From NCBI GenBank assembly GCA_040218795.1, contig JAVJQT010000011.1, positions 33,157 through 97,156 of the forward strand: a stretch of 64,000 bases of DNA, written 5' to 3'. Positions 1 through 64,000 of the stretch are shown piece by piece (within the stretch, counting starts at the first letter, position 1; every line of letters starts with the position of its first letter). The position numbers were made by a program, and so were the translations under genes. The notes beneath the pieces are model-generated. The model did no database searches. It worked only from the letters and a program-made list of their open reading frames with translations, and was not told the DNA's origin. The DNA comes from Cytophagales bacterium (GTDB taxonomy: Bacteria > Bacteroidota > Bacteroidia > Cytophagales > CCMP332).

Positions 1-2
1 AG

Positions 3-293
3 AATACCATAAAATCCTTGCCTTTTCTTATTCGCGAAGAAGACGTGGCCTTGTATTTCGAGGAGTTCGGTGGAAGTTCCATCAATTTCCGTATCGTTTT
101 CTGGATTAAATACCCCGGACAGAAAGGCTATCTGGATGCAAAAAGCGAAGCCATAATGGCCATACAAGAGGCCTTTAATGAAAATGACATTACGATTCCA
201 TTCCCGATTCGAACTTTGGATTTTGGTATCAAAGGAGGAGAAAAGCTTTCGGAAATGAATCTCCAGCCTCGCGAAGAAGTTTTGAATAATTAA
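3..293 (+). CDS. mechanosensitive ion channel (MscS family), C-terminal fragment truncated by the window start
   Basis: The frame is open from base 3. The tail ...SINFRIVFWIKYPG...ITIPFPIRTLDF resembles the cytoplasmic C-terminal domain of MscS-like channels. Confidence 0.6.
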   Translation, partial: NTIKSLPFLIREEDVALYFEEFGGSSINFRIVFWIKYPGQKGYLDAKSEAIMAIQEAFNENDITIPFPIRTLDFGIKGGEKLSEMNLQPREEVLNN

Positions 294-340
294 TTTTTAA
301 TTGAGACCTTTTGAAAGGAGAGTCATATTGGCTCTCTTTT

Positions 341-943
341 TTAATTATTGGAATTAAGCGCCTCTTTATACATCTCAATGGTATCTATGTCTTTGTGGAT
401 TTCAGACCCATCCATAAGAATTAAACGGTCAATGAATTGTAAAATTAATTTCTTAGCGCCTTCGTCGCCTTTCAAGCGCAAAAGTGAATCATAATAATAG
501 CTGCCAAACAAAGCGGGTACACCATAGCTCTTTTCGTATTGGCTTGCAATCATTATTTTTTCATCGGATCTGAACTTTGTAAGCATTTGATTATAATAAG
601 CAGAATTCACCAAAGGCTGATCGGCCAGGCCTATTAAAATCGCCTCGGGATTTGAGACCTTTAGTATTTCCCCAATACCATAAGCAATGGAAGAACCGAT
701 GCCATTTTGCCATTTTTTATTAATGAAGACATCTACTTTTGATGGCTTGATTTTGCTCAATATAGCTTCCGAATTGGCTCCAAGTACAAGACTAATATTT
801 TTAACATTGGATTGTAAAGCTTCATTTATGGCATGTTCAAGCATTGTGGTATTATTCCATGGCAAAAGCTGTTTGATGCGCCCCATGCGTTTGGATTCTC
901 CCGCGGCCAGAAGCAAGAAATGAATATCCGGGCTCTTTGCCAT
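341..943 (-). CDS. MobA/MocA-like nucleotidyltransferase (molybdenum cofactor cytidylyltransferase-like)
   Basis: N-terminal LLLAAGESKRMGRIKQLLPW matches the NTP_transf_3 glycine-rich motif. It abuts the XdhC gene, which is the usual pairing. Confidence 0.75.
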   Translation of the reverse strand: MAKSPDIHFLLLAAGESKRMGRIKQLLPWNNTTMLEHAINEALQSNVKNISLVLGANSEAILSKIKPSKVDVFINKKWQNGIGSSIAYGIGEILKVSNPEAILIGLADQPLVNSAYYNQMLTKFRSDEKIMIASQYEKSYGVPALFGSYYYDSLLRLKGDEGAKKLILQFIDRLILMDGSEIHKDIDTIEMYKEALNSNN

Positions 944-1969
944 TTATCTGTATTCCAGATTTTGAAAATCTTCGCTTTTGTCACTTAATGAATTGGCCTT
1001 TCTATTTCTTAATGTGGCCAATATTTCGGCCATAATGGAAAGGGCAATTTCCTCAGGACTTATGGACCCGATGTCTAATCCCGCAGGCCCTTTAATTTTT
1101 TCAAGCCAAATGGTTTCTACATCCGGCATATGCAAAATGAACTCATCAAGGAGCTGATTTTTACGCTTTACAGGCCCCAGAATGCCAATATAAAAGGCCT
1201 GACAATTCTTCAAATTTAAAAGGTATTGCAAATCGAGCGCGTAATTGTGCATCATTAATACTATGGCCGTCTGCTGGTCAATGGTTATGGAAGCCAATTC
1301 TTCAGGAGCCAGCTGCAATAATTCATTCGCCCCCGGAAAATCCTTGATGTTTTTTGAATCTTTTATAGAAGTTATTATCGATATCTCCCAATTCAAAGCC
1401 GCAGCCGAGCGGCATAGATGTACTGCATCGTGTTCGCTGCCAAACAGCATTAATCTAGGAATGGGCTTTAATACTTCACTAAAACATTCAAGACCATTGC
1501 GATCAATTGATCCATTCGAGAAAGAATATTGATCCCCAATGTTAAATAAAATCATCGAACCAGCCTGTTTCAGGCTGCATTCTTCTTTTTTGTAAAAAGA
1601 ACGAATAGTAAAATTTTCTCTTTTCTCCAGACAATGGAAAAATGCTTTTATCAATTCTTCGGATGGCTTAAATGGCTCTATCAGGATATACAAAGCCCCT
1701 TCACAACCCAAACGATAGCGCCCATCGTAGCGGATTATTTTGGATGATCCCTTTTCGAATAGTTCCTGCGCTTGTTTTAAAACTTCCTTTTCCACACAGC
1801 CCCCGCTTAATGCGCCGATCATTTTACCATCTTCACGAATAAGCATTCTAACGCCGGGTTTGCGATAGGAGGAGCCATCTAGCGCGACAAGGCTGGCTAC
1901 TAAACAGCTAAGGCCATTTTTATCCGCCTCAATGGCATGGATTAATATCTTTTTAAATTCCTGTGTCAT
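944..1969 (-). CDS. XdhC family molybdo-enzyme maturation protein
   Basis: N-terminal XdhC/CoxI-like region (ASLVALDGSSYRKPGVRMLI) plus a C-terminal Rossmann-like region (LMLFGSEHDAVHLCRSAAALNWEISI). Directly follows the MocA-like gene. Confidence 0.8.
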   Translation of the reverse strand: MTQEFKKILIHAIEADKNGLSCLVASLVALDGSSYRKPGVRMLIREDGKMIGALSGGCVEKEVLKQAQELFEKGSSKIIRYDGRYRLGCEGALYILIEPFKPSEELIKAFFHCLEKRENFTIRSFYKKEECSLKQAGSMILFNIGDQYSFSNGSIDRNGLECFSEVLKPIPRLMLFGSEHDAVHLCRSAAALNWEISIITSIKDSKNIKDFPGANELLQLAPEELASITIDQQTAIVLMMHNYALDLQYLLNLKNCQAFYIGILGPVKRKNQLLDEFILHMPDVETIWLEKIKGPAGLDIGSISPEEIALSIMAEILATLRNRKANSLSDKSEDFQNLEYR

Positions 1970-2148
1970 CTATGGATTATGGCCATGTTTAATTTCACAT
2001 AATTTAGGATTAAAGATAAAATTTATTCGTTTGGATTATGATTTCAAATCAAATGCCCATTTGCTCATGAATTGTGTATTTCTCAATTTCCTCGAATTGC
2101 TTTCTGTCAAATAATTCTAAATTTATCATTCTATAAATCCCTTTCCCC

Positions 2149-3675
2149 ATGAAATCACTCTTGCAAATTTTTCTATGCACTTTGTTTATGTTTCCTGGCT
2201 CTCATTTAAATGCTCAAAATGCATTAAACTTTGATGGTGTCAACGATTTTGTGCAAACTACCTTTCCGGGCGTTCAGGGCTCAAACAACCGGACTTTTGA
2301 AGCCTGGGTCAATGTAGCTCCGGGAGCAGCTGCCTCTAATCTTTGTATATCAGACTATGGTCTGAACGCCGTGGGTTCGAGAAACACATTTTCAGTAGGA
2401 GGGGACCGGAGTTTAAAATTTATATCGGGAGGTACCAATGCCAATATTTCTACTGCGGCCAATGTCATTGTGGAAGGGGAGTGGACGCATGTGGCATTTG
2501 TCCTGAATAATGGAACGGGGTATTTATACAAAAATGGGGTACAGGTGGGTACCGGGCCGCTGACTACGGTAAATACACCCTCGGGAAATCAGAATCTGAT
2601 TATAGGACAAAGAGTCAATGGAGGTTCTATTCCTTTTGAAGGAAGCATTGATGAATTAAGAATTTGGAATGTGGCCAGAACCCCTCAGGAAATTCAGGCC
2701 GATACCATAATGGAACTGTGCACGGGTTCTCCCAATTTGCTCGCTTATTATCGTTTTAACCAGGGACAGGCCAGTGCTAATAACAGCGGAGTCACAACAT
2801 TGATCGAGGATATATCTTCCAATAATGGAACATTGACAGGATTTGCCCTGAATGGCAATACTTCCAATTGGATTTCGGGCAAGGCTTTGAATCCTGCGCC
2901 TGTTGTATTTGCTTTTGATACCATCATTGCTTGCGATTCCTATACTTCAGCCAGTGGCAATAACACCTGGACGGTTTCCGGCAATTATTTGGATACCATC
3001 CCCAATGCGCTTGGCTGTGACACGGCATGGAGAATAAATTTGACCATTTTGGATCAAAGTTCTTCCACCATTACCGAAATCACCTGCGATTCAGTTATAT
3101 CTCCAAGTGGAAATTATGTGTATAATGCTACAGGAACCTATATGGATACCATTCCCAACAATGCGGGATGCGATTCGGTCATTACGATAAATGTGGTCTT
3201 GCAACAAATAAATGATAGTGTGAGCGTCAATGGTAATGTGCTAACGGCCTTACAAAACGGCGCCAATTATCAATGGTATCTCTGTCAGGCGGGGCTTAAT
3301 CCTATATCAGGGGCCAACGCCCAGACATATACCATCAATAGCACCGGTAATTATGCGGTCAGTCTGGAAGTCAATGGCTGCCGCGACAGCTCCGATTGTG
3401 TACTGGCTATTTTTACAGGGCTAAATGGACCTGATTTGAATAAATTGCAAGTTTTTCCCAATCCAAATAAGGGTGAAGTCCAATTCAAGGGCGACTTTGA
3501 AGGCCATTTGAGCATTGTAGATTCAAAAGGAATCAGCGTCTACGAAACCGAATTAAGCCCATCGATGAAATCCATAAGCATTCCCAAGTCCATTCGAAAT
3601 GGTATGTACATTCTTCATTTTCAAAGTGATGATTTTAGTTTGAGACACAAACTATTCTTGCTCAGGGATTTATAA
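2149..3675 (+). CDS. secreted LamG-domain protein with a T9SS C-terminal sorting domain
   Basis: Signal peptide. LamG-type core (ALNFDG..., FEAWV, GSIDELRIWNVARTPQEI). Two roughly 45-aa Cys-containing repeats (CDS...SGNY.DTIPN..GCD). C-terminal LQVFPNPNKGEVQF...LHF, typical of a Por secretion tail. Confidence 0.8.
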   Translation: MKSLLQIFLCTLFMFPGSHLNAQNALNFDGVNDFVQTTFPGVQGSNNRTFEAWVNVAPGAAASNLCISDYGLNAVGSRNTFSVGGDRSLKFISGGTNANISTAANVIVEGEWTHVAFVLNNGTGYLYKNGVQVGTGPLTTVNTPSGNQNLIIGQRVNGGSIPFEGSIDELRIWNVARTPQEIQADTIMELCTGSPNLLAYYRFNQGQASANNSGVTTLIEDISSNNGTLTGFALNGNTSNWISGKALNPAPVVFAFDTIIACDSYTSASGNNTWTVSGNYLDTIPNALGCDTAWRINLTILDQSSSTITEITCDSVISPSGNYVYNATGTYMDTIPNNAGCDSVITINVVLQQINDSVSVNGNVLTALQNGANYQWYLCQAGLNPISGANAQTYTINSTGNYAVSLEVNGCRDSSDCVLAIFTGLNGPDLNKLQVFPNPNKGEVQFKGDFEGHLSIVDSKGISVYETELSPSMKSISIPKSIRNGMYILHFQSDDFSLRHKLFLLRDL

Positions 3676-3875
3676 AGAAACTATCGTGGATTTATATTTA
3701 AACAGGAATTATGAGCCATTCACTTGATGATCCTGAATAATTATGAATTTGACTTTTCTATGCTAAGAATTACTCATATTATTGTAAAGCCCAATTGGGA
3801 AATTATTCAATAATAATGGAGTAAGGAACTGAAGTGCCAATTACTCCGATTTTTAATGACTAAAACAAAGAAAAA

Positions 3876-4511
3876 GTGAAAGCATCATACGACCGATTAT
3901 TTAAAGGAAATGAAGAATGGATAAAAGAGAAACTAAAGCTCGATCCTGAATATTTCAAAAAGCTGGCAAAAGGCCAAACGCCGGAATTCCTTTGGATTGG
4001 TTGCTCTGATAGTAGAGTACCTGCCAATGAAATCACGGGGACTGAGTCTGGTGAAATTTTTGTTCACAGAAATATTGCCAATCAGGTCATCCATTCTGAT
4101 ACCAATATGCTTAGTGTTTTGCAATATGCGGTAGAATACCTTCATGTAAAGCATGTCATTGTATGTGGACATTATGGCTGTGGTGGTGTTAAAGCAGCAA
4201 TGGACACCCAATATGTTGGGCTTGTTGGTCGATGGCTAGCGCACATCAAAGACATTTTCCAGATCAATAAAGCTAAGTTAGATCAGATAAAAGATCCTGA
4301 AGATCGTGAAAAGCGGATGGTTGAGCTTAATGTAATCGAGCAAGTGCACAATCTGGCTAAAACTTCAATTGTTCAAAAAGCCTGGAAAAACAGAGAACTT
4401 GAAATCCATGGCTGGGTTTATTCTCTGGAAGATGGGAAAATTATCGATCTGAAATGCCAATATTCTAACATTGATCAACTGGAGCCTATTTATAGATTTT
4501 CCGGGATATAA
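3876..4511 (+). CDS. beta-class carbonic anhydrase
   Basis: Zinc-ligand motifs CSDSRVP (CxDxR) and HYGCGG (HxxC). GTG start as given by the ORF track. Confidence 0.9.
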   Translation: MKASYDRLFKGNEEWIKEKLKLDPEYFKKLAKGQTPEFLWIGCSDSRVPANEITGTESGEIFVHRNIANQVIHSDTNMLSVLQYAVEYLHVKHVIVCGHYGCGGVKAAMDTQYVGLVGRWLAHIKDIFQINKAKLDQIKDPEDREKRMVELNVIEQVHNLAKTSIVQKAWKNRELEIHGWVYSLEDGKIIDLKCQYSNIDQLEPIYRFSGI

Positions 4512-4536
4512 GTCAATAGCTTTTTTACATAGGAAT

Positions 4537-6786
4537 TTATTCATTAATCGTTAAGACTAAGCCTTTAGCAAAGTTTATTAACTCGGCTATGGCTTTTTCT
4601 TTTTTCTTTCTGTCAAATCGATAGATGATCAATTTGCGGCCATTGCTTTCAAGGTGATAAATTGGGTTTGACTCTATGATTTGCAGTAAGGCAGGATTGA
4701 AAAACCGTCTGACTTCATCTTCTTTCGGACCTTTGAGTAGAAACTTATCAGAAAACACAGGATGATCATCAAAGTCAATATCTCTGCTATTGGCCATATC
4801 TGCTACTTTTTCAAAAAAGCCCTCTTTTTCCAAAGTGAATACGGGCCATGCGACATTATTTTCTTTGGGTTTTATAATCATAGCCGGTAGCAAATTGGTG
4901 GCGGCTTTGGTTCTCAGATCAGTGTCATAAACCACCTCAGAAAAAACGAAACCATAACCTTCAAATGACCCTGAAATAAGATTTTGAGTGTAACTGATTT
5001 TTCCCGATCGGCTAAAACTAAAATCCTTAAAATTATCGAATGACATTGTTTTGCCCAATTCAAAATGCCAATTATTGGATTTAGCCATATCGAGAAGTTT
5101 TAGCTGATGCCTACTTAGTTTTTCAACAATGCCAGACTTAGCATTTTTTACAATTTTTGCTGCCATCGGATGGTCGGAAACCGGTATGAGATGTTCCTTG
5201 TTTGTCATTTCAAGTCTTTTGCCTTCTTTTTCCCATTCATTTTTTAGTTCATTAAGATGGGTTCTAAAGGTATGATCAATCAAATTGACATTCTTAAAAT
5301 CCAGAATAAGATGCCGCTTATCAAAATGGCTTTCTATTTCTTTTTTTAGAGACAAATAATTAGAGAATATGGCCGAGTGATGTAAGTCAATGATGCCCAC
5401 ATCTCCTTTTTCTTCATCCTCATAGTAATTTAATTTGCTGCGAAACAAGTATCTAAGCGGAGCTCCGTGAATCAGGTGAATTATCAGCTTCATCAAAATA
5501 CCAGCGGCAATACCGATAATCAAATCTGTTGCGAGCACCATCAATAGGGTGGTAATAAAAACGAGGAATTGCTCTTTTCCTATTTCCCATACATGCTTAA
5601 ATTCAGTTGGAGCCGCTAATTTGAATCCCACATGTATCAACATTGCTGCCAATGCTGCCAGGGGTATCTGCTCAATGATGGGTTTGCCAAAAAGTAAAAA
5701 GATCAAGAGAAAACCACCGTGAAAGAAATTCGCCCATTGCGTTTTTGCCCCATTAGTGATGTTTGCCGAGCTCCTTACAATCTCAGAGATCATTGGCAAT
5801 CCACCCAGAAACCCGGAAATGGCCGATCCACCTCCCATTGCAGCCATATCTCTATTAAGATTGGACTTTCTTTTTAATGGATCCAGTGTGTCTACGGCAG
5901 ATGCACTAAGCAAAGATTCAATACTTGAAACTAAGGCTATACTTATAACAGCCATCCAAAATGTCCCTGTCCCAATCATTCCAAAATCGGGAAAGACGAT
6001 GCCATCAATAACACTTTCAGGTAGATGTACCAGATATTTTGGTCCTAAGACATAATCATTGCCCACCAGGTTGTAATGATGTTCATGGAAAAGGTCGAAA
6101 AAATGAGCCATCGGGATGGTTACAATAATTACCCACATGGGAGCTGGAATCATTTTGATTGGCTTAAAACTGACCCTGGAATGGCCTATCAGAATAAGCA
6201 GACTGATTATGGCTATTAAAGCGATTTCCGGATTCATATTAATGAAAGCTTCTGGAATTTGAGCAAGCGTATGAAAAAGGCCATGTCCACCACCATCCGC
6301 TTTGGTACCAAGTGCAACAAATAGCTGTTTGACCATGATGATAACACCAATGGCTGCAAGCATACCATGAACCGCTGCGGAAGGGAAAAAGTCTCCAAGT
6401 TTACCCACCTTGAGCAGCCCAAAACCCACCTGAATAAGTCCGGCAACCACAATGGCCGCTAAGGCAAATTTGTAACCCGCAAGTGCATCTCCGGCACCCA
6501 TGGATTCTACCGCGCCAAGTGTAACAACTATCAATCCTGCAGCAGGGCCGCTAATGGTCACATGCGAGCCTGTAATGCGCGACATTAATAGGCCTCCGAC
6601 AATTGCGGCGGTTAGACCGGCCATGGGTGGCACCCCCGAAGCCAATGCAATACCCAAACATAGCGGCAATGCGATAAGCGAGACTATAAAACCGGCAAGG
6701 AGATCGTTTTTCCAGTGGGCTTTTAATCCGACCAGGCCGCTAAGTGCTTTATTATCATTTAAAATATTCATAATGTATTGATTCAA
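4537..6786 (-). CDS. SulP-family anion (bicarbonate/sulfate-type) transporter with STAS domain and an extra C-terminal domain of about 200 aa
   Basis: Polytopic Gly/Ala-rich SulP core, then a STAS-like segment (HLILDFKNVNLIDHTFRTHLNEL), then a long soluble tail that I do not recognise. Confidence 0.85.
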   Translation of the reverse strand: MNQYIMNILNDNKALSGLVGLKAHWKNDLLAGFIVSLIALPLCLGIALASGVPPMAGLTAAIVGGLLMSRITGSHVTISGPAAGLIVVTLGAVESMGAGDALAGYKFALAAIVVAGLIQVGFGLLKVGKLGDFFPSAAVHGMLAAIGVIIMVKQLFVALGTKADGGGHGLFHTLAQIPEAFINMNPEIALIAIISLLILIGHSRVSFKPIKMIPAPMWVIIVTIPMAHFFDLFHEHHYNLVGNDYVLGPKYLVHLPESVIDGIVFPDFGMIGTGTFWMAVISIALVSSIESLLSASAVDTLDPLKRKSNLNRDMAAMGGGSAISGFLGGLPMISEIVRSSANITNGAKTQWANFFHGGFLLIFLLFGKPIIEQIPLAALAAMLIHVGFKLAAPTEFKHVWEIGKEQFLVFITTLLMVLATDLIIGIAAGILMKLIIHLIHGAPLRYLFRSKLNYYEDEEKGDVGIIDLHHSAIFSNYLSLKKEIESHFDKRHLILDFKNVNLIDHTFRTHLNELKNEWEKEGKRLEMTNKEHLIPVSDHPMAAKIVKNAKSGIVEKLSRHQLKLLDMAKSNNWHFELGKTMSFDNFKDFSFSRSGKISYTQNLISGSFEGYGFVFSEVVYDTDLRTKAATNLLPAMIIKPKENNVAWPVFTLEKEGFFEKVADMANSRDIDFDDHPVFSDKFLLKGPKEDEVRRFFNPALLQIIESNPIYHLESNGRKLIIYRFDRKKKEKAIAELINFAKGLVLTINE

Positions 6787-6789
6787 TTG

Positions 6790-8664
6790 TTATGATGAGC
6801 GATGAGCAACAGGATGATAACTTTTTATGTGAGGCCCCAGGAATAGACGTATATAAATCCTAACCGTAGAAAGCCCAATAAAAATGGCTGATAGTGCGAC
6901 AAGCAAAGTCAGGAAAATCTGATTTTCATGAATGTGACTAAATATTAAGTCTTCACCCAAAAAAGTCGGGGTAATTGGAAACCCGGCTAAGCCAAGCGCC
7001 GCCAATAAGAAGATAAATGCCAGCCATTTGTATTCATAGATATGCCCGTAATAGCCATTCAGATCAATATTTATCTCCGATTTTCTCAATCGTTTCAATG
7101 CGGCCAAGCCAATGAGCAATGACAGAACTACCCCGGATAAATAGATTAGCGTATGAGATAAGTTGAAATGTTCATTGAAAGAAATTGCCAATGCGATCCA
7201 GAAATGACTGAAAGCAACCAGGGAAAAACTGTATTCCGGACTTTTTCTCTCAACAAATGATCTCAAGGAAAGGACCAAAGCAATAAGTGCAAGTACATTT
7301 GGGAAAAGTTGAAGGCTGATTTCGGATAAGCCTCCATTAATCAAAACATAAGAAGCCAAGAGATAGGCGGGAACAAGGATAAAAGAAGTTGTTTTGCTAT
7401 TCAGGAAATAAAAAACATTCCCCAGTTTTTTAAATGGATTCCACAAAAACCTGAATTGATAGGTGTCCAGATTCCATTCCTTCACGCTGAAAACATAGAT
7501 TGAGTTGAAAAGCTTTCTCAAAAATCCACTTCGCTTAGTTTCCTTTGGAAGCTCCGTATAAAACTGCTCCCGAATAAGATAAGTAACCGTGGATGGCGAT
7601 ACCAATAACTGATAGGTCCGCAAAAATGCATTACCGGTAAAGTGTATTAAGGCTACAAGTTCAAGGCCTAAAGCAATCTCAATAAAAATCAGCCCGATCT
7701 GAGCAATGGAAGAATAAGCAATCTGTGATTTGACTGTGGATTGCGCATTTCCTATAAATGTTGCTATAATACTGCTAAGCAAACCGGCAATTCCCACAAT
7801 CCACCTAAAAACTTCCTGATGCTCCCATAAAGGAAATGTTCTGAGCAAAAAGAAAACGCCAATATGTACCGAAAGCGAACTATAAAAAATAGCACTGGAA
7901 GGAGTGGGGCCTTCCATGGCTCTTGGCAACCAGGACGAAAAAGGAAACTGCGCAGACTTCACGTTTGCGGAGAGCAATATCATCGACGAAATGAATAAAC
8001 ACATGCCATAGTGACTTTGCACCTCGGCATCGACCAACTCATAGTTGTTAAGTTCAAGGAAGGTCACGTTGTGATGCCAAAGGTGATGACTCATCCACAT
8101 CGCAAGGATCATGGCTATATCGCTTACCCGGTAAACCGAAAACACCTTAAATGCATTACGAACAGGAAGGTACCTATCCCGATAAAAGGCAATAAGAAGG
8201 AAGGACGATAATCCCATTACTTCCCATCCGATAAACAGCGTCTCAAAATTTCCCGAAAGGATAATGATGTTGTAGCCCAGATAGAAAAAGAGGATGGTAT
8301 TGAAAAACCGTTTGTAGCCTTCTTCTCTGTGTAAATAGTAGCGGCTGTATAAAGTGATTAGGAAAGTAAGAATTGATCCCACTACAAGAAAAACAGCCGT
8401 GACCCGATCAAAGTAAAAATCTACAAAGTATTCATAGCCCGGCATGCTATATATCATGAATTCCTTGATATTAAGCGCTTTTCCTCCCGAAATGGCCCAG
8501 TAAAATGTAAATGCGAGGGCCAATATATTTTGTATACCGGCGGTGCCAAAAGCCACTCTCGAATGAAGTACTTCATTTTTTTTGTGAACGACTACACTCA
8601 GCAAAAACCCAAGAAATGGGATAATCAGGAATATTGGCAATATGCTATTCAACATTTCACGCAT
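6790..8664 (-). CDS. dabB: DabB, NuoL/MrpA-like proton-conducting membrane subunit of a DAB inorganic-carbon pump
   Basis: Highly hydrophobic Proton_antipo_M-type protein (...GWEVMGLSSFLLI..., ...AQFPFSSWLPRAMEGPTPSSA...). Its start overlaps the end of the DUF2309 gene by 16 bp. Confidence 0.85.
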   Translation of the reverse strand: MREMLNSILPIFLIIPFLGFLLSVVVHKKNEVLHSRVAFGTAGIQNILALAFTFYWAISGGKALNIKEFMIYSMPGYEYFVDFYFDRVTAVFLVVGSILTFLITLYSRYYLHREEGYKRFFNTILFFYLGYNIIILSGNFETLFIGWEVMGLSSFLLIAFYRDRYLPVRNAFKVFSVYRVSDIAMILAMWMSHHLWHHNVTFLELNNYELVDAEVQSHYGMCLFISSMILLSANVKSAQFPFSSWLPRAMEGPTPSSAIFYSSLSVHIGVFFLLRTFPLWEHQEVFRWIVGIAGLLSSIIATFIGNAQSTVKSQIAYSSIAQIGLIFIEIALGLELVALIHFTGNAFLRTYQLLVSPSTVTYLIREQFYTELPKETKRSGFLRKLFNSIYVFSVKEWNLDTYQFRFLWNPFKKLGNVFYFLNSKTTSFILVPAYLLASYVLINGGLSEISLQLFPNVLALIALVLSLRSFVERKSPEYSFSLVAFSHFWIALAISFNEHFNLSHTLIYLSGVVLSLLIGLAALKRLRKSEINIDLNGYYGHIYEYKWLAFIFLLAALGLAGFPITPTFLGEDLIFSHIHENQIFLTLLVALSAIFIGLSTVRIYIRLFLGPHIKSYHPVAHRSS

Positions 8665-11162
8665 TTTAGTAAATACACGGGCAGGTTTTCATGCGAAGAC
8701 TCAATTGCTGAATTCAGATCTTCAATGACTACCGCTTCGAGATTTTTGCACACTGGATCATAAAGATTAAATCTGCCATCTGAGAATCGGTAAATCTTTC
8801 CATCCTGAGGATTGACGACTGTCAGAATCAGCCATTCGTTTATAAACCATTCATAGGTCGCTTTTGAACTTTGGATTGTTTTAAGAACCACTTCCGGCTC
8901 ATGTTCTATGACCATCATCAATCGAAGTGGATCATGTGCCTCTACCATTTGGATAGGCAATCCTGGCCTGAGGTCTCCTTCAAATCCGTTGGCCACAGCA
9001 ATCAGCCCCATCACATTATGTGGGAGTTTTGATCCTGCGCCCAACTTTTCGTTATCTACTCTTGAAAAGTAGTACTCTAAATTGATGCCTGCACAAACCG
9101 GTGCTGCTGCATTAATAATCGTTTGTAGATACTTTCCATCGGGGTCGAGCTTATAATTATAGCTGTTTAGAAAAGCCCTTCGGTCCAGAAAGAGGTGATC
9201 ATTGATATTATTTCTGCCGATGATGCACAGGCTGTTTGTCGCGTGATTCAATTCCGGTCTTGGTTCAAATAATGATACCGATCGATCTTTCACTTTTTTA
9301 TGAATGACTTCTGCAGCTTGTTTTGTGTCTATCGACATAAATCTTCTGGATCGTTCTTTGGCATTCATTCGAAGTGCTTTTTCAAAAACCTGTAGATTTT
9401 TCTTGTGGAGCTCTTGATTTTCATTGTTCAATAATTCTTCATCGAAAAAACTGAATTCATCTCTGGTCGTGTCATGCAATCCACCAATAAATTCAGTGCT
9501 GTCGGGAATCTCAATACCCCTTTTTTTCAAAAGCTCTCTAAGACCCCTATGATTCGCCATATAGCTATAAGCACGGGCATTTGCCGATCCGGGACGACCG
9601 GAACAAGCTCCACAATCGTAGCCCGCATAGTGTGTATTATTGGCACTGCTGGCGCCATGACCGATGATGTAGATGAGAGAGGCAAACAACTCGGTTTTCC
9701 CGGTGCTCCGGAGCACTGTTTCCACCCGATCGGCCATTTCATCAAGGGTATATCCGATTTGCAAACCGTCTTGCGTATGCATTTTGCTTCTGTTTTCAAT
9801 GGTCAATGTTGAATGACTATCCATATGAGAAAATGAATAAGAGGTAGCAGGACTCAGACTTGGTCTGAAAATATTGAACATCAACTTAATGGCTGACCAA
9901 AAACCCAATGTCTGACTGATTAGCCATCCTCTGAATAATCCATGTGAAGATTTGTTAAAATGGAGATCGGTTGAATTGTTGCGATCAGTAGAAACTTCTT
10001 TGATTAAGTGTTTGGGACTGATAGGAAGGGGACAGACCTTGGAATAAAATTTTCCATTTTTTGGCTGATAATAAGTATCTATGGCAAAATGGCCCGGTGT
10101 ACCATAGGTGGCACAGTCGGGGTCAAAGTGCTCTATATAGCGACGAATAGAACATTCGCGGTCATCGATGCAGAAGAAGGCCTCAAATGAAGGCCTCTCC
10201 GTTTTGGGCTCTAACTGTTCGCCTATTAAAATACCTGCAAGCACCTGATCGTAATAGGTCCATTCATAGGCTTCCTGCCAGATGACAATTAATTCATCGT
10301 ATTCATCCCAATTGGTTTCTCCTTGAATATCTACAATGTGTCTCTTCTCTGCGATTTCAGAAAGCGGTTTCCATTTATTGCCAAGTGTATGATCCAGGTT
10401 GTCAATTTCCAGCAGACATTCCAGCAGTATCATTTCCTTTAGGCTGATCTGGCGACCATCCAGAAGAGATCTTGGTTGAGCTTCTATGGTTGCGACCAAT
10501 CCGGACCAGCCCGGATGTGCGAATTGCTGGTCGAAAAGGTATTGCTCATAAAGCGCCTCATGGCCCACCAAAATTTTGAGCAGTTTCTCGATCGATGTGT
10601 GAGGGTCAAATAAAAGTTCTTTAGCGCCTTTAGTCTTAAGGAAAGAAACAATACTATTTCGCTCTATTTCAATAATAGAAGAGAGGAAGCTCTCTTTGTT
10701 AACCGGAAATTTTGTAATGGCTATTCCCTGATCCAGATAGCTATTTAGAATCCGGAACAGATTTGTGTGAACAATGGTATTGAGATCCAGTTTGAAATGC
10801 TCTTTCCAAAGGGTGCGCAAATGCCCGATTTTCCCCTCATTGGATTCATTGTATTCCATTTCGGTAAGCCGTTCCTTCCATGCATTCAGCTCGCCTTTTC
10901 CTTTCCTTTTGATAATAACATTTTCCAGGATTTCAGTATCGATTTTACCTTCCCGGTACAGTTTTCGATAGTCCTGCAGCGATAAAGACGTTTTATATCC
11001 AAAAATCTTTGAGGCCCTTCTGATGGCCTGTTCAAAAGGAAGATCCTGAAAGGCATGTAAAGTATTGTGATGTACAAAGTCCTTTAAGGAGGCTTGTGCA
11101 GGTAAATAATGTTTGAGTTTATTCAGGATCTGTTCTTCCCGAAAAATATCCGATGATGACAT
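8649..11162 (-). CDS. dabA: DabA (DUF2309 family), catalytic subunit of a DAB inorganic-carbon pump
   Basis: Soluble protein of 837 aa. It has a beta-CA-like CxDxR motif (FFCIDDRECSIRRY) and a later His...Cys pair (IIGHGASSANNTHYAGYDCGACSG). Coupled to the NuoL-like gene. Confidence 0.85.
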   Translation of the reverse strand: MSSSDIFREEQILNKLKHYLPAQASLKDFVHHNTLHAFQDLPFEQAIRRASKIFGYKTSLSLQDYRKLYREGKIDTEILENVIIKRKGKGELNAWKERLTEMEYNESNEGKIGHLRTLWKEHFKLDLNTIVHTNLFRILNSYLDQGIAITKFPVNKESFLSSIIEIERNSIVSFLKTKGAKELLFDPHTSIEKLLKILVGHEALYEQYLFDQQFAHPGWSGLVATIEAQPRSLLDGRQISLKEMILLECLLEIDNLDHTLGNKWKPLSEIAEKRHIVDIQGETNWDEYDELIVIWQEAYEWTYYDQVLAGILIGEQLEPKTERPSFEAFFCIDDRECSIRRYIEHFDPDCATYGTPGHFAIDTYYQPKNGKFYSKVCPLPISPKHLIKEVSTDRNNSTDLHFNKSSHGLFRGWLISQTLGFWSAIKLMFNIFRPSLSPATSYSFSHMDSHSTLTIENRSKMHTQDGLQIGYTLDEMADRVETVLRSTGKTELFASLIYIIGHGASSANNTHYAGYDCGACSGRPGSANARAYSYMANHRGLRELLKKRGIEIPDSTEFIGGLHDTTRDEFSFFDEELLNNENQELHKKNLQVFEKALRMNAKERSRRFMSIDTKQAAEVIHKKVKDRSVSLFEPRPELNHATNSLCIIGRNNINDHLFLDRRAFLNSYNYKLDPDGKYLQTIINAAAPVCAGINLEYYFSRVDNEKLGAGSKLPHNVMGLIAVANGFEGDLRPGLPIQMVEAHDPLRLMMVIEHEPEVVLKTIQSSKATYEWFINEWLILTVVNPQDGKIYRFSDGRFNLYDPVCKNLEAVVIEDLNSAIESSHENLPVYLLKCVKC

Positions 11163-11244
11163 AAAAAATTAGGAATAAAACTGTGTAAGCAATAATTGGA
11201 ATGATGGATATCCACCATTATTGAGCTTTGCTGATCAGTTTATT

Positions 11245-11556
11245 CTAGCTACAAAGCGATAAGCTACAATTGAGAATGTATTTGGGGGGAGATCCACTGG
11301 CTATATGCGTACGCAAATTATCCCAATGGATGATTGAAGTATTTGGATCATTTAATCGAATAATCCAGGCTGCATTTTGAATTCTTTTTATCTCTGAAAG
11401 GAGGTCTAAAAGTGCTTTTCCTTCTTTAAACTCTTCCAGAGAATCTTCTATTTCATACTTCTCCTTTTCGCCAATAAAACTATCGTTTGAGAGGCTGCTG
11501 TAGCCAACTGCTATGAGTAGGCCAAAAGAGAGGATATGAATAAATAAAGATTTCAT
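11245..11556 (-). CDS. small secreted hypothetical protein
   Basis: N-terminal signal peptide (MKSLFIHILSFGLLIAVGYS). Lies 82 bp upstream of dabA on the same strand. No recognisable family. Confidence 0.45.
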   Translation of the reverse strand: MKSLFIHILSFGLLIAVGYSSLSNDSFIGEKEKYEIEDSLEEFKEGKALLDLLSEIKRIQNAAWIIRLNDPNTSIIHWDNLRTHIASGSPPKYILNCSLSLCS

Positions 11557-11618
11557 TTAGTATTTGACTACCAAAGTAGATAAAAGTCACAATAAAAATA
11601 ATATTTCATAAGAAAATA

Positions 11619-11634
11619 TGTGATAAATGTTACA
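11619..11634. promoter_or_regulatory. candidate Crp/Fnr-type operator (TGTGA-N6-TTACA)
   Basis: TGTGATAAATGTTACA matches 9 of 10 positions of the TGTGA-N6-TCACA half-site consensus. It lies in the divergent region between the Crp/Fnr gene and the secreted-protein/dab genes. Confidence 0.3.
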
Positions 11635-11642
11635 TTTATAAA

Positions 11643-12359
11643 ATGGATTTTCGAAAGCCAATAAAAGAATTCACAAAAAAATTTGATTTTAAATCCGATT
11701 TCCTATTTGAAGGTCTTTCCAATACAGAGAAAAGTCATGTGCAGTCTTTATTCGAACATATTCGATTCAAGAGAGGGAGCAAGCTCTTTTATGAGGAGGG
11801 AATACCCACCGGTGTTTTCCTAATTGAAGAGGGTCTAATTAAAAAGTATAAAACGATAATCGGCGAACAAGAGCAGATTTTTTACATCTATACCAATGGT
11901 GAGCTATTGGGTTATCATGCGCTTCTTTCAAATGAGCGTTACCAGGATGCATGTGAAGCCATTGAGGATACCAAAGTCAGTTTTCTCAGCAAGGAAAATT
12001 TTGAAAACTTACTCGATGAAATACCGGTCTTGAAAGAAAACCTGCTGAGCAACCTGGCACATGAATTTGGTGTTTTGGCCAATACCATTGGCCTGTTGGC
12101 GCAAAAAACCCAAAGTGTACGTTTGGCGGTTTTTTTACTGATTATGGAAGAAAAATATCAAAAATATGACGGCATGAAAGGAGGCATCCGACTCAGTCGA
12201 TTTGATATGGCCAATCTGATAGGGGCCACAAGAGAAAGTCTGGGACGCTGTCTGAAAGAATTTAAAGACAGGGGGATAATTAATATAGAGTCAAAAGCCA
12301 TACGCATTACTGATTATAAAGATCTTTTTGAAAGAATAAATAATGAGGAGAGTAAATAA
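11643..12359 (+). CDS. Crp/Fnr-family transcriptional regulator
   Basis: N-terminal cNMP-binding beta-roll (FYEEGIPTGVFLIEEGLIKKY) and a C-terminal HTH (RFDMANLIGATRESLGRCLKEF). Confidence 0.85.
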   Translation: MDFRKPIKEFTKKFDFKSDFLFEGLSNTEKSHVQSLFEHIRFKRGSKLFYEEGIPTGVFLIEEGLIKKYKTIIGEQEQIFYIYTNGELLGYHALLSNERYQDACEAIEDTKVSFLSKENFENLLDEIPVLKENLLSNLAHEFGVLANTIGLLAQKTQSVRLAVFLLIMEEKYQKYDGMKGGIRLSRFDMANLIGATRESLGRCLKEFKDRGIINIESKAIRITDYKDLFERINNEESK

Positions 12360-12811
12360 TAAGTAATCTAAATTTTTGTCAGGGGATTCATTAATGAAAA
12401 ACTCCTGATAACCACAGATCTTAAAAAGCGTTATCAATTTGATGGGCAGGGCAGGGGATTGGAGTTTTTGGAGCAAGAACTTTATCTGATAGCTACCACT
12501 TTAATAGCTGATGGAATTACAATTGTTTAGTAGAAATTGTAATTCATAAAATAAGTCCAATGAAATAAATTGAATGCGCTTTTATTGTCATTTCTGAGTG
12601 GTTCAGGCGTAGCAAGACCATAAGTCGCAGAACTTGGGGAGCTAAATAGTTTTGGGAAGGCCTTCTAAAGTCAATTAAAACATACTCAACACTTATTGGC
12701 AGAGACGAGCAATTTTCAAATTTTTAAGTGGGGCAAAGGATAGGAAAGGGTGAATGCGTGCGATTGTCACAATAATACAAACTTAATTATCAGTTGGTAA
12801 TTGCTAAGTAT

Positions 12812-13840
12812 TTAAGTGCTTCCTCTTTTGATCAGGTGGGTGTCTAGTATGATTTGTTTAGAAACAAACACGTGATCAGGATCCTTTTTTCTAAGTTCAA
12901 TATCTTCAATAAGTAAATTTGCTGAGGTTTCTCCAATTTCATATCCGGGTTGATGAATGGTAGTAAGGGGAGGATTTGAAACCTGTGCAATTTGGGAATC
13001 ACTGAAACCTACAATTTTAATGTCATCAGGTACTTTCAAACCGGCATCTTTAATGGCATTCAAAGCTCCGACACCTACCTGATCTGAAACTGCAAAAATA
13101 CCATCAGGTGGAATAGAGAGCTTTAGTAATTCCTTACATAATTGATAGCCTTCATCGTAATTGACTTCCATACACTCTTTAACTAAGGAGGGATCAAAGC
13201 CTATATTGGCTTCTACTAATGCTTTTTTATAACCTTCAAATCTGCCCACAGAATTTAAGGGATTTTTTGGTCCCCTTATATGTGCTATTCTCTTACAGCC
13301 ACACATAATTAAATGTTTACAAGCAACATATCCACCTTTGACATCATCAATAATTACTTTGTTTGTGTCAAAATCTTCGTTCACTTTGTCAAACATAACT
13401 ACCGGGATATCGTATTCTTTGAGGATGTCGAAATGTGTCATGGACTTTGTTTCATTGGCAAGCGAGATCATGACTCCATCTACTTTGGTGCTGAACAGTA
13501 GATTGATCTGCTTCTTCTCCATTTCCATACTGTTATTAGAAAGTGCTATCAAAACTCTGTAACCTTTTAACTCAGCCTGGTTCATTATTCCATTGATAAC
13601 ATTGGAAAAAAAATAATGCACGATTTCAGGAATGATTAAACCAATTGTTTTTGATCCTTTAACTCGAAGAGCAACTGCTTGTGAGTCGGGCTGGTATTGT
13701 AATTCATCAGCCAATTGCCTGACCTTTATTTTTGTTGCTTTACTGATGTCAGGATAATCCTTGAGTGCCTTTGAAACTGTGGTTACGGTAATCCCCAGTT
13801 TTTGAGCAATATCCTTCATTGTAATTCTATGTCTTGTCAT
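12812..13840 (-). CDS. LacI-family transcriptional repressor
   Basis: N-terminal HTH (TMKDIAQKLGITVTTVSKALKD) and a periplasmic-binding-protein-like sugar-binding core. Confidence 0.9.
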   Translation of the reverse strand: MTRHRITMKDIAQKLGITVTTVSKALKDYPDISKATKIKVRQLADELQYQPDSQAVALRVKGSKTIGLIIPEIVHYFFSNVINGIMNQAELKGYRVLIALSNNSMEMEKKQINLLFSTKVDGVMISLANETKSMTHFDILKEYDIPVVMFDKVNEDFDTNKVIIDDVKGGYVACKHLIMCGCKRIAHIRGPKNPLNSVGRFEGYKKALVEANIGFDPSLVKECMEVNYDEGYQLCKELLKLSIPPDGIFAVSDQVGVGALNAIKDAGLKVPDDIKIVGFSDSQIAQVSNPPLTTIHQPGYEIGETSANLLIEDIELRKKDPDHVFVSKQIILDTHLIKRGST

Positions 13841-13918
13841 AGAGCGTCTTGTCTCGGTTCATCTAAAAATGGGAGAATTATTATTTAGAATGAATCTAAA
13901 TTTAAAAATTTTTGATAT

Positions 13919-13946
13919 ACGAAATCGATAACGTTAAGGATTTCGT
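13919..13946. promoter_or_regulatory. candidate LacI-family operator (28-bp near-perfect palindrome)
   Basis: ACGAAATCGATAACGTTAAGGATTTCGT has 24 of 28 positions self-complementary, with a central TAACGTTA and a CG core. It sits between the divergent LacI and TonB-receptor genes. Confidence 0.5.
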
Positions 13947-14095
13947 AAAAAAACGATCTCGTATCGCTTTGATTATTAAAATATTACAGAATAAATTGGC
14001 TTTCGATAAAAAACAACTTTTCACACGATTTACGACGCAATTCCTATAATTTTTTTGTCAGAAATCTTATTGAAAAGGAATTAAAAATTCTAAAA

Positions 14096-16774
14096 ATGAA
14101 AAGACCATTACTAAACAAAACGATTTCAAAGGCACTCAAATTGAGTAGCACTTTATTATTGATTTTAGGGCTTGCCGGAAGTGGCTTTGCTCAATCAAAG
14201 ATTAAGGGTACTGTAAGTGATGAAAATGGAGAACCATTTCCGGGCGTTACAGTTGTAATAGAAGGCACTACTCAAGGTGGTGTTTCGAGCATTGATGGAA
14301 ATTATGAGATTAATACCGACCTAATGGGTGAATACAATCTTGTGTTGTCCTTTATAGGATATAAAAGGATTGTAGAACCAATTCAACTTAGTTCGGGGGA
14401 AGTTACAAAGGATTTTCAAATGCAACTAGATATGATTGGATTAGATGAGGTGATCATAACAGGTGTTGTAAATCCTAAATCCAAATTAGAATCCAGTGTA
14501 TCAATTACCACTTTGGATTCAAGGGCAATAGCACAGTCTGCACCAAGAACAACTGCAGAAATTTTCAGGACAATTCCTGGTATCAAGTCTGAAGCTTCTG
14601 CCGGAGATGGAAACACCAATATTACAGTGAGAGGAGTTCCTATATCCGCCGGTGGGTCGAGATATCTGCAACTGCAGGAAGATGGTCTACCAGTATTGCT
14701 TTATGGTGATATTGCCTTTAGTACACAAGATCAATACATCCGTGCAGATCAGACAATTGAAAGAATTGAAGCGATAAGAGGTGGGTCAGCTGCTGTAACT
14801 ACAAGTAACGGACCAGCTGGTATTATAAATTTCATATCCAAAACAGGAAATGTTGAGGGTGGAAGTGTTGGAACTTCTTTTGGCTTAAATTACAATTCAT
14901 TCCGAACAGATTTTGAGTACGGTTCACCAATTGGAAATAATACTTCATTTCACATTGGAGGTTTCCTGAGACAAGGTGAAGGTCCAAGAAATGCCAATCA
15001 CACAGTCAATCATGGAGGACAAATCAAAGCAAACCTCACCAAAAATTTCAAGAATGGTTTAGCAAGAGTATATTATAAAATGCTTAACGATAATACAGCA
15101 GCATATATGCCGATGCCAATTGAAGTTTCAGGCACAAATGCAAGTCCAACATGGAAGTCTATTGATGGCTTTGATGCAGCATCAAATGGACTTCAATCTC
15201 CATTTTTCCAGCAAAATTTTGGATTAGGTCCTGATGGAAATGCTAGAAACGTATCTATTACGGATGGCATTCATTCAAATTCTCAAACCGTGGGTTCTTA
15301 TTTGGAATTTGATCTATCTGACAGCTGGACTATTTCAAATAATTCAAGAATTGCCTTTAATAAAGGAAGGTTTGTTGCTCCTTTTACTGCCGAAGTAGGT
15401 GTGGGAACAAACATCGTTCAACCCATTCTTGTTGCCAATGGAGATACCAATGCGACCGGAGGAGCATTGCCTTTTTCTTTGAATACGGTCTCCAGCGGGA
15501 ATACGGTAAACCCAAATGATATCTTGCAAAGAATCCATCTTTTTGACGTTGAATTGGAAAACTTCAACAATTTCATGAGCAATACACAGCTAACTAAGAG
15601 ATTTAATAATCTGGCTGTGACTGCAGGGTTTTTTAAAGCTTATCAAAATATTGAAATGTCGTGGTTGTGGAATACATACCTGATGCAGGTAAAAGAAGAT
15701 GCTGAACTTGTTAATATCAACTCAAATGGAGCGGATATTACTGATGATGGTTTAGTAAACTATGGTGTGCCTTTATGGGGAAACTGTTGTACAGGAAAAT
15801 ACAATACCAATTATGATGTAACGGCCCCGTATTTAAATGCTGCATTTGAAATTTCAGAGAATTTGAATGTTGATGCGGGTGTAAGATACGACTTTGTAGA
15901 AGTTGGAGGATTAGTGACACCTAGTCAGCAATTAACAAATTTTGATGTAAATGGAAACGGTACCATCGAAGCTCCGGAAAAAAGTGTTTCACAAGTTGAT
16001 AACGCCAATTCTAAAGTTGTAAACTATAACTATGATTATGTAAGTTATTCAGCAGGTGCGAACTATAAACTATCAAATAATACTGCCGTTTTTGCCAGAA
16101 TGAGTCAGGGATATGTTGGTAATGGCGAGAGAGCCACATGGCATCAGGGCGGCCCATATTTAGAAAATAAAGCACCAAAAAATTCTCTTTTTCAAGCTGA
16201 AGCCGGATATAAGAAAAGATTCGAAAAAGGTGGATTATTTGTAACGGGTTTCTACGCAGATACAAGGGAAGAAGCAGGAGTAGAAGCTACTACGCAGAAT
16301 GTGTTAAGCAATGATTATCGGTCTTTTGGTTTGGAAATTGAGAGTAATTTCAGATTTAAGGCATTTGATATTAGAACTGCCCTTACATACGTAGATGCTG
16401 AAATCGTAGATAATGATGGAGATGTGAATATTGGGAATACACCAAGAAGACAGCCTGCATTCCAATTCAATTTAATTCCGTCTTACAACCATTCTAAAGG
16501 TCATTCGATTGGTTTGAGTTTGATAGGTCAAACCGAATCCTACGCTCAGGATAACAACGAACTTATTATGCCGGGATATCTTATTATAAATGGTTATATC
16601 TCTGCTAAACTATCGGAAGGTCTTACTTTTTCGGTAAATGCTAATAACTTGGCAAATGCCATTGGTATCACAGAATCTGAAGAAGGCTCTATAACAGAGA
16701 ACACAACAAATTATATCAGAGCCAGATCAATTGCAGGAAGATCGCTTGTGGCTAGCTTGAATTTGAGATTCTAA
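14096..16774 (+). CDS. TonB-dependent outer-membrane receptor with an N-terminal carboxypeptidase-regulatory-like domain
   Basis: Signal peptide, CarbopepD_reg-like GTVSDENGEPFPGVTVVIEG, a plug region, and a C-terminal ...ASLNLRF ending in an aromatic residue. Confidence 0.9.
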   Translation: MKRPLLNKTISKALKLSSTLLLILGLAGSGFAQSKIKGTVSDENGEPFPGVTVVIEGTTQGGVSSIDGNYEINTDLMGEYNLVLSFIGYKRIVEPIQLSSGEVTKDFQMQLDMIGLDEVIITGVVNPKSKLESSVSITTLDSRAIAQSAPRTTAEIFRTIPGIKSEASAGDGNTNITVRGVPISAGGSRYLQLQEDGLPVLLYGDIAFSTQDQYIRADQTIERIEAIRGGSAAVTTSNGPAGIINFISKTGNVEGGSVGTSFGLNYNSFRTDFEYGSPIGNNTSFHIGGFLRQGEGPRNANHTVNHGGQIKANLTKNFKNGLARVYYKMLNDNTAAYMPMPIEVSGTNASPTWKSIDGFDAASNGLQSPFFQQNFGLGPDGNARNVSITDGIHSNSQTVGSYLEFDLSDSWTISNNSRIAFNKGRFVAPFTAEVGVGTNIVQPILVANGDTNATGGALPFSLNTVSSGNTVNPNDILQRIHLFDVELENFNNFMSNTQLTKRFNNLAVTAGFFKAYQNIEMSWLWNTYLMQVKEDAELVNINSNGADITDDGLVNYGVPLWGNCCTGKYNTNYDVTAPYLNAAFEISENLNVDAGVRYDFVEVGGLVTPSQQLTNFDVNGNGTIEAPEKSVSQVDNANSKVVNYNYDYVSYSAGANYKLSNNTAVFARMSQGYVGNGERATWHQGGPYLENKAPKNSLFQAEAGYKKRFEKGGLFVTGFYADTREEAGVEATTQNVLSNDYRSFGLEIESNFRFKAFDIRTALTYVDAEIVDNDGDVNIGNTPRRQPAFQFNLIPSYNHSKGHSIGLSLIGQTESYAQDNNELIMPGYLIINGYISAKLSEGLTFSVNANNLANAIGITESEEGSITENTTNYIRARSIAGRSLVASLNLRF

Positions 16775-16787
16775 TATTTTTAAAAAC

Positions 16788-16815
16788 AAAGGGTGGCTCC
16801 AGGTCACCCTTTATC
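16788..16815 (+). terminator. hairpin / possible attenuating terminator between the receptor and phosphorylase genes
   Basis: AAAGGGTG-(9 nt)-CACCCTTT followed by a T-rich tract. It sits only a few bp before the next start codon. Confidence 0.4.
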
Positions 16816-16820
16816 TTATC

Positions 16821-18323
16821 ATGGATAACAAAGTTCAACTTGTCACTTATGTTGATAGATTCGGAAGAGGAAATCTGAAAGATTTTAAGGATTTTTTAGA
16901 AAAAGAAATACCTGATTTATTTGCAGGATTACATCTTCTTCCATTTTTCTTTCCTTATGACGGTGCTGATGCCGGTTATGATCCCAATGATAACAGAATA
17001 CTCGATCCGAGAATAGGAAAGTGGGAAAATGTAAAATCACTTTCATCTGAATATTCTATAGTATTGGATTTAATCATTAATCACATTTCTGAAAAATCCA
17101 CTGAATTTCGGGATGTCTTATCCCATGGGAGTAAATCCAAATATTTCGACCTTTTCCTAACTAAAGAAAAAGTTTTTGGTGGAATGCCAAAGGAGTCGGA
17201 AATAGATAAAATATACAGACCAAGACCAAATCGACCTTTTTCGCTTAGAAAAATCGAAAATGGCGAAAACATTGAATTTTGGACAACATTTAGCCATAAG
17301 CAGATTGATATAGATGTCAACTCAATTCTTGGAAAACAATACATTGATTCGATTTTAAAAATATTTTCGGATAATGAGATTAAAATTATTCGTCTTGACG
17401 CAGTGGGCTATGCAATTAAGAAACCGGGTACCTCCTGTTTTATGATTCCAGAGACTTATGCTTTTATCGATAAAGTGGTAAGTCATGCTCATAGCTATGG
17501 TATTGAAGTTTTAGTTGAAATTCACTCACATTATCAAACGCAAATTGAAATTGCAAAACATAGCGACTATGTCTATGATTTTGCACTACCACCTCTTGTA
17601 CTTCACAGTTTGTTTTCCAAAAACTTTGAACGTTTGAAATATTGGTATTCGATCAGTCCTAAAAACTGTATTACCGTACTCGATACACACGATGGAATTG
17701 GTGTAATGGATGTCGCTTCAACTGAAAATTCAGAAGGCCTGATCACGGACAATGAACTCGACAAGCTGGTTAATACCATTCACAGTAATTCAAATGGAGA
17801 AAGCCAGAAAGCAACCGGGAGTGCTGCGTCAAATCTCGATTTATATCAGGTGAACTGTACATTTTATAGTGCTTTATCTTGCAGTGACGCCGAATATATC
17901 ATAGCAAGAGCCATCCAATTCTTTAGTCCAGGTATTCCTCAAGTGTATTATGCTGGTTTTTTGGCTGAAGCCAATGATATGGAATTGCTTAAAAGCACAA
18001 GCGTGGGAAGAGACATCAACAGGCCTTATCTGGATTGGTCAGAGATTAAAGACAAGCTTGAAAAACCGGTAGTTAAAGTTTTAATTGACTTAATAAAATT
18101 TAGGAATACAAATGCTTCTTTCAAGGGAGAATTTAATCTTATAGAGTCAAATAAGGAGGTATTGCACATTGTCTGGACAAATGATAAAGTCAAATCAGAA
18201 TTGATAATTGACTTGTTAAAAACAAGTTGTCAGATAAAACTTACGGAGGATAATAAAAGTCAATGGATTGATCTAATGCACTTGCTTAACGATTACAATA
18301 ATGTTCAAAAAACCAAAGCTTAA
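16821..18323 (+). CDS. GH13 sucrose phosphorylase
   Basis: GH13 catalytic signatures IIRLDAVGYA, LVEIHS and LDTHDGIG. Size and motif pattern are typical of sucrose phosphorylases. Confidence 0.85.
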   Translation: MDNKVQLVTYVDRFGRGNLKDFKDFLEKEIPDLFAGLHLLPFFFPYDGADAGYDPNDNRILDPRIGKWENVKSLSSEYSIVLDLIINHISEKSTEFRDVLSHGSKSKYFDLFLTKEKVFGGMPKESEIDKIYRPRPNRPFSLRKIENGENIEFWTTFSHKQIDIDVNSILGKQYIDSILKIFSDNEIKIIRLDAVGYAIKKPGTSCFMIPETYAFIDKVVSHAHSYGIEVLVEIHSHYQTQIEIAKHSDYVYDFALPPLVLHSLFSKNFERLKYWYSISPKNCITVLDTHDGIGVMDVASTENSEGLITDNELDKLVNTIHSNSNGESQKATGSAASNLDLYQVNCTFYSALSCSDAEYIIARAIQFFSPGIPQVYYAGFLAEANDMELLKSTSVGRDINRPYLDWSEIKDKLEKPVVKVLIDLIKFRNTNASFKGEFNLIESNKEVLHIVWTNDKVKSELIIDLLKTSCQIKLTEDNKSQWIDLMHLLNDYNNVQKTKA

Positions 18324-19737
18324 TTTTTGGCAGATATGGAATATGAATGTTGGATTCTTCGGTATCCAATTCAGTTTTGGTCTCCAGCAAACTGCAGTAA
18401 ATCCAATCTTCTCTTTTTTAGGTGCAGATCACGCTGATTTACCACTCTTAAATCTAGCCGGACCCGTTACAGGCTTTATTATTCAACCAATCATAGGTGC
18501 TATTTCTGACAAGACCTGGATACCGGGTTGGGGTAGAAGAAAGCCATTTTTTATGATGGGCGCTATTTTGGCGAGCTTATGCCTTTTTGCCTTTCCTTAT
18601 AGTTCAGAGTTATGGTTCGCTGTTGGGTTATTATGGATTCTTGACGTAGGCAATAACACGGCAATGGAGCCTTACCGTGCCTTTGTTGGTGATAAACTGG
18701 CGGATGACCAACTGACCTATGGTTTTCAAATGCAAAGCTTATTTGTTGGAGCCGGTATTACCTTAGCCAATTTCTCCATCTTTATGTTCCAGGATTGGTT
18801 TAGCGATCCAGGCCTGAGTTCAAGCATTTGCGACCCCACCGATGAGACAGTTACATCTATTCCTACCTGGGTGTACTATTCATTTTTTCTGGGTGCTATC
18901 GCCTCAATTGTTACAACAGTGTGGACCGTATTAACTACCCCGGCCATTCCTCCATCTGAGAAGCAATTAGCTGAAATAAAAGAATTTAGAAGTAAGCCAT
19001 TTGGAACAAGGATTTCGGAACCATTCAAAGAAATTATAGACGCGATTGGTGACATGCCAAAATTACTAAAGGATCTTTCCCTTGTTTACTTGTTTCAGTG
19101 GTATGCACTATTTATTTATTGGCAGTTTATTACGCCCATGTTGAGAAGAAGTATGTTTGGAATTAGCAATGAAGACATAAGCAAACTTGAAGGAATTAAG
19201 GAAATCTGCATGGCAGGTGGTGACATTATTCCGACAGATTTGGGATTTGCAGAGCGCATACAAAATATGTCTGAGCAAGCATTGGCTCAAACAGGCCTGA
19301 TGAACGGTACATACAATTTTGTGACAATGATTGTAGCCTTGGCACTCGTGCCGATCGCAGCAAAAGTTGGAAACAAAATAGTGTATGTTTCCAGCTTATT
19401 TCTCACAGGAATTGCCATGTTTATGTTACCATTTATTCGGGATCAATGGTTATTACTTTTTCCTATGATTCTATTTGGTATAGGATGGGCGACTATGATG
19501 GGCGTGCCATACTCCATGGTTTCAAAGGTGATACCTCAGGAAAGGAGAGGAGTATACATGGGGATCGTCAATATGATGATCGTCATCCCTATGTTCATTC
19601 AAACCCTTTCGTTTGGATCTATTGTCAAACACTTATTAAACGACAATCCTATCAATGCAATTCTTTTTGCAGGAACAGCATTTTTAATCGCCGGATTTTT
19701 AGCACTTAGACTTAAAGTATCAAAGCAATATTTATGA
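18301..19737 (+). CDS. MFS/GPH-type sugar:cation symporter (sucrose-transporter-like)
   Basis: About 12 predicted TM segments with a GWGRRKPFF motif after TM2, as in sucrose/H+ symporter-like carriers. Confidence 0.8.
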   Translation: MFKKPKLNFWQIWNMNVGFFGIQFSFGLQQTAVNPIFSFLGADHADLPLLNLAGPVTGFIIQPIIGAISDKTWIPGWGRRKPFFMMGAILASLCLFAFPYSSELWFAVGLLWILDVGNNTAMEPYRAFVGDKLADDQLTYGFQMQSLFVGAGITLANFSIFMFQDWFSDPGLSSSICDPTDETVTSIPTWVYYSFFLGAIASIVTTVWTVLTTPAIPPSEKQLAEIKEFRSKPFGTRISEPFKEIIDAIGDMPKLLKDLSLVYLFQWYALFIYWQFITPMLRRSMFGISNEDISKLEGIKEICMAGGDIIPTDLGFAERIQNMSEQALAQTGLMNGTYNFVTMIVALALVPIAAKVGNKIVYVSSLFLTGIAMFMLPFIRDQWLLLFPMILFGIGWATMMGVPYSMVSKVIPQERRGVYMGIVNMMIVIPMFIQTLSFGSIVKHLLNDNPINAILFAGTAFLIAGFLALRLKVSKQYL

Positions 19738-19919
19738 GCCTTAGGTTATTAATCTTTTTTCGAACGATTTTTTTTAGTTTTTGGATTTGCATCAATGCAT
19801 ACAATAAGCTAGTTAATCATGAATTGGGTCATGCAATCAATACCGGCCATTAAGAGAGGAATATAATCAATAGGGCCATTTTAATTTAAATTGCAGAAGC
19901 ACAAAAGGAAGTCTAGCAA

Positions 19920-20792
19920 ATGAATATTCTTGTTTTCGGTGAAATAGTATGGGACATCATAGAGGAGAAAGAGCACCTCGGTGGAGCACCATTAAACTTT
20001 GCGGCACACACTGCTCAATTGGGAAATAATCTTTCCATCGTTTCAGCAGTTGGCAAGGATCGACTAGGCTCACAAGCCTTGCAAGAACTCGCCAAATTAT
20101 CAATAGATACACAGTTTGTTCAGGTATTAAAAAAAGCCATGACAGGTACTGTTCAGGTAAAATTGGATCATGGGCAGCCTAAGTATAGAATTATTGAAAA
20201 AGTTGCTTACGATTTCATTGATTTTGATGAAATGGATACCCGATTATTGAGTGAATTTGATGTCTTTTATTTTGGAACCTTAGCTCAAAGAAATTGGAAA
20301 AGCCGAAACACCTTAGCGAAAATATTTACGCACTGTTCCTTCCAACATATTTTTTGTGATTTAAACCTTCGTAAAGCTTGCTATTCTAAAGAAATCATAG
20401 CTTCATCTATTGCACAGTGTACCATGCTAAAGTTAAATGATGAAGAAGTTGAAGAAGTTTCAAAACTATTATTTGACACAAATGCAGCTGGGTTAACTGA
20501 ATTTTGGGAAATGCTTAGCAATCGATTCTCAAATGTTAAAATAATGATTATCACGCTGGGGAAGGAAGGATGTCGGATTATCACAAAGGATGATGATTTA
20601 CACATTCCGGCTGAGCCTTGCCTAGTGAAGGATACAATTGGCGCTGGAGATGCCTTTTCTGCAGCATTTGTCAATGAATATTTAAAGCAGGGAGATCTGG
20701 AGCTTGCAGGACGAAAAGCAAACAAAATGGCAGCTTTCGTAGCATCTTCTGATGGTGCTATTCCTGAATTGCCAGGTGATTATTTTCAATAA
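19920..20792 (+). CDS. PfkB-family carbohydrate kinase (fructokinase-like)
   Basis: N-terminal GEIVWD...GGAPLNFA and C-terminal DTIGAGDAFSAAF PfkB signatures. Confidence 0.85.
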   Translation: MNILVFGEIVWDIIEEKEHLGGAPLNFAAHTAQLGNNLSIVSAVGKDRLGSQALQELAKLSIDTQFVQVLKKAMTGTVQVKLDHGQPKYRIIEKVAYDFIDFDEMDTRLLSEFDVFYFGTLAQRNWKSRNTLAKIFTHCSFQHIFCDLNLRKACYSKEIIASSIAQCTMLKLNDEEVEEVSKLLFDTNAAGLTEFWEMLSNRFSNVKIMIITLGKEGCRIITKDDDLHIPAEPCLVKDTIGAGDAFSAAFVNEYLKQGDLELAGRKANKMAAFVASSDGAIPELPGDYFQ

Positions 20793-21265
20793 TTAAAATC
20801 GTATAAGAACTGTGCTGTCTAATTTCAAGGCCGGATCAAAATGCTGAAAATAAATCAGTTATATTAATATCGGCCTGAACTGCTTTTAGTCCGGGCAGGC
20901 ATAAAATCTTTACCCTTATTTTACAGAAGTCCGATAAGTTATTTCAAATTTAATGCTGCGCATAAACAAATCTTTAGTCTTGTTTCATATCGTTCTGTTT
21001 ACTCGCCTATTAAGGCAGTAATAGTTATGGCTAAAGTTCCGGAATATCAAATAAAAGCTATTCTTCACTTATTAATAGGTGCGAGCACTCTTTCGGCTTT
21101 TTTATAAAAAGAGGAAAGGAGAATGAAGAAAACATAAAGCTTTCAACAAATCATACACATCGAAAAGGGCTGTACATTTCAAAAAAAAATCTTTCCATGT
21201 CCTATTTTCATCAGCTCATCCATTAAGTGATTAAAAAATAGATTTTTTAACTTAAAACGAAAAAC

Positions 21266-21607
21266 ATGAAAGATTTTATGATGCTGTTTCACAGCGAACC
21301 AAATCCCAACACTGAACCAACACCGGCGGAAATAGAAGCAGAGATCAAGGAATGGACCGACTGGATAGGAGAAATAGGCGCAAAGGGAAAATTGAAGAAT
21401 CAGGGAGAAGCACTGGGCTTCGAAGGCAAAACCATACATGCCGATGGCTCCATTACCGATGGCCCCTATGCAGAGGTCAAGGAAATAATCGGAGGGTTTA
21501 TTATTGTGACTGCAGAACATGTGGATGAAGCGGTTGGATTGGCAAAAGGTTGTCCGGGGCTGGCCAATGGGGGCAAGGTAGAGGTCAGAGAGGTCATTAA
21601 GATGTAA
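21266..21607 (+). CDS. YciI-family protein
   Basis: Small protein of 113 aa with DGPYAEVKEIIGGFIIV and GCP...G.VEVR motifs typical of YCII/DGPF proteins. Sits immediately upstream of the sigma factor gene. Confidence 0.7.
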   Translation: MKDFMMLFHSEPNPNTEPTPAEIEAEIKEWTDWIGEIGAKGKLKNQGEALGFEGKTIHADGSITDGPYAEVKEIIGGFIIVTAEHVDEAVGLAKGCPGLANGGKVEVREVIKM

Positions 21608-21616
21608 TAATCGGAA

Positions 21617-22846
21617 ATGGCTGATCCTCAAAAGCTATCCGAAATTTTTAAAACTGAGTACAGTAACCTGGTTGCTGTACTCAGTAATTATTATGGCATA
21701 AGCGATCTTCAGTATGCGGAGGATATTGTTTCAGAGACCTTCCTAAAAGCCATGAAGTCCTGGTCCCATAAGGGCATTCCGCAGTACCCCAGAGCATGGT
21801 TAAGAAAAGTGGCACAAAACTTATTCTACGAAGAACTCCGCAGAAAGAAAACCTTTAAAGATAAAATCAGCAAAGAAGTGCTATCCGAACAGGAATTTAC
21901 AGATAGCATTGAGATCACAGATAAAGTCATTGAAGATAGCCAGCTCAGAATGATGTTTTTGCTTTGTGATCCTGAATTAAATCGCGAAGCACAATTGTGC
22001 ATAGCCTTGCGAGTTCTATGCGGATTTAGCACCGAGGAAATTTCCAAAGCAATGCTTTCCAATAAAGAATCAGTTAATAAAAAGCTATATCGGGCCAAAA
22101 AAGCGCTTCGGAACCAGCTTTCTATCGATAGGGATTTAAGTCCTGCCGATTATGAGAAAAGACTTGACAATGTCTTGAGAGTAATTTACCTGCTCTTCAA
22201 CGAAGGCTATTATAGCTCAACGCTGGAGAATAATATTCGCCATGATTTATGCTGGGAAGCCATGCGATTGGGCATTTTTTTATCAAAACAACAACACTTT
22301 GAGCTTGCACATGTGCATGCACTTATTGCGCTCATGTGTTTTCATGCCTCCAGGCTCAATGCACGTCAATCGGGTGAAAAAGGGGATCTTCTTTACCATG
22401 AACAAGATAGGTCTCAATGGGATCAGGCGCTTATTACTAAGGGACAATCTTACCTCAAATTAGCCTCAGAAGGAAAACGTCTAAGCAAATACCATTTGGA
22501 AGCCATGATTGCATACTGGCATACGCGAGAGGAGGAGGGAAAGTGGCAGCAAATACTGATGCATTATAATAAACTGCTTACCCTGGAGTATTCTCCGGTC
22601 ATCGCAATGAACCGTTCCTTTGCCATGGCCAAAGTACATTCACCTAAAAAAGCCATAGAAAGCGCCTCCAAATTAGAACTTAAGGATAATGCCCATTATT
22701 GCTGTCTGATGGCCGAATTACACCGAATGAATATGGATACAGATCAGGAGATAAAGCAGCTCAATAAGGCCTTAAAATTGACTAAAAAGGAAAATGAAAA
22801 GGCTTTAATTCGAAAAAAACTGGAAAAGGCTTTTAATCGTACTTAA
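21617..22846 (+). CDS. sigma-70 family (ECF-like) RNA polymerase sigma factor with a long C-terminal extension
   Basis: Region 2-like (DIVSETFLKAMKSW...AWLRKVAQN) and region 4-like (LCGFSTEEISKAMLSNKESVNKKLYRAK) segments, followed by an extension of about 230 aa. Confidence 0.75.
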   Translation: MADPQKLSEIFKTEYSNLVAVLSNYYGISDLQYAEDIVSETFLKAMKSWSHKGIPQYPRAWLRKVAQNLFYEELRRKKTFKDKISKEVLSEQEFTDSIEITDKVIEDSQLRMMFLLCDPELNREAQLCIALRVLCGFSTEEISKAMLSNKESVNKKLYRAKKALRNQLSIDRDLSPADYEKRLDNVLRVIYLLFNEGYYSSTLENNIRHDLCWEAMRLGIFLSKQQHFELAHVHALIALMCFHASRLNARQSGEKGDLLYHEQDRSQWDQALITKGQSYLKLASEGKRLSKYHLEAMIAYWHTREEEGKWQQILMHYNKLLTLEYSPVIAMNRSFAMAKVHSPKKAIESASKLELKDNAHYCCLMAELHRMNMDTDQEIKQLNKALKLTKKENEKALIRKKLEKAFNRT

Positions 22847-22913
22847 TCGAATTAGAGATTTGATTAAAAATTGTGTTTTAAAGTCTGGCGCAAAGGGCTG
22901 AGTTGAAAGCAAA

Positions 22914-23435
22914 ATGAAAAACCTCAATGCTATAATTTTTTTAAATTCGCTTCGATTTTCACAACTTATTTGCCTGTTTATGAAGCAATCGTTAATGTAT
23001 TTTTTGGTGGCCCTGTTTGCCATTTTTTTAGGTAGCCAGATTACTGAAGCCGTACTTTTGGTTCCCTACTGGCAGTCACTTTCAGCGGCAGACTTTTATA
23101 GCTATTATCAAAAGTTCGGGCCATTAATCGGTCGATTTTATACCATTCTGACCATCATCGCTTTGTTGATTCCCATTGGATTGTCTGTTTATCTGTTTCG
23201 AAGCAAAGCACCTGGTTTTCGTTTTGCTTTCATATCTGCAGTATTGGCAATACTCTTTGTTGCTTGTTTTTATGTCTACTTCAAGGGCACCAATGCGCTG
23301 TTTTACCAATCTGCTTTTTCTCCGGCAGAGTTAAAAAGCGAATTAATTACCTGGAGCAAGTGGCACTGGGGCAGGGTAGTATTGGAATGCTTTTCACTGC
23401 TTTTTCTCATTTTAGCGCTGGCCAAAAGGAATTGA
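22914..23435 (+). CDS. integral membrane protein (DUF1772-like), 4 TM
   Basis: Four hydrophobic segments with ...VPYWQSLSAADFYSYYQKFGP.... The more likely start is the ATG at 22980. Confidence 0.4.
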   Translation: MKNLNAIIFLNSLRFSQLICLFMKQSLMYFLVALFAIFLGSQITEAVLLVPYWQSLSAADFYSYYQKFGPLIGRFYTILTIIALLIPIGLSVYLFRSKAPGFRFAFISAVLAILFVACFYVYFKGTNALFYQSAFSPAELKSELITWSKWHWGRVVLECFSLLFLILALAKRN

Positions 23436-23688
23436 AGCATGCCTGTAAATGAAGGCCGCTCAGCAATGATCAATCATCAGATGTTTACAGGTCAAAATTC
23501 TCAGCTGTCAAGGACCGGCTAATAAAAATATAGGTATAAAATGAAAATTTCCGGGTGGTGAAATTGAGGAAAGGGAGAACAAGTTCCCCCTCATTGCAAC
23601 TAAGTCCCCTAAAAAATTGTACAGAAATTGCTCATAGGGACATTAATTATTTCATTCATTTGGAGTTCGAAACCTTGCGTATTAAAAC

Positions 23689-25815
23689 CTAGTAGGTTAA
23701 CGTGAGTCCTGCACCATATTTCATGTCGCTGTCATAATGAGTAGATATTGAGATGTATTTGCTGACTATGTATCTTGAGCCGATTGCATATTCAAAATCC
23801 GTATTCCAAGATCCCCACAAACGTATTCGAGGCGTTAAAGGAATATCATCCCGTAGTATTTGAGCCCTTAATCTGCCGGTATGATCGATTCGGACTTCCG
23901 TTTGGATGAACCAGGGCATAGTATAGGTAAATCCAGCACAGGCGACAAATCGATTATCTTTCGTATTCTTCTGATTGAAAAGATTTTTTTCGAATTCATC
24001 TTCTTCTCTTCCACGCATGTCCCAGCCCACATAGGGCATAAAGAACTGATTGCGACCTATTAGCATTCCAATGTGACTTTCAGATTCATAGCCGGTTTCA
24101 TTTCTGAACCCTACACGCCATTCCGTTGAAAGATTCCATCGTGTATTTTGGAGTGAAACTTCACCATCGCTTCCGTTGCTTTCCAAAGCGATTTCAGCAC
24201 CGAGGTAAAACCTGCGATCATCTCTGTAGACCATCTTTTGTGCCATTTTTGGATCGGGAAGCTGTGGATTAGGAGGTGTATTTTCATAAGTGAAAATTCG
24301 TCCCATTCCGGACATCATGTGATACAAAATATGACAATGAAAATACCAGTCTCCATAATTTTCTGAGGCATGAAATTCAATGGTATCGGTTTCCATGGGA
24401 AGAATATCAACAACCGTCTTTAATGGTGAATATTCTCCATTTCCATTGAGTAATCTAAAAAAATGACCATGGAGATGCATAGGATGTCGCATCATCGAAT
24501 TGTTGTAAATAATGATTCGAACATTTTCTCCCTTTTTTATAAGGATCTTACCGTTCTCTGACACTGTTTTATTATCAATTGTCCACACATATCGGTTCAT
24601 ATTACCCGTTAGTTCAAATCTCATTTCTCGTGTGGGTGCATCTGGCAAAGTGGTCACTTCCGGTGCCTTTAGCATCGCATAATTAAGGGTTACAATTGGC
24701 TCCTCAGCCATCATCTCGGGGTACATAAGCATATTCATGTCCATTTGCTGAAGGCTCATATTCATTCCCATGTCATTCATTTTACCACCAAGTGTCATCA
24801 TCTCATTCATCATTTTCATGCCTTGGAAATATTCTAGCCGAGGCATGGGTGTTTCAGAATTTTTAATACCCTTTCCCACCCAAAGAGAGGCGCTATTCGT
24901 GCGATCTTCTGCGGTGGCCAATACTTCAAACATACCATCTGAGGGGATCACAATTTTGACATCATAGGTTTCGGAAACACCAATTATCAATCGATCAACT
25001 TCAACAGGCTGGACATCAGCTCCATCATTGGCCACAACGCTCAACTTTCCACCGGAATAGTTAATCCAGAAATAAGTTGAAGAGCTGCCATTGATGATTC
25101 GCAATCGGACGGTGTCTCCTGGTGCGTAGATGGCTTCCTGTGTTGATCCGCCGTTGATCAACAATTTGTCATAATACACATCGCTGACGTCCATCGCCAT
25201 CATTCGTTTAAACTCGTTGCCAAATTTGGTTCCCAAATGCCCGTCTCGAATTGCTTCACTATAACTTTGTGTTGCTCCCTTCTTGATGGCATACCAGTCG
25301 GTGGCCATGTGAAGCGAACGCTCGACCTGCTCCGGTTTCTCGTTTGTCCAGTCACTCAATAGCATTGTATATTCTAAGCTTGGGCGTTCTTGTTTTTTAT
25401 GAATAATAAATGCGCCATACATGCCCACCTGCTCCTGGAGCATGGTGTGTGAATGATACCAATAGGTACCTGACTGTACAATTGGGAAGCGAAACACATG
25501 CTCACTTTTAGCTTTAATGGGTGCGGTGGTCAGGTATGGGACACCATCCTGTTCATTGGGCAGGATCAGTCCATGCCAGTGAATGGAGGTTTCATGGTGC
25601 ATCATGTTATGAACATGAATTTCAGCCGTATCTCCTTCGATGAAATGGAGGCTGGGAGCGGGTATTTGACCATTTATCGCTATTGCCATTCGCTCCTTAC
25701 CAGTATAGTTGACCAGCGTATCTTTCACGAAAAGGTCATAGCGAACCACCTGAGCCATGGAGAAATAGGCCATTAGTAGCCCTAATATTAGTATAAGAAA
25801 TCTTTTCATGATCAA
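23689..25815 (-). CDS. multicopper oxidase (CopA/PcoA-like) fused to a C-terminal CopB-like beta-barrel region
   Basis: Copper-ligand motifs HWHG, WYHSH, HPMHLHGH and HCHILYHMMSGM. Met-rich insert MKMMNEMMTLGGKMNDMGMNMSLQQMDMNM. The C-terminal ~180 aa show an alternating beta-strand pattern ending ...GAGLTLTY. Confidence 0.8.
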   Translation of the reverse strand: MIMKRFLILILGLLMAYFSMAQVVRYDLFVKDTLVNYTGKERMAIAINGQIPAPSLHFIEGDTAEIHVHNMMHHETSIHWHGLILPNEQDGVPYLTTAPIKAKSEHVFRFPIVQSGTYWYHSHTMLQEQVGMYGAFIIHKKQERPSLEYTMLLSDWTNEKPEQVERSLHMATDWYAIKKGATQSYSEAIRDGHLGTKFGNEFKRMMAMDVSDVYYDKLLINGGSTQEAIYAPGDTVRLRIINGSSSTYFWINYSGGKLSVVANDGADVQPVEVDRLIIGVSETYDVKIVIPSDGMFEVLATAEDRTNSASLWVGKGIKNSETPMPRLEYFQGMKMMNEMMTLGGKMNDMGMNMSLQQMDMNMLMYPEMMAEEPIVTLNYAMLKAPEVTTLPDAPTREMRFELTGNMNRYVWTIDNKTVSENGKILIKKGENVRIIIYNNSMMRHPMHLHGHFFRLLNGNGEYSPLKTVVDILPMETDTIEFHASENYGDWYFHCHILYHMMSGMGRIFTYENTPPNPQLPDPKMAQKMVYRDDRRFYLGAEIALESNGSDGEVSLQNTRWNLSTEWRVGFRNETGYESESHIGMLIGRNQFFMPYVGWDMRGREEDEFEKNLFNQKNTKDNRFVACAGFTYTMPWFIQTEVRIDHTGRLRAQILRDDIPLTPRIRLWGSWNTDFEYAIGSRYIVSKYISISTHYDSDMKYGAGLTLTY

Positions 25816-26276
25816 GGCTTTATTGATTTTTCAACCTTTCCACAGCTAAGCATTTGCTTTCCATAGAATGGGTTTCTTATTGCAGCTGCTTCACTTATCC
25901 AATGGGCTTTTTTCATCGGACAGTAATTATAGTAAATGTCTCTTCCAAGGGCTTCGCTTTCATTGATAAGTTGCCACATCAACACAGATTGTTCAGCAAA
26001 GGCCGTTCGTTGCTGTTCGATTGTGCCAGCCTCTGCGATCGCTTTTGTCGATCGAAGAAGGTCCTCTACCAGAGATTTGTCAGTGCTGACTTCTTTCAGA
26101 TTATCCAAAGAAGTAACAAGAAGCTCACCAGAGCTTAATGCACTTGCATAATCACTATTTACCAAATGGTTTTTTAAGGCTATGTAATCTTCAAAAACCT
26201 TGTCCAGGTTTTGCGCTGAAAGGCTGCCCCATATTAGGGCAGCCATCATAATAAGTCCTGCGGATCTCATAATCAA
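25812..26276 (-). CDS. DUF3347-domain periplasmic protein
   Basis: Signal peptide and a C-terminal YCPMKKAHWIS...NPFYGKQMLSCG motif typical of DUF3347 proteins found in Bacteroidota metal loci. Confidence 0.65.
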   Translation of the reverse strand: MIMRSAGLIMMAALIWGSLSAQNLDKVFEDYIALKNHLVNSDYASALSSGELLVTSLDNLKEVSTDKSLVEDLLRSTKAIAEAGTIEQQRTAFAEQSVLMWQLINESEALGRDIYYNYCPMKKAHWISEAAAIRNPFYGKQMLSCGKVEKSIKP

Positions 26277-26485
26277 TTGATTGATTTGGCTGAATAACCG
26301 GCAGCTTCTACTGCTTGCGAAATTGCCTCTGCAGAAATACCCATTGTTTTAACAGTGAGGACCTTATTGGGATTTTTTAAATCTATTTCCCAGTTGTTAT
26401 CACCGGCTAGTTCATCCAGGTATGGCGTCACTTTTGCAAGACACCCTGTACATTTAATTGTTGAATTGAATTTTAACGTTTCCAT
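26273..26485 (-). CDS. heavy-metal-associated (HMA) domain protein, CopZ-like
   Basis: 70 aa, ferredoxin-like fold length, with a CTGC (CxxC) metal-binding motif. Confidence 0.75.
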   Translation of the reverse strand: METLKFNSTIKCTGCLAKVTPYLDELAGDNNWEIDLKNPNKVLTVKTMGISAEAISQAVEAAGYSAKSIN

Positions 26486-27594
26486 TATTTTGATATTAAT
26501 TGTTTAGTAAAATTAAGACGACTCCCTGTGCTGTGTTTTATACCATTTGGGTGATTCGTTGTATAATTTTCGTAGGCCAAAAGCACCTTATCAGTTGTCG
26601 CATAACCGGTACACAACAATGCATAACCTTGATCAACCTGATCATCAGTAAGCGCGTAGTTTTCGCGCATTCTTACCTTACCTGCCAGAACCTTCACCTG
26701 GCATGTACCACACATGGCCTCCTTACAAGAATGTGGTAATGCATAGCCCATCTTCAAAGCCTGACTTAGAATTGTTTCCTCCCGACTGACTTTTATACTG
26801 ATCCTTTCTTTAAGCAAAATATCAACAGTGCTCGATTCTGAAGCCGAAGACATATTTTCCAATTGGCTTTCTTTATTTGAAAATGTCTCCATAACTATGC
26901 GGTCATGGGCTAAGCCTTGTAGTTTTAAAGATTCACTGGCCATTGTCATTAGACCTTGGGGACCACAGATATAAGCGTACACATTTTCTTTAGCCTGACC
27001 TTCCATGAAATGCTCTAGATCCGAATTATTAATCTTACGATTTAGCAGATCAGTGGCGGTTTTTAGATCTAATTCGTCAACAAAATATTTTACTGCCAAG
27101 CGATTAGAAAACCTTTTCTTTAGGTCATCCAGTTTATCCCTGAAAATAATTGAATCTGATCTTTTGCTTGAATAAAGGAGCGTAATTTGGCCTGCATCAC
27201 TATAGCTGAGCAGCGATTTGATCAAGGAAAATATGGGAGTGATGCCACTGCCACCTGCAATCATCAGGTGTTTTTTTGTGCTGTCTTTTAGAATAAATCG
27301 ACCATAAGGCTCGCTTACATTAATGACATCACCTGCCCTCAATGTGCCCAAAAAATGAGATAATAATCCATTCGGCATACGCTTGATTGTAACAGCAGGC
27401 AAGAGGTCAGTTTCGGTTGCTGAGGAAAAGGAATATTGTCTGATAACTTCCTGACCCTCAATAGTTACAAAGAAATTGATGAACTGCCCTGGTTTATAGT
27501 TATTGATGCCTTCTACGGCATTGAAAACAAGGGTATAGGCGTCATCCGTTTCGCGGATGACTTGCCTAATTGTTGTTGAGACTTTCATTGTCAA
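26485..27594 (-). CDS. FNR-like flavoprotein with a C-terminal plant-type [2Fe-2S] ferredoxin domain (PaaE / phthalate dioxygenase reductase-like)
   Basis: FAD motif RQYSFSS, NAD(P) motif MIAGGSGITP, and the cluster motif CKEAMCGTCQV...LLC. Confidence 0.8.
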   Translation of the reverse strand: MTMKVSTTIRQVIRETDDAYTLVFNAVEGINNYKPGQFINFFVTIEGQEVIRQYSFSSATETDLLPAVTIKRMPNGLLSHFLGTLRAGDVINVSEPYGRFILKDSTKKHLMIAGGSGITPIFSLIKSLLSYSDAGQITLLYSSKRSDSIIFRDKLDDLKKRFSNRLAVKYFVDELDLKTATDLLNRKINNSDLEHFMEGQAKENVYAYICGPQGLMTMASESLKLQGLAHDRIVMETFSNKESQLENMSSASESSTVDILLKERISIKVSREETILSQALKMGYALPHSCKEAMCGTCQVKVLAGKVRMRENYALTDDQVDQGYALLCTGYATTDKVLLAYENYTTNHPNGIKHSTGSRLNFTKQLISK

Positions 27595-27598
27595 CAGA

Positions 27599-29854
27599 TT
27601 AAATTTTACTGTGCTTTAACCTTAAACTATTCAGCACCACGGATACGGAACTAAAGGCCATCGCTCCTCCGGCAATCATGGGGTCAAGTAGAAATCCATT
27701 GATTGGGAACAATATGCCCGCAGCTATTGGAATACCAATTAGATTGTAAATGAAAGCCCAGAAGAGATTCTGACGCACACCCATCACTGTCTTTTTGGAT
27801 AATTGAAATGCTTTTGGAATGGCCAGTAAATCTGAAGTAATAAGGGTCATCTTGGCCACATCCATGGCAATGTCCGAACCCTTGCCCATGGCGATACTTA
27901 CATCCGCCTGAGCCAATGCATGAGAGTCATTGATGCCATCGCCAACCATTGCAACGATCTTTCCTTCTGATTGAAGTTGCTTTGCAAAATCGGCCTTATC
28001 AGATGGCAATACTTCGGCTTTATAATGACGAATTCCTACCTGTCTGGCCACTGAAGCTGCCGTTACTTCATTGTCACCGGTCAGCATGTAAACTTCTATT
28101 CCTCGCTCTTGAAGAACCTGCATGGCTTCTTTTGAAGTAGCCTTGATCTGATCGGCAATAGCGATAACCGCCAATACATCATTTTCATTGGCGAAGTAAA
28201 CCACCGTCTTTGCTTCGTTCTGTAATTGTCGCACTTTCTCATCCAATTCGGCATTGAATTTGACATTCTTATCGATCATGAGCTTGCGATTTCCAATGTA
28301 GTAAATCACTTTATTGTGTAGCGCTTGCGCACCTTTTCCGGTAATGCTTTCAAATTGGGTGATAGAACCATTTTGTATTTTTTCGGTTTTTAGATGATTC
28401 ACGATTGCTTCGGCCAGCGGATGTTCGCTTTGTGCTTCAATGGCCAGCAAAATTTCCTTATTAATTTTTGTCTCCTTGCCTTTTGACCAGAAAGCATCCG
28501 TAACTACAGGTTTGCCTTCTGTAATCGTTCCGGTTTTATCCAGTAAGATGGCATTTACTTTATGGCCAAGCTCTAAGCTTTCAGCATCCTTGATGAGGAT
28601 ATTATTCTCAGCTCCTTTGCCCACTCCAACCATTATGGCCGTAGGTGTGGCTAGTCCAAGTGCACAAGGACAGGCAATTACAAGTACGGTAATAGAGGAA
28701 AGCAGGGCATAGGTAAAGGCATTGTCGCCTCCCAAAAGCATCCATACAATAAAGGTTAGAATCGCGATACCGATTACAATCGGAACAAAAATGCCTGCGA
28801 TTTTATCTACCAACTTTTGCACGGGTGCTTTACTACCTTGTGCCTCCTGCACCATTTTAATGATACTGGCCAGGACGGTTTCACCACCAACCTTCTCAGC
28901 GGTCATTTGAAAGCTTCCCTTTTGATTAACTGTACCTGCATATACCTGATCATGCGCTTCTTTATTCACGGGTACGGGTTCGCCGGTGATCATACTTTCA
29001 TCTACAAATGACTGACCATTGCTTACTTTACCATCTACCGGAATTTTCTCACCCGGACGGACAATCAAGGTATAGCCTGCCTTTACCGTGGCTATTGGAA
29101 TTTCAACTTCATCGCCTTCAATAATTGCTTTTACCGTTTTTGGCTGTAAGCCCATCAATTTCCTGATAGCCGAAGAAGTATTGGATTTGGCCTTTTCTTC
29201 GAGCAGTTTGCCCAATGAAATGAATGTAATGATCACTACCGCTGCTTCGAAATAGACATGGGCATGAAGGCCTCTGGCATGCCAGAAATTTGCAAAGAAG
29301 GTATTGAAAACGCTAAATGCATAGGCAATCCCTGTGCTCAGGGCCACCAAGGTGTCCATATTGGCTTTCAGATTTTTTGTTTGTTTCCAGGCATGTACAA
29401 AAAAGCTTTTACCGAAATAGAAAAGTACAATTGCGGAAAGCACCATGCTGATGTACTTACCTATTTCCCATTCCATAAAGAACATGCCGATTACAAATAC
29501 AGGTAGTGTAAGTATTGAGGACCAAATGAATCTGGTTTTAATGTCCTGATAATTTTTCTCCTGAAGTTCTTCCTGAACTTTAGAAGGATCTTCAACACCG
29601 ACAATAAGATCGTATCCGATGGATTGCACCGTGGATCGCAAATCATCGATACTAGCCACTAAAGGGTCGTATTCTACCCAGGCGCTTTGATTTGCATAAT
29701 TTACTCCGGCAGCCTTAACACCTGTTGTGTTGCTGAGCATTGATTCTACACTTACGGCACATGCGGCACAGGTCATGCCTGACACCGGAAATGTATGTTT
29801 GACAATGGCGCTATGCACCTCTGTCATTTCGTCTGTTAAATTAATTAATTCCAT
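27599..29854 (-). CDS. copA: copper-translocating P1B-type ATPase
   Basis: N-terminal [15 protein letters not shown], the TM CPC motif ([11 protein letters not shown]), phosphorylation site DKTGTIT, and the hinge GDGINDS. Confidence 0.95.
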
Positions 29855-29933
29855 TTTGAGTTATTTTATGTTACAAAGTTCCTTTAAGCTGCATTTGCAA
29901 TTGTTACAGCATTACCGCTACCTGTTTCATAAT

Positions 29934-30506
29934 TTAAGGATGAGCATCATTACTGCGCAGGGCTGATGGATTCATTCCCGTGACGTGTTTAAACTGTCCT
30001 GACAAATGATATGGGCTGCTAAAACCACATTTGAAGGCAATCTCTGATAGGGATAATTGCGTGTAAGCAAGTAACTCTTTGGCCTTTTCTATCCGTTGCT
30101 CAATGAAGTATTTTTCAATGCTTTTCCCCTCATATTTGCTAAAGAGATCGCTAATCACATCATAGCTTTGATTCATTTTCCCCGAAAGAAAATCCGATAA
30201 GCGCGACACTCTTTCACCATGACTATTAAGTTCGGTCCATTCGGTAATTAATTGCTTAATCTTAATTAGAGCTAGTTCATTTCTATCGGAGAGCAATTGG
30301 AAACCCAATCCATTGAGCATGGAATTCATTTTGGCTTTTTCCTCCTGTTTTAATGGTTCATCAAAAATGACTTTGCCCAATCGAATGTCTTTAATGGAGT
30401 AGCCCGCTGCTAGAAATAATTCCCGAATGGTATAAATGCACCTGTTGCACACCATTCCTTTAATATTGATTTCACGAATTTCTTCCATGATCAATGTTTC
30501 TAACAA
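29934..30506 (-). CDS. AraC-family regulator with an N-terminal HMA-like metal-binding domain
   Basis: N-terminus INIKGMVCNRCIYTI (HMA-like CxxC). C-terminal AraC HTH (LSEIAFKCGFSSPYHLSGQFKHVTGMNPS). Confidence 0.8.
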   Translation of the reverse strand: MLETLIMEEIREINIKGMVCNRCIYTIRELFLAAGYSIKDIRLGKVIFDEPLKQEEKAKMNSMLNGLGFQLLSDRNELALIKIKQLITEWTELNSHGERVSRLSDFLSGKMNQSYDVISDLFSKYEGKSIEKYFIEQRIEKAKELLAYTQLSLSEIAFKCGFSSPYHLSGQFKHVTGMNPSALRSNDAHP

Positions 30507-30562
30507 AATTGATGCATGGATGTAGAAAAAGTGTTACATCATTTCGGCTGTCTGTTTCAAGA

Positions 30563-31141
30563 TTATGTGATCTGATCGATGGATCTGCGGATAGAATTGT
30601 CCCTGTTTTCTTTGAATTGGGAAGGGCTCAGGCCGGTCACTTTTTTGAATTGTGTAGAGAGATGAGCCACACTGCTGTAACCCAACTGATAGGCTATTTC
30701 CTTCACCGAAAGTTCATCGTAGAAAAGGTATTCCTTCACTTTTTCGATCTTTTGTTTGATGATGTATTGCTCCAGGGTGATGCCTTCCACTAAGGAAAAC
30801 AAGCTACTTATATGTGAATAATCTTCGTCTAATTTTTCAGCCAAATAATGCGACCAGTTTATCTTTAATTCAAAATGCTTATGATGATGGATTTTGTCAA
30901 TGACCAGGGATTTGGTTTTTTCGAGAAGCAGGCTTTTTCTGTCATCAATAAGTTCAAATCCCTTCTCCAATAATGCTTTTTTTATGGCGGTAGTCTGCCT
31001 TTCGTTTAGGGGATGAAGAAGTTTTACTTCTCCAAGATTGATTGCAACTGGCTCAACATCTATATCTCTAAATATGGCCTCCACTACCAATTTACAGCGA
31101 TTACAAACCATGTTTTTGATGTGGATTGATATAGTGCTCAT
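30563..31141 (-). CDS. AraC-family regulator with an N-terminal HMA-like metal-binding domain (paralog of the previous gene)
   Basis: N-terminus IHIKNMVCNRCKLVV. C-terminal AraC HTH (VKEIAYQLGYSSVAHLSTQFKKVTGLSPS). Same architecture as its neighbour. Confidence 0.8.
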   Translation of the reverse strand: MSTISIHIKNMVCNRCKLVVEAIFRDIDVEPVAINLGEVKLLHPLNERQTTAIKKALLEKGFELIDDRKSLLLEKTKSLVIDKIHHHKHFELKINWSHYLAEKLDEDYSHISSLFSLVEGITLEQYIIKQKIEKVKEYLFYDELSVKEIAYQLGYSSVAHLSTQFKKVTGLSPSQFKENRDNSIRRSIDQIT

Positions 31142-31464
31142 AAGTTCATAAGGATATTGGTTATAAATTTAAATATTTCAGGAATCTTAATAAGGCAGGA
31201 GTATAAAAAGTTTTTATTGATTCGGACATCTATCAGCAATTGTCAAAAGAATTCTTGAATTACTTAGGATTGATTTGTAGGGGACAAATCATTTTTCTTA
31301 ATTTTTTGAGGGAAAGGCAGGGGAGACATACTCTTTTGGCATCTTTGGAATTTGAATGGCTTTGAGAAGAAAACAAACCGATAGATCTCGAACATCATTG
31401 AAAATAAGCAAGTAAGTGAGTAAATGTCTGTGGCTTTTGTGCTGGACTATATTTATCTTCGCAT

Positions 31465-31899
31465 ATGGCAGATGTGCACGATCCCGTTACCCGGTCATAC
31501 AATATGAGCCAGGTTAAAAGTAAAAACACGAAACCTGAATTGTTACTTCGAAAGAAACTATATTCCATGGGAATTAGATATAGAATAAACAACCAAAATA
31601 TTATCGGAAAACCGGATATCACAATTCAAAAATATAAATTGGTAATCTTTGTAGATGGAGATTTTTGGCATGGTCGTAATTGGCAAATAAAGAAATTCGA
31701 AATAAAAAGTCGTAGAGAATTTTGGTGGCCGAAAATTGAAAAGACCATTCACAGAGACGAAAAGGTAACTCACACCTTAAAAAGTAATGGTTGGACAGTA
31801 GTTAGAATTTGGGAAAAAGATATTTTAGAAAATTCAGACATTTACATTAATAAAATTTACAACATAATTAAGAAGCGGAAGAATGAAGAAATACAGTGA
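31465..31899 (+). CDS. vsr: very-short-patch repair endonuclease
   Basis: MADVHDPVTRSYNMSQVKSKNTKPEL...GKPDI...IFVDGDFWHG is a classic Vsr signature. Overlaps the downstream m5C methyltransferase gene by 17 bp. Confidence 0.9.
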   Translation: MADVHDPVTRSYNMSQVKSKNTKPELLLRKKLYSMGIRYRINNQNIIGKPDITIQKYKLVIFVDGDFWHGRNWQIKKFEIKSRREFWWPKIEKTIHRDEKVTHTLKSNGWTVVRIWEKDILENSDIYINKIYNIIKKRKNEEIQ

Positions 31900-33103
31900 G
31901 ATCAAAAAAGATTTAAAATTTAGTCAAAAAAACTTTGATGATACACGATTATCGGCTTTTACACATTATTTGCAATCCAGTAATAATGGAACAAATTCAT
32001 ATTTTATTGAATCAGCTTCTGATTATTACAATGAAAATGCTCCTGATGTTCATGATACTTCTCCTCTTGATTTGCTTTTACCAATAAAATGGGATATTCC
32101 TTTTCCTCCTCCTGATAAACCTAAATTTAAATTTATAGACCTTTTTGCCGGCATTGGAGGTTTTAGAATTGCAATGCAGAAATTAGGTGGTAAATGCGTC
32201 TTCACAAGTGAATGGGACGATAAAGCTAAAATAACATATGAAGCAAATTTTGGTGAAGTTCCATTTGGTGATATTACTCTTGAAGGAACTAAGAAATATA
32301 TTCCTGATGGTTTTGATATATTATGTGCGGGATTTCCTTGTCAAGCATTTAGCATTGCCGGAAAAAGAGGTGGATTTAATGATACCAGAGGCACACTATT
32401 TTTTGATGTTGCTGAAATAATAAGGCGAAAAAGGCCAAAGGCTATTTTTCTTGAAAATGTAAAGGGATTGTTTAATCACAGAAGTGGGCGTACACTTGCG
32501 ACAATCCTTAATGTTTTAAGAAATGATTTAGACTATTTTGTTCCTGAACCAAAAATTATAAATGCAAAAGATTTTGGAACTCCCCAAAATCGAGAAAGAA
32601 TATATATAGTAGGATTTGACAAAAAATTGGGTATTTCAGAATTTGAATATCCAGAACCTTTAAATCAAAATGTAGCTTTCGAAGACATCAAAGAGAATAA
32701 TGAAGTTTCAGTAAAATATTATTTGTCTACACAATACCTAAAGACCCTACGTGAACACAGAAAACGTCATGAAAGTAAAGGTAATGGATTCGGTTTTGAA
32801 ATAATTCCGGATGATGGCACGGCCAATGCAATAGTATGTGGCGGAATGGGAAGAGAAAGGAATCTTGTTATTGACGATCGATTGACCAATTTCCAACCAA
32901 TTACACATATAAAAGGAGAAGTTAATCGTGAAGGTATACGAAAAATGACTCCTCGTGAATGGGCGAGACTGCAAGGTTTCCCTGATACATTTAAAATCCC
33001 GGTTGCAGATGCTTCTGCCTACAAACAATTTGGGAATTCGGTGGCTATACCAGCAATTCAAGCCACTGCCGAAGTTATCTTGATGGCATTAAATGTTTCT
33101 TAG
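31883..33103 (+). CDS. dcm: DNA (cytosine-5)-methyltransferase
   Basis: Motif I FIDLFAGIGGF, motif IV GFPCQAFS, motif VI ENVKGL, motif VIII QNRERIYIVG and motif X QFGNSVAIP. Confidence 0.95.
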   Translation: MKKYSEIKKDLKFSQKNFDDTRLSAFTHYLQSSNNGTNSYFIESASDYYNENAPDVHDTSPLDLLLPIKWDIPFPPPDKPKFKFIDLFAGIGGFRIAMQKLGGKCVFTSEWDDKAKITYEANFGEVPFGDITLEGTKKYIPDGFDILCAGFPCQAFSIAGKRGGFNDTRGTLFFDVAEIIRRKRPKAIFLENVKGLFNHRSGRTLATILNVLRNDLDYFVPEPKIINAKDFGTPQNRERIYIVGFDKKLGISEFEYPEPLNQNVAFEDIKENNEVSVKYYLSTQYLKTLREHRKRHESKGNGFGFEIIPDDGTANAIVCGGMGRERNLVIDDRLTNFQPITHIKGEVNREGIRKMTPREWARLQGFPDTFKIPVADASAYKQFGNSVAIPAIQATAEVILMALNVS

Positions 33104-33755
33104 AAAAATAAAAGATATTCGAATTATTGGTGATGAGATTCATGCCATTCGTAAAACTAAAATCACTACTAAAGAACTTGAACTACAGATTTCAGACTTA
33201 CAATATTCGGGTCAAAAATTGGAATTAGAGGAAAATGTAGAGCAAGCACAATTACCTCCATTTGTTCAAGTATTTTACTATTATTTTTTTGCCTTTCTTA
33301 AAATTCCTTCTGAAGTCGAATTTTGGAATATTTACAATAGCTGGATTAATCCGAAAAAAAAGGAAACTATTGTTATAAAAAACAAAAAATTAAAAACTCT
33401 AAATATAAAATCCAGACTTTTAAGAACTTATCCATCATTGATTAGAGACCTTCATTTTTTGTACTTATTGAATGAATCACGAAAGTTCGATTCAATTGAA
33501 TATTCAATGCATCGTGACTATTTTGATGGTATTGATTTACGAGTTAGGTATAAAAATGTTGATTCTTATATTTCACTTTATATTAATACAGAAAGAGGAG
33601 ATTTCTATAAAAAGAGAAAAACGAAAAGGCATGATTATTCTGTTATAAATGAAATAGAATTCAAAGTAAATTTTGATGAATTAAAAAAATGCGGTAGTAT
33701 TTATTTATTAAAGGAATTTCACGTTCATACTTTGATAAACTTAATTGATGAATAA
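33093..33755 (+). CDS. hypothetical protein inside the R-M operon (function unknown)
   Basis: 220 aa, Lys/Asn/Ile-rich. Overlaps both neighbours by 11 bp, which suggests translational coupling. No motif I can name confidently. Confidence 0.5.
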   Translation: MFLRKIKDIRIIGDEIHAIRKTKITTKELELQISDLQYSGQKLELEENVEQAQLPPFVQVFYYYFFAFLKIPSEVEFWNIYNSWINPKKKETIVIKNKKLKTLNIKSRLLRTYPSLIRDLHFLYLLNESRKFDSIEYSMHRDYFDGIDLRVRYKNVDSYISLYINTERGDFYKKRKTKRHDYSVINEIEFKVNFDELKKCGSIYLLKEFHVHTLINLIDE

Positions 33756-34857
33756 AGAAAAATTAACTGGAAATAAGGGTGAATGGAGTGAGTTATATGT
33801 TTTATTCAAACTTTTGGCTGAAGCAAAGCTTTATTCAGCTGACGAAAATCTAAATAGAACTCATAATAATGTTGATGTTAAATCAATAAATAGAGTTGAT
33901 TCAGTCAGACAACTCATTTATGAAATTGATGATGGAGATGGAATAATAAATATTATTGATGGATTAAGAAATGAAAAAATAAAATCTTTAACTAAGACGG
34001 AAGCAATTAATCTTTCAACTAAATTAGTTAATGAAATTAAAAGTGGTGCAGGAAGAGCATTTTCCGTAAGTAAAAGATTAAAGGCTCTTCTCAATAAGTA
34101 TGAAATAACTAAAGTCTCTGAAAAATCATCCAGTAAAAGCGATATTGATATTAAAATTTATGATCCAAAACATTCTTTGACAAGTCAGCAAAAGTTCAGT
34201 ATAAAATCCCTTTTAGGAAGTCAACCAACATTGTTTAATGCAAATAAAACCACAAATATAATTTACAAACTAACAGGTCAAAATGGTAGTCCACTTACTG
34301 GTAAACAAGTCGAGGAAATTAATAAAATTGGTAATCCTTATAAGTATATTAAACGGACTAAGGATATAGTTAATAAAGGATTTAAGATTAAATTTCATTC
34401 CTTTCAGGATGACACATTTAAGTTAAATCTTCAATTAATAGACAGTGATTTACCAGTGATCATTGCTAGTATCGTATTGGATAAATACCTCAAAGAGATA
34501 ACAAAAATTACTGATGTAATTCAGGAATTGAACAAATCAAACCCTATGGGATATGATTTGACACAAGGACATAATTTCTATGAATATAGAATTATTAATT
34601 TCTTGATTGAATCAGCCTTGGGAATGACCTCAAAAACTGTTTGGACTGGGGAATATGATGTAATTGGTGGAATTATAATCGTTAAGCCAAATGAAGAAGT
34701 TCTATGCTATCATTTGATTGACTTTAATAAATTTAAAACTTATTTAAAAAACTCTTGTCGAATTGACAATCCATCAGGCTCTAAAATGGGCTATGGTAAT
34801 GTTTACAAAGACAATGGAGAAACATTTATTAAGTTGAATTTTCAGATTAAAGCGTAA
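33745..34857 (+). CDS. HpaII-family type II restriction endonuclease (likely)
   Basis: The N-terminal GNKGEWSELYVLFKLLAEAKLYSADENL and the ~370-aa size match my recollection of the RE_HpaII family. Operon context with an m5C MTase and Vsr fits. Confidence 0.65.
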   Translation: MMNKEKLTGNKGEWSELYVLFKLLAEAKLYSADENLNRTHNNVDVKSINRVDSVRQLIYEIDDGDGIINIIDGLRNEKIKSLTKTEAINLSTKLVNEIKSGAGRAFSVSKRLKALLNKYEITKVSEKSSSKSDIDIKIYDPKHSLTSQQKFSIKSLLGSQPTLFNANKTTNIIYKLTGQNGSPLTGKQVEEINKIGNPYKYIKRTKDIVNKGFKIKFHSFQDDTFKLNLQLIDSDLPVIIASIVLDKYLKEITKITDVIQELNKSNPMGYDLTQGHNFYEYRIINFLIESALGMTSKTVWTGEYDVIGGIIIVKPNEEVLCYHLIDFNKFKTYLKNSCRIDNPSGSKMGYGNVYKDNGETFIKLNFQIKA

Positions 34858-35018
34858 GTAATTCATATAATTTCTATTTAATTATATAGTTATTTTGGCT
34901 TATCTACAGGTTTATTTGTTGAACTATTCTTATAATAATATCACATAATATGTTTCATATAGAACGATAATGTAGCTTAAGATACAACTGCAAGAATTAT
35001 AGTAAGGATTTAGTTAGT

Positions 35019-35060
35019 CGGATTCTTCAATTCATGTTAATTTCTAGAATCCGTTTTTTA
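35019..35060 (+). terminator. rho-independent terminator ending the R-M operon
   Basis: CGGATTCT-(19 nt loop)-AGAATCCG is a perfect 8-bp stem, followed by TTTTTT. Confidence 0.65.
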
Positions 35061-35182
35061 ATTTTTATGAATTTCGAATAATCATTTCGCTGTCAGAAAC
35101 GTCGAATAGGAGAGATAGTGATAAGAAATACCAAATGTGTGTGACTTTTGTTATGGATTATTGAGAATAGTATCTTTAAGCG

Positions 35183-36472
35183 ATGGAAATTTTTGAACAA
35201 GAACTTATATCCAAACCACAACTTGTAAAGAAATTTTACCTAATTGAATATTTCTATATCTTACTTAAAAGTGTTGATAATAACAAAGATCTTAATTCAA
35301 TTTTCGAATCCTTTAGAACGCTTAAGCACAAGTATCAGTTAGGTGAATCCAAGTATAAAAAATTAACACTTACGGATGAGGATCTTTCAAACAAGCAATT
35401 AACTAGATATATCTATACCCTGCAGCAAGTAATAAGTGAAGCTTTGGACTACGGGCTGATAAAAGAAGGTAAGGAAAAAAACACAGTCGAGTTAACAAAA
35501 AAAGGAGCTAACTTAATAGAATACTTTGATACTGATCGACAGATGTATAGTGAAATGCTATTAAAATTGATGGAGCATAAACACTATGCATTTTACCACC
35601 TCGTAAATTTATGCTATCGTGTCAATACTTTTAAGCAGGGCCTTCTAATATTACCTATATATTCTCCACTAAAGCTTGGTTTTGTAAAGAAAGAGATTAC
35701 CAAAACTGGACATATCTTAGCATATTTAGATAAGCTTACACACCAACTTCAAAATGATTTAAAGAAGTACACTGGTAAGAACAAAAGGCTAGGTAAGATC
35801 CAAAAAGAATTAGTAACTGAATTGGTTTCTGATGGTTTTCTTATAAGTGAAAATCCAAAATCTAATTTTGATCTTTCTCGATATAATTCGATTCTAAGAA
35901 AAATACGAAGTTATTGGTTGAACTTTATTCTTAAGAATATTTATGATTACACTTACTCTTTTGATACTTTTAATATTTGGGCAGAACGGGGTAAACAATT
36001 GGGTATATTGCAGTCAACTGAGTTTTATCCAGGAGTAAATGGTAGGATGGTATATCCTACATCAATTCTCAAAAAGGCGGTTAAGAATAATGATTTTAAA
36101 GAAGTATATTCATATACAAATAGTGATAAACTTTATTTGCACAAACCGAAGTGGAAGGATAATCAAGAAAAATTTGTTGATACATTGCATTCTTCATATT
36201 TTGAATTAAGGAAGAATAGAAATAATAATTTGTTTGTTAACCTTACTGATTTGCGTGAGAAGGTTTGTTATAGGTTAAGGATTCCCACTTTTGTATTCGA
36301 TGATTTCTTAAACAAAACATATTTATTGAATTTAAAAGGGCAATTGAAAATTCAAATATCTTTAGAGGCTGATAGGTTGCCTCAAGAAACTAGTGCTATG
36401 TATCTTAAAAGAGAGCCTGTGCTAATCAATGGTAAGTATAAAAATATTATCGCAATAGATTACAAAAAATGA
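35183..36472 (+). CDS. hypothetical protein, possible winged-helix content (gene 1 of the four-gene operon)
   Basis: 429 aa. The segment QQVISEALDYGLIKEGKEKNTVELTKKGANLIEY looks MarR/wHTH-like. Its stop overlaps the next start (ATGA, 36469-36472). No family recognised. Confidence 0.6.
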   Translation: MEIFEQELISKPQLVKKFYLIEYFYILLKSVDNNKDLNSIFESFRTLKHKYQLGESKYKKLTLTDEDLSNKQLTRYIYTLQQVISEALDYGLIKEGKEKNTVELTKKGANLIEYFDTDRQMYSEMLLKLMEHKHYAFYHLVNLCYRVNTFKQGLLILPIYSPLKLGFVKKEITKTGHILAYLDKLTHQLQNDLKKYTGKNKRLGKIQKELVTELVSDGFLISENPKSNFDLSRYNSILRKIRSYWLNFILKNIYDYTYSFDTFNIWAERGKQLGILQSTEFYPGVNGRMVYPTSILKKAVKNNDFKEVYSYTNSDKLYLHKPKWKDNQEKFVDTLHSSYFELRKNRNNNLFVNLTDLREKVCYRLRIPTFVFDDFLNKTYLLNLKGQLKIQISLEADRLPQETSAMYLKREPVLINGKYKNIIAIDYKK

Positions 36473-37875
36473 GCAAGCTATTAAAAAAAGCTAAACAAGA
36501 ATTTAAAGATGAAAAAGGAAAATATGAGATTTATAATCTTAGAGAAAATCCTTTTCCTTCAACACCTATAGTAAATCAAGAAGATCAAGATATTCGATAT
36601 AACGGAGGAATATTTGAAGAGAAGATAAGACAAGAAGAGTGGAAAAAAGTTTATGATAACTTTTTAAAAGTTTCTCAAAGCAATCCTAACCATCTAAGAA
36701 TAGGCTATATATTGGATACTTCATACGTAGGAAGAGGGAATGGCAAATCCTCATTTTGTGTAAATCTTTTAAAAAGTATAAATGAGCAGTTTTGCTTAGA
36801 TATTTCTAATGAAGAGAATAAGTGCTTCGGATTATATGTTTCGCCTGAGCCAAGTGGTCGAACGAAATCATTCTATAATTTGGTTGATATCATATTTGAA
36901 AACTTAATTGATAATGATATCATTGATTCTTGTTTGGCGACGCTAAGACTAGAGGCACTCTTAAAAATTAAAGATGATTTTGATGTTAGTCAATTTGATT
37001 CGGACCAACAAATTGTAGATAAATTGAATTCCCCTGAATGGTTCAAAACAAATGAGATTGAGGTTGCTAAGGTTGCCAAAGAAATATTAAAGAATGAGTA
37101 TCTATCAAAGTTATCTCAAGGGTTTCCTTTGTTTAGAGATAGAAATAATTTTTTTGGAACAACTATCACTACAAAGGAAGATTTCAAGATATACTATTCT
37201 AATCTAAAAAAAGGACAACAAAGAATCGATTTTGTTTTCACTGACTTGGTTAAATTCTTTTTAGCCGCTGGATTTAATGGAGCATATATCTTTATAGATG
37301 ATTTTGAGAGAATACCTGATTTTCAAAGCGATAGACAAAAGAGAGAATTTGCTTTAGAGATTAGAACCAATTTCTTTGATGGCGTTTCAACTAATGCAAA
37401 ACTAGGGTTCTATAATTTATTTCTTATTCTTCATGCAGGAGTACCAAGATTGGTAGAAAAAGCTTGGGCTGAAGCTGGAATGGAGCAGAGAAGTCCAATT
37501 ATAACTGCAAGCCCAACATCAAACCATATAATCTTTTTTGAAAAGCTCACACCACAACATGGGGTCCTACTAATAAAGAGGTATATGGATGAATATAGGA
37601 TTAAACAAGAAAATGATAAAAATGAAAAATCAGTCAAACCCTTTACTGATGATGCAATACAAAGAATAGGGGAGATAACTGAAATGAATGCTGCAGGTAT
37701 ATTACAAAAAGCTCATCATGCATTAGAGAAAGGTGCAGAAAACAAAGTGGGCGAAATTGATTCTGAATATATAAAAGAATTATTTGGAGAAATAAAGAAG
37801 GTGGAACTAGAAAGTACAGATTTTGAGGATGAGGATGACACCGTAGATCTATTTAAAAAATCTGAAGAAGACTAA
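36469..37875 (+). CDS. divergent P-loop NTPase (gene 2 of the four-gene operon)
   Basis: Walker A-like GRGNGKSS (nt 36730-36753) and Walker B IFIDDFE (nt 37288-37308), about 185 aa apart. N-terminal ENPFPSTP resembles the lead-in of ORC/ExeA-type AAA ATPases. Acidic C-terminal tail. Confidence 0.7.
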   Translation: MSKLLKKAKQEFKDEKGKYEIYNLRENPFPSTPIVNQEDQDIRYNGGIFEEKIRQEEWKKVYDNFLKVSQSNPNHLRIGYILDTSYVGRGNGKSSFCVNLLKSINEQFCLDISNEENKCFGLYVSPEPSGRTKSFYNLVDIIFENLIDNDIIDSCLATLRLEALLKIKDDFDVSQFDSDQQIVDKLNSPEWFKTNEIEVAKVAKEILKNEYLSKLSQGFPLFRDRNNFFGTTITTKEDFKIYYSNLKKGQQRIDFVFTDLVKFFLAAGFNGAYIFIDDFERIPDFQSDRQKREFALEIRTNFFDGVSTNAKLGFYNLFLILHAGVPRLVEKAWAEAGMEQRSPIITASPTSNHIIFFEKLTPQHGVLLIKRYMDEYRIKQENDKNEKSVKPFTDDAIQRIGEITEMNAAGILQKAHHALEKGAENKVGEIDSEYIKELFGEIKKVELESTDFEDEDDTVDLFKKSEED

Positions 37876-37889
37876 AACGCATCGCATTT

Positions 37890-38261
37890 ATGGATAAGTT
37901 TTGTTTAACTAAAAGGCAGTGTAAACAGCTTCTTGACAATGAGCTATTCGGAATATTAGATGAAAGTGAAGATGACCCTGACTTAATTGCAATTATAGAA
38001 AGAGCAAGAGATTATTATGAAATAGAAATAGTTGTGTTTAATTATTTCATTTCAAAACTTTTGGAACAATATCAAAAAAAAGATGCGTCAAAGTGCAATA
38101 AGGTAATTGAGTATATAAGTGAAATAGATAAAAAGATGTTCGCAACACTAGAAGAGTTCGATTCAAAATTCATAGACTTGATGATGACGAGAAGTATGCC
38201 TAGTAAACTCAACACTCTTGAAGAGGATCTATTGGAAATAAGAAACTCTTTTCATGGCTAA
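37890..38261 (+). CDS. small acidic helical hypothetical protein (gene 3; possible antitoxin or adaptor)
   Basis: 123 aa. Starts 14 bp after the ATPase stop, and its stop overlaps the PIN gene start by 8 bp. No recognisable DNA-binding motif. Confidence 0.55.
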   Translation: MDKFCLTKRQCKQLLDNELFGILDESEDDPDLIAIIERARDYYEIEIVVFNYFISKLLEQYQKKDASKCNKVIEYISEIDKKMFATLEEFDSKFIDLMMTRSMPSKLNTLEEDLLEIRNSFHG

Positions 38262-38700
38262 GAGATATGTCATTGATACCAATTCGTTGATATCCTATTT
38301 TTCAGATATTTTTGGGGAGCCTTCAAAAATATCGAAATCCTCACTTAGTATAATCAATTCCGCCTTTCTTCAGGAAAATGTAGTTTTAATCATCCCTAAT
38401 GTTGTTTTCGTTGAAATATTTAAAAAGTGGTATCGGAGTAATGAGTGGTCAGAGAAAATTAAGTATGAAGTATATCAAAAGGTAATCTCGAGGCCTAATA
38501 TCGAAATTCGCTCAATTGATATTGAGTTAATTGAATACTTTGTGAGTATTACAGAAATTGAGTCTAAATACAATTTCGACAATCATGATAAGCAAATTTT
38601 AGCATGCGCAATGATGCTAGATTGTGATTTGATTACTTCAGATCAAAAGCTAATGAGGTATAATAGAAGAATGAATGTTGTTCCTGCCATACATAACTAA
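38254..38700 (+). CDS. PIN-domain nuclease (gene 4)
   Basis: YVIDTNSLISYF (first Asp), VVFVEIF (Glu), NHDKQILACA (Asp) and LITSDQKL (Asp) give the PIN acidic quartet in the usual order and spacing. Confidence 0.75.
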   Translation: MAKRYVIDTNSLISYFSDIFGEPSKISKSSLSIINSAFLQENVVLIIPNVVFVEIFKKWYRSNEWSEKIKYEVYQKVISRPNIEIRSIDIELIEYFVSITEIESKYNFDNHDKQILACAMMLDCDLITSDQKLMRYNRRMNVVPAIHN

Positions 38701-38840
38701 TGTCTTTTTTATTTTATTAAATTTAAAACAATTAGCAATTACCAGCCAAAATATTCACTTTAGATCGAGACAAGCGGAGCGATTGAAGGAGAATGCATAT
38801 GATGTGATTCCACCTACAAATAACATTAATGGATAAATAT

Positions 38841-39299
38841 CATTTAGGCTTACTTCACTTGTTAAGAATATCCTTATTTAAATGGCCGCAAATCCCTTAA
38901 CATAAAACACAATGTTATTTTACTTTCTTCGCTTTGCTCGAATGTCAAATAACGATTTTATGTTAAATATCCGGCTTATATCACAGCATGTAAATAACTA
39001 TCAGTCTACATTTAGGCTAACTTCAATTGTTAAGAATATCTTTATGTTTATGGCCGCAAATCCCTTAACATAAAACACAATGTTATTTTACTTTCTTCGC
39101 TTTGCTCGAATGTCAAATAACGGTTTTATGTTAAATATCCGGCTTATATCACAGCAGGTAAATAACTATTAGTCTACATTTAAACTAACTTCACTTGTTA
39201 ATAATATCTTTATGTATATGGCCGCAAATCCCTTAACATAAAATCGTAAACGTTATCGTACTGCGTAGCGATAACTGATTTTATGTTAAATATCCGGCT
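38841..39299. repeat. tandem array of three 168-bp units, each with a conserved imperfect hairpin
   Basis: Units start at 38841, 39009 and 39177. Hairpins span 38884-38975, 39052-39143 and 39220-39298. The common stem is TTAACATAAAA/TTTTATGTTAA with a GCCG/CGGC clamp. The apical stem is GTTATTT/AAATAAC in copies 1-2 and GTTATCG/CGATAAC in copy 3. Confidence 0.9.
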
Positions 39300-39438
39300 G
39301 CGCCGTCTATTACGGGATTTGCTATTTGTGTTTCATAATTTATATTATGTTAAGTAAGTTATTTCAGGATATACCCTATTAAGCGTCAATGCTTTGGCCT
39401 TTCTTAATATATTTGGGATAATTAATCATAATCTTATT

Positions 39439-40575
39439 ATGATCTCAATAAATAGAATTCTCCAGCTTACTGTACTCGTTTTATTATTCCTCTCAATCTC
39501 TTGTGACAATTCGAAGCAAAATGAAAGTCAATCCAGATCTCAGGAATCCGAAACCCAATTAGATGAAGATTCTAGTCCTGAAGAAGCCATTGGAGAATCA
39601 GTAACTGAATACTCCATTAAACTCAATGATCATTCTATTCCTTTGAATATTTCTGAAACATTTAAAGAATATGCTGAAAATGCAATTCCCGATAACCTAA
39701 GTCTAAACTCCTCTGAAATAACGGTTTCTGAGCAAATAGAAGCCAATCTGCTGTATTTTGATTCTGCACACTTTTATTTAGAATTCAATGATATTGGCTA
39801 CAGATATATGGCCATATACGACTGGTCGGGTGAAAATTTGGCGACTTCCCTCCTTATCGATCCGGGAATTAAAGGCTTTAGTTCTGCATCTAAGGCATTA
39901 ATTGCCCCGGGGCATTTTCGCCTTGTATACACAATGAAGGATGATTCAAAAATCTACAAACATTATACACTGGATATTGATAGTAAAAAAATTATCGAAG
40001 TAAGCAGTCCTAAAACAGTCCTAGACTATTTTGTCTTATTGCCTGAAAAATACCTCTCTCAATATTTTAATGGCCATATAAATCTCTATCCAAACTTATT
40101 TAAAGGCTCAGACTGGTATCATACCTTTATTTCGAAATCCTATGCCTCAGTTGTTGATTTTAAAAACGGATACCTAAAATTGATCAGTACAATGGCCGTA
40201 TTTCAATCCGATCAGGGTCATTTATTTGTATTGAATAATTCAGCCGGAGGAACTTGTGAAACCTTCATTTTTAATTATTTCCTCAAATACGATCAGGAAA
40301 AGCGCCTTTTTACAGAAATTGAGCCCACCTCTATCCTTCCGGATATCAATAAATACGATTTATTCATGGAGCCTGCCGAAATTGAAAAGCATTTTAAAGT
40401 AGATGAAATTGCATTGTGGTTTAAACCACCTCAATTTGGAACGGTCATGTCTGTTGATGGATTTATAGACGAATGTGGTATAGATGATGAAAGCAAACTC
40501 ACTTTGATCACCAATAAAAAGACGATGAAATTGAAATGGAATAAAGTCAACAGCAAATTCGAAATCCTGGAATAA
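39439..40575 (+). CDS. hypothetical lipoprotein
   Basis: The ATG at 39439 gives MISINRILQLTVLVLLFLSISCDN, a signal peptide with a lipobox Cys. The track's TTG start at 39394 is less likely. No family recognised. Confidence 0.6.
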   Translation: MISINRILQLTVLVLLFLSISCDNSKQNESQSRSQESETQLDEDSSPEEAIGESVTEYSIKLNDHSIPLNISETFKEYAENAIPDNLSLNSSEITVSEQIEANLLYFDSAHFYLEFNDIGYRYMAIYDWSGENLATSLLIDPGIKGFSSASKALIAPGHFRLVYTMKDDSKIYKHYTLDIDSKKIIEVSSPKTVLDYFVLLPEKYLSQYFNGHINLYPNLFKGSDWYHTFISKSYASVVDFKNGYLKLISTMAVFQSDQGHLFVLNNSAGGTCETFIFNYFLKYDQEKRLFTEIEPTSILPDINKYDLFMEPAEIEKHFKVDEIALWFKPPQFGTVMSVDGFIDECGIDDESKLTLITNKKTMKLKWNKVNSKFEILE

Positions 40576-40595
40576 TACCCCGAATTAGCCCAGTT

Positions 40596-41642
40596 TTATA
40601 GCTTTTCCTTTAAATCTTCATTTACATTAATGACTACCTTTCCCTGTGTTTTTCCCGATTGAAATAGTTTGATGGCCTTATACATATCATCAAATTCAAA
40701 AATATGGCCAACTTTTGGGGCTTGAAGCTTCAATGCATTCATTTCTTTGAGTATTTGATGCATCAATTCCTTTTGTTGATAAAGCCAGATCAGGTTAAAG
40801 CCCATTATGGACTTATTGCTTTCAATCATTTTCTGTGGATCGATTTTAGGTCTTGTGAGGTACATATAAGCTAAACGTATCCAATTGGGAGAATTGGAAT
40901 TATCGCCATAACGCGCAGAACCGTAATTGATTAATCTGCCCTGGGCTGCAAGAGCATTGTAACCGGCTTTAAAAACATTTCCACCAATACATTCCATAAC
41001 TATGTCTAAGTCTCTGTTATTTAGCGCGATATGCAATTTGTTTTTGAAATTTTTATCGCGGATAATCCAGTCATTATAGCCTTCCTGTTTTAGAATCTCG
41101 ATTTTACTTTCCGAGCTGACCGTCCCGATGGTATAGGCATCAAATATTTTGGCGATCCGGTTGGCCATCAGACCGACACCTCCGGCCGCGCTGTGAATTA
41201 AAACACAGTCTCCTTTCTTTAAGCGCCCCAAATGCACCATGCCGTAATAGGCCGTTAAACTTTGTACCAAATAAGCAGCACCCTCTTCAAAAGACCATTT
41301 TTCGGGCAATGGAACAATATAATCCGCATCTATATTGATATGCGAGGTATAGGCACCAAATCTTGTAATGCCCATCACCTTATCTCCGATTTTGAATTTT
41401 TCAATGCCCTCTCCCAGGGATATGATGATTCCGCTGTATTCCAGACCGGGAACAAAACTGCCTTTGGGTGTAGCGCCATACAAACCCAGAATGGCAAAAA
41501 TGTCTGCGAAATTCAGTCCTATGCTGTGTATTTCTACTTGAACCTCCCCTTTTGAGGGTTCTTTTATGTCCTCAGATACCAATTTGAGGTTTTTGATATT
41601 ACCTGCCTTTGCAATGCGATAGGCTTTTCTGCTTTTACTCAT
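40596..41642 (-). CDS. medium-chain dehydrogenase/reductase (quinone oxidoreductase / zinc-type ADH family)
   Basis: GroES-like N-terminal domain and the Rossmann motif IHSAAGGVGLMA. Confidence 0.8.
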   Translation of the reverse strand: MSKSRKAYRIAKAGNIKNLKLVSEDIKEPSKGEVQVEIHSIGLNFADIFAILGLYGATPKGSFVPGLEYSGIIISLGEGIEKFKIGDKVMGITRFGAYTSHINIDADYIVPLPEKWSFEEGAAYLVQSLTAYYGMVHLGRLKKGDCVLIHSAAGGVGLMANRIAKIFDAYTIGTVSSESKIEILKQEGYNDWIIRDKNFKNKLHIALNNRDLDIVMECIGGNVFKAGYNALAAQGRLINYGSARYGDNSNSPNWIRLAYMYLTRPKIDPQKMIESNKSIMGFNLIWLYQQKELMHQILKEMNALKLQAPKVGHIFEFDDMYKAIKLFQSGKTQGKVVINVNEDLKEKL

Positions 41643-41746
41643 AAATGCTTTCCAGCCTTAAATGTCATCAGCCATTATTGTCAATCAACTTATCAACGAA
41701 ATTGAACAGAAATTTCGCATTATCACAAATGCAGAATAAATTAAAC

Positions 41747-42073
41747 CTAAGTATCCAAATGCTCTCCCAAACGATCGAGTGAATCCGTCCAGAATTTGTC
41801 GTAAAAAGCCAGCCATTCGGAAACAGATTTTAATTCCTTGGGATTGGCCTGAATCAAACGCTCCCTGCCCTTGCTCTCTATGGAAATTAAACCCGCCGAT
41901 TCCAAAGACTTGATATGCTTTGTCACGCCCTGTCTGCTTATCTCAAAGTTTTGGGCGATCTGTGAAATCGGCATCGCTGCACTGGCAATCACCAGTGCAT
42001 GAAATATTTCCCGCCGTGTGGGATCGGCTATGGCTTTAAAAATGCGATCAATGCGCTGGTTCTGTTTGGCCAT
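41747..42073 (-). CDS. ArsR/SmtB-family transcriptional regulator
   Basis: IFKAIADPTRREIFHAL and ISQIAQNFEISRQGVTKHIKSL. The likely start is MAKQNQ at 42073 rather than the track start at 42109. Confidence 0.8.
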   Translation of the reverse strand: MAKQNQRIDRIFKAIADPTRREIFHALVIASAAMPISQIAQNFEISRQGVTKHIKSLESAGLISIESKGRERLIQANPKELKSVSEWLAFYDKFWTDSLDRLGEHLDT

Positions 42074-42479
42074 CTTTGAGGTAATTTGGTAAAACTGATA
42101 AACAAGCATCCCATCCCATATCGAAATGCCCCATAACTTCTTCAGCGGCTTCTCCGTGTTTGGAAATACCCGAATGCACCAGTATTAATTTGGTCTGGCT
42201 TCCCTCCTGTTTTAGAGTCCAGGTGACAATGGTCTCAATCGCTGATTCTCCCGAGCCCCAGGTGTATTTTAAGGTATAAGGATTCGCTTCAAGAACTCTC
42301 CCCTTCACTTTTGTACTTCCGTGTTCTTCAGTTGCGGTAAGGGTGTATTGATAACCGGCTTCCGCTTTGAAATCGGCATGTATAAACCATTTTGAAATTT
42401 GTTCTGCTTCTGTAATGGCCTTCCATACTTTGTCGATGCTGTGATTAAACAGCTTTTCTTTTACTATCTGATCTTTCAT
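42048..42479 (-). CDS. SRPBCC (AHSA1/START-like) domain protein
   Basis: The KVWKAITEAEQISKWF pattern and the ~140-aa size fit. Pairing with an ArsR regulator is canonical. Confidence 0.75.
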   Translation of the reverse strand: MKDQIVKEKLFNHSIDKVWKAITEAEQISKWFIHADFKAEAGYQYTLTATEEHGSTKVKGRVLEANPYTLKYTWGSGESAIETIVTWTLKQEGSQTKLILVHSGISKHGEAAEEVMGHFDMGWDACLSVLPNYLKDGQTEPAH

Positions 42480-42578
42480 GATTTTTTAATTATATGCAAC
42501 TAATAAGTTGCTAATATATCAGGGATTTTTTTAATATGCAACTATTTAGTTGCTTAATAAGTAAGAATGAAAATATTC

Positions 42579-42995
42579 TTATTGTGAAATTGTACTATTA
42601 TCGACTTTGGAGATTAATTTATAAGGTCTGTTAAAAGCTTCCTGGGATAATTTGAAATGAGCTGATAACAACCTGATATTTTCTTTTGAAAGTCCCTTCC
42701 TGTAATTTAAAATACTTGAAACCATGCCTTTGGATACCTTTAGTATTTCAATCAAATCTTTTGATTTTAGATTATTCTCTTTCATTAGAGATTTCAGCAG
42801 TTGAACCGGATCAAGGTCGCTTAAAGTATTATGTTGCTCATCCCAGTTTTCTATGAGTAAGGTTAAAAGATCAATCTGATCTTCAATATCTGTATTTCGT
42901 ACTTTTTTATTTTGAATAAGAAGTTCACGAAGCTCTTTGCAATATATTTCATATTGCTCTTCATTCTTGATCACAGTATATTTTAAAACTTCCAT
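42579..42995 (-). CDS. higA: HigA-type antitoxin (HTH, XRE-like C-terminal domain)
   Basis: C-terminal HTH KDLIEILKVSKGMVSSILNYRKGLS. Lies 1 bp downstream of the HigB-like toxin gene. Confidence 0.7.
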   Translation of the reverse strand: MEVLKYTVIKNEEQYEIYCKELRELLIQNKKVRNTDIEDQIDLLTLLIENWDEQHNTLSDLDPVQLLKSLMKENNLKSKDLIEILKVSKGMVSSILNYRKGLSKENIRLLSAHFKLSQEAFNRPYKLISKVDNSTISQ

Positions 42996-42996
42996 T

Positions 42997-43329
42997 TCAA
43001 TAATCGTTTATTTTATATTGACGACCCTGTCTACATAATTCGGTGTATTCCGCATGTGTTCCAATCCAGGTCACATACAGATGTACCTTTTTAAATCCGA
43101 AAAAATATTCACATATCATTCTATATTTATTCCCTCCTATATTGAAAACGACTCTATTTGTGCCATTTCCTAAAATATCGGCAGAATTGAAGCTTTTAAT
43201 GATATCTAATGGGTTAATCCAATCAGCGTTCTTCATAATATTGAACCATGACTCAAATCCAGCTAAACTCTGATTATTAGTTTCAATGTAATTTTCAATG
43301 GATTGCTTCTTAATGAGTCTAACCTTCAC
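42997..43329 (-). CDS. higB: HigB-family (RelE-fold) mRNA interferase toxin
   Basis: NRVVFNIGGNKYRMICEYFFGFKKVHLYVTWIGTHAEYTELC is a typical HigB_toxin signature. Confidence 0.8.
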   Translation of the reverse strand: MKVRLIKKQSIENYIETNNQSLAGFESWFNIMKNADWINPLDIIKSFNSADILGNGTNRVVFNIGGNKYRMICEYFFGFKKVHLYVTWIGTHAEYTELCRQGRQYKINDY

Positions 43330-43630
43330 ATTTCATATATCAAAATTAACAATAAGTTTACATAATGTAAACATTTATTCTGATTTCTGGAATTCTCAAT
43401 TATTCATGAAATCATAATTGGGTTTTAAAATTAGCCATCATCCTTCTTTAAAAATCAATCATTGTATGAAGCCCGTCTTTGATCTATTCCATACTGTTTA
43501 TTAATTAGGCTTATTAAGATTTTAATCTGCATCTCAATTCATTTTTAATTCCTAATTCCTAATTCCCAATTTTTAGCCCTTCACACATTCATAAAAAAAA
43601 ATCTGTTTTCAGTCCTTATTTTTGCGGCCT

Positions 43631-45805
43631 ATGGAATTACAGGCCATGGCCAAATTGGCCGCCAGCTACGTAAATACGACCAGCAGACATATATTTCTCA
43701 CGGGAAAGGCCGGTACGGGCAAAACGACTTTTCTCAAATACATTATCGATCATACGCATAAAAAAGCGGTAGTTGCAGCTCCAACAGGTATTGCTGCCAT
43801 CAATGCGGGCGGTGTTACCCTGCATTCGCTTTTGCAATTGCCTTTTGGGTCTTTTATTCCTGAAAATATAGCCTTAGAGCAAACAAATGACCGGGTTTCC
43901 ATCCCAAAGACCCTTTTTCAGGACTTTAAGTTTAATGCCAGCAAAAGACAGCTGATCAATGAAATTGAGCTTTTAATCATCGATGAAGTCAGTATGCTTC
44001 GAGCCGATCTTCTCGATTGTATCGATTTTACTTTGCGTTACCTCCGCAAAAACGCCTCTCCTTTTGGTGCGCTTCAAATCCTGTTTATCGGTGATTTAAT
44101 GCAATTGCCTCCGGTGGTAAAAGAACATGAGAAAAGACTGCTGAGCCATTATTATCCGAGTCTTTACTTTTTTTATGCCAAAGCACTTGAAAACAATGCA
44201 CCCATACATGTAGAGCTTAATAAAATATTCCGGCAGGAAGATCAGGATTTTATCGATTTGCTAAACCGATTGCGTCACAATGCACAAACAAGGGAAGATC
44301 TTAATTTCCTTAATGGCTATTACAATCCTGATTTTGCCGAAGCCGGGGAAGCGGGTTTTATCCATTTGACCACACATAATTATCGCGCGGATAAACTCAA
44401 TCAGCAAAAACTGAGTGATTTGGATGTGCCGCTTTATACCTTTCATGCAGAAATTGATGGCACATTTCCCGAGAGCATGTTTCCTACTTCTGAAGAACTG
44501 CTTTTAAAAGAAGGCGCACAGGTCATGTTCATCAAAAACGATCCGAGCGGTGAAGGGCAATTTTTTAACGGTAAAATCGGCTTGATTTCTAGTCTTACGC
44601 AAGAGGAAATATGGGTCCAATTTGAAAACGGTTCCGAAGTGCTGGTGAGTCCCTATGTCTGGGAAAACAAAAGATACATTCTCGATAAGGAAAGCAATGA
44701 AATTGAAGAAAGCTATCTCGGAAGTTTTAAGCAATACCCTATCAAATTAGCCTGGGCGGTGACGATCCATAAAAGTCAGGGTTTGACCTTTGAAAAAGCC
44801 ATTCTGGATCTCTCGGGCACCTTTGCCCCCGGACAACTTTACGTCGCGCTATCCCGATTGACATCGCTGAAAGGCTTGGTTCTATCTTCTCCCCTTCCCG
44901 AAAATCCTCCGAAAATTGACGAAAGTCTGGCGCGTTTTAATGCCACACAATTGGAGCAAAAAGAACTGGAAGAAAATCTGGAAGACAATCAAAAGGCCTT
45001 TGTATTGGAGCTTGGACAGAATGCCTATGATCTTTCGGCATTGCACAATAAACTAAAGAATCATCAGAAAAGCTTTAACAAAGATGAAAATCGCTCAATC
45101 AAACAGAAATACAGCGAATGGACAAAAGCGATTCTGGATGAAATTCAGGAATTAAAACCCATTGGAGAGGGATTTTCAAAGGAAATTCAACGCATTCTAG
45201 GCCATGCGGATTATCTCGATCGCTTAGCTGAAAGAAGCATAAAAGCAGAAGACTATTTCCTCGATAAACTCCTTCCCATAGCGGAAAAGATTCAGGCCCA
45301 TGCTTCCGAAATAGCAAAGGAAAAAAAGGTAAAGGCTTATCGCAAAGAGCTGGAAGATATCAGCGATGTATTGATTCGAAAGATTCAGGATATAGAACGC
45401 TTTTCATATTTAATCGGGAATTTGAAATCGGGCGCTGATTTTAGAGAAAAATTTAAATCCCGTCTCAGTAAGGATCTGATATCCGGGAAATTAAAAAAGC
45501 CGCCCAAAGATAAAACCCCTACGGCTGAAATCACCTTCAAATTATTTCAGAATGGCAAATCTATTAAGGAAATAGCAGCAGAAAGAGCCTTGGCGGAAAG
45601 CACCATCGAGGGCCATTTGGCTGAATATATAAAAACCGGAAAAATTCCCATCGAAGATCTGGTATCCAATGCCAAAATCAAGAAAATACAAAAGGTGCTT
45701 GAATCCGATGCTGTAGGCTTAGCCGAAATCAAATCCAATCTTCCCAAAAGTTATTCCTATGGAGAGATCAAAATGGTAATTGCTCATCAGAATAGATTAA
45801 CTTAG
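43631..45805 (+). CDS. PIF1/RecD-like SF1 helicase with a C-terminal HTH domain
   Basis: Walker A LTGKAGTGKTT, Walker B LIIDEVSM and motif VI-like AVTIHKSQGLTF. The C-terminus SIKEIAAERALAESTIEGHLAEYI is a helix-turn-helix. The ATG at 43631 is preferred over the TTG at 43622. Confidence 0.85.
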   Translation: MELQAMAKLAASYVNTTSRHIFLTGKAGTGKTTFLKYIIDHTHKKAVVAAPTGIAAINAGGVTLHSLLQLPFGSFIPENIALEQTNDRVSIPKTLFQDFKFNASKRQLINEIELLIIDEVSMLRADLLDCIDFTLRYLRKNASPFGALQILFIGDLMQLPPVVKEHEKRLLSHYYPSLYFFYAKALENNAPIHVELNKIFRQEDQDFIDLLNRLRHNAQTREDLNFLNGYYNPDFAEAGEAGFIHLTTHNYRADKLNQQKLSDLDVPLYTFHAEIDGTFPESMFPTSEELLLKEGAQVMFIKNDPSGEGQFFNGKIGLISSLTQEEIWVQFENGSEVLVSPYVWENKRYILDKESNEIEESYLGSFKQYPIKLAWAVTIHKSQGLTFEKAILDLSGTFAPGQLYVALSRLTSLKGLVLSSPLPENPPKIDESLARFNATQLEQKELEENLEDNQKAFVLELGQNAYDLSALHNKLKNHQKSFNKDENRSIKQKYSEWTKAILDEIQELKPIGEGFSKEIQRILGHADYLDRLAERSIKAEDYFLDKLLPIAEKIQAHASEIAKEKKVKAYRKELEDISDVLIRKIQDIERFSYLIGNLKSGADFREKFKSRLSKDLISGKLKKPPKDKTPTAEITFKLFQNGKSIKEIAAERALAESTIEGHLAEYIKTGKIPIEDLVSNAKIKKIQKVLESDAVGLAEIKSNLPKSYSYGEIKMVIAHQNRLT

Positions 45806-45826
45806 GCGCTTTAAAAATCAGAAAAA

Positions 45827-46378
45827 ATGCTAAAGAAAATATTAATTGGAATTGGAATCCTTGTTGGGGTTTTCATCCTCTGGTCAGTTTACGGTTTATT
45901 TATTGCCACGCCTGTCAGTCCACCGGCCACGGCCACTTATAACCAGGACGGTTTGGAAATTACCATCGAATACAGTCAGCCCTCCAAAAAAGGCAGATTA
46001 ATTTTCGGATCCGAGGAAGACGGTGCTTTACAGCCTTATGGCAAATATTGGAGACTGGGAGCCAATGCGGCTACCGAAATTACCATTAACAAGGATGTTT
46101 TATTTGCCGGTGAGCCATTAGAAGCGGGTACATATCGTATGTATGCGGTTCCAGGACCCGATGTGTTTAAAGTCACTTTGAATTCTGAAACCGATGTATT
46201 TTTTGGTGTATCGGAGCCCGATCCCGAATTGGATATTCTCACCGTAGATGCGCCGGTTGAAAAACCTTCATCTGAAGTGGAGACCTTTACCATAGGATTT
46301 AGTCCTAATGATGAAGGCGTCACAATCGACTTTGTATGGGTTCAAAGCAAGTTTACTGTTCCTGTCACAGTACAATAG
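45827..46378 (+). CDS. DUF2911-domain protein
   Basis: N-terminal TM/signal segment, then QPYGKYWRLGANAATEIT...AGTYRMYAVP, characteristic of DUF2911. Confidence 0.65.
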   Translation: MLKKILIGIGILVGVFILWSVYGLFIATPVSPPATATYNQDGLEITIEYSQPSKKGRLIFGSEEDGALQPYGKYWRLGANAATEITINKDVLFAGEPLEAGTYRMYAVPGPDVFKVTLNSETDVFFGVSEPDPELDILTVDAPVEKPSSEVETFTIGFSPNDEGVTIDFVWVQSKFTVPVTVQ

Positions 46379-46439
46379 AAGGCTTTATCCCAATATAATT
46401 GGGCATTTGATGAACTAAAGGGTAAAGTTTGGCTTTACC

Positions 46440-47501
46440 CTATTTTTTCCAGGTAAAAATAAATTCCGAACCCTCCCCGGGTGAAGAGTTCAATTTAATA
46501 TTCCCCATATTTTGTTTTACCAGTTTCTTGACGATCGCTAAACCGATTCCACTGCTATCTTTTCTTGAAGTGCTGTGAGCCTTGCTGAATATATCGAATA
46601 TGGTTTTGTGGTATTTTTCATCTATTCCGGGGCCATCGTCTTTTACGCTTATTTCTATTTCATCGATGGTGCTTTTTGAACTCAGCACTACCCTGCCCTT
46701 ATTCTTGTCATGATATTTAATCGCATTTCCGATCAAATTGGAAAGCACCTGAAACATCTGTGTTCTGTTGGAATGCAATTCCAGATTTTCACATTGGTTA
46801 ACTATCTCAAAGTTCTTTTTTACGTGCAGGCTTTCTATGACCTCAGCGATTAAATCGTTCAAATGGTATTTACTCAATTTTATTTCCGAATGACCGGCCC
46901 TTGAATAACTGAGTATGGCATTTATCAGCTCATTCATTCTACGTGTTGTCTTTTCAATCAAATTGATCAAATTCCTTCCCTCTATATCTACTGGTTTAAA
47001 TTGATTCTTTTGCAACAATTCAATCAGGCCTAATATAGAATTGATGGGCGATTTGAGATCATGCGAAATGATATGGGCAAATTGATCCAATTCCTGATTT
47101 CTGGCTTGCAATTCAGTATTGAGCACCTCCAGTTTATTTTGAATTTGGATGAGGTCACTAATGTCTCTTATGATAGCAATAAAGCGTTTTTGGCCATTTT
47201 CTCTCGTAGATGAAAGTGATATATCTATTGAAAATTCATTGCCTTTTTTGTCCACGGCATAGAGTTTCCGACCTGTCCCCATCCTTCTTGAGACCGGATT
47301 TTGGGTATAGCCTTTAAATAGTTTTTTATGAGATTTATGAAAACGCTGTGGTATGAGGATATTCAAATCCTTTCCAATCACTTCTTCTTTTTTATAAAGA
47401 AACAGGTCTTCAACTGAAGCAGACACTTCAACTATTTTAGCATTTTCATCACAGATGACGATGACGTCGCTCAGTACATCCAGCAATCTCGAGGATTCCA
47501 T
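46440..47501 (-). CDS. PAS-domain sensor histidine kinase (orphan)
   Basis: PAS region, H-box FAHIISHDLKSPI, N-box LSNLIGNAIKY and G-boxes DDGPGI / GIGLAIV. No response regulator gene is adjacent. Confidence 0.9.
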   Translation of the reverse strand: MESSRLLDVLSDVIVICDENAKIVEVSASVEDLFLYKKEEVIGKDLNILIPQRFHKSHKKLFKGYTQNPVSRRMGTGRKLYAVDKKGNEFSIDISLSSTRENGQKRFIAIIRDISDLIQIQNKLEVLNTELQARNQELDQFAHIISHDLKSPINSILGLIELLQKNQFKPVDIEGRNLINLIEKTTRRMNELINAILSYSRAGHSEIKLSKYHLNDLIAEVIESLHVKKNFEIVNQCENLELHSNRTQMFQVLSNLIGNAIKYHDKNKGRVVLSSKSTIDEIEISVKDDGPGIDEKYHKTIFDIFSKAHSTSRKDSSGIGLAIVKKLVKQNMGNIKLNSSPGEGSEFIFTWKK

Positions 47502-47842
47502 ATTTTTTAATTAAGCATTCAGGCATTCATTTTATCGATAATTGAGGAAAAGATTTCCCCGCGTTTTCAAAATTTATCTTTTAAAAGCATTATCGAATCT
47601 TCTTAAGCTTTAAATGCATATTGCAGTTTCCCTAAACAAATTTTAATGATCCTAATCAGGGCTTTAGGTGATTTTTTGAGTTGATCCAATGAAATATATT
47701 ATTATCAAGACCAGTTAAAATCAAATCTGTTCATTTTAAAAGGCCAGGATAGAAAAATTTCAGTCTAATTCAGATTCGCCAATAAAATCAAGTGGAATAA
47801 ATGTAACTTTCGCTTTTATTGCTCAAACAATCCTGTTAACAA

Positions 47843-48748
47843 ATGGTATATCAAGAAATGATTTTTGCAGGATTGCTTCTGGCCTCCATTTGGCTACTAT
47901 TTTATCTTTTACCATTTAATATCTGGATCACGGCTGTTTTCTCTGGCGTAAAAATTCGACTTTTGGATCTGGCATTTATGCGTTTCAGAAAAGTGCCGCC
48001 AAATCTTATTGCCCGATCTCTGATTCTTGGTCAAAAAGCGGGTTTAAAAGACATCAATTCAAACCTTTTGGAAACACATTATCTCGCCAAAGGCAATGTG
48101 ATAAATGTTATTAAAGCCATGATTGTTGCCGATAAGGCCAATCTTGAATTGAGCTTTGCCAATGCCTGCTCAATAGATCTGGCAGGAAGGAATGTACTTG
48201 AGGCCGTGCAAATATCCGTAACACCCTATATCATCGTGGTGCCATCTATAATGGCTGTTTCCAATGATGGCATTCAGTTAATCGCAGATGTACGTGTAAC
48301 CGTTCGCACCAATATAAAACAGCTGGTTGGTGGTGCCGGCGAAGAAACGATCAAAGCACGGGTGGGTCAGGGAATAATATCGAGTATTGGCTCGGCCCCT
48401 AGTTATCTGCAAGTCCTCGAAGAACCCGGTAAAATATCAAAATTAGTTTTATCACATGGTCTGGATTCGGGTACCGCTTTTGAAATCCTGTCCATCGATA
48501 TAGCCGATATTAATATCGGAAAAAATATTGGTGCCAAATTGCAAATTGATCAGGCCATGGCAGACCTGGAAATAGCAAAAGCAAAAGCAGAAAAACGAAG
48601 AGCCCAGGCCGTTGCCCTTGAACAGGAGATGATGGCTAAAATTGAGGAATCAAGAGCCAAAGTGATACAATCGGAAGCCGAAATTCCTTCGGCCCTATCT
48701 GAAGCTTTTACAAAGGGTTATCTCTTTCCCTGGAGCATGAAAAAATAA
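47843..48748 (+). CDS. floA: flotillin-like protein FloA (UPF0365/YqfA family)
   Basis: N-terminal TM segment. [16 protein letters not shown]...IDLAGR and the C-terminal [12 protein letters not shown] are typical of FloA. Confidence 0.8.
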
Positions 48749-48803
48749 GCATTTGGGAATTTCAAACCATTAATAAATATGCCATCAATTGATTGGGCTG
48801 CTT

Positions 48804-49667
48804 TTACCTTTTAAAAACCCTAACCCAATCCACCAGCATTTCAGAGGAGTCTGCATAATTCGCGGAATTGCGATCGAAAAAGAAAAATCCACCTACAGCG
48901 GTATTTAAAACAATTTTTTGATCTGAACCATAGAAATTCCCGATGTTATTATTGGAATTAGCAGCATAACTGTAAAGCAGGGAATCATCAAATAAAATAT
49001 CGATGGAATCGGCTTTCCAGATCATTTCATAGCTATGAAAGTCTGCCGTTAAATCAGGACCGGGAATATGCTCTAAATCGTTATTGCTATTGATATTGAT
49101 GTCGGTTTCTGTACCATAAAAAATATTGGTTTGAAACATATAAGGCTCACCGCCCCTCGCTTCCAGAATGTCAATCTCTCCCTTTGTGGGCCAGGGATCG
49201 CCATAAGTCCAAAAGGCCGGCCACATGCCATGGCCCTGTGGTAGCTTAATGCTCGCAACAAAACGGTACTCCCTTTCGCCTTCATTATCGGATGGACTAA
49301 AAAGGGTTTTGGATTCTATACGGCCCGATACGTATTCAAATTGTTTGGAATTATTACTCCAGGGATGTTCAAAACCCGTAATGGCCTCGCGTTTGCTTTT
49401 GATGCTCAGTTTGCCATCGGCTATGCTCAATTGTTCTTCGCGGTACAATTGTATCTCTTCATTAAAGGCCCCGCCTTCCCAGATATTCCATTTGACAAGA
49501 TTATTTTCAAAATCTTCTTCAAAAATCAAGTCCCAACTTGTTTCTGTACTGTCATTTTCTGTAATGGGCTCAACAGCAGCAGGCACAGTTTCATCATCCG
49601 AACAGGCCATATTCAGGGTCAGGAAAAAGACTAAAAAAATGTATTCCTTGAAAAGAGAATATTTCAT
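48804..49667 (-). CDS. glycoside hydrolase family 16 lipoprotein (laminarinase-like)
   Basis: Lipobox LNMACS, the catalytic EIDILE (ExDxxE) motif and the WPAFW pattern. Confidence 0.85.
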   Translation of the reverse strand: MKYSLFKEYIFLVFFLTLNMACSDDETVPAAVEPITENDSTETSWDLIFEEDFENNLVKWNIWEGGAFNEEIQLYREEQLSIADGKLSIKSKREAITGFEHPWSNNSKQFEYVSGRIESKTLFSPSDNEGEREYRFVASIKLPQGHGMWPAFWTYGDPWPTKGEIDILEARGGEPYMFQTNIFYGTETDININSNNDLEHIPGPDLTADFHSYEMIWKADSIDILFDDSLLYSYAANSNNNIGNFYGSDQKIVLNTAVGGFFFFDRNSANYADSSEMLVDWVRVFKR

Positions 49668-49746
49668 GAATCAAAGAAACAATTTTATAGTAAATTATTT
49701 TGGTAATTTGATGCTGTCATATTTTTCCCATTAAAAACAATAACAA

Positions 49747-49911
49747 ATGAGTATTCTTAGAATTATTTTTGCCATTTTACTACCGCCTTTGGGTGTTTTC
49801 CTAACAGTCGGAATCAGAGGCGCATTTTGGCTCAATATATTGCTAACCTTGCTCGGTTTTCTTCCCGGCATCATCCATGCCGTGTGGGTTATTGCTAAAC
49901 ACGACAAATAG
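49747..49911 (+). CDS. Pmp3/YqaE (UPF0057) family small membrane protein, 54 aa, absent from the supplied ORF track
   Basis: My own translation is MSILRIIFAILLPPLGVFLTVGIRGAFWLNILLTLLGFLPGIIHAVWVIAKHDK. The LPPLGV...GF.PG.IHA.W motifs are diagnostic. The antisense track ORF 49731-50003 is a shadow ORF. Confidence 0.8.
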   Translation: MSILRIIFAILLPPLGVFLTVGIRGAFWLNILLTLLGFLPGIIHAVWVIAKHDK

Positions 49912-49914
49912 CTT

Positions 49915-50964
49915 GTGATAATTTCTCTGAGTCTTTTTACTCTTTTATTAACATTAACCAGCCTGGCTTCTCTTATTCGAAGAGATGAATGGTGGATCCG
50001 CATTTTTGATTTTCCGCGATTACAACTGAGTATTCTGATTATACTAGCAATAATTATTAGTCTATTGTTATTAAATTTTTCAGAATTTGGGCATTTTCTG
50101 ATATTCCTGGTCTTATTGGGAAATCTGATATTTCAAGGCTGGAAGATTTACCCCTATACTATATTCGCGCCAATTACAGTTAAAAAGTTTCGTGGTCCCG
50201 CTACTGATAATGCCATATCTATATTGGTAAGTAATGTCTTAACACCAAATCGAAAAGTTGATTTACTGCTAAAACAAATCCGAAAGTACCAGCCGGATCT
50301 TGTATTGACCCTGGAATCTGACAAGTGGTGGCAGGAAAAACTATCCGTGCTCAGCGAAAGCTATCCTTATCGAATAAATGTGCCTTTAGATAATCTATAT
50401 GGCATGCATTTATTTTCAAAACTGAGTCTTGAAGAGCAACAGGTAAATTATCTAATTAAACCGGACATTCCTTCAATTGAGGCGCTTATAAAGTTGAGAT
50501 CGGGCAAATTGATTAAGATTTATTGTCTTCACCCCGAACCGCCCAGTCCTACAGAAAATGACGCTTCCACTGAACGCGATGCTGAAATTTTGCTTACGGC
50601 TAAAAAAATGAATGCTCAAAATTACCCCGGTCTGGTATTTGGGGATTTGAATGATGTAGCCTGGTCTAAAACCACTACTTTGTTTCAAAAAACATCACAT
50701 CTGATGGATCCTCGTAAAGGAAGAGGTTTTTATAGTACATACAATGCAAAATATCCGTTTTTACGCTGGCCTCTTGATCACATTTTTCATTCATCAGAAT
50801 TTCAGTTGGTTCAAATAAAACGTTTATCCAATATTGGTTCTGATCATTTTCCGCTCTTCACTAAACTTCAATTAAGCGATAATGATCAGGAAGGTATGCA
50901 AGCCACAAAAAAAGAAAAAGAACGCGCAGATGATAAAATTGCCAAAGTAGATTCAAATCAGTAG
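49915..50964 (+). CDS. endonuclease/exonuclease/phosphatase (EEP) family protein with an N-terminal membrane region
   Basis: Three N-terminal hydrophobic segments, then the EEP signatures VFGDLND and GSDHFPL. GTG start. Confidence 0.8.
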   Translation: MIISLSLFTLLLTLTSLASLIRRDEWWIRIFDFPRLQLSILIILAIIISLLLLNFSEFGHFLIFLVLLGNLIFQGWKIYPYTIFAPITVKKFRGPATDNAISILVSNVLTPNRKVDLLLKQIRKYQPDLVLTLESDKWWQEKLSVLSESYPYRINVPLDNLYGMHLFSKLSLEEQQVNYLIKPDIPSIEALIKLRSGKLIKIYCLHPEPPSPTENDASTERDAEILLTAKKMNAQNYPGLVFGDLNDVAWSKTTTLFQKTSHLMDPRKGRGFYSTYNAKYPFLRWPLDHIFHSSEFQLVQIKRLSNIGSDHFPLFTKLQLSDNDQEGMQATKKEKERADDKIAKVDSNQ

Positions 50965-51063
50965 CAGTTAAGAATTTATTGGCAATAATTTGATCCAACT
51001 GAATTATGATAATTAGCCTAATACTCAAATACGATTAAGGGTCAAAAAAGGAATAACAATCTT

Positions 51064-53247
51064 TTAAACATTCTGGGTTAAAGCAAGATCCAAGGCCTCC
51101 TGCATAGGCATATCTTTTAATCGGATTCCCGTCAGCCGACGGATGGCATTGCCAATTGCAGCGCCGATTGGTCCCAGAGGGGGCTCTCCCACCGGCAAGG
51201 GAATATCTGCACCTTCAATTAAATGAACATCGATTTCTTTTGGTGCATGCTTTATTCGAATCATTTCATAGGGTCCGTATATGGTCGGTTTTAACTCTCC
51301 TTCTTCAAGTGTCATTTTTTCAAACATGGCTGCACTCATACCCATTATTATTGCCCCTTCGCATTGCGCTCTTACCTGACCCGGATTGATGACCATACCA
51401 CAGTCAAAGGCACAAGTCACTTTATGAACTACAATACGGCCATTTTCTATGCTGACTTCAGCCACATGTGCTGCAATGGAGTTCGCATCCATGGAAACTG
51501 CAAAACCCTTGGCTCTTTCATTTTTTAGCTCCTCGGAATAATTCCCCTTTTCTGAAGCGAGTTGAATCACCTTTTTTAGTCGCTTCCCATTGCCTTCATC
51601 ACTGATCATCCTCAATCTGAAATCAATAGGGTTTTTATCCGCTTTTATAGCCAGTTCATCTACAAAACTTTCAATTGCAAAGGTATTGGCCAGTAAACCA
51701 AGCGCTCGCCACCAGCTGGTTGCAAATGGCAGTGTGGTATGCCACTGGACTGCTCTGCGATTAGGAATAAGGTCATACATGATTTTGGCCCCTCTTCCCG
51801 CACCGAGGTCCATGCCCACTATGGTTTTTACAATTGGTGCTTGTACAGCAGAATTTATACTTACATCACCACTTGCATAATGATGCTCTAAACTATTGAT
51901 ATACTCGTTTTTATCTAATGTGCCTTTTAATATATGATGTGTAGGTGGGCGGAACATATCGTTCTGAAATTCTTCTTTTCTGGTGAAAATATATTTTACT
52001 GGTCTTCCCACTTCTTTGGACATTAAAACTGCCTGGATGGCATGTTTGGTATCTAATCTCCGGCCAAATCCACCGCCCAAATGTGTCGGAATAACATTGA
52101 CATCTTCCAATTCCATGTCAAGAGCTTTGGCAATTTGTTTTTGTGTGATACCAATCGCCTGTGTAGAGAGTATTACAGTGACTTTGCCATTATTATAGTC
52201 TGCCACTGCCCCATTGGGCTCAATTTGAGCATGTGCGCCTATCGGACTGCTAAATTCCATCTCCAGTACTTCTTCGCTTTCAGAGTCAAGTTCACTTCCT
52301 TCTTTCTGGGAAATAAATTTTTCTCCTTTGCCCACTTTAAGGGTATTCCTCAACTCTTCTTCGCTCCATTTTTTTGATACTTCCCATTCCACATCTATGC
52401 TGTCTTTTGCGGCCAGTGCTTCTGCAAATGTTTTGGCTACCAGGCCTATCCAGTCATCGATTTGAACAATTTTGACTACCCCGGGCATGGAAGCGGCTTT
52501 TTTACTATCGGCCTTCTTGAATTTTGCTCCTACAATACCCGGTCTGATTACCGATGCGTATAACATATCGGGCATTTCGGCATCTAGGCCATAAAGAGGA
52601 GCTCCAAATACTTTTTCCTTTAAATCCACGCGAGGCATGGCCTTACCAACGTATTTGAACCCTTTTGTTCTTGGTTTTGGAATAGTATCGGGTACATTCC
52701 ATTCCTTAACATCAGCTGCAGCTTCTGCATAGCTTAAAGAAGAGGCATTGCCATAAATGATTCCTTCTTTGGTCTTTAGTGTATTTACTTCAACTGCGAG
52801 TTTAGACGCAGCTTCATTTTTTAGCATTTCCCGCATAGTGGCTGCCAGTTCCCTCAATGGTTGCCAAAGTGAAGCAACAGAAAGGCTTCCACCTGTTGCA
52901 AGGGCATCAATAATACCGGTTTCAGTTGCGGCTGCCCTGACTTCAATCTGATCAGGCCGTAAATCCATTTCATCGGCGATCATTTGGGTAAAGGCAGTAA
53001 AAATTCCCTGGCCCATTTCCACTTTTGGAGAGTGAAATACTATTTTGTTTTCCTTTGTTAATTCGAACCATAATGCGGCTTCGCTGCCTCTGCCTTTATA
53101 GGAAGGTACTTTTGATTCCAAACTTTCAATCAAACTTCTTCTCAGGGGATTTCTTGCCACATAAGTACCCAAAGCAATAATACCCAAACTGCCCAGTCCC
53201 GTTCTGACTAAAAATTTTCGTCTGGAGAACTTTTTTGATTTCCCCAT
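51064..53247 (-). CDS. molybdopterin-binding subunit of a xanthine dehydrogenase-family hydroxylase (IorB / aldehyde oxidoreductase-like)
   Basis: Tat-type signal SRRKFLVRTGLGSLG and a large aldehyde oxidase/xanthine dehydrogenase a/b hammerhead-type body. Confidence 0.85.
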   Translation of the reverse strand: MGKSKKFSRRKFLVRTGLGSLGIIALGTYVARNPLRRSLIESLESKVPSYKGRGSEAALWFELTKENKIVFHSPKVEMGQGIFTAFTQMIADEMDLRPDQIEVRAAATETGIIDALATGGSLSVASLWQPLRELAATMREMLKNEAASKLAVEVNTLKTKEGIIYGNASSLSYAEAAADVKEWNVPDTIPKPRTKGFKYVGKAMPRVDLKEKVFGAPLYGLDAEMPDMLYASVIRPGIVGAKFKKADSKKAASMPGVVKIVQIDDWIGLVAKTFAEALAAKDSIDVEWEVSKKWSEEELRNTLKVGKGEKFISQKEGSELDSESEEVLEMEFSSPIGAHAQIEPNGAVADYNNGKVTVILSTQAIGITQKQIAKALDMELEDVNVIPTHLGGGFGRRLDTKHAIQAVLMSKEVGRPVKYIFTRKEEFQNDMFRPPTHHILKGTLDKNEYINSLEHHYASGDVSINSAVQAPIVKTIVGMDLGAGRGAKIMYDLIPNRRAVQWHTTLPFATSWWRALGLLANTFAIESFVDELAIKADKNPIDFRLRMISDEGNGKRLKKVIQLASEKGNYSEELKNERAKGFAVSMDANSIAAHVAEVSIENGRIVVHKVTCAFDCGMVINPGQVRAQCEGAIIMGMSAAMFEKMTLEEGELKPTIYGPYEMIRIKHAPKEIDVHLIEGADIPLPVGEPPLGPIGAAIGNAIRRLTGIRLKDMPMQEALDLALTQNV

Positions 53248-53248
53248 C

Positions 53249-53725
53249 TTATTCTAAATTCATTTTTGAATCTTCCATGATTTCGGCAGCACGTTTTATC
53301 GCTTTTCTCATTCTGAAATAAGTGCCGCACCTGCAGATATTGATAATATTATTGTCGATATCCTCGTCTGAAGGATTGGGATTCTTATTTAATAAAGCTG
53401 CACAGGCCATCATAAATCCAGGTTGGCAATAGCCGCATTGGGGTACTATCTCTTCTATCCAGGCTTTTTGAACCGGATGTGGATTTTCCTCATTGCCAAG
53501 ACCTTCAATGGTCTTTATATTTTTTCCCTGCGCATATTTCACTGCAAAAGAGCAGGATCTTACCGCTTCTCCATCCACATGCAAAGTGCAAGCGCCGCAA
53601 GCCGCTTTTCCACAACCAAATTTGGTTCCTTTTAAATTGAGAACATCCCTGACAACCCAAAGCAAGGGAGTGTATTCATCTACATCTACTTCTGCTTCTT
53701 TGCCATTGATATTGAATGTTATCAT
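53249..53725 (-). CDS. [2Fe-2S]-binding small subunit of the molybdo-hydroxylase
   Basis: [15 protein letters not shown] and CGYCQPG cluster motifs. Confidence 0.9.
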
Positions 53726-53731
53726 GCTTTG

Positions 53732-54349
53732 CTAATTTTTGTTTTCAGGAATAATGGCACCGGATTCTATCCATTTTTTAACCGCAGAAATAAATTTGTC
53801 TTTTGGCACCGGAGGTGTTTCACGAGTTTGGCCATTTAAATCCTTTCCGGGTTCCCAGGCCCACATAACCAATTCGTGTTCTGTCAGATGATGCATCAGT
53901 TCTTCATGACTTCTATTGCCATTTTTTTGAGGATCCAGGATTGATTTTGCGATTTCAATTCGGGACAAACCCTCCCATTGCATGTTATGTGGAGCCAAAG
54001 CCCAATGCGGCGCTCCCGGTACACCTGAAAAGTCATTATTCGAAGCCTGATGACAGGTATTGCAATTGGTAGCAGCTTCTATATTATTTCTTGTGATATC
54101 AAATCGATGCGGATGGCTGTCTTCTCCTTGTTTAGGAACATTATCAGAGGGATGACAATTGATACAGCGTTGATGCGTCAGCACATCCATCACCGTATTG
54201 AAAAGAATGGCATTCTCATCGCTTTCGCTTAGGGAAGATTCTTTTATATCTGTTTCAGAAAGCTGTTCCTTGCTAAGCACTACTGAGCCAAAGACCAGGA
54301 AGGAGACAAAAGCAAAGATTAATAGCGGTAATGATAGCTTTCTGAACAT
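53732..54349 (-). CDS. dihaem c-type cytochrome subunit
   Basis: Signal/TM anchor plus two CxxCH motifs (CINCH, CNTCH). Confidence 0.75.
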   Translation of the reverse strand: MFRKLSLPLLIFAFVSFLVFGSVVLSKEQLSETDIKESSLSESDENAILFNTVMDVLTHQRCINCHPSDNVPKQGEDSHPHRFDITRNNIEAATNCNTCHQASNNDFSGVPGAPHWALAPHNMQWEGLSRIEIAKSILDPQKNGNRSHEELMHHLTEHELVMWAWEPGKDLNGQTRETPPVPKDKFISAVKKWIESGAIIPENKN

Positions 54350-54498
54350 ATGAAAGGTTTAATTCCCATTTAATTGACAATTGGAATAAGCTTCATCACA
54401 CAAATTACATATTTTGGAATTTTTACAAAGAAAATAAATCGATTATCGATCTTTTTAATAAAGGAAGTTTTAACACTTTGATCAAAATCGATGAAAGT

Positions 54499-55152
54499 TT
54501 AATATTTCAAAACCCAGAGACCGCTTCCGTACTGGCTGTAGTCCGTTAATGCAGCTTCTGCTTCATCCCAGGTATCAAAATTGGCTGGAGAAACGGCGAA
54601 ATAGGTATGTTTATCATCCTTGGTTTGAAGTATATTTACGTTTATTTTCTCTTTGGCGAGTTTTTTGGCAAAGTCCATGGCCAGATCATCATCAATACTA
54701 CTGGATAGCACGACGTAATAACGGCCAGTGGCCCTGCTAAGCATATCGATTGTTCCGGGTTTCGCCGCCTCTATGGCCGCCAATTCCGCCAGTTTAGCAT
54801 CGATTAAAGCAATCTGATCTTGAGGATATTCTTGTTCAGGATACATAGATAACGCTTCAGAATAAATGGATTTAGCGTTCTCCCAGTTTTCAGCCTGAAA
54901 CTCCGAATCGGCCTTTTGTATAAAGTCGTCGTATTTAGCCTGTTTGGCTTCTTCAGCTTCTCTGGCCTTTTTTTCAGCTTCTTCCCTGGCCAATTGCTCC
55001 AGACGTGCTTTTTCCTTGGCTTCCTGCTCTGGAATATACATAAACCAGTACCACGCTGCACCGGCTCCGGCCAGTACAATGACCAGAATTACGATAATCA
55101 AAACGACCTTCCCACTTTTATTTGATTGCTTATTCATATGGCTATTACGCAT
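54499..55152 (-). CDS. SPOR-domain protein
   Basis: N-terminal TM segment, a charged coiled-coil (EEAEKKAREAEEAKQ), and a C-terminal SPOR-like YYVVLSSS...FAVSPANFDTWDEAEAAL. Confidence 0.7.
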   Translation of the reverse strand: MRNSHMNKQSNKSGKVVLIIVILVIVLAGAGAAWYWFMYIPEQEAKEKARLEQLAREEAEKKAREAEEAKQAKYDDFIQKADSEFQAENWENAKSIYSEALSMYPEQEYPQDQIALIDAKLAELAAIEAAKPGTIDMLSRATGRYYVVLSSSIDDDLAMDFAKKLAKEKINVNILQTKDDKHTYFAVSPANFDTWDEAEAALTDYSQYGSGLWVLKY

Positions 55153-55230
55153 TAATAGAGTTTAAAGTTAAGAAAAGGAGTATTAACCTAAATGCAATGC
55201 TTTAGAAATAATTAAATTGCAAATGCTAGA

Positions 55231-56256
55231 ATGAATAAATACTTGCACCTATTTGTCTTGAGCCTTTTCCTGCTTATTTCCTGCAGGGATGATGCACTTA
55301 ATGTAAACAATGGTTGTCCTCCGCTAAAAGTGGTTTCAGAATTTGTCAATCAGGGAGGAGAACGCATTCGCATCTTTGAAGATGGCAAGGCCTATTATGT
55401 CAATGAATCGGGATGCAGTTTTGCAGCACAGTATTTCGATCCGAATTTTTACACTGATACATATCTCAATACCGATTCGGGCATTTATCTTATTATTTCG
55501 GAGGGCGAGTATTTGTCACCCATAAGAAATCAATATCTCGATTTTGAAGGTTTTAATAATACTTTGGATATTTTTAGGATGGACATTTCTCAGGATAGCC
55601 TGTTTCTTAACAGTTTTACATTGCAAAGTCCTTCCGCCCCTACTGTTGATGATTATGTGGCACTCCGTAAATGCATTTTCGATGAGACTTGCGATTTCAT
55701 TGACAATAAGTTCGAATTAATTCCGGATCCGGTAATCATTAATAATAATACTGTATTAAAATTCTATGCCGTTCCACCTTCGCCTTCCATGATAACTTCT
55801 AAATCTTCTGTCAGCACTACCTTAAGCTATTTTGAAAAAGGCGATGATTTTTGGTTTGAAGCGAAATACTATATTACAGGCAACCTCCCTACGACCCTGG
55901 CAGATTTTGAATCCTCCATCTTTTTTGAAAGTCCAGGCCCAAGAATTATTTTTCGAGGAGATCAATTGGCCATTGAAAATAAATTCAATGAAAAATTAAC
56001 ATTTGACCAGCCCGAAGAAAGCGCCATTCCCTTTCCAATGAATCAATGGGTAAGTGTAAAGGTTCATTTGACTTATGATGTTCAAAATGGCATTGTTCAA
56101 ATGTGGCAGGACGGGGAATTGATCATCGATCAAATAGGCCCCACTATTCCTCTGGATTTATGGATTCAGGATCGTATCGAATTGGGTATTTCAGCAACAT
56201 CAAATGAATGCACATTGTATATGGATGATATAAGGTTTTCGGATGAAGCTTTTTAA
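55231..56256 (+). CDS. hypothetical lipoprotein with a probable C-terminal concanavalin/LamG-like jelly-roll
   Basis: Lipobox LLISCRDD. The C-terminal pattern WVSVKVHL...VQMWQDGELI...LYMDDIRFSD is typical of jelly-roll lectin/lyase folds. Confidence 0.45.
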   Translation: MNKYLHLFVLSLFLLISCRDDALNVNNGCPPLKVVSEFVNQGGERIRIFEDGKAYYVNESGCSFAAQYFDPNFYTDTYLNTDSGIYLIISEGEYLSPIRNQYLDFEGFNNTLDIFRMDISQDSLFLNSFTLQSPSAPTVDDYVALRKCIFDETCDFIDNKFELIPDPVIINNNTVLKFYAVPPSPSMITSKSSVSTTLSYFEKGDDFWFEAKYYITGNLPTTLADFESSIFFESPGPRIIFRGDQLAIENKFNEKLTFDQPEESAIPFPMNQWVSVKVHLTYDVQNGIVQMWQDGELIIDQIGPTIPLDLWIQDRIELGISATSNECTLYMDDIRFSDEAF

Positions 56257-56460
56257 AAAGTTATTGTATTGATAATCCAGATTGTTTTTTGATTAATCTA
56301 AAATGGCGCAGAAATTAAATTCATCCACGATTGACTTTCATTGCCTATGTGCCATTTGAAATTCTTTAAAGAGAATTTATAAATACTTATATCCGTTTAA
56401 ATAATATTTCTTTTGAGGCGATTTATCTTTCATAGTTTCAAATGGTCAAATTGAAATACT

Positions 56461-58863
56461 ATGTTTAAAATATTCCTGAAAGTCGCTTTTAGAAATTTTA
56501 AGAGAAACCTTTTGAGCAGCAGCATCAATGTTATTGGGCTCACATTAGGTTTTATTTCTTTTCTGGTATTGAGTCTTTATGTCATTAATGAATACAGCTA
56601 TGATAAGTGGAACAGTTTATCGGAACGCACCTTTAGACTTACCACGATCGACGAAGCCTTAGGCGTCAGCAGCAATCAGGTAGCCATAACCAATCCAATG
56701 ATGCCGGAGGCCATCGAAGAGCAATTATCAGCTGTTGAAATAGCCACGAGGGTTCAATCCGCAGGAGAACTCCGCATGGAAAAAGGTGATATGCCCTATT
56801 ATGTTGAAAACTGCAAGTTTGTGGAGGATGACTTCTTCAGAATCTTTGACATTAAAGCATACGATTCTTCTTTTCTGGCTGAATTTTCCCTTCCGAGAAA
56901 AATGATTTTAGCGGAATCCGAAAGCCAGCGGATATATGGTCAGGCCAATCTCAATGAAAAGCAATTATTGCGCATCAATGGTGAAAACTGGGAAGTAATC
57001 GGCACATATCCCGATATAAAAAACAATTTTCATCTGGAAATAAATGCCCTTTTATCGATTACTCCACCTCAATCCGACAGCAATACCATCCGGTACTTTT
57101 CCACCTTTCAGGGTCTGGGGATGATTGGCTACGCGGTTCTGACAGAAGCTGGCCTGGAGAAGGAAGTGGAAGAACAAATGTATAAGCTGGCCACAGAAAA
57201 CGATGCTCCGGATTTTTGGATACCACAATTACAACCTTTAAATGAAGTTCACCTCGGATCTTCCGGAATTATATTTGACCACTATCATGCCAATAAGGGC
57301 AATAAGACCTATGTGAATGCCATGGCTATTGTGGCCATTTTAGTATTGATAATTGCCGCTTTCAATTTTATGAATCTTTCAACCGCTCAGGCCGGAGGAA
57401 GAGCCAAAGAAACAGGCATGAGAAAAGTATTGGGAAGCAGCAGAGAGGGCCTTATGGGTCAGTTTTTCACGGAAAGCAGTATGCTTTCAGTTTTTTCCAT
57501 GCTTTTGGCATTTCTGATATTTTTAAGTGCCGGCAATTATCTCAATCTGGGTAATGGAGCAGATTTGAAAGCATTAATTATCGAAGACTACTGGTTGATA
57601 GTCTTGTTTTTCGGAATTGCCTTAATCATTGGAATTTTTGCAGGCCTCTATCCCGCCCTGATTCTTTCAGGTTTTCATCCTATTGCTATGCTCAAGGGTA
57701 AATTCCAGACAGGAAAAACAGGTGTATTAATGCGGAAGTCATTGGTGACCATACAGTTTATTGCATCTGTTGCAATGATCATTATTACACTATTGGTTGT
57801 TAAACAAATTGATTTTTTGAAAAACAAGGATTTGGGATTTAACAAGGAGCAAATACTCAATATACAATTCAGCGAAAACGAATTAATCGAAAAAGCAGAA
57901 CCATTTAAAACTGAAGTAGATGCATTGTCATTTGTGAACAGGAGTAGTTATTCAGGAAATATGCCCGGAAGAGGTACAGGGCGAACCGGTGTAACCATTG
58001 ACTCCATATCTTCTTCTGATGATGAAACCTATATTGTTTCTGTCATGAATATGGATGAAGACTTTTTTGATTTGATGGAAATTAAAATTGTTGAAGGGAG
58101 AAATTTTAGTGAAGAAATGGGCAGCGATGAAGAACAAGCAATTTTAATTAATGAAGCCATGATGGAATCCCTTGGCTGGAAGAACATAGAAGGTAAAAAA
58201 TTATCATTGGGCGACAGTGATCGCCGAAGCGTCATTGGTCTGGTTAGTAATTTTCACTTTTCGGGAATGCGCGAAAAAATTGAACCTCTGATGTTTATTT
58301 ATAACCCCGAACCCAATAACAACTTAAATTTTAAGTTAAATTCAGCCAATTTACATGAGGATGTGTCCAGGATCTCTGCAATTTGGACCAAACATTTTCC
58401 TGAATACCCCTTTGATTATCAGTTTTTTGATGAGGAGTTTAATGAATTGTTCAAAGCCGATGAAGAATTCGCTTCGCTCATAAGATATTTTACATGGATA
58501 AGTATTTTATTGGCCTGTATGGGTCTCTTTGGACTTTCTTATTTTGCCACTGAACAAAAACGGAAGGAAATAGGCATACGCAAAGTATTGGGTTCTTCGG
58601 TTTTACAAATAATCACACTTTTGACAAAACAGTTTATCTGGCTTATTCTAATAGCCAGTTTAATTGCATTGCCCGGTGCCTATTATGCCTTAAATCATTG
58701 GTTAAGCGATTTTCAATACCGAATTGATTTATTGTCATCGGGAAGCCTGATTCTCTTTTTTAGCGGTGTTTTGGCGGTGGTGCTAATTTCTGTATTTACC
58801 ATTGGAATAAAATCAACAAAAGCGGCACTTGAAAATCCTGTGAATTCTTTGAGGGATGAGTAA
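56461..58863 (+). CDS. FtsX/MacB-type ABC transporter permease (double FtsX domain)
   Basis: 800 aa. Two blocks of four TM segments, each preceded by a large extracytoplasmic domain. KEIGIRKVLGSS is a typical FtsX motif. Confidence 0.85.
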   Translation: MFKIFLKVAFRNFKRNLLSSSINVIGLTLGFISFLVLSLYVINEYSYDKWNSLSERTFRLTTIDEALGVSSNQVAITNPMMPEAIEEQLSAVEIATRVQSAGELRMEKGDMPYYVENCKFVEDDFFRIFDIKAYDSSFLAEFSLPRKMILAESESQRIYGQANLNEKQLLRINGENWEVIGTYPDIKNNFHLEINALLSITPPQSDSNTIRYFSTFQGLGMIGYAVLTEAGLEKEVEEQMYKLATENDAPDFWIPQLQPLNEVHLGSSGIIFDHYHANKGNKTYVNAMAIVAILVLIIAAFNFMNLSTAQAGGRAKETGMRKVLGSSREGLMGQFFTESSMLSVFSMLLAFLIFLSAGNYLNLGNGADLKALIIEDYWLIVLFFGIALIIGIFAGLYPALILSGFHPIAMLKGKFQTGKTGVLMRKSLVTIQFIASVAMIIITLLVVKQIDFLKNKDLGFNKEQILNIQFSENELIEKAEPFKTEVDALSFVNRSSYSGNMPGRGTGRTGVTIDSISSSDDETYIVSVMNMDEDFFDLMEIKIVEGRNFSEEMGSDEEQAILINEAMMESLGWKNIEGKKLSLGDSDRRSVIGLVSNFHFSGMREKIEPLMFIYNPEPNNNLNFKLNSANLHEDVSRISAIWTKHFPEYPFDYQFFDEEFNELFKADEEFASLIRYFTWISILLACMGLFGLSYFATEQKRKEIGIRKVLGSSVLQIITLLTKQFIWLILIASLIALPGAYYALNHWLSDFQYRIDLLSSGSLILFFSGVLAVVLISVFTIGIKSTKAALENPVNSLRDE

Positions 58864-58975
58864 TTCATTTTAATAAAAATCAGAAAAGCTATTACCTAAT
58901 CTGAACACGATTGAATTAGCCTATGAACGAGAAAATTCAAAATTGAAACTCGAAATTCAATTTTAAAATTCAATA

Positions 58976-59803
58976 TTAAAATGTTACCTGAAGTTCGGTA
59001 AATGCATTGTACCATAAATTATCAACGGGAACCACAGGTTTGAAATCATAAAGCATCCTGTACTGTACGGCAAATGCCACAGTACTGGTAAAGGAATAAG
59101 AAATACCCAGGCTACCCCCGATTCTGGGGTTTTTGAATAGATCTTCGAAGGGGTCCTGATAATAGAATGCAAATTCGGCCTTGACCTTGTCTGTTAATGT
59201 CTGTCGAATACTCACATATGCATTTAATTTGAACAAATGTGTTTCTACTATGCTCAAAACTTCTGGGAGTTTATCAGTTGGAACTGCTGTATAATTCCAT
59301 TGTTCATACTCATAAAAAGGTCCAATACCCGCAAAAGCTCCCCCATTTAAATTCTTATAAATTTTATACCGCAAATTTGATCCTGCTGCATATTTTTGGC
59401 TCATTCCTCGTGCATCGGCCCATTGATATTGTGCGTAATGTTCTAGTACAATAGGGTTGTCATAAAAGATTTTAAACTTAAAATAAAGGTAGCCACCACT
59501 AAGAATTGTTTGTGAACCGTTTTTAGTTAGTTCAAAGTTGTTAGCCACAATTATTCCATGGTTTTTTAGTCGATAGGCAATATTAGCTCTATTGTTAATT
59601 TCGACATAGAGCTCCTTTGGCGTTTTAATTTCCACTGAAGGTGCTATTGTACCCTTATAGGTGCGTGTAGTATCAAATATGATCACATAACTTTCCGGAT
59701 AAAGGAGTTGGGCATTTGAGGATATATTTGTTAAAAGAATTATACAAATTGTAGCAAAACTGATTCTCAAACAAATGCTTTTTAAATTGAAAACACAGAT
59801 CAT
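58976..59803 (-). CDS. hypothetical outer-membrane beta-barrel protein
   Basis: Signal peptide, alternating amphipathic beta pattern, and a C-terminal ...ELQVTF (terminal Phe). 4-bp overlap with the upstream small ORF. Confidence 0.5.
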   Translation of the reverse strand: MICVFNLKSICLRISFATICIILLTNISSNAQLLYPESYVIIFDTTRTYKGTIAPSVEIKTPKELYVEINNRANIAYRLKNHGIIVANNFELTKNGSQTILSGGYLYFKFKIFYDNPIVLEHYAQYQWADARGMSQKYAAGSNLRYKIYKNLNGGAFAGIGPFYEYEQWNYTAVPTDKLPEVLSIVETHLFKLNAYVSIRQTLTDKVKAEFAFYYQDPFEDLFKNPRIGGSLGISYSFTSTVAFAVQYRMLYDFKPVVPVDNLWYNAFTELQVTF

Positions 59804-59994
59804 TTATTTCGAGGTTTTTTTTGGTCAATAAGATTTCCTGCTGTGCGAATCATATCAATTGAAAACAACTGCCCAATTCTTCCCATTAATTTTGATAGAT
59901 TAATAGTCGCCATCACTTGCTTTTTCAACTCAGGCGGTAATTCATTCACCTGATTTAGCAGTTCAAATGGATTTTTATTGTTTTCTGCTTTCAT
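59800..59994 (-). CDS. small hypothetical protein (possible anti-sigma-like partner)
   Basis: 64 aa. Overlaps both the sigma factor gene (20 bp) and the barrel gene (4 bp). No recognisable motif. Confidence 0.35.
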   Translation of the reverse strand: MKAENNKNPFELLNQVNELPPELKKQVMATINLSKLMGRIGQLFSIDMIRTAGNLIDQKKPRNK

Positions 59995-60556
59995 ATATTG
60001 CTATTATCTTTTCCTTACTTCTTTTTAATTTCATTTTCACGGCACTCTCGTTTTTTTCTACAATCTTGCCGATTTCCTTAATTGATAGGCCATCCTGATA
60101 TTTCATCAGTAAAATTGATTTCTCAGATGGGCTTATTTCATTCAGTAAATCATTTAACTGATCTACACTAATTTTTGTCAGTTCTGAGTCATCAGGTTCT
60201 AGTATTCCTGAATTTTCATTTATCCATTCAATATCTTCTTCACTAAGGTTTCTTTTGCGTTTTTTATTTTCATGATCAATACAATGATTATAGGTAATCC
60301 TATAAATCCAGGTAGAAAACTTTGCTTTGTGATTGAATTTTTTGAGACTTAAATAGATCTTGACCATAACATCATGGGCCAGATCTTTTGCTTCTGCCTG
60401 ATCCTTAGTAAAACCAAGACATTTCTGATAAACCATTTTGATATGACGATCATAGATTTCTACAAAATAGGACAAGTCATCAGATATGACTATTTTCTTT
60501 ACCAGTTCTTCATCCGACAGTTTGTCTTTTTTTCTTTTTAGTAGCCTCAATTTCAA
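59975..60556 (-). CDS. ECF-type RNA polymerase sigma factor
   Basis: Region 2 DLAHDVMVKIY...FSTWIYRITYNHCID and region 4 GLSIKEIGKIVEKNESAVKMKLKRSKEKI. Confidence 0.85.
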   Translation of the reverse strand: MKLRLLKRKKDKLSDEELVKKIVISDDLSYFVEIYDRHIKMVYQKCLGFTKDQAEAKDLAHDVMVKIYLSLKKFNHKAKFSTWIYRITYNHCIDHENKKRKRNLSEEDIEWINENSGILEPDDSELTKISVDQLNDLLNEISPSEKSILLMKYQDGLSIKEIGKIVEKNESAVKMKLKRSKEKIIAIYESRKQ

Positions 60557-60642
60557 TAAAAGATCATTATGCTAAAATGTATAATAAAACATTCAGGCCT
60601 CATATTACATTGTAACCGAGACTTGAATGTTTTGCGAATTAA

Positions 60643-61470
60643 TTAATCCTCTACAACCACCTCTTCAGTGAGTAGATATTTCGAAGGGATAATCGTTTTG
60701 CCTTTGGCAGTTTTTATTACGCATGAGGCACCATCAAGCATTTCAATAGTACCGGAAATACCCTTTACAGTAATTTTCTGACCAATTTCAAAATTTCTTT
60801 TAGCGTAAAATGAAGAAAGGATATTTGCTAAAACATCTCTTGATCCCAAACCAAAAGAAATTGCAAAAGCCAATAAGAAACCTCCAACTATCAAAGTTAC
60901 ATTTGAAGTGATTATAGAAGTATCTATCCCTGCCTGATTCAAAGCGGTTAAAGTGATAACAACTAGAATAATATAAAAAGCAATACTGCTGAGCATAACA
61001 CCAGAGGAAATGGATAAAGATTCGAGTATACCGTGTAATGCTTTTCGAACCATTGTGGATATATAAAATCCAATTACGAAAATGATAATTGCACTAAATA
61101 ATTTAGGTAAGTATCCTAATAAATCGCCAATTGAAGTAGAGACAACTGTCCATCCCAATGTATCGGAAGCTGTAACAAAAAATAACAATACAATGATCCA
61201 ATAAATGAATTTACCTACAATTTTGGAGGCTGTCATATCTATATTGACTTTTTTGAATATTTCATCCGCCTTAATTTTTTCAGATAACTTATCAAATCCT
61301 GCAAGTGAAAGTCCTTTTGATATTGCAAATGACAATATTTTGGCAATTAGCCATCCGATTATGATTAAAAAAATAGCACCTAATATATTAGGTAGCGAAC
61401 TCATTATGGTTTGACCTAAAGTTACCATTGATTCGATTGCAACCTGTGTCCAGTCTGTTAATTGATTCAT
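60643..61470 (-). CDS. small mechanosensitive-channel-family membrane protein (conserved TM-helix repeats plus an MscS-like beta domain)
   Basis: Several TM segments, then FEIGQKITVKGISGTIEMLDGASCVIKT, which is like an MscS beta-domain. Confidence 0.6.
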   Translation of the reverse strand: MNQLTDWTQVAIESMVTLGQTIMSSLPNILGAIFLIIIGWLIAKILSFAISKGLSLAGFDKLSEKIKADEIFKKVNIDMTASKIVGKFIYWIIVLLFFVTASDTLGWTVVSTSIGDLLGYLPKLFSAIIIFVIGFYISTMVRKALHGILESLSISSGVMLSSIAFYIILVVITLTALNQAGIDTSIITSNVTLIVGGFLLAFAISFGLGSRDVLANILSSFYAKRNFEIGQKITVKGISGTIEMLDGASCVIKTAKGKTIIPSKYLLTEEVVVED

Positions 61471-61797
61471 ATTTTGTTTTAGTTTTATGATTAATATTTT
61501 CCCTGTCTTTAATTGAGCAGGTACTATTTAGACTAGAAGTAATTATAAAGGTCACATTTTGTGATAAATGGAGGGCCTCGTGTCGAATATTAAGTCTTAT
61601 AAAATTGCTCTTATATCAGCAAATAGGCGGTTTATAACTTCAAATAATTTTTTTTGAATGAACTATTTTTTATTCAAATCAATGATTTTGGCATTTTATA
61701 AATTGCTCTTAATTAATTGGGATCCCGGATATTATCCGCGAATAGTCAAATATTGATTTTGACGTTATTTCGTTCTGTTTATTCTTTATTCTTTATT

Positions 61798-63939
61798 TCA
61801 TAAAGCTATTGGTGCTCCGAGACATTTATCCGGAATCCCAAAGGCTTCCACCAATGGAACAGCTTCCTGTCTTACTTCATAGCAGAGCGAATTGACAAGT
61901 CTTCGGATGGCTTTGGTTTTTGCACCGTTCATATAGCCATTTTCAAGATACCAGCCTTTGTTTTTTTCAATTTGAGAAAGTGCAAATAATCGACATAAAC
62001 GCGTTAAAGAACTTTTGATTGATGCATCGCTTGTGTTATTTACCTGATCAATGAACTGTTCTAAAATTACCCTCTCAATAAATGCATGGCCCACTTTGAG
62101 CATATGATATTGTGTTTGATTAAAGGCATCAAATGAATCCATGCCCTGATCTAAATGGTTTTTAAAGCGTTTGGCGGCAGAAGTTACCACAGATCGTTCG
62201 CGGTATAAAAAGGCATCGCGTAAAAAAGTAAAATCCTGTAAATGTTCCGGATCTGTATTGCGTATTACTATGGGATTTTTTTCACTAAGATTCGTTTTGG
62301 CCTGTGCTGCCAGATAGGAAAGCATACCAAAAAAATCAATATCGGAAAATTCCTTTTTAAACTCAGATAAACGGCTCTTGGCCACCAATTGCATAAGCAC
62401 GGTATTATCGCCTTCAAAAGTTGTGTAAATATCTGTGTCGTTTTTTAAACGATCAATTCGGTTTTCCGAGAGATAACCTTTTCCCCCCAGCGCTTCCCTG
62501 CATTCCTGTAATGTGGCAGTGGTATTCCAGGTACACCATGCTTTTAAACCGGCTGCCAAAGCTTCAATTTCCTGCATGTCTTCCTCTTTTCTATTTAAAA
62601 AGCGGGTAGTGAGGTATTGTAAAGCAAAATGACTTGCATAAGCATTGGCTAAAAGAGGCATCAAACGTCTTTGATGCGTGAGGTAATTTAATATAGATAC
62701 TTCCTCCCCGTTTTCGGGTCCAAACTGTTTGCGTGAATGACTGTACTTGATACAAATTGCCAATCCCGATTTTACAGCACTCAGACCGGATCGCGGAATG
62801 CCAATTCTTCCTCCGACAAGGGTACCCAACATGGTAAAGAATCGACGGTTATCACTACTTATTGAACTCTGGAATTCACCATTTTCATCGACAGAAGCAT
62901 AGCGGTCAAGCATTTCATCTTTCCCAATTTCTACATTATCAAACCATATTTTCCCATTGTCAACCCCATTCAATCCCATTTTTCTACCACAATCCTCTAT
63001 TTTCACCCCCGGCCATAATTGACCTTTCTCATCGCGAAGCGGTACGACAAAAGCGTTGACACCATAATCTACCTCATCAATTATAAGTTTGGCAAAAACC
63101 GTTGCCATTCTTCCATGCACAGCGGCATTGCCTATGTACTCTTTGCCCGCTCCCATATGAGGCGTGTTAATGATAAAAACTTGTTTATTGTGATTATAGG
63201 TAGCCGTAGTTTCGATCCCTTTTACATTTGAACCATGGCCGGTTTCAGTCATGGCAAAGCAGCCGGGCAATTCCAAACTACCGATCGCCGCAAGGTATTT
63301 ATCGTGATGCTTTTTCGTACCAAGAAAATAGACACTCATACCCCATAATCCGAATTGCACTCCAAATTTTATTACTGTGCTCAAATCATGATAGGAAAGC
63401 GTTTCCATGATAGCGAAATATTTTTCCATATCGCCCTCGCCTCCGTATTCCTTTGGATAAGCCATAGAACCAAAACCCTGATCTGCCAGATGTTTGCACC
63501 ATTTCAACACCTGCTCGCGGTATTCCATAAGATTGTCCGTATCCAGGTAATTGAATTCATCATCGCATAATATCGTCTTGACTCTATCAATGATGTCTTT
63601 ATTGGACCCGTCGAGCAGCTTTTGCATTTTTTGTACATCGAAGGTTTCAGGGGCGGTGACTTTATTGGCATCTGTTTTATGTTTGGCCGCGTGAAAATGA
63701 AATGCCGATTCACTTGAAACAATTCCCAGCGCATGTTCAAGATCAATCAAATGCGATTTAGTCTGTTCAAGTTTATCCTCTGAAACATCTTTTTGATGGG
63801 CTTTAACCATTTGTATGCCTATTTCAGCAAGCGTAATCTTTAAATCCGAATCAATATAATTGGCGGTATTGCGAATTTCTTTTTGCCATTGTTTAAGCTG
63901 ATTTGGCGAAGGGGGATTTTTGGGATCAATATAGCTCAT
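61798..63939 (-). CDS. acyl-CoA oxidase/dehydrogenase-family flavoenzyme (long, ACOX-like)
   Basis: 713 aa. FAMTETGHGSNV and the middle/C-terminal acyl-CoA dehydrogenase and oxidase-like helical domains. Confidence 0.8.
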   Translation of the reverse strand: MSYIDPKNPPSPNQLKQWQKEIRNTANYIDSDLKITLAEIGIQMVKAHQKDVSEDKLEQTKSHLIDLEHALGIVSSESAFHFHAAKHKTDANKVTAPETFDVQKMQKLLDGSNKDIIDRVKTILCDDEFNYLDTDNLMEYREQVLKWCKHLADQGFGSMAYPKEYGGEGDMEKYFAIMETLSYHDLSTVIKFGVQFGLWGMSVYFLGTKKHHDKYLAAIGSLELPGCFAMTETGHGSNVKGIETTATYNHNKQVFIINTPHMGAGKEYIGNAAVHGRMATVFAKLIIDEVDYGVNAFVVPLRDEKGQLWPGVKIEDCGRKMGLNGVDNGKIWFDNVEIGKDEMLDRYASVDENGEFQSSISSDNRRFFTMLGTLVGGRIGIPRSGLSAVKSGLAICIKYSHSRKQFGPENGEEVSILNYLTHQRRLMPLLANAYASHFALQYLTTRFLNRKEEDMQEIEALAAGLKAWCTWNTTATLQECREALGGKGYLSENRIDRLKNDTDIYTTFEGDNTVLMQLVAKSRLSEFKKEFSDIDFFGMLSYLAAQAKTNLSEKNPIVIRNTDPEHLQDFTFLRDAFLYRERSVVTSAAKRFKNHLDQGMDSFDAFNQTQYHMLKVGHAFIERVILEQFIDQVNNTSDASIKSSLTRLCRLFALSQIEKNKGWYLENGYMNGAKTKAIRRLVNSLCYEVRQEAVPLVEAFGIPDKCLGAPIAL

Positions 63940-64000
63940 TAGAAAATCCTGTTCTTCTTTTGATAACCATTTCTGTTTATCAATAAGCTTTCTAATATTC

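Follow-up and report, generated by a model that had tools for sequence, protein, structure and literature searches.

Introduction

Predicted conflict systems that couple an Orc/Cdc6 AAA+ ATPase to a reader with several winged helices and to a nuclease have been described by Rakesh, Aravind and Krishnan (NAR 2024; PMC10853773), and include the SspB-SspC pair of SspABCD. Their ATPase carries a C-terminal winged helix and an inactive-REase insert, their reader is 'rapidly evolving', and the genes that they use are REase, HerA/FtsK, ASCH, KAP or phosphorothioation genes. Where a text search of that paper turns up PIN, the passages deal with different gene neighbourhoods and not with an effector coupled to Orc/Cdc6. 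PIN effectors are found in validated defence systems, namely DS-3 and DS-5 (PMC13092281) and HEC-03, a system of proven activity against phages (Payne et al., bioRxiv 10.1101/2024.01.29.577857). Menshen (NsnABC; PMC12065111) relies on NsnA, of the ParB family, on NsnB, an ABC ATPase resembling SMC, and on NsnC, in which a catalytically inactive PIN is joined to a separate effector.

In this study, we analysed a four-gene cassette (g1 to g4) in the window, the whole 64,000-nucleotide stretch of Cytophagales DNA. It is a credible candidate for an unnamed defence or abortive-infection system, as a variant of the known scheme that joins an NTPase and a DNA reader to a nuclease. The names given at the source are all 'hypothetical protein', and only g4 was matched in Pfam, NCBIfam (2026) and PHROGs, as PIN. 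An earlier note on this DNA had held that the operon fits no named system, and PADLOC indeed gave no match for any of the four proteins. The features of the locus are as follows.

31465..34857, + strand: Vsr, C5 cytosine methylase, 220-aa unknown ORF and HpaII-family REase (Pfam); Type II R-M, outside the cassette
35019..35059, + strand: hairpin located after the HpaII REase gene and before g1; perfect stem of 8 bp, loop of 19 nt, T6
35183-36472, + strand: g1, 429-aa ORF
36469-37875, + strand: g2, 468-aa ORF
36730..36753, + strand: Walker A variant GRGNGKSS, g2 residues 88-95, with Lys93
37288..37308, + strand: Walker B IFIDDFE, g2 residues 274-280, with Asp277, Asp278 and Glu280
37890-38261, + strand: g3, 123-aa ORF
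38254-38700, + strand: g4, 148-aa ORF

The cassette shares with the Orc/Cdc6 systems (PMC10853773) the linkage of the pair to a nuclease within a mobile operon, and a second Orc/Cdc6 paralogue occurs in some of those operons as it does in the sister operons described below. It differs in using a PIN protein, in a g2 that has neither the C-terminal winged helix nor the inactive-REase insert, and in a conserved g1. For g1, neither a sequence link nor a significant structural one to SspB, DndG or FokI came to light (Foldseek against FokI, E = 0.62, TM 0.25). HEC-03 likewise pairs an NTPase with a separate VapC-like PIN effector and has no VapB-type antitoxin; however, it consists of two genes with an ABC ATPase, whereas the cassette has an AAA+ protein plus g1 and g3. 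Like the cassette, Menshen is encoded by several genes and combines an ATPase and a domain of the PIN fold with a sensor region of winged-helix type, but the ATPase here is of the AAA+ type and the PIN of g4 is intact and unfused. PADLOC matched none of the cassette proteins to HEC-03 or Menshen. A PIN D-E-D-D set preceded by a small overlapping gene is common to VapBC and the cassette; VapBC, however, stands alone as two genes, while g3-g4 was never found to do so in the PIN-seeded loci and sits downstream of the large, conserved g1 and g2, and the DNA-binding domain of the VapBC antitoxin is not detected in g3. BrxC/BrxD of BREX and RdrA of RADAR belong to the same broad AAA+ fold class as g2, but their partners (PglZ, the PglX methylase, BrxA/B/L and the RdrB deaminase) are absent from the cassette, their matches to g2 are weak (E ~1e-3), and g2 has 468 aa against ~1200 aa for BrxC and ~850 aa for RdrA.

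Locus organization and genomic context

The four genes form a real operon. Reading the ORFs reproduced exactly the coordinates that had been claimed for them on one strand, together with the ATGA overlap of g1 and g2 at 36469-36472, the 14-bp spacing between g2 and g3 and the 8-bp overlap of g3 and g4. The upstream hairpin has the stem CGGATTCT/AGAATCCG, which spans 35019-35053 and is followed by T6, and folds with -9.1 kcal/mol (z = -2.9). It probably terminates the upstream R-M operon. Of the terminator proposed there earlier, the perfect 8-bp stem and the T6 are present, but a consensus terminator scan gave no call because the 19-nt loop exceeds 8 nt.

Pfam agrees with the R-M and HigB neighbours that the earlier note had named: E-values are 3e-32 for Vsr, 8e-99 for DNA_methylase and 1e-111 for RE_HpaII, and HigB lies at 42997-43329, 4.3 kb from the cassette. 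The stretch that had looked AT-rich by eye has a GC content of 0.28-0.33 over 31-39 kb, compared with 0.377 for the whole window and ~0.41 upstream. The argument drawn from the position beside R-M holds for the window copy and for the closest relative (85% identity), which directly follows a Type I R-M system. It does not hold for the family at large, since the nearest neighbours across 51 loci are mostly housekeeping genes. Enrichment of defence neighbours in these loci is weak: among 148 neighbours (the two nearest genes on each side, as raw counts), the defence-like ones are mad2-like genes (4), methyltransferases (2), AAA_21 (2), Schlafen/AlbA_2 (2) and GIY-YIG (2). In Anabaena, the copy is found close to a pair of AAA_15/AAA_21 and DUF3226 genes, and the gut Bacteroidales copies are cargo of mobilizable elements with integrase, HTH_17 and DUF5712.

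Conservation and spread of the cassette

A survey of 185,579 species genomes yielded 62 loci, 53 of which cover g1 through g4; the order g1-g2-g3-g4 is preserved in all 53, and the two complete loci that deviate from it are decayed or disrupted. In a metagenome search seeded by the PIN protein alone, synteny holds and g2 lies directly upstream in 55 of 58 loci, the other three being two N-terminally truncated remnants and one locus cut by a contig end. The co-conservation for which the earlier note had proposed a check is thus borne out, and a stand-alone g3-g4 toxin-antitoxin pair, named beforehand as refuting, was not found among the 58 PIN-seeded loci. Altogether the four-gene block recurs in more than 100 independent loci, its genes mostly overlap or lie a few bases apart, and pairwise identities correlate among the four genes (r = 0.76-0.90). 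The four genes are one strictly co-inherited unit; no recurrent fifth gene was seen in the flanks of the four-gene loci, and no conserved repeats or ends were found around the block.

The loci come from more than 15 phyla (including Bacteroidota, Cyanobacteria, Chloroflexota, Planctomycetota, Desulfobacterota and CPR bacteria) and have unrelated flanks, with a patchy distribution and with g1 and g2 at 42-60% identity between phyla. The cassette has spread by horizontal transfer under strong constraint. Immune sensors often diversify, and the conservation of g1 and g2, unusually high for such sensors, speaks against a defence reading. Many defence systems are carried on phages and plasmids; the lack of any copy in 72,556 plasmids, 50,697 phages and IMG/VR is a further observation on that side, as is the weak enrichment of defence neighbours.

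Predicted properties of the four proteins

The g1 protein is basic (pI = 9.4). Its AF2 model (pLDDT 85.5, pTM 0.84), searched with Foldseek, comprises about four winged-helix-like modules and a small beta-rich module, which bears out an earlier winged-helix call. With Foldseek the protein as a whole had no match, and the matches obtained are confined to winged-helix pieces (Cdc6/Orc1 WH, Sso10a, PadR, MukE/F and FokI), and Pfam HTH_45 appears below threshold in two of 50 family members. The C-terminal residues 396-419 are highly conserved and have low model confidence. All 325 homologues are unnamed, apart from one UniRef entry (P0160) whose name begins 'Initiator Rep protein doma...'. We propose that g1 is a nucleic-acid-reading subunit.

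The divergent P-loop ATPase claimed for g2 is upheld, and on its AF2 model (pLDDT 84, pTM 0.79) the protein can now be placed as an ORC/Cdc6-like AAA+ ATPase (ORC/Cdc6-BrxC-RdrA-TnsC type; also ORC/Cdc6-STAND). Its best Foldseek matches are weak (E 1.6e-3 to 1e-2, TM 0.35-0.45) and comprise ORC2 (1w5t), RdrA (8hrb), BrxC (9zll_B), TnsC, RuvB and a clamp loader, with 9zll_B and 8hrb within the top three. In the model, strands 2 and 3 are separated by a helical insert of 146 residues; a lid domain is present, the tail is acidic, and a C-terminal winged helix is absent. The protein has 520 homologues, with 48-60% identity between phyla. Both Walker motifs lie where they had been reported, 184 residues apart from Lys93 to Asp277, and Walker B falls at the end of a predicted strand (271-276). 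Walker A is a variant with Val87 at the canonical first-glycine position; G88, G90, N91, G92, K93, D277 and D278 do not vary among 46 homologues, Glu280 is at least 90% conserved, and G90, G92, K93 and D277 are invariant also in distant relatives, in which Pfam BrxC_BrxD matches below threshold. The N-terminal motif NPFP..D.R.NG is invariant, and its NPFP (P28, F29, P30), pointed out earlier, remains so even in relatives of ~20% identity. In the core family, His322 and Arg299 are invariant and Arg327 and Arg377 reach a conservation of 90% or more, His322 and Arg377 still being invariant in distant relatives; these four are candidate sensor or arginine-finger residues.

The g3 protein is helical and, as had been described, acidic (pI = 4.64; family median 4.74). 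Each locus spanning g1 to g4 has an ORF of ~117-138 aa (85 aa once) in its place. None of the other three genes evolves as fast: the mean pairwise identity of g3 is 24.5% against 41-48% for g1, g2 and g4, and its dN is two to three times that of g1 and g2. It has no credible match in Pfam, PADLOC, NCBIfam or the PDB. We propose that it is a PIN-specific adaptor or inhibitor. Its overlap with g4, present in most loci, suggests translational coupling.

The g4 protein matches Pfam PF01850 (PIN) with E = 1.3e-7 and 32.7 bits, above the cut-off of 23.6, and the complete acidic quartet ascribed to it is confirmed, as D8, E54, D112 and D130 are the same in all of 50 homologues. Searching the PDB with a profile returned a VapC match only, and a marginal one. 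The protein is a PIN-domain nuclease with an intact active site, and we propose that it serves as the effector. As read from their sequences, the catalytic motifs of both g2 and g4 are intact.

Sister operons

Two types of sister operon contain g1-like and g2-like genes, distant relatives of the g1-g2 pair, and have neither g3 nor g4. One has the order g2 paralogue, g1-like gene, g2-like gene and a gene for a 229-257-aa protein with PETD..IEAK; the other begins with a 247-aa homologue of this protein, followed by the g1-like and g2-like genes. One sister system adjoins a 1679-aa NERD-helicase protein. The PETD..IEAK protein has no profile match, and from a motif read by eye it is a putative PD-(D/E)xK-like nuclease. 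The exchange of g3 and PIN for this protein points to g1-g2 as a sensor or switch core with interchangeable nucleases.

Proposed function and alternative explanations

With a probability of roughly 0.55, the four genes are a self-contained mobile conflict module, whose function we infer to be most likely abortive infection directed against phages or mobile elements. The basic g1, with its several winged helices, would read a nucleic-acid feature of the invader. Paired with it, g2, which lacks a DNA-binding domain, would act as an ATP-dependent switch or oligomerising scaffold. The small, acidic and fast-evolving g3 would tether the PIN nuclease g4 or keep it inactive; once triggered, g1-g2 would release or activate g4. 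The nuclease would then cut RNA (tRNA, rRNA or mRNA) or, less probably, DNA with structure, and the cleavage would lead to growth arrest of the infected cell. Complex formation, the trigger, the role of g3, the PIN substrate and the defence phenotype are what we infer.

The genes could instead constitute a multi-component toxin-antitoxin or addiction module whose main effect would be to stabilise its carrier islands and mobile elements and not immunity, with g3-g4 resembling VapBC, g1 acting as a transcriptional regulator and g2 controlling antitoxin stability. This is unlikely. In its favour, a gene in the antitoxin position precedes and in most loci overlaps that of the PIN protein, g3 is small, acidic and fast-evolving like antitoxins, g4 is nearest to a VapC-type Pfam model and has the marginal VapC match in the PDB, and the distribution is patchy, with Bacteroidales copies carried by integrative mobilizable elements. 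However, g3-g4 was never found without g1-g2 (55 of 58 PIN-seeded loci have g2 upstream and the rest are truncated or cut off), a DNA-binding domain is undetectable in g3, the ~900 residues of g1 and g2 are more conserved than the putative pair itself, and in the sister operons the core of g1 and g2 is joined to another nuclease-like protein while g3 is missing. Likewise against it, AAA+ proteins of the ORC clade are not known to be unfoldases. Toxin-antitoxin and abortive-infection roles are compatible with each other.

Immunity without cell death, by a restriction-like system that targets DNA, seems to us somewhat less likely still. Here g1-g2 would scan or load onto DNA, as proposed for SspB-SspC or BrxC, and the PIN protein would cut, in place of RNA, DNA structures of the invader such as flaps or replication intermediates. 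The PIN-like superfamily does include 5' flap DNases, but the best match of g4 is a VapC-type PIN and not one of FEN or ExoIX type. The several winged helices of the basic g1, the likeness of g2 to DNA-loading AAA+ proteins (ORC, TnsC and clamp loaders), the R-M systems adjoining the window copy and its closest relative, and the PD-(D/E)xK-like protein of the sister operons, a fold typical of DNases, all agree with DNA targeting; the cassette, however, has no methyltransferase or other self-marking gene, and a mechanism to tell self from non-self is not evident in the present data. Least probable of all is housekeeping of an unrecognised mobile element, with g1 as a Rep-like winged-helix initiator or target selector, g2 as an ORC/TnsC/IstB-like loader or regulator of replication, partition or transposition targeting, and g3-g4 as an accessory pair. 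TnsC and ORC/Cdc6 among the Foldseek matches, the 'Initiator Rep' name of one g1 homologue and the mobilizable elements of Bacteroidales favour it. Against it, the 51 loci have neither a transposase nor an integrase or relaxase as a conserved neighbour of the cassette, the block has no conserved flanking repeats or ends and is missing from the plasmid, phage and IMG/VR collections, and what moves is the four genes alone, to places in the chromosome that are unrelated; the invariant PIN site and the exchange of effectors fit a conflict module better.

Organization of the locus

The cassette consists of four genes on one strand, situated directly after a Type II restriction–modification (R-M) operon in a low-GC stretch. 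The ORF listing agrees with the four-gene operon described in the earlier note, including its coordinates and tight junctions: g1 and g2 overlap at ATGA, g2 and g3 are separated by 14 bp, and g3 and g4 overlap by 8 bp.

The cassette and its annotated surroundings (window positions; cassette genes from the ORF listing, other features from Pfam)
31465–34857, R-M operon: Vsr, C5 cytosine methylase, an unannotated 220-aa ORF and an HpaII-family endonuclease
35183–36472, + strand, g1, multi-winged-helix protein, 429 aa
36469–37875, + strand, g2, AAA+ ATPase, 468 aa
37890–38261, + strand, g3, small acidic protein, 123 aa
38254–38700, + strand, g4, PIN nuclease, 148 aa
42997–43329, HigB

The R-M neighbour, the nearby HigB and the AT-rich setting noticed previously are likewise supported by Pfam and by the GC content, which drops to 0.28–0.33 over 31–39 kb, whereas the window as a whole averages 0.377 and the upstream part about 0.41. 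The 220-aa ORF (33093–33755) overlaps the genes on both of its sides, those of the C5 methylase and the HpaII-family endonuclease, and gave no match in a Pfam scan; its product may serve the R-M operon as an accessory subunit not yet characterised. Just past the HigBA pair, positions 43622–45805 encode a PIF1-like helicase of 727 aa whose C-terminal part is an HTH_40 domain.

A hairpin taken earlier for the terminator of the R-M operon separates the HpaII gene from g1. Its perfect 8-bp stem (35019–35026/35046–35053) and the T6 tract that follows are present, and its folding energy is −9.1 kcal/mol (z = −2.9), but the consensus terminator scan does not call it because the loop is 19 nt long. 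No Bacteroidetes −7 promoter motif (TAnnTTTG) was found upstream of g1, a sigma-70 scan gave matches no commoner than in shuffled sequence, and an Rfam scan of 34.5–39.6 kb found nothing. Just 3′ of g4 lies a tandem repeat (38841–39243) with a 168-bp unit in 2.4 copies at 94% identity, which a degenerate partial copy prolongs to about 39299. This array has no Rfam match and is unique within the window; since it is confined to this locus and absent after the cassettes of relatives, it was rejected as a component of the system.

Structural features of the four proteins

The AF2 model of g2, built from an alignment of 46 sequences (pLDDT 84, pTM 0.79), contains the AAA+ core strands 78–83, 119–124, 271–276, 315–321 and 354–357, followed by a helical lid (362–440) and a disordered acidic tail; the C-terminal winged helix of ORC/Cdc6 is missing from the model. 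The long insert noticed earlier between the Walker motifs is present as a helical stretch of 146 residues (125–270) between strands 2 and 3. Among the 46 homologues, invariant residues include G88, G90, N91, G92 and K93 of a Walker A variant, D277 and D278 of Walker B, R299, H322, W333 and R341, and an N-terminal motif (L24, P28, F29, P30, P33, D41, R43, N45 and G46), while R327 and R377 reach at least 90% conservation. By its Walker A lysine and Walker B acids, carried on a core with a helical lid, g2 is an AAA+ ATPase, in line with the divergent P-loop ATPase originally proposed. A Foldseek search of the PDB returned AAA+ proteins only. The best match is A. pernix ORC2 (1w5t; E = 1.6e-3), and others include RdrA of RADAR (8hrb), the N-terminal ATPase of BrxC (9zll_B), TnsC, Drosophila ORC, RuvB and clamp loaders. 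Because the top matches are weak (E = 1.6e-3 to 1e-2, TM 0.35–0.45; highest query TM 0.42, for 9zll_B), g2 is assigned to a fold class and not to a family; its matches to Pfam ATPase_2 and BrxC_BrxD are sub-threshold.

In the g1 model (pLDDT 85.5, pTM 0.84), about four winged-helix-like modules follow one another along the chain, with a β-rich module at 276–320. The protein has no Pfam match and no whole-protein structural match by Foldseek against the PDB and viral models. Single winged-helix pieces match Cdc6/Orc1 WH, Sso10a, PadR, MukE/F and FokI (1fok_A weakly, E = 0.62, TM 0.25), and these pieces and the model agree with the wHTH-like character read earlier from the sequence. The protein is basic, with a pI of 9.4 (family median 9.0). 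Residues 396–419 (36368–36439; SLEADRLP.ET.AMYLKREPVL) are among the best conserved of g1 and have pLDDT values below 50; they look like a partner-docking segment that would be ordered only on a partner protein.

The acidic nature of g3 holds (pI 4.6). Few positions are conserved in an alignment of 52 sequences, and no credible match was found in Pfam, PADLOC, NCBIfam or PDB profiles; in particular, Pfam, NCBIfam and PDB profiles revealed no antitoxin-type DNA-binding domain (AbrB, RHH, PhD or HTH). The intact PIN acidic quartet ascribed to g4 is also upheld: the protein scores 32.7 bits against PF01850 (cut-off 23.6; E = 1.3e-7), likewise exceeds the cut-offs of PIN_2 and PIN_4, and retains D8, E54, D112 and D130, which are invariant in 50 homologues. 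A PDB profile search with g4 gave only a marginal match to VapC.

Across Pfam, NCBIfam (June 2026), PADLOC and PHROGs, g4 is the sole cassette protein with a profile-library match. NCBIfam and PHROGs yielded nothing credible for g1–g3, and PDB sequence and profile searches nothing significant; the three families are unnamed and lack both a profile and a solved relative in the libraries searched here. The initial view that the operon fits no named system is sustained: at E up to 1, no cassette protein matched any model of PADLOC-DB v2.0.0, whose coverage takes in the PDC candidates as well as Gabija, Septu, Lamassu, PARIS, Zorya, Hachiman, Wadjet, AVAST, BREX, DISARM, Qat, Mza, Iet, RADAR and Menshen. 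Literature searches on AAA+/Cdc6 in combination with PIN, winged-helix and defence terms turned up no account of the cassette. It is unnamed in all libraries searched, and its proteins are new families.

Conservation and distribution

A set of 5.8 billion proteins contained 520 homologues of g2 and 325 of g1, all unnamed, whose identities across phyla are 46–60%; overall, g1 and g2 stay at 42–60% identity over more than 15 bacterial phyla. The cassette has spread horizontally: one genome from each of 185,579 species gave 62 loci in Bacteroidota, Cyanobacteria, Chloroflexota, Planctomycetota, Desulfobacterota, Acidobacteriota, Spirochaetota, Cloacimonadota and Melainabacteria, as well as Peregrinibacteria, Bacteriovorax, Gemmatimonadota, Chthonomonadaceae, Thiotrichaceae, Clostridia, Victivallaceae and others. 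The four genes, whose co-conservation as a block the earlier note proposed to test, keep the order g1-g2-g3-g4 on one strand in all 53 loci that span g1 through g4. Junctions are mostly 1–8-bp overlaps or gaps of a few bases, flanking genes vary by locus and no fifth gene recurs. The complete exceptions to synteny are two, a lone g2 (L032) and a decayed copy (L061). At L032 (Calothrix sp. PCC 7716, 9995–14294) the g2 homologue, devoid of g1, g3 and g4, adjoins two 378-aa ORFs that may be insertion-sequence transposases, and the locus suggests a disrupted cassette.

Pairwise identities of the four genes correlate across 52 cassettes (r = 0.76–0.90), with means of 45% for g1, 48% for g2, 24.5% for g3 and 41% for g4. 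Relative to the closest relatives, dN is 0.24–0.28 for g3, 0.17–0.20 for g4 and 0.09–0.12 for g1 and g2; dS is saturated even there, so that only the ranks of dN are usable and dN/dS was rejected.

The occurrence of g3 and g4 alone as a toxin–antitoxin pair, a possibility raised in the earlier note, was looked for from the PIN side and not found. A PIN-seeded metagenome search returned 78 loci, of which the 58 with at least 700 bp upstream were counted. In 55 of these g2 lies directly upstream, and the remaining three are two N-terminally truncated remnants and a copy cut by a contig end; g3-g4 thus does not circulate as an independent toxin–antitoxin pair. One locus (L138, 2055–4271) holds an N-terminally truncated g4-like PIN remnant beside an opposite-strand 596-aa ORF with an archaeal-ATPase-like N-terminus (FTGRKEEL...) and a nuclease-like C-terminal region.

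Genomic neighbourhood

The R-M operon beside the window copy has a counterpart in its closest relative (g2 85% identical), which comes directly after HsdS, HsdR and a YgjP-like gene of a Type I R-M system, and an Anabaena copy lies three genes from an AAA_15/AAA_21 and DUF3226 pair. The gut Bacteroidales copies (L160–L163, L068–L070) form the cargo of a small integrative mobilizable element, lying at one of its ends; the element also has a tyrosine integrase, HTH_17 excisionase-like genes, DUF3876 and DUF5712, with RteC nearby in one locus. These copies are the most abundant in metagenomes, with clusters of 223 and 41 members. At 51 loci, the two genes closest to the cassette on either side are mostly housekeeping genes, few of the 148 being defence-like (raw counts). 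No copy was found in 72,556 plasmids or 50,697 phages (tblastn with g2) or in a scan of IMG/VR. With mostly housekeeping neighbours and no plasmid, phage or viral copies, enrichment beside defence genes is suggestive for the subclade of the window copy but weak for the family as a whole.

Comparison with known systems

The nearest concept is that of computationally predicted neighbourhoods combining an Orc/Cdc6-type AAA+ ATPase, a multi-winged-helix protein and a nuclease, and of SspB–SspC (PMC10853773). In the passages of that study drawn on here, the partners of the predicted Orc/Cdc6 systems are REase, HerA/FtsK, ASCH, KAP and phosphorothioation components, and PIN appears in other gene neighbourhoods, not as an Orc/Cdc6-coupled effector. 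No sequence or significant structural link from g1 to SspB, DndG or FokI was found by Pfam, PDB and Foldseek searches. Several validated systems employ PIN domains, namely HEC-03 (bioRxiv 10.1101/2024.01.29.577857), DS-3 and DS-5 (PMC13092281) and Menshen (PMC12065111); none shares the architecture of the cassette or matches it in PADLOC. HEC-03 couples PIN to an ABC ATPase, whereas the structural neighbours of g2 are AAA+ and neither ABC nor SMC, and it was rejected on these grounds. Menshen, in which ParB and an SMC-like ATPase accompany a dead PIN fused to an effector, was rejected on architecture and profile evidence, as was RADAR. BREX was rejected because none of the four genes is a PglZ or methyltransferase and neither recurs in the flanks.

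Proposed function and alternatives

The cassette is real and strongly non-random, and it is a good candidate defence system. We favour a four-part conflict module, with a probability of roughly 0.55. The analysis shows the fold classes, intact motifs, co-inheritance, horizontal spread and exchange of effectors; that the proteins form a complex, what triggers it, what g3 does, which substrate the PIN cuts and what phenotype results are inferred. In this reading, g1 would read nucleic acid; g2 would act as an ATP switch or scaffold, borrowing DNA binding from g1; g3 would tether or mask the PIN protein; and g4 would be the effector whose activation arrests the infected cell.

A multi-component toxin–antitoxin or addiction module is the foremost competitor, though an unlikely one; the marginal VapC match and the small acidic partner of the nuclease would be in keeping with it. 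A stand-alone VapBC pair was rejected because the PINs stand behind g1-g2 in 55/58 metagenome and 53/53 genome loci spanning the block, and a plain VapBC because g3 matches no antitoxin DNA-binding domain in Pfam, NCBIfam or PDB profiles. Somewhat less probable again is a restriction-like variant of the same architecture that cuts DNA; the R-M genes adjoining the window copy and its closest relative would be in keeping with it. That the cassette serves a mobile element in replication or transposition seems improbable. ORC proteins and TnsC are among the structural matches of g2, and the gut Bacteroidales copies travel on an element; a Tn7-like TnsC module was nevertheless rejected, as no transposase recurs in the flanks of 51 loci and no conserved flanking repeats were found around the cassette.

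In kind, the cassette follows the known combination of an NTPase with a reader and a nuclease and is not a mechanism of a wholly new category. If it is defensive, it would provide a new layout in which an ORC-like AAA+ ATPase is joined by a separate reader of several winged helices, an adaptor and a PIN, would tie ORC/Cdc6-type ATPases (BREX, RADAR, Ssp) further to immunity, and would offer a compact model for a DNA-reading ATPase switch that licenses an RNase. Profiles of the families would cover hundreds of 'hypothetical' proteins, including the abundant mobile-element copies of gut Bacteroidales.

Sister operons and the wider family

A search of 1.84 billion cluster representatives with a g2 profile gave 404 matches and, beyond the core family, full-length g2 relatives at about 16–27% identity. 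These retain the NPFP..D.R.NG motif, Walker A and B, H322, W333, R377 and P391-F392; BrxC_BrxD of Pfam is sub-threshold in 3/10 of them. Some stand in operons with g1-like proteins, and all such sister operons examined lack g3 and g4.

Sister operons (locus coordinates)
L151, 5745–10096
L152, 5544–10013
L155, 2–4068
L158, 2767–6481
L154, 87–3554

The first type, from Mesorhizobium australicum and several metagenome contigs, has the order g2 paralogue (344–396 aa), g1-like protein (403–415 aa; E = 4e-10 and 5e-6 against the g1 profile), g2-like protein (435–437 aa) and a 229–257-aa protein. In the second type, a 247-aa homologue of the latter precedes a g1-like protein of 439 aa (E = 3e-32) and a g2-like protein of 459 aa. 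The 229–257-aa proteins align with one another and share a pattern, PETD...IEAK or ELD...ELK, which resembles a PD-(D/E)xK nuclease motif; this putative assignment was made by eye, the proteins having no match in Pfam or PADLOC. Pfam matched none of the sister-operon proteins, and in PADLOC nine of the ten scanned had no match at E up to 0.1; an AbiEii match in the tenth was dismissed as chance-level (E = 0.029, 11.8 bits).

Going beyond what the earlier note claimed, these arrangements imply that g1-g2 is a conserved core whose nuclease module appears exchangeable. That g3 occurs solely alongside the PIN, in cassettes and not in sister operons, fits a PIN-specific adaptor or inhibitor. Tentatively, and at slightly less than even odds, g1-g2 would represent an unrecognised superfamily of reader/ORC-like ATPase switches, marked by NPFP..D.R.NG and driving interchangeable nucleases: one arm would use g3 and an active PIN and others a PD-(D/E)xK-like protein, in some cases accompanied by another ATPase paralogue. 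Together the arms would form a new phylum-spanning immune family, with proteins missing from the four profile libraries searched here and an undescribed activation logic in which a DNA reader switches on an RNase via an acidic adaptor. A defensive role would thereby add a wider superfamily with swappable nucleases. One branch of g2 relatives of about 520 aa (P0333, P0347 and P0386) ends in a Cys/His-rich tail, CxCxCH...CxxC, which suggests a zinc ribbon. Directly 3′ of the sister system at L155, positions 4334–9373 encode a protein of 1679 aa in which a NERD domain is joined to kinase-like and SF1 helicase (AAA_11/AAA_12) domains.

Follow-up and report, generated by a model that had tools for sequence, protein, structure and literature searches.

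The window (the whole 64-kb stretch of DNA that was analysed) carries three tandem 168-bp units, each with a hairpin, situated between a four-gene operon and a chromosomal dif site. The last gene of the operon encodes a PIN protein, and restriction-modification (R-M) genes lie upstream of it. The features of the locus are as follows:

31465–34857, + strand, R-M genes (Vsr, C5-methylase, a 220-aa ORF and an HpaII-type endonuclease)
35183–38700, + strand, four-gene operon of unknown function (429, 468, 123 and 148 aa, the last being the PIN protein), a separate module
38841–39008, + strand, repeat unit 1: 43-nt leader, truncated and degenerate hairpin module (38884–38975) and 33-nt tail
39009–39176, + strand, repeat unit 2: architecture as in unit 1, with the hairpin at 39052–39143
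39177–39222, + strand, leader of unit 3, sharing about 90% identity with those of units 1 and 2
39223–39323, + strand, intact dif-adjacent structured element (unit 3), a full member of its family
39328–39355, + strand, canonical chromosomal dif site: GTGTTTCATAA / TTTATA / TTATGTTAAGT, 11-6-11

The repeat array and the dif site

The three tandem 168-bp units and their hairpins, as given in the preliminary description, are real. Tandem Repeats Finder placed the array at 38841–39243, with a period of 168, 2.4 copies, 94% matches and a score of 722. Units 1 and 2 share 95% identity across 168 nt, and all three are 90–91% identical over their first 67 nt; in the alignment, the apex of unit 3 is swapped and is 13 nt shorter than in units 1 and 2. 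The 20-nt hairpin arms GCAAATCCCTTAACATAAAA and TTTTATGTTAAATATCCGGC each occur exactly three times in the window, with no further site even at up to three mismatches, and none of 100 shuffles gave three matches. The hairpins of all three units fold on both strands (z = −2.9 to −4.7).

The 168-bp units are non-coding, and no convincing dif-like junctions bounding them were found in the window. The boundaries between units fall within the small hairpin of the structure (P3, see below) and the array boundaries vary between genomes, so that unequal crossing-over or replication slippage could explain the copy number. A search for the empty site found no array-free relative among contigs carrying identical flanking proteins. 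A separate repeat, D3 (29904, 30534 and 39310), was considered as a relic dif and rejected; it consists of the flanks of AraC paralogues and a chance 14-mer.

Chromosomal dif sites are recombined by XerC and XerD under the control of FtsK. By its sequence, the site at 39328–39355, which starts five bases past the array, is the canonical chromosomal dif. It has the 28-bp, 11-6-11 layout, the inner ATAA of the XerC arm and an XerD arm of the form TTATGTTAAnT, and it differs from the dif pattern at 2 of 22 bases (39334–39355). The sequence also agrees with dif sites predicted for Bacteroidetes by Kono et al. 2011, for example that of Pedobacter (TAGTCACATAATTAATATTATGTTAAGT). Only one such site is present in the 64-kb window, and it is intergenic. 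The GC skew turns from positive to negative with a local maximum at about 38–40 kb, a trend seen over 64 kb and shaped also by local gene orientation. Neither xerC nor xerD was found in the window among the larger ORFs scanned.

Fold and distribution of the structured element

The intact element of unit 3 is a three-way structure, in which a closing stem (P1) encloses a long arm (P2 plus an apical stem) and a small hairpin (P3). Its parts are:

39224–39232 with 39314–39322, + strand, P1, closing stem
39233–39245 with 39277–39289, + strand, P2, base of the long arm
39246–39251, + strand, 5′ bulge between P2 and the apical stem
39252–39258 with 39269–39275, + strand, apical stem, top of the long arm
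39289–39311, + strand, P3, small hairpin
39264–39291, + strand, internal dif-like site 'B', in the 3′ half of hairpin 3: CGTAGCGATAA / CTGATT / TTATGTTAAAT

Unit 3 scores 73.5 bits (E = 4e-15) against a covariance model of the family described below, and its DNA fold has a free energy of −25.6 kcal/mol (z = −6.7). The corresponding scores are 26.6 bits for unit 1 (38886–38999), with P1 and P3 unpaired, and 29 bits for unit 2 (39054–39167). Both units lack the 3′ strands of P1 and P3 and are, accordingly, truncated copies. The 11-bp stem reported previously is present, as are the 7-bp apical stems, GTTATTT/AAATAAC in units 1 and 2 and GTTATCG/CGATAAC in unit 3. The complementarity noted between GGGATTTGC (39314–39322) and GCAAATCCC also holds, and this outer GGGATTTGC is part of the structure. 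The GCCG/CGGC 'clamp', however, is not the closing helix of the family, as the conserved fold closes by P1.

The long arm resembles a dif site. P2 reads as a duplex of the XerD-binding arm of dif, and the 3′ strand of the long arm presents, in order, an XerC-like arm, CTGATT and the XerD arm, in the dif-like 11-6-11 arrangement. The 5′ strand is an imperfect complement of the 3′ strand, with about five extra bases in the central region. Site B matches the dif pattern with one mismatch (39270–39291); its third part, TTATGTTAAAT, is the exact 11-mer of the XerD arm, and the site is a direct repeat of dif. Between the B arm and the arm of the adjacent dif, 8–11 of 11 positions are alike (9–11 in 32 of 34 loci).

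About 40 loci from diverse Bacteroidota carry the same element, always on the side of the XerC arm and oriented as dif. Among the 37 class-1 hairpin instances (genome_contigs), 28 sit 27–75 nt upstream of a canonical dif that points the same way; most of the others either have inserted DNA splitting their dif or are inner copies of a tandem array. Both position and orientation are fixed, and P1 ends about 5 nt short of the XerC arm. The covariance model recovers 42 copies at 51–105 bits, three of them found independently by a metagenome scan for dif only. Carrier genomes have one locus each, every one appearing once among the 120 loci scanned; carriers include Cyclobacterium qasimii M12-11B, Saccharicrinis sp. 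FJH54 and the complete genomes OY787449.1 and OY764960.1. About 120 dif sites were sampled, and these gave three adjacent copies and one displaced copy (~3–4%), many Bacteroidota-type dif sites being without the element. This family of dif-adjacent folded modules appears to be undescribed.

In an alignment fitted to the model, 95.9% of cells are paired, compared to 78% in shuffles and 31–41% when the partners are slid, and double changes occur in 23 of 34 pairs (9/9 in P1, 5/5 in P3 and 6/7 in the apical stem). The complementarity of P1 is sequence-specific, with a median of 9 within an element against 6 between elements. P2 is nearly invariant across the family and equals the XerD arm, although part of this invariance comes from the search itself, as most homologues were found by means of an exact-P2 pattern. 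The earlier view that structure is kept while the apex changes is thus borne out, the apical swap of unit 3 being one instance of covariation across the whole family. The leader of unit 3 is not conserved in other genomes, and the upstream flanks of the homologues are unrelated.

Tandem arrays are present in at least six other genomes (L071, L098, L097/L054, L092, L067 and L060). In L071 and L098, the leftmost copy starts at the boundary between the XerC arm and the central region of the B site, consistent with a precise Xer junction; the array boundaries of L054 and of the window do not bear on this point. In Cellulophaga baltica, two dif-like sites enclose a module of about 300 bp that contains a degenerate copy. 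Many Bacteroidales loci have inverted dif-like sites 15–170 nt upstream of the element, and a position-weight-matrix scan (96 kb upstream against 127 kb downstream) shows upstream dif-like sites to be only weakly enriched. In the window, two candidates for a second dif-like junction that would bound an IMEX (31143–31170 and 34860–34887) were not significant. A Pfam search of 60 upstream ORFs of at least 80 aa, from 29 hairpin-bearing loci, found no conserved neighbour gene. Downstream, a TPR-gyrA synteny is seen in Bacteroidales and represents host backbone.

Relation to Xer recombination and alternative readings

The module adjoins dif, mimics dif when folded and recurs beside dif, and is therefore linked to Xer recombination and not to the PIN gene; the part suggested for XerC and XerD is drawn from sequence mimicry only. 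The best explanation, to which about an even chance is given, is that the array represents one intact (unit 3) and two truncated (units 1 and 2) non-coding modules of about 100 nt that belong to the dif locus and are probably a passenger of the Xer system. As single-stranded or extruded DNA, the arm would offer host XerC and XerD a dif-like duplex with a bulged central region, much as the folded attP(+) of CTXφ does and, as a remoter parallel, integron attC sites do. The module would then probably be a small passenger of Xer recombination, of a selfish or an accessory kind, either a protein-less element of the IMEX type or an accessory arm of one. Its copy number beside dif may shift by recombination, giving the tandem arrays seen here and elsewhere, and the apical swap in unit 3 may represent the replacement of a variable XerC-side module between two conserved XerD-arm repeats. 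A bolder version, which is tentative and on balance doubtful, is that these are a family of protein-less miniature integrative elements of about 100–300 bp in Bacteroidota chromosomes (or else 'guards' of dif), which contain nothing but a three-way-junction mimic of dif, hijack host XerC/XerD as folded or extruded DNA, insert and multiply on the XerC side, and exchange the variable XerC-side apex between their conserved XerD-arm repeats.

For a non-coding, Xer-linked module of folded DNA, the closest comparison on the best reading is with CTXφ attP(+), in which inverted dif-like sites pair around central regions of 12 and 5–7 bp (PMC4246890). In both, inverted dif-like half-sites would pair to rebuild an XerC/XerD substrate with an asymmetric, bulged centre (about 11 and 6 nt here), and both adjoin dif and are commonly found in tandem copies. 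Paired inverted dif-like sites around a mismatched centre, as known from CTXφ and IMEXs, are thus present. No carrier in the form of a mobile ssDNA replicon without its own recombinase was found in a search of limited sensitivity, nor any shared cargo. The module differs from CTXφ attP(+) in its loop (10–25 nt, compared to 90), in the enclosure of its arm within a three-way junction (P1, P3) that CTXφ does not have, in the lack of phage or coding cargo, and in its host phylum, Bacteroidota. The layout also speaks against the best reading, being unlike a simple integration product of the CTXφ type. The 3′ half of the hairpin is not fused to dif; in the window and in 28 of 37 class-1 instances, an intact hairpin (with site B), P3 and P1 precede a separate and complete dif, which is not the product of a CTX-type single-strand exchange.

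Plasmid sites such as cer and psi have accessory sequences, which are non-coding and about 100–180 bp long, flank the core site on its XerC side and modulate Xer recombination. By analogy, the module could be a resident host accessory element of dif, supplying structured or cruciform extra XerD-binding sites on the XerC side that tune dimer resolution, block or channel the integration of IMEXs, or have a role at the terminus; a second parallel is offered by the SMC-unloading, XerD-only sites of Bacillus. In favour of this, the place and direction of the module are constant, the gap from P1 to the XerC arm being about 5 nt, and where other IMEXs have inserted at dif (L171, L101) it has kept to the chromosomal XerC side. 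The absence of strand asymmetry (see below) is what a cruciform or duplex role would give, and the persistence of the element in related Cyclobacterium genomes (L054, L097) is equally compatible with residence in the host. However, it occurs at only ~3–4% of sampled canonical dif sites, its multiplication in tandem and its decayed copies suggest selfishness more than function, and the covariation of P1, P3 and the apical stem speaks for folding within one strand and not for simple duplex sites. The cer and psi accessory DNA, by contrast, binds PepA, ArgR or ArcA as a duplex, is plasmid-borne, and shows neither hairpin covariation nor extra XerD arms. A resident element is considered possible but unlikely.

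Alternatively, the module could be what is left of the attachment region of an ssDNA element. According to this reading, a microvirus, an inovirus, an FLiP/ΦCjT23-like phage or a conjugatively transferred element entered dif through a folded attP, and its genes were later lost. Integration at dif is documented for Bacteroidetes microviruses and for Flavobacterium ssDNA phages, and some of these have an additional dif-like site in inverted orientation (PMC3091885, PMC9719478). The attP-like site of one microvirus has arms identical to the dif of the window, and the inverted dif-like sites upstream of many Bacteroidales loci would fit the same history. Yet none of six microvirus genomes with dif-like sites contained the element when scanned with the covariance model (best 18.5 bits), and the hairpin was absent from IMG/VR (exact-stem scan), INPHARED and PLSDB, where only the dif part matched. 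The 60 ORFs of at least 80 aa upstream of the 29 hairpin-bearing loci include no capsid or Rep genes, and the conserved, covarying P1/P3 architecture is unlike a decaying remnant. A relic of this kind is improbable.

The preliminary description had proposed, among other readings, a structured RNA tied to the PIN operon. The module might then be a non-coding RNA made by read-through from the operon, as a type III toxin-antitoxin-like antitoxin or substrate, or else an independent sRNA. Its strong covariation and compact three-way junction would suit an RNA, the array and operon share a strand, and a terminator-like site was looked for between the PIN stop codon and the array and none was found, as had been reported. 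But the genes upstream of the ~40 homologous elements are unrelated, and a survey of 520 homologues of the 468-aa protein (contexts L257 to L261) identified operons at dif without the hairpin (L257) and with neither dif nor hairpin (L259, L261). Operon and array are not conserved together: operons without repeats are found at L257/L258, L259 and L261, the repeats also have homologues without the operon, and this mutual independence is unlike a ToxI-like type III system. G·T and A·C mismatches are equally frequent (20 each), so that there is no strand asymmetry and no excess of G·U over A·C, and the folding of both strands likewise favours DNA over RNA. The −7 promoter motif of Bacteroidota was found upstream of none of 41 elements. 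Rfam gave no match at gathering thresholds across the whole window and, for the region itself at E up to 10, only a chance-level match to STnc340 (20 bits, against a gathering score of 80). Neither the exact XerD-arm sequence nor the adjacency to dif has an RNA rationale, and a functional RNA is very improbable. Of the earlier interpretation, the claim that the hairpins are selected structures is supported by the covariation, whereas the link to the PIN operon is not.

The description had also compared the hairpins to attC sites, and here the notion of a folded recombination site fits in spirit, as the boxes are XerD-arm, dif-like sequence (TTATGTTAAAT) and a dif follows, whereas an integron system does not. 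Resembling attC sites, which are folded, strand-specific substrates of a tyrosine recombinase with conserved outer boxes ending in AAC/GTT, bulged bases and a variable apex, the modules show paired inverted boxes, an asymmetric bulge, a variable apex and an arrangement in tandem, as might suggest a cassette array or a CALIN of empty cassettes. The 3′ box (R′), GTTAAAT, fits GTTRRRY, but R″, CCTTAAC, fails at position 1, and the spacer, unpaired in attC, is here a fully paired 13-bp stem with the bulge above it. The boxes belong to an 11-nt XerD arm that the dif next to them shares unchanged. Among the 51 larger window ORFs scanned, for part of them among the 25 of 52 matched families listed, neither an integron integrase nor any other tyrosine recombinase was found; the scan covered the ORFs of at least 90 aa except 19, nine of these being at least 100 aa (for example 9474–9812, 11245–11556, 21179–21631, 21266–21607 and 49225–49734). 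Unlike integron cassettes, the 'cassettes' here are without ORFs, and the homologues stand singly beside dif, at one locus per genome, and not behind cassette ORFs. True attC sites are scarcely credible. Least credible of all is a generic dispersed repeat (REP/BIME or MITE), the third of the earlier proposals: such a size is typical of the hairpin repeats known as REPs, and a REP/RAYT family in Lachnospiraceae has the same 11-nt stem, but the element lies at dif and at a single locus in the window and in each carrier genome, and is therefore not dispersed, while REP-bearing genomes appear 5–9 times among the 120 loci scanned.

Cargo and meaning of the dif region

The R-M genes and the PIN operon form a low-GC (~30%) island on the XerC side of dif. 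The 10-mer TATTTCAGGA occurs at both edges of the island but is not statistically convincing. Comparison of the operon proteins with PADLOC, NCBIfam and Pfam recognised no family except PIN. Three independent lineages have the four-gene PIN operon at dif, and it is this shared location that makes neighbours of the operon and the repeats. The PIN operon is separate, recurrent cargo of dif and provides a context for the hairpins, not a partner. Together with the R-M system, it would represent other cargo gathered at the same dif hotspot.

The accumulation at Xer sites of DNA bounded by dif-like sequences is likewise seen in the pdif modules of Acinetobacter plasmids and in IMEXs (TLCφ, VGJφ and the gonococcal genetic island), and several insertions of this kind are present in the dif regions of these Bacteroidota (L101, L171, L260, L013/L058). 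Unlike the module described here, pdif modules and IMEXs carry genes, use plain 28-bp duplex sites and have no conserved, structured non-coding module.

Chromosome dimer resolution in Bacteroidota has been without experimental study (as stated in PMC3091885), and the element provides a conserved and testable handle on DNA recognition by XerC/XerD in this phylum. The array also accounts for breaks in short-read assemblies at the dif locus. The dif region of Bacteroidota is a place where R-M systems and other defence-like cargo accumulate, including an uncharacterised PIN operon, and to view it as a site of accretion helps in the annotation of genomic islands. If the element is a folded Xer substrate, then the hairpin principle of CTXφ and attC would reach into a large phylum and cover a module that is non-coding and apparently self-propagating. 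If the miniature-element reading is true, these modules would be the smallest known class of IMEX and the first sign that Xer recombination of folded DNA, so far a peculiarity of CTX-type phages of Vibrio, is widespread in another phylum.

The tandem array and the neighbouring dif site

The 168 bp tandem repeat reported in the preliminary description was borne out by Tandem Repeats Finder (38841–39243, 94% matches, score 722) and by alignment of the three units, which begin at 38841, 39009 and 39177. Units 1 and 2 are 95% identical, and the first 67 nt are common to all three at 90–91% identity. The apical stems are also as described there, including the swapped apex of the unit 3 hairpin, which differs in sequence and is 13 nt shorter than in units 1 and 2. 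As the flanks are 90–95% identical and the apex is unrelated, the latter arose by replacement and not by point mutation. Even with up to 3 mismatches permitted, each of the two 20 nt hairpin arms has exactly three matches in the 64 kb window (three matches in 0/100 shuffles), and all hairpins fold on both strands (z = −2.9 to −4.7). Assemblies from short reads of the same population end inside the array (L124:1–64; contig ends L122, L123, L127 and L128), and one MAG contig terminates as a snap-back palindrome through dif, probably an assembly artefact.

Features of the window discussed in the text
35183–38700: four-gene operon (429, 468, 123 and 148 aa), the last gene encoding a PIN protein
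39223–39323: element of unit 3, complete, 73.5 bits against the family covariance model
39264–39291: internal dif-like 'B' site in the 3′ half of unit 3, CGTAGCGATAA, CTGATT, TTATGTTAAAT, 11-6-11 layout
39328–39355: dif site, GTGTTTCATAA, TTTATA, TTATGTTAAGT, five bases past the outer stem of unit 3

All hairpins have a 3′ arm (TTTTATGTTAAAT) that includes TTATGTTAAAT, the canonical XerD-binding arm of dif, the site of chromosome dimer resolution. A search of the window with the Bacteroidetes dif pattern recovers the B site and a better match at 39328–39355, which agrees with the Bacteroidetes dif sites predicted by Kono et al. 2011 (PMC3025954, supplement; e.g., Cytophaga TTGTTATATAATTTACATTATGTTAAAT, Pedobacter TAGTCACATAATTAATATTATGTTAAGT). 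Cumulative GC skew has its maximum at about 38–40 kb, turning from positive to negative as expected of a terminus; over only 64 kb, this is support and not proof. The dif site is in itself unremarkable. In many Bacteroidales, the XerD side of dif carries two converging genes as a conserved pair, one for a TPR-like lipoprotein (about 390 aa) and then gyrA (L002, L004, L005, L006, L012, L017, L025, L088, L092, L119 and other loci). A 33 nt repeat family weakly matching 39310–39342 is explained by the similar 3′ flanks of two tandem AraC-type regulator paralogues (29934–31141).

Microviruses and ssDNA phages of Bacteroidetes are described as integrating at dif. The genome of bajarodmic virus 533 (PQ006714.1) has an intergenic dif-like site, TTGTGTTTCATAA, TCAAATG, TTATGTTAAGT (L262:1259–1294), both arms of which are identical to those of the window dif. 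This sequence match suggests that microviruses target dif of the host lineage; the virus carries no hairpin element.

A structured element family upstream of dif

A scan of the genome collection for both 11 nt stem strands gave at least 120 loci in three classes, the third being assorted palindromic terminators. Class 1 comprises, among the matches listed, about 34 Bacteroidota loci with the architecture of the window (Bacteroidales, Rikenellaceae, Prolixibacteraceae, Saccharicrinis, Flavobacteriaceae, Owenweeksia, Fluviicola, Cyclobacterium, Roseivirgaceae and Cytophagales), with one appearance per genome. In 28/37 instances, a canonical dif of the same orientation follows the hairpin 27–75 nt downstream; in most of the others, either an insertion splits dif or the copy sits within a tandem array. 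Class 2, among the matches listed, is a many-copy hairpin family of a few Lachnospiraceae and Eubacterium genomes. Ordinary genes (Maf, aldo-keto reductase and biotin synthase) separate its copies, and an IS200-like Y1 transposase (L040:2111–2893) lies among them; the family is thus a REP/RAYT-type repeat. The class 2 hairpin, GTTAACATAAAA-RTGGACC...GGTCCAY-TTTTATGTTAAC, is found at L040:962–4657 and in L007, L030, L046, L079, L093 and other loci (MAGs), and has the same 11 nt stem as the dif-linked element.

The flanks of the class 1 hairpin are conserved in pattern as a 9 bp closing helix, P1. The complementarity between GGGATTTGC (39314–39322) and GCAAATCCC at the foot of each hairpin, noticed previously, is the window version of this helix. 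Across the family, a small hairpin, P3, separates the long arm from the 3′ strand of P1. The DNA fold of unit 3 (−25.6 kcal/mol, z = −6.7) comprises P1, P2 plus the apical stem, and P3. Against the family model, units 1 and 2 reach 26.6 and 29 bits. They diverge from unit 3 starting inside P3, lack the 3′ strand of P1, and have 5 nt rather than 6 nt in the central region of the B site; both are copies that have decayed or been truncated. The module swap in unit 3 exemplifies a variability seen throughout the family, in which the XerC-side apex changes between two XerD-arm repeats that stay constant.

With a covariance model built from 26 copies, 42 copies score 51–105 bits, three of them reached independently via a dif-only scan of metagenome contigs. 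In the 42-copy alignment, which is fitted to the model, 95.9% of cells are paired, compared with 78% in column shuffles and 31–41% with partners slid, and compensatory double changes occur at 23/34 pairs (P1, 9/9; P3, 5/5; apical stem, 6/7). In a model-independent test of P1, the 5′ flank of an element forms a median of 9 pairs with its own 3′ flank and 6 with the flanks of other elements, where 9 is reached by only 6%. P2, the XerD-arm duplex, is near-invariant, and the few substitutions it shows preserve pairing (A-T becoming T-A in L144, L171 and L200). Between the internal B arm and the XerD arm of the adjacent dif, 8–11 of 11 positions agree (9–11 in 32/34 loci). The structure of the element is under selection.

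Several features favour DNA over RNA: G·T mismatches are as common as A·C mismatches (20 of each), both strands fold, the Bacteroidota −7 promoter motif is found upstream of 0/41 elements, sequence conservation begins sharply at P1, and the Rfam scan proposed in the preliminary description matched no family.

The four-gene operon and the low-GC island

To the left of dif is a low-GC island (~30%) with Vsr, a C5 methylase, an HpaII-type endonuclease and the four-gene operon. Only the 148 aa protein of the operon is recognisable, as PIN; the first three have no Pfam, NCBIfam or PADLOC match. Homologues of the 468 aa protein number 520 (E ≤ 1e-10) and come from Bacteroidota, cyanobacteria, Planctomycetes and other groups, and the cassette (~430, 465, 120 and 148 aa) is kept in all four homologue contexts examined. 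In L257/L258 (85% identity) it ends 137 nt before a canonical dif; in Cellulophaga baltica (L260) it lies between an IMEX-type left junction (IMEX, elements integrating via host Xer recombinases) and a dif-like site; in L259 and L261 it is accompanied by neither dif nor hairpin. On the criterion set in the preliminary description itself, the earlier proposal that the repeats are a type III-like RNA antitoxin of this operon is refuted by the homologous operons without the hairpin (L257/L258, L259 and L261). The 60 ORFs upstream of 29 hairpin-bearing loci have no family in common. The operon is a recurrent dif cargo, adjoining the repeats because of a shared hotspot. Since it adjoins R-M systems or dif in several of the genomes compared (the window, L257, L258, L259, L260 and L261), the cassette is a candidate uncharacterised defence system.

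A 10-mer, TATTTCAGGA, is present at the left island edge (31176–31185) and 11 nt to the right of dif (39366–39375), and a weak dif-like sequence (TAAGTTCATAA, GGATAT, TGGTTATAAAT) at 31143–31170; these could be island boundaries or chance. The HpaII gene and the operon are separated by a stretch with two more weak dif-like sites, a direct and an inverted one (34860–34887 and 34938–34965; matrix scores 8.3 and 8.4), which may mark the junction of two successively integrated modules.

Distribution and possible role of the element

The element is sporadic and multiplying. In an unbiased sample of metagenome contigs it adjoins 3 of ~120 canonical dif sites (L144, L200 and L224). In a fourth case, L171, the element is directly followed by a hybrid site keeping the XerC arm, with ~12 kb of other DNA before the present dif; L101 shows the same pattern with a 1.5 kb insert. 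The element therefore remains on the XerC side when other elements integrate. Extra tandem or decayed copies occur in L071, L098, L097/L054, L092, L067 and L060, and the leftmost, 5′-truncated copy in L071 and L098 starts at the boundary between the XerC arm and central region of the B site, the predicted XerC cut point. C. baltica has a degenerate copy within a ~300 bp segment with a dif-like site at each end, and many Bacteroidales loci have an inverted dif-like site 15–170 nt upstream of the element.

Other dif-integrated elements were also seen. L171:1195–1420 and L260:4480–4705, from unrelated genomes, are homologous left ends of ~200 nt (XerC arm, then TGTTCTGCGTTATGTWAC...) with different cargo, 12 kb and the four-gene PIN operon respectively. 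In two Bacteroidales MAGs (L013:4446–4560 and L058:1537–1620), one shared sequence (...GCATTATAGCCTGTCCCGA...) breaks into the dif next to the hairpin behind its XerC arm, which points to another such family.

The central region of the long arm has ~11 nt on the 5′ side versus 6 nt on the 3′ side. If single-stranded or extruded, this arm would present a dif-like duplex with a bulged central region to XerC/XerD. The closest working analogue is CTXφ attP(+), with two inverted sites whose central regions are 12 and 5–7 bp (PMC4246890) and similarly asymmetric; the element differs in that no mobile carrier was found and the junction is of the wrong type. Integron attC sites, suggested previously, retain a looser likeness, but no IntI was found among the larger window ORFs scanned and there are no cassettes. 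The likeness to cer/psi accessory sequences is also looser, and hairpin covariation and extra XerD arms set the element apart from them. The element lacks defining features of each of these systems. Full-text searches turned up papers on dif-integrating microviruses and ssDNA phages of Bacteroidetes but none on a structured element beside dif, so it is apparently undescribed, and its mechanism is a prediction from sequence.

Three observations count against an IMEX-type module. The product expected of CTX-type single-strand exchange is a hairpin fused to dif, whereas the arrangement here is an intact hairpin, then P3 and P1, and then a separate dif; searches of viral, phage and plasmid collections and of six microviruses bearing dif-like sites gave no free carrier; and the unit boundaries in the window are not recognisable as Xer junctions, so that slippage or unequal exchange may explain the three copies. 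The strongest rival, a resident host accessory element of dif, is judged unlikely. The position, orientation, fold and dif mimicry of the element, its sporadic distribution and its tandem amplification are all shown by the sequence comparisons. In the most likely reading, it is an IMEX-type passenger or accessory module, non-coding and Xer-dependent, the copy number of which would shift by recombination at dif.
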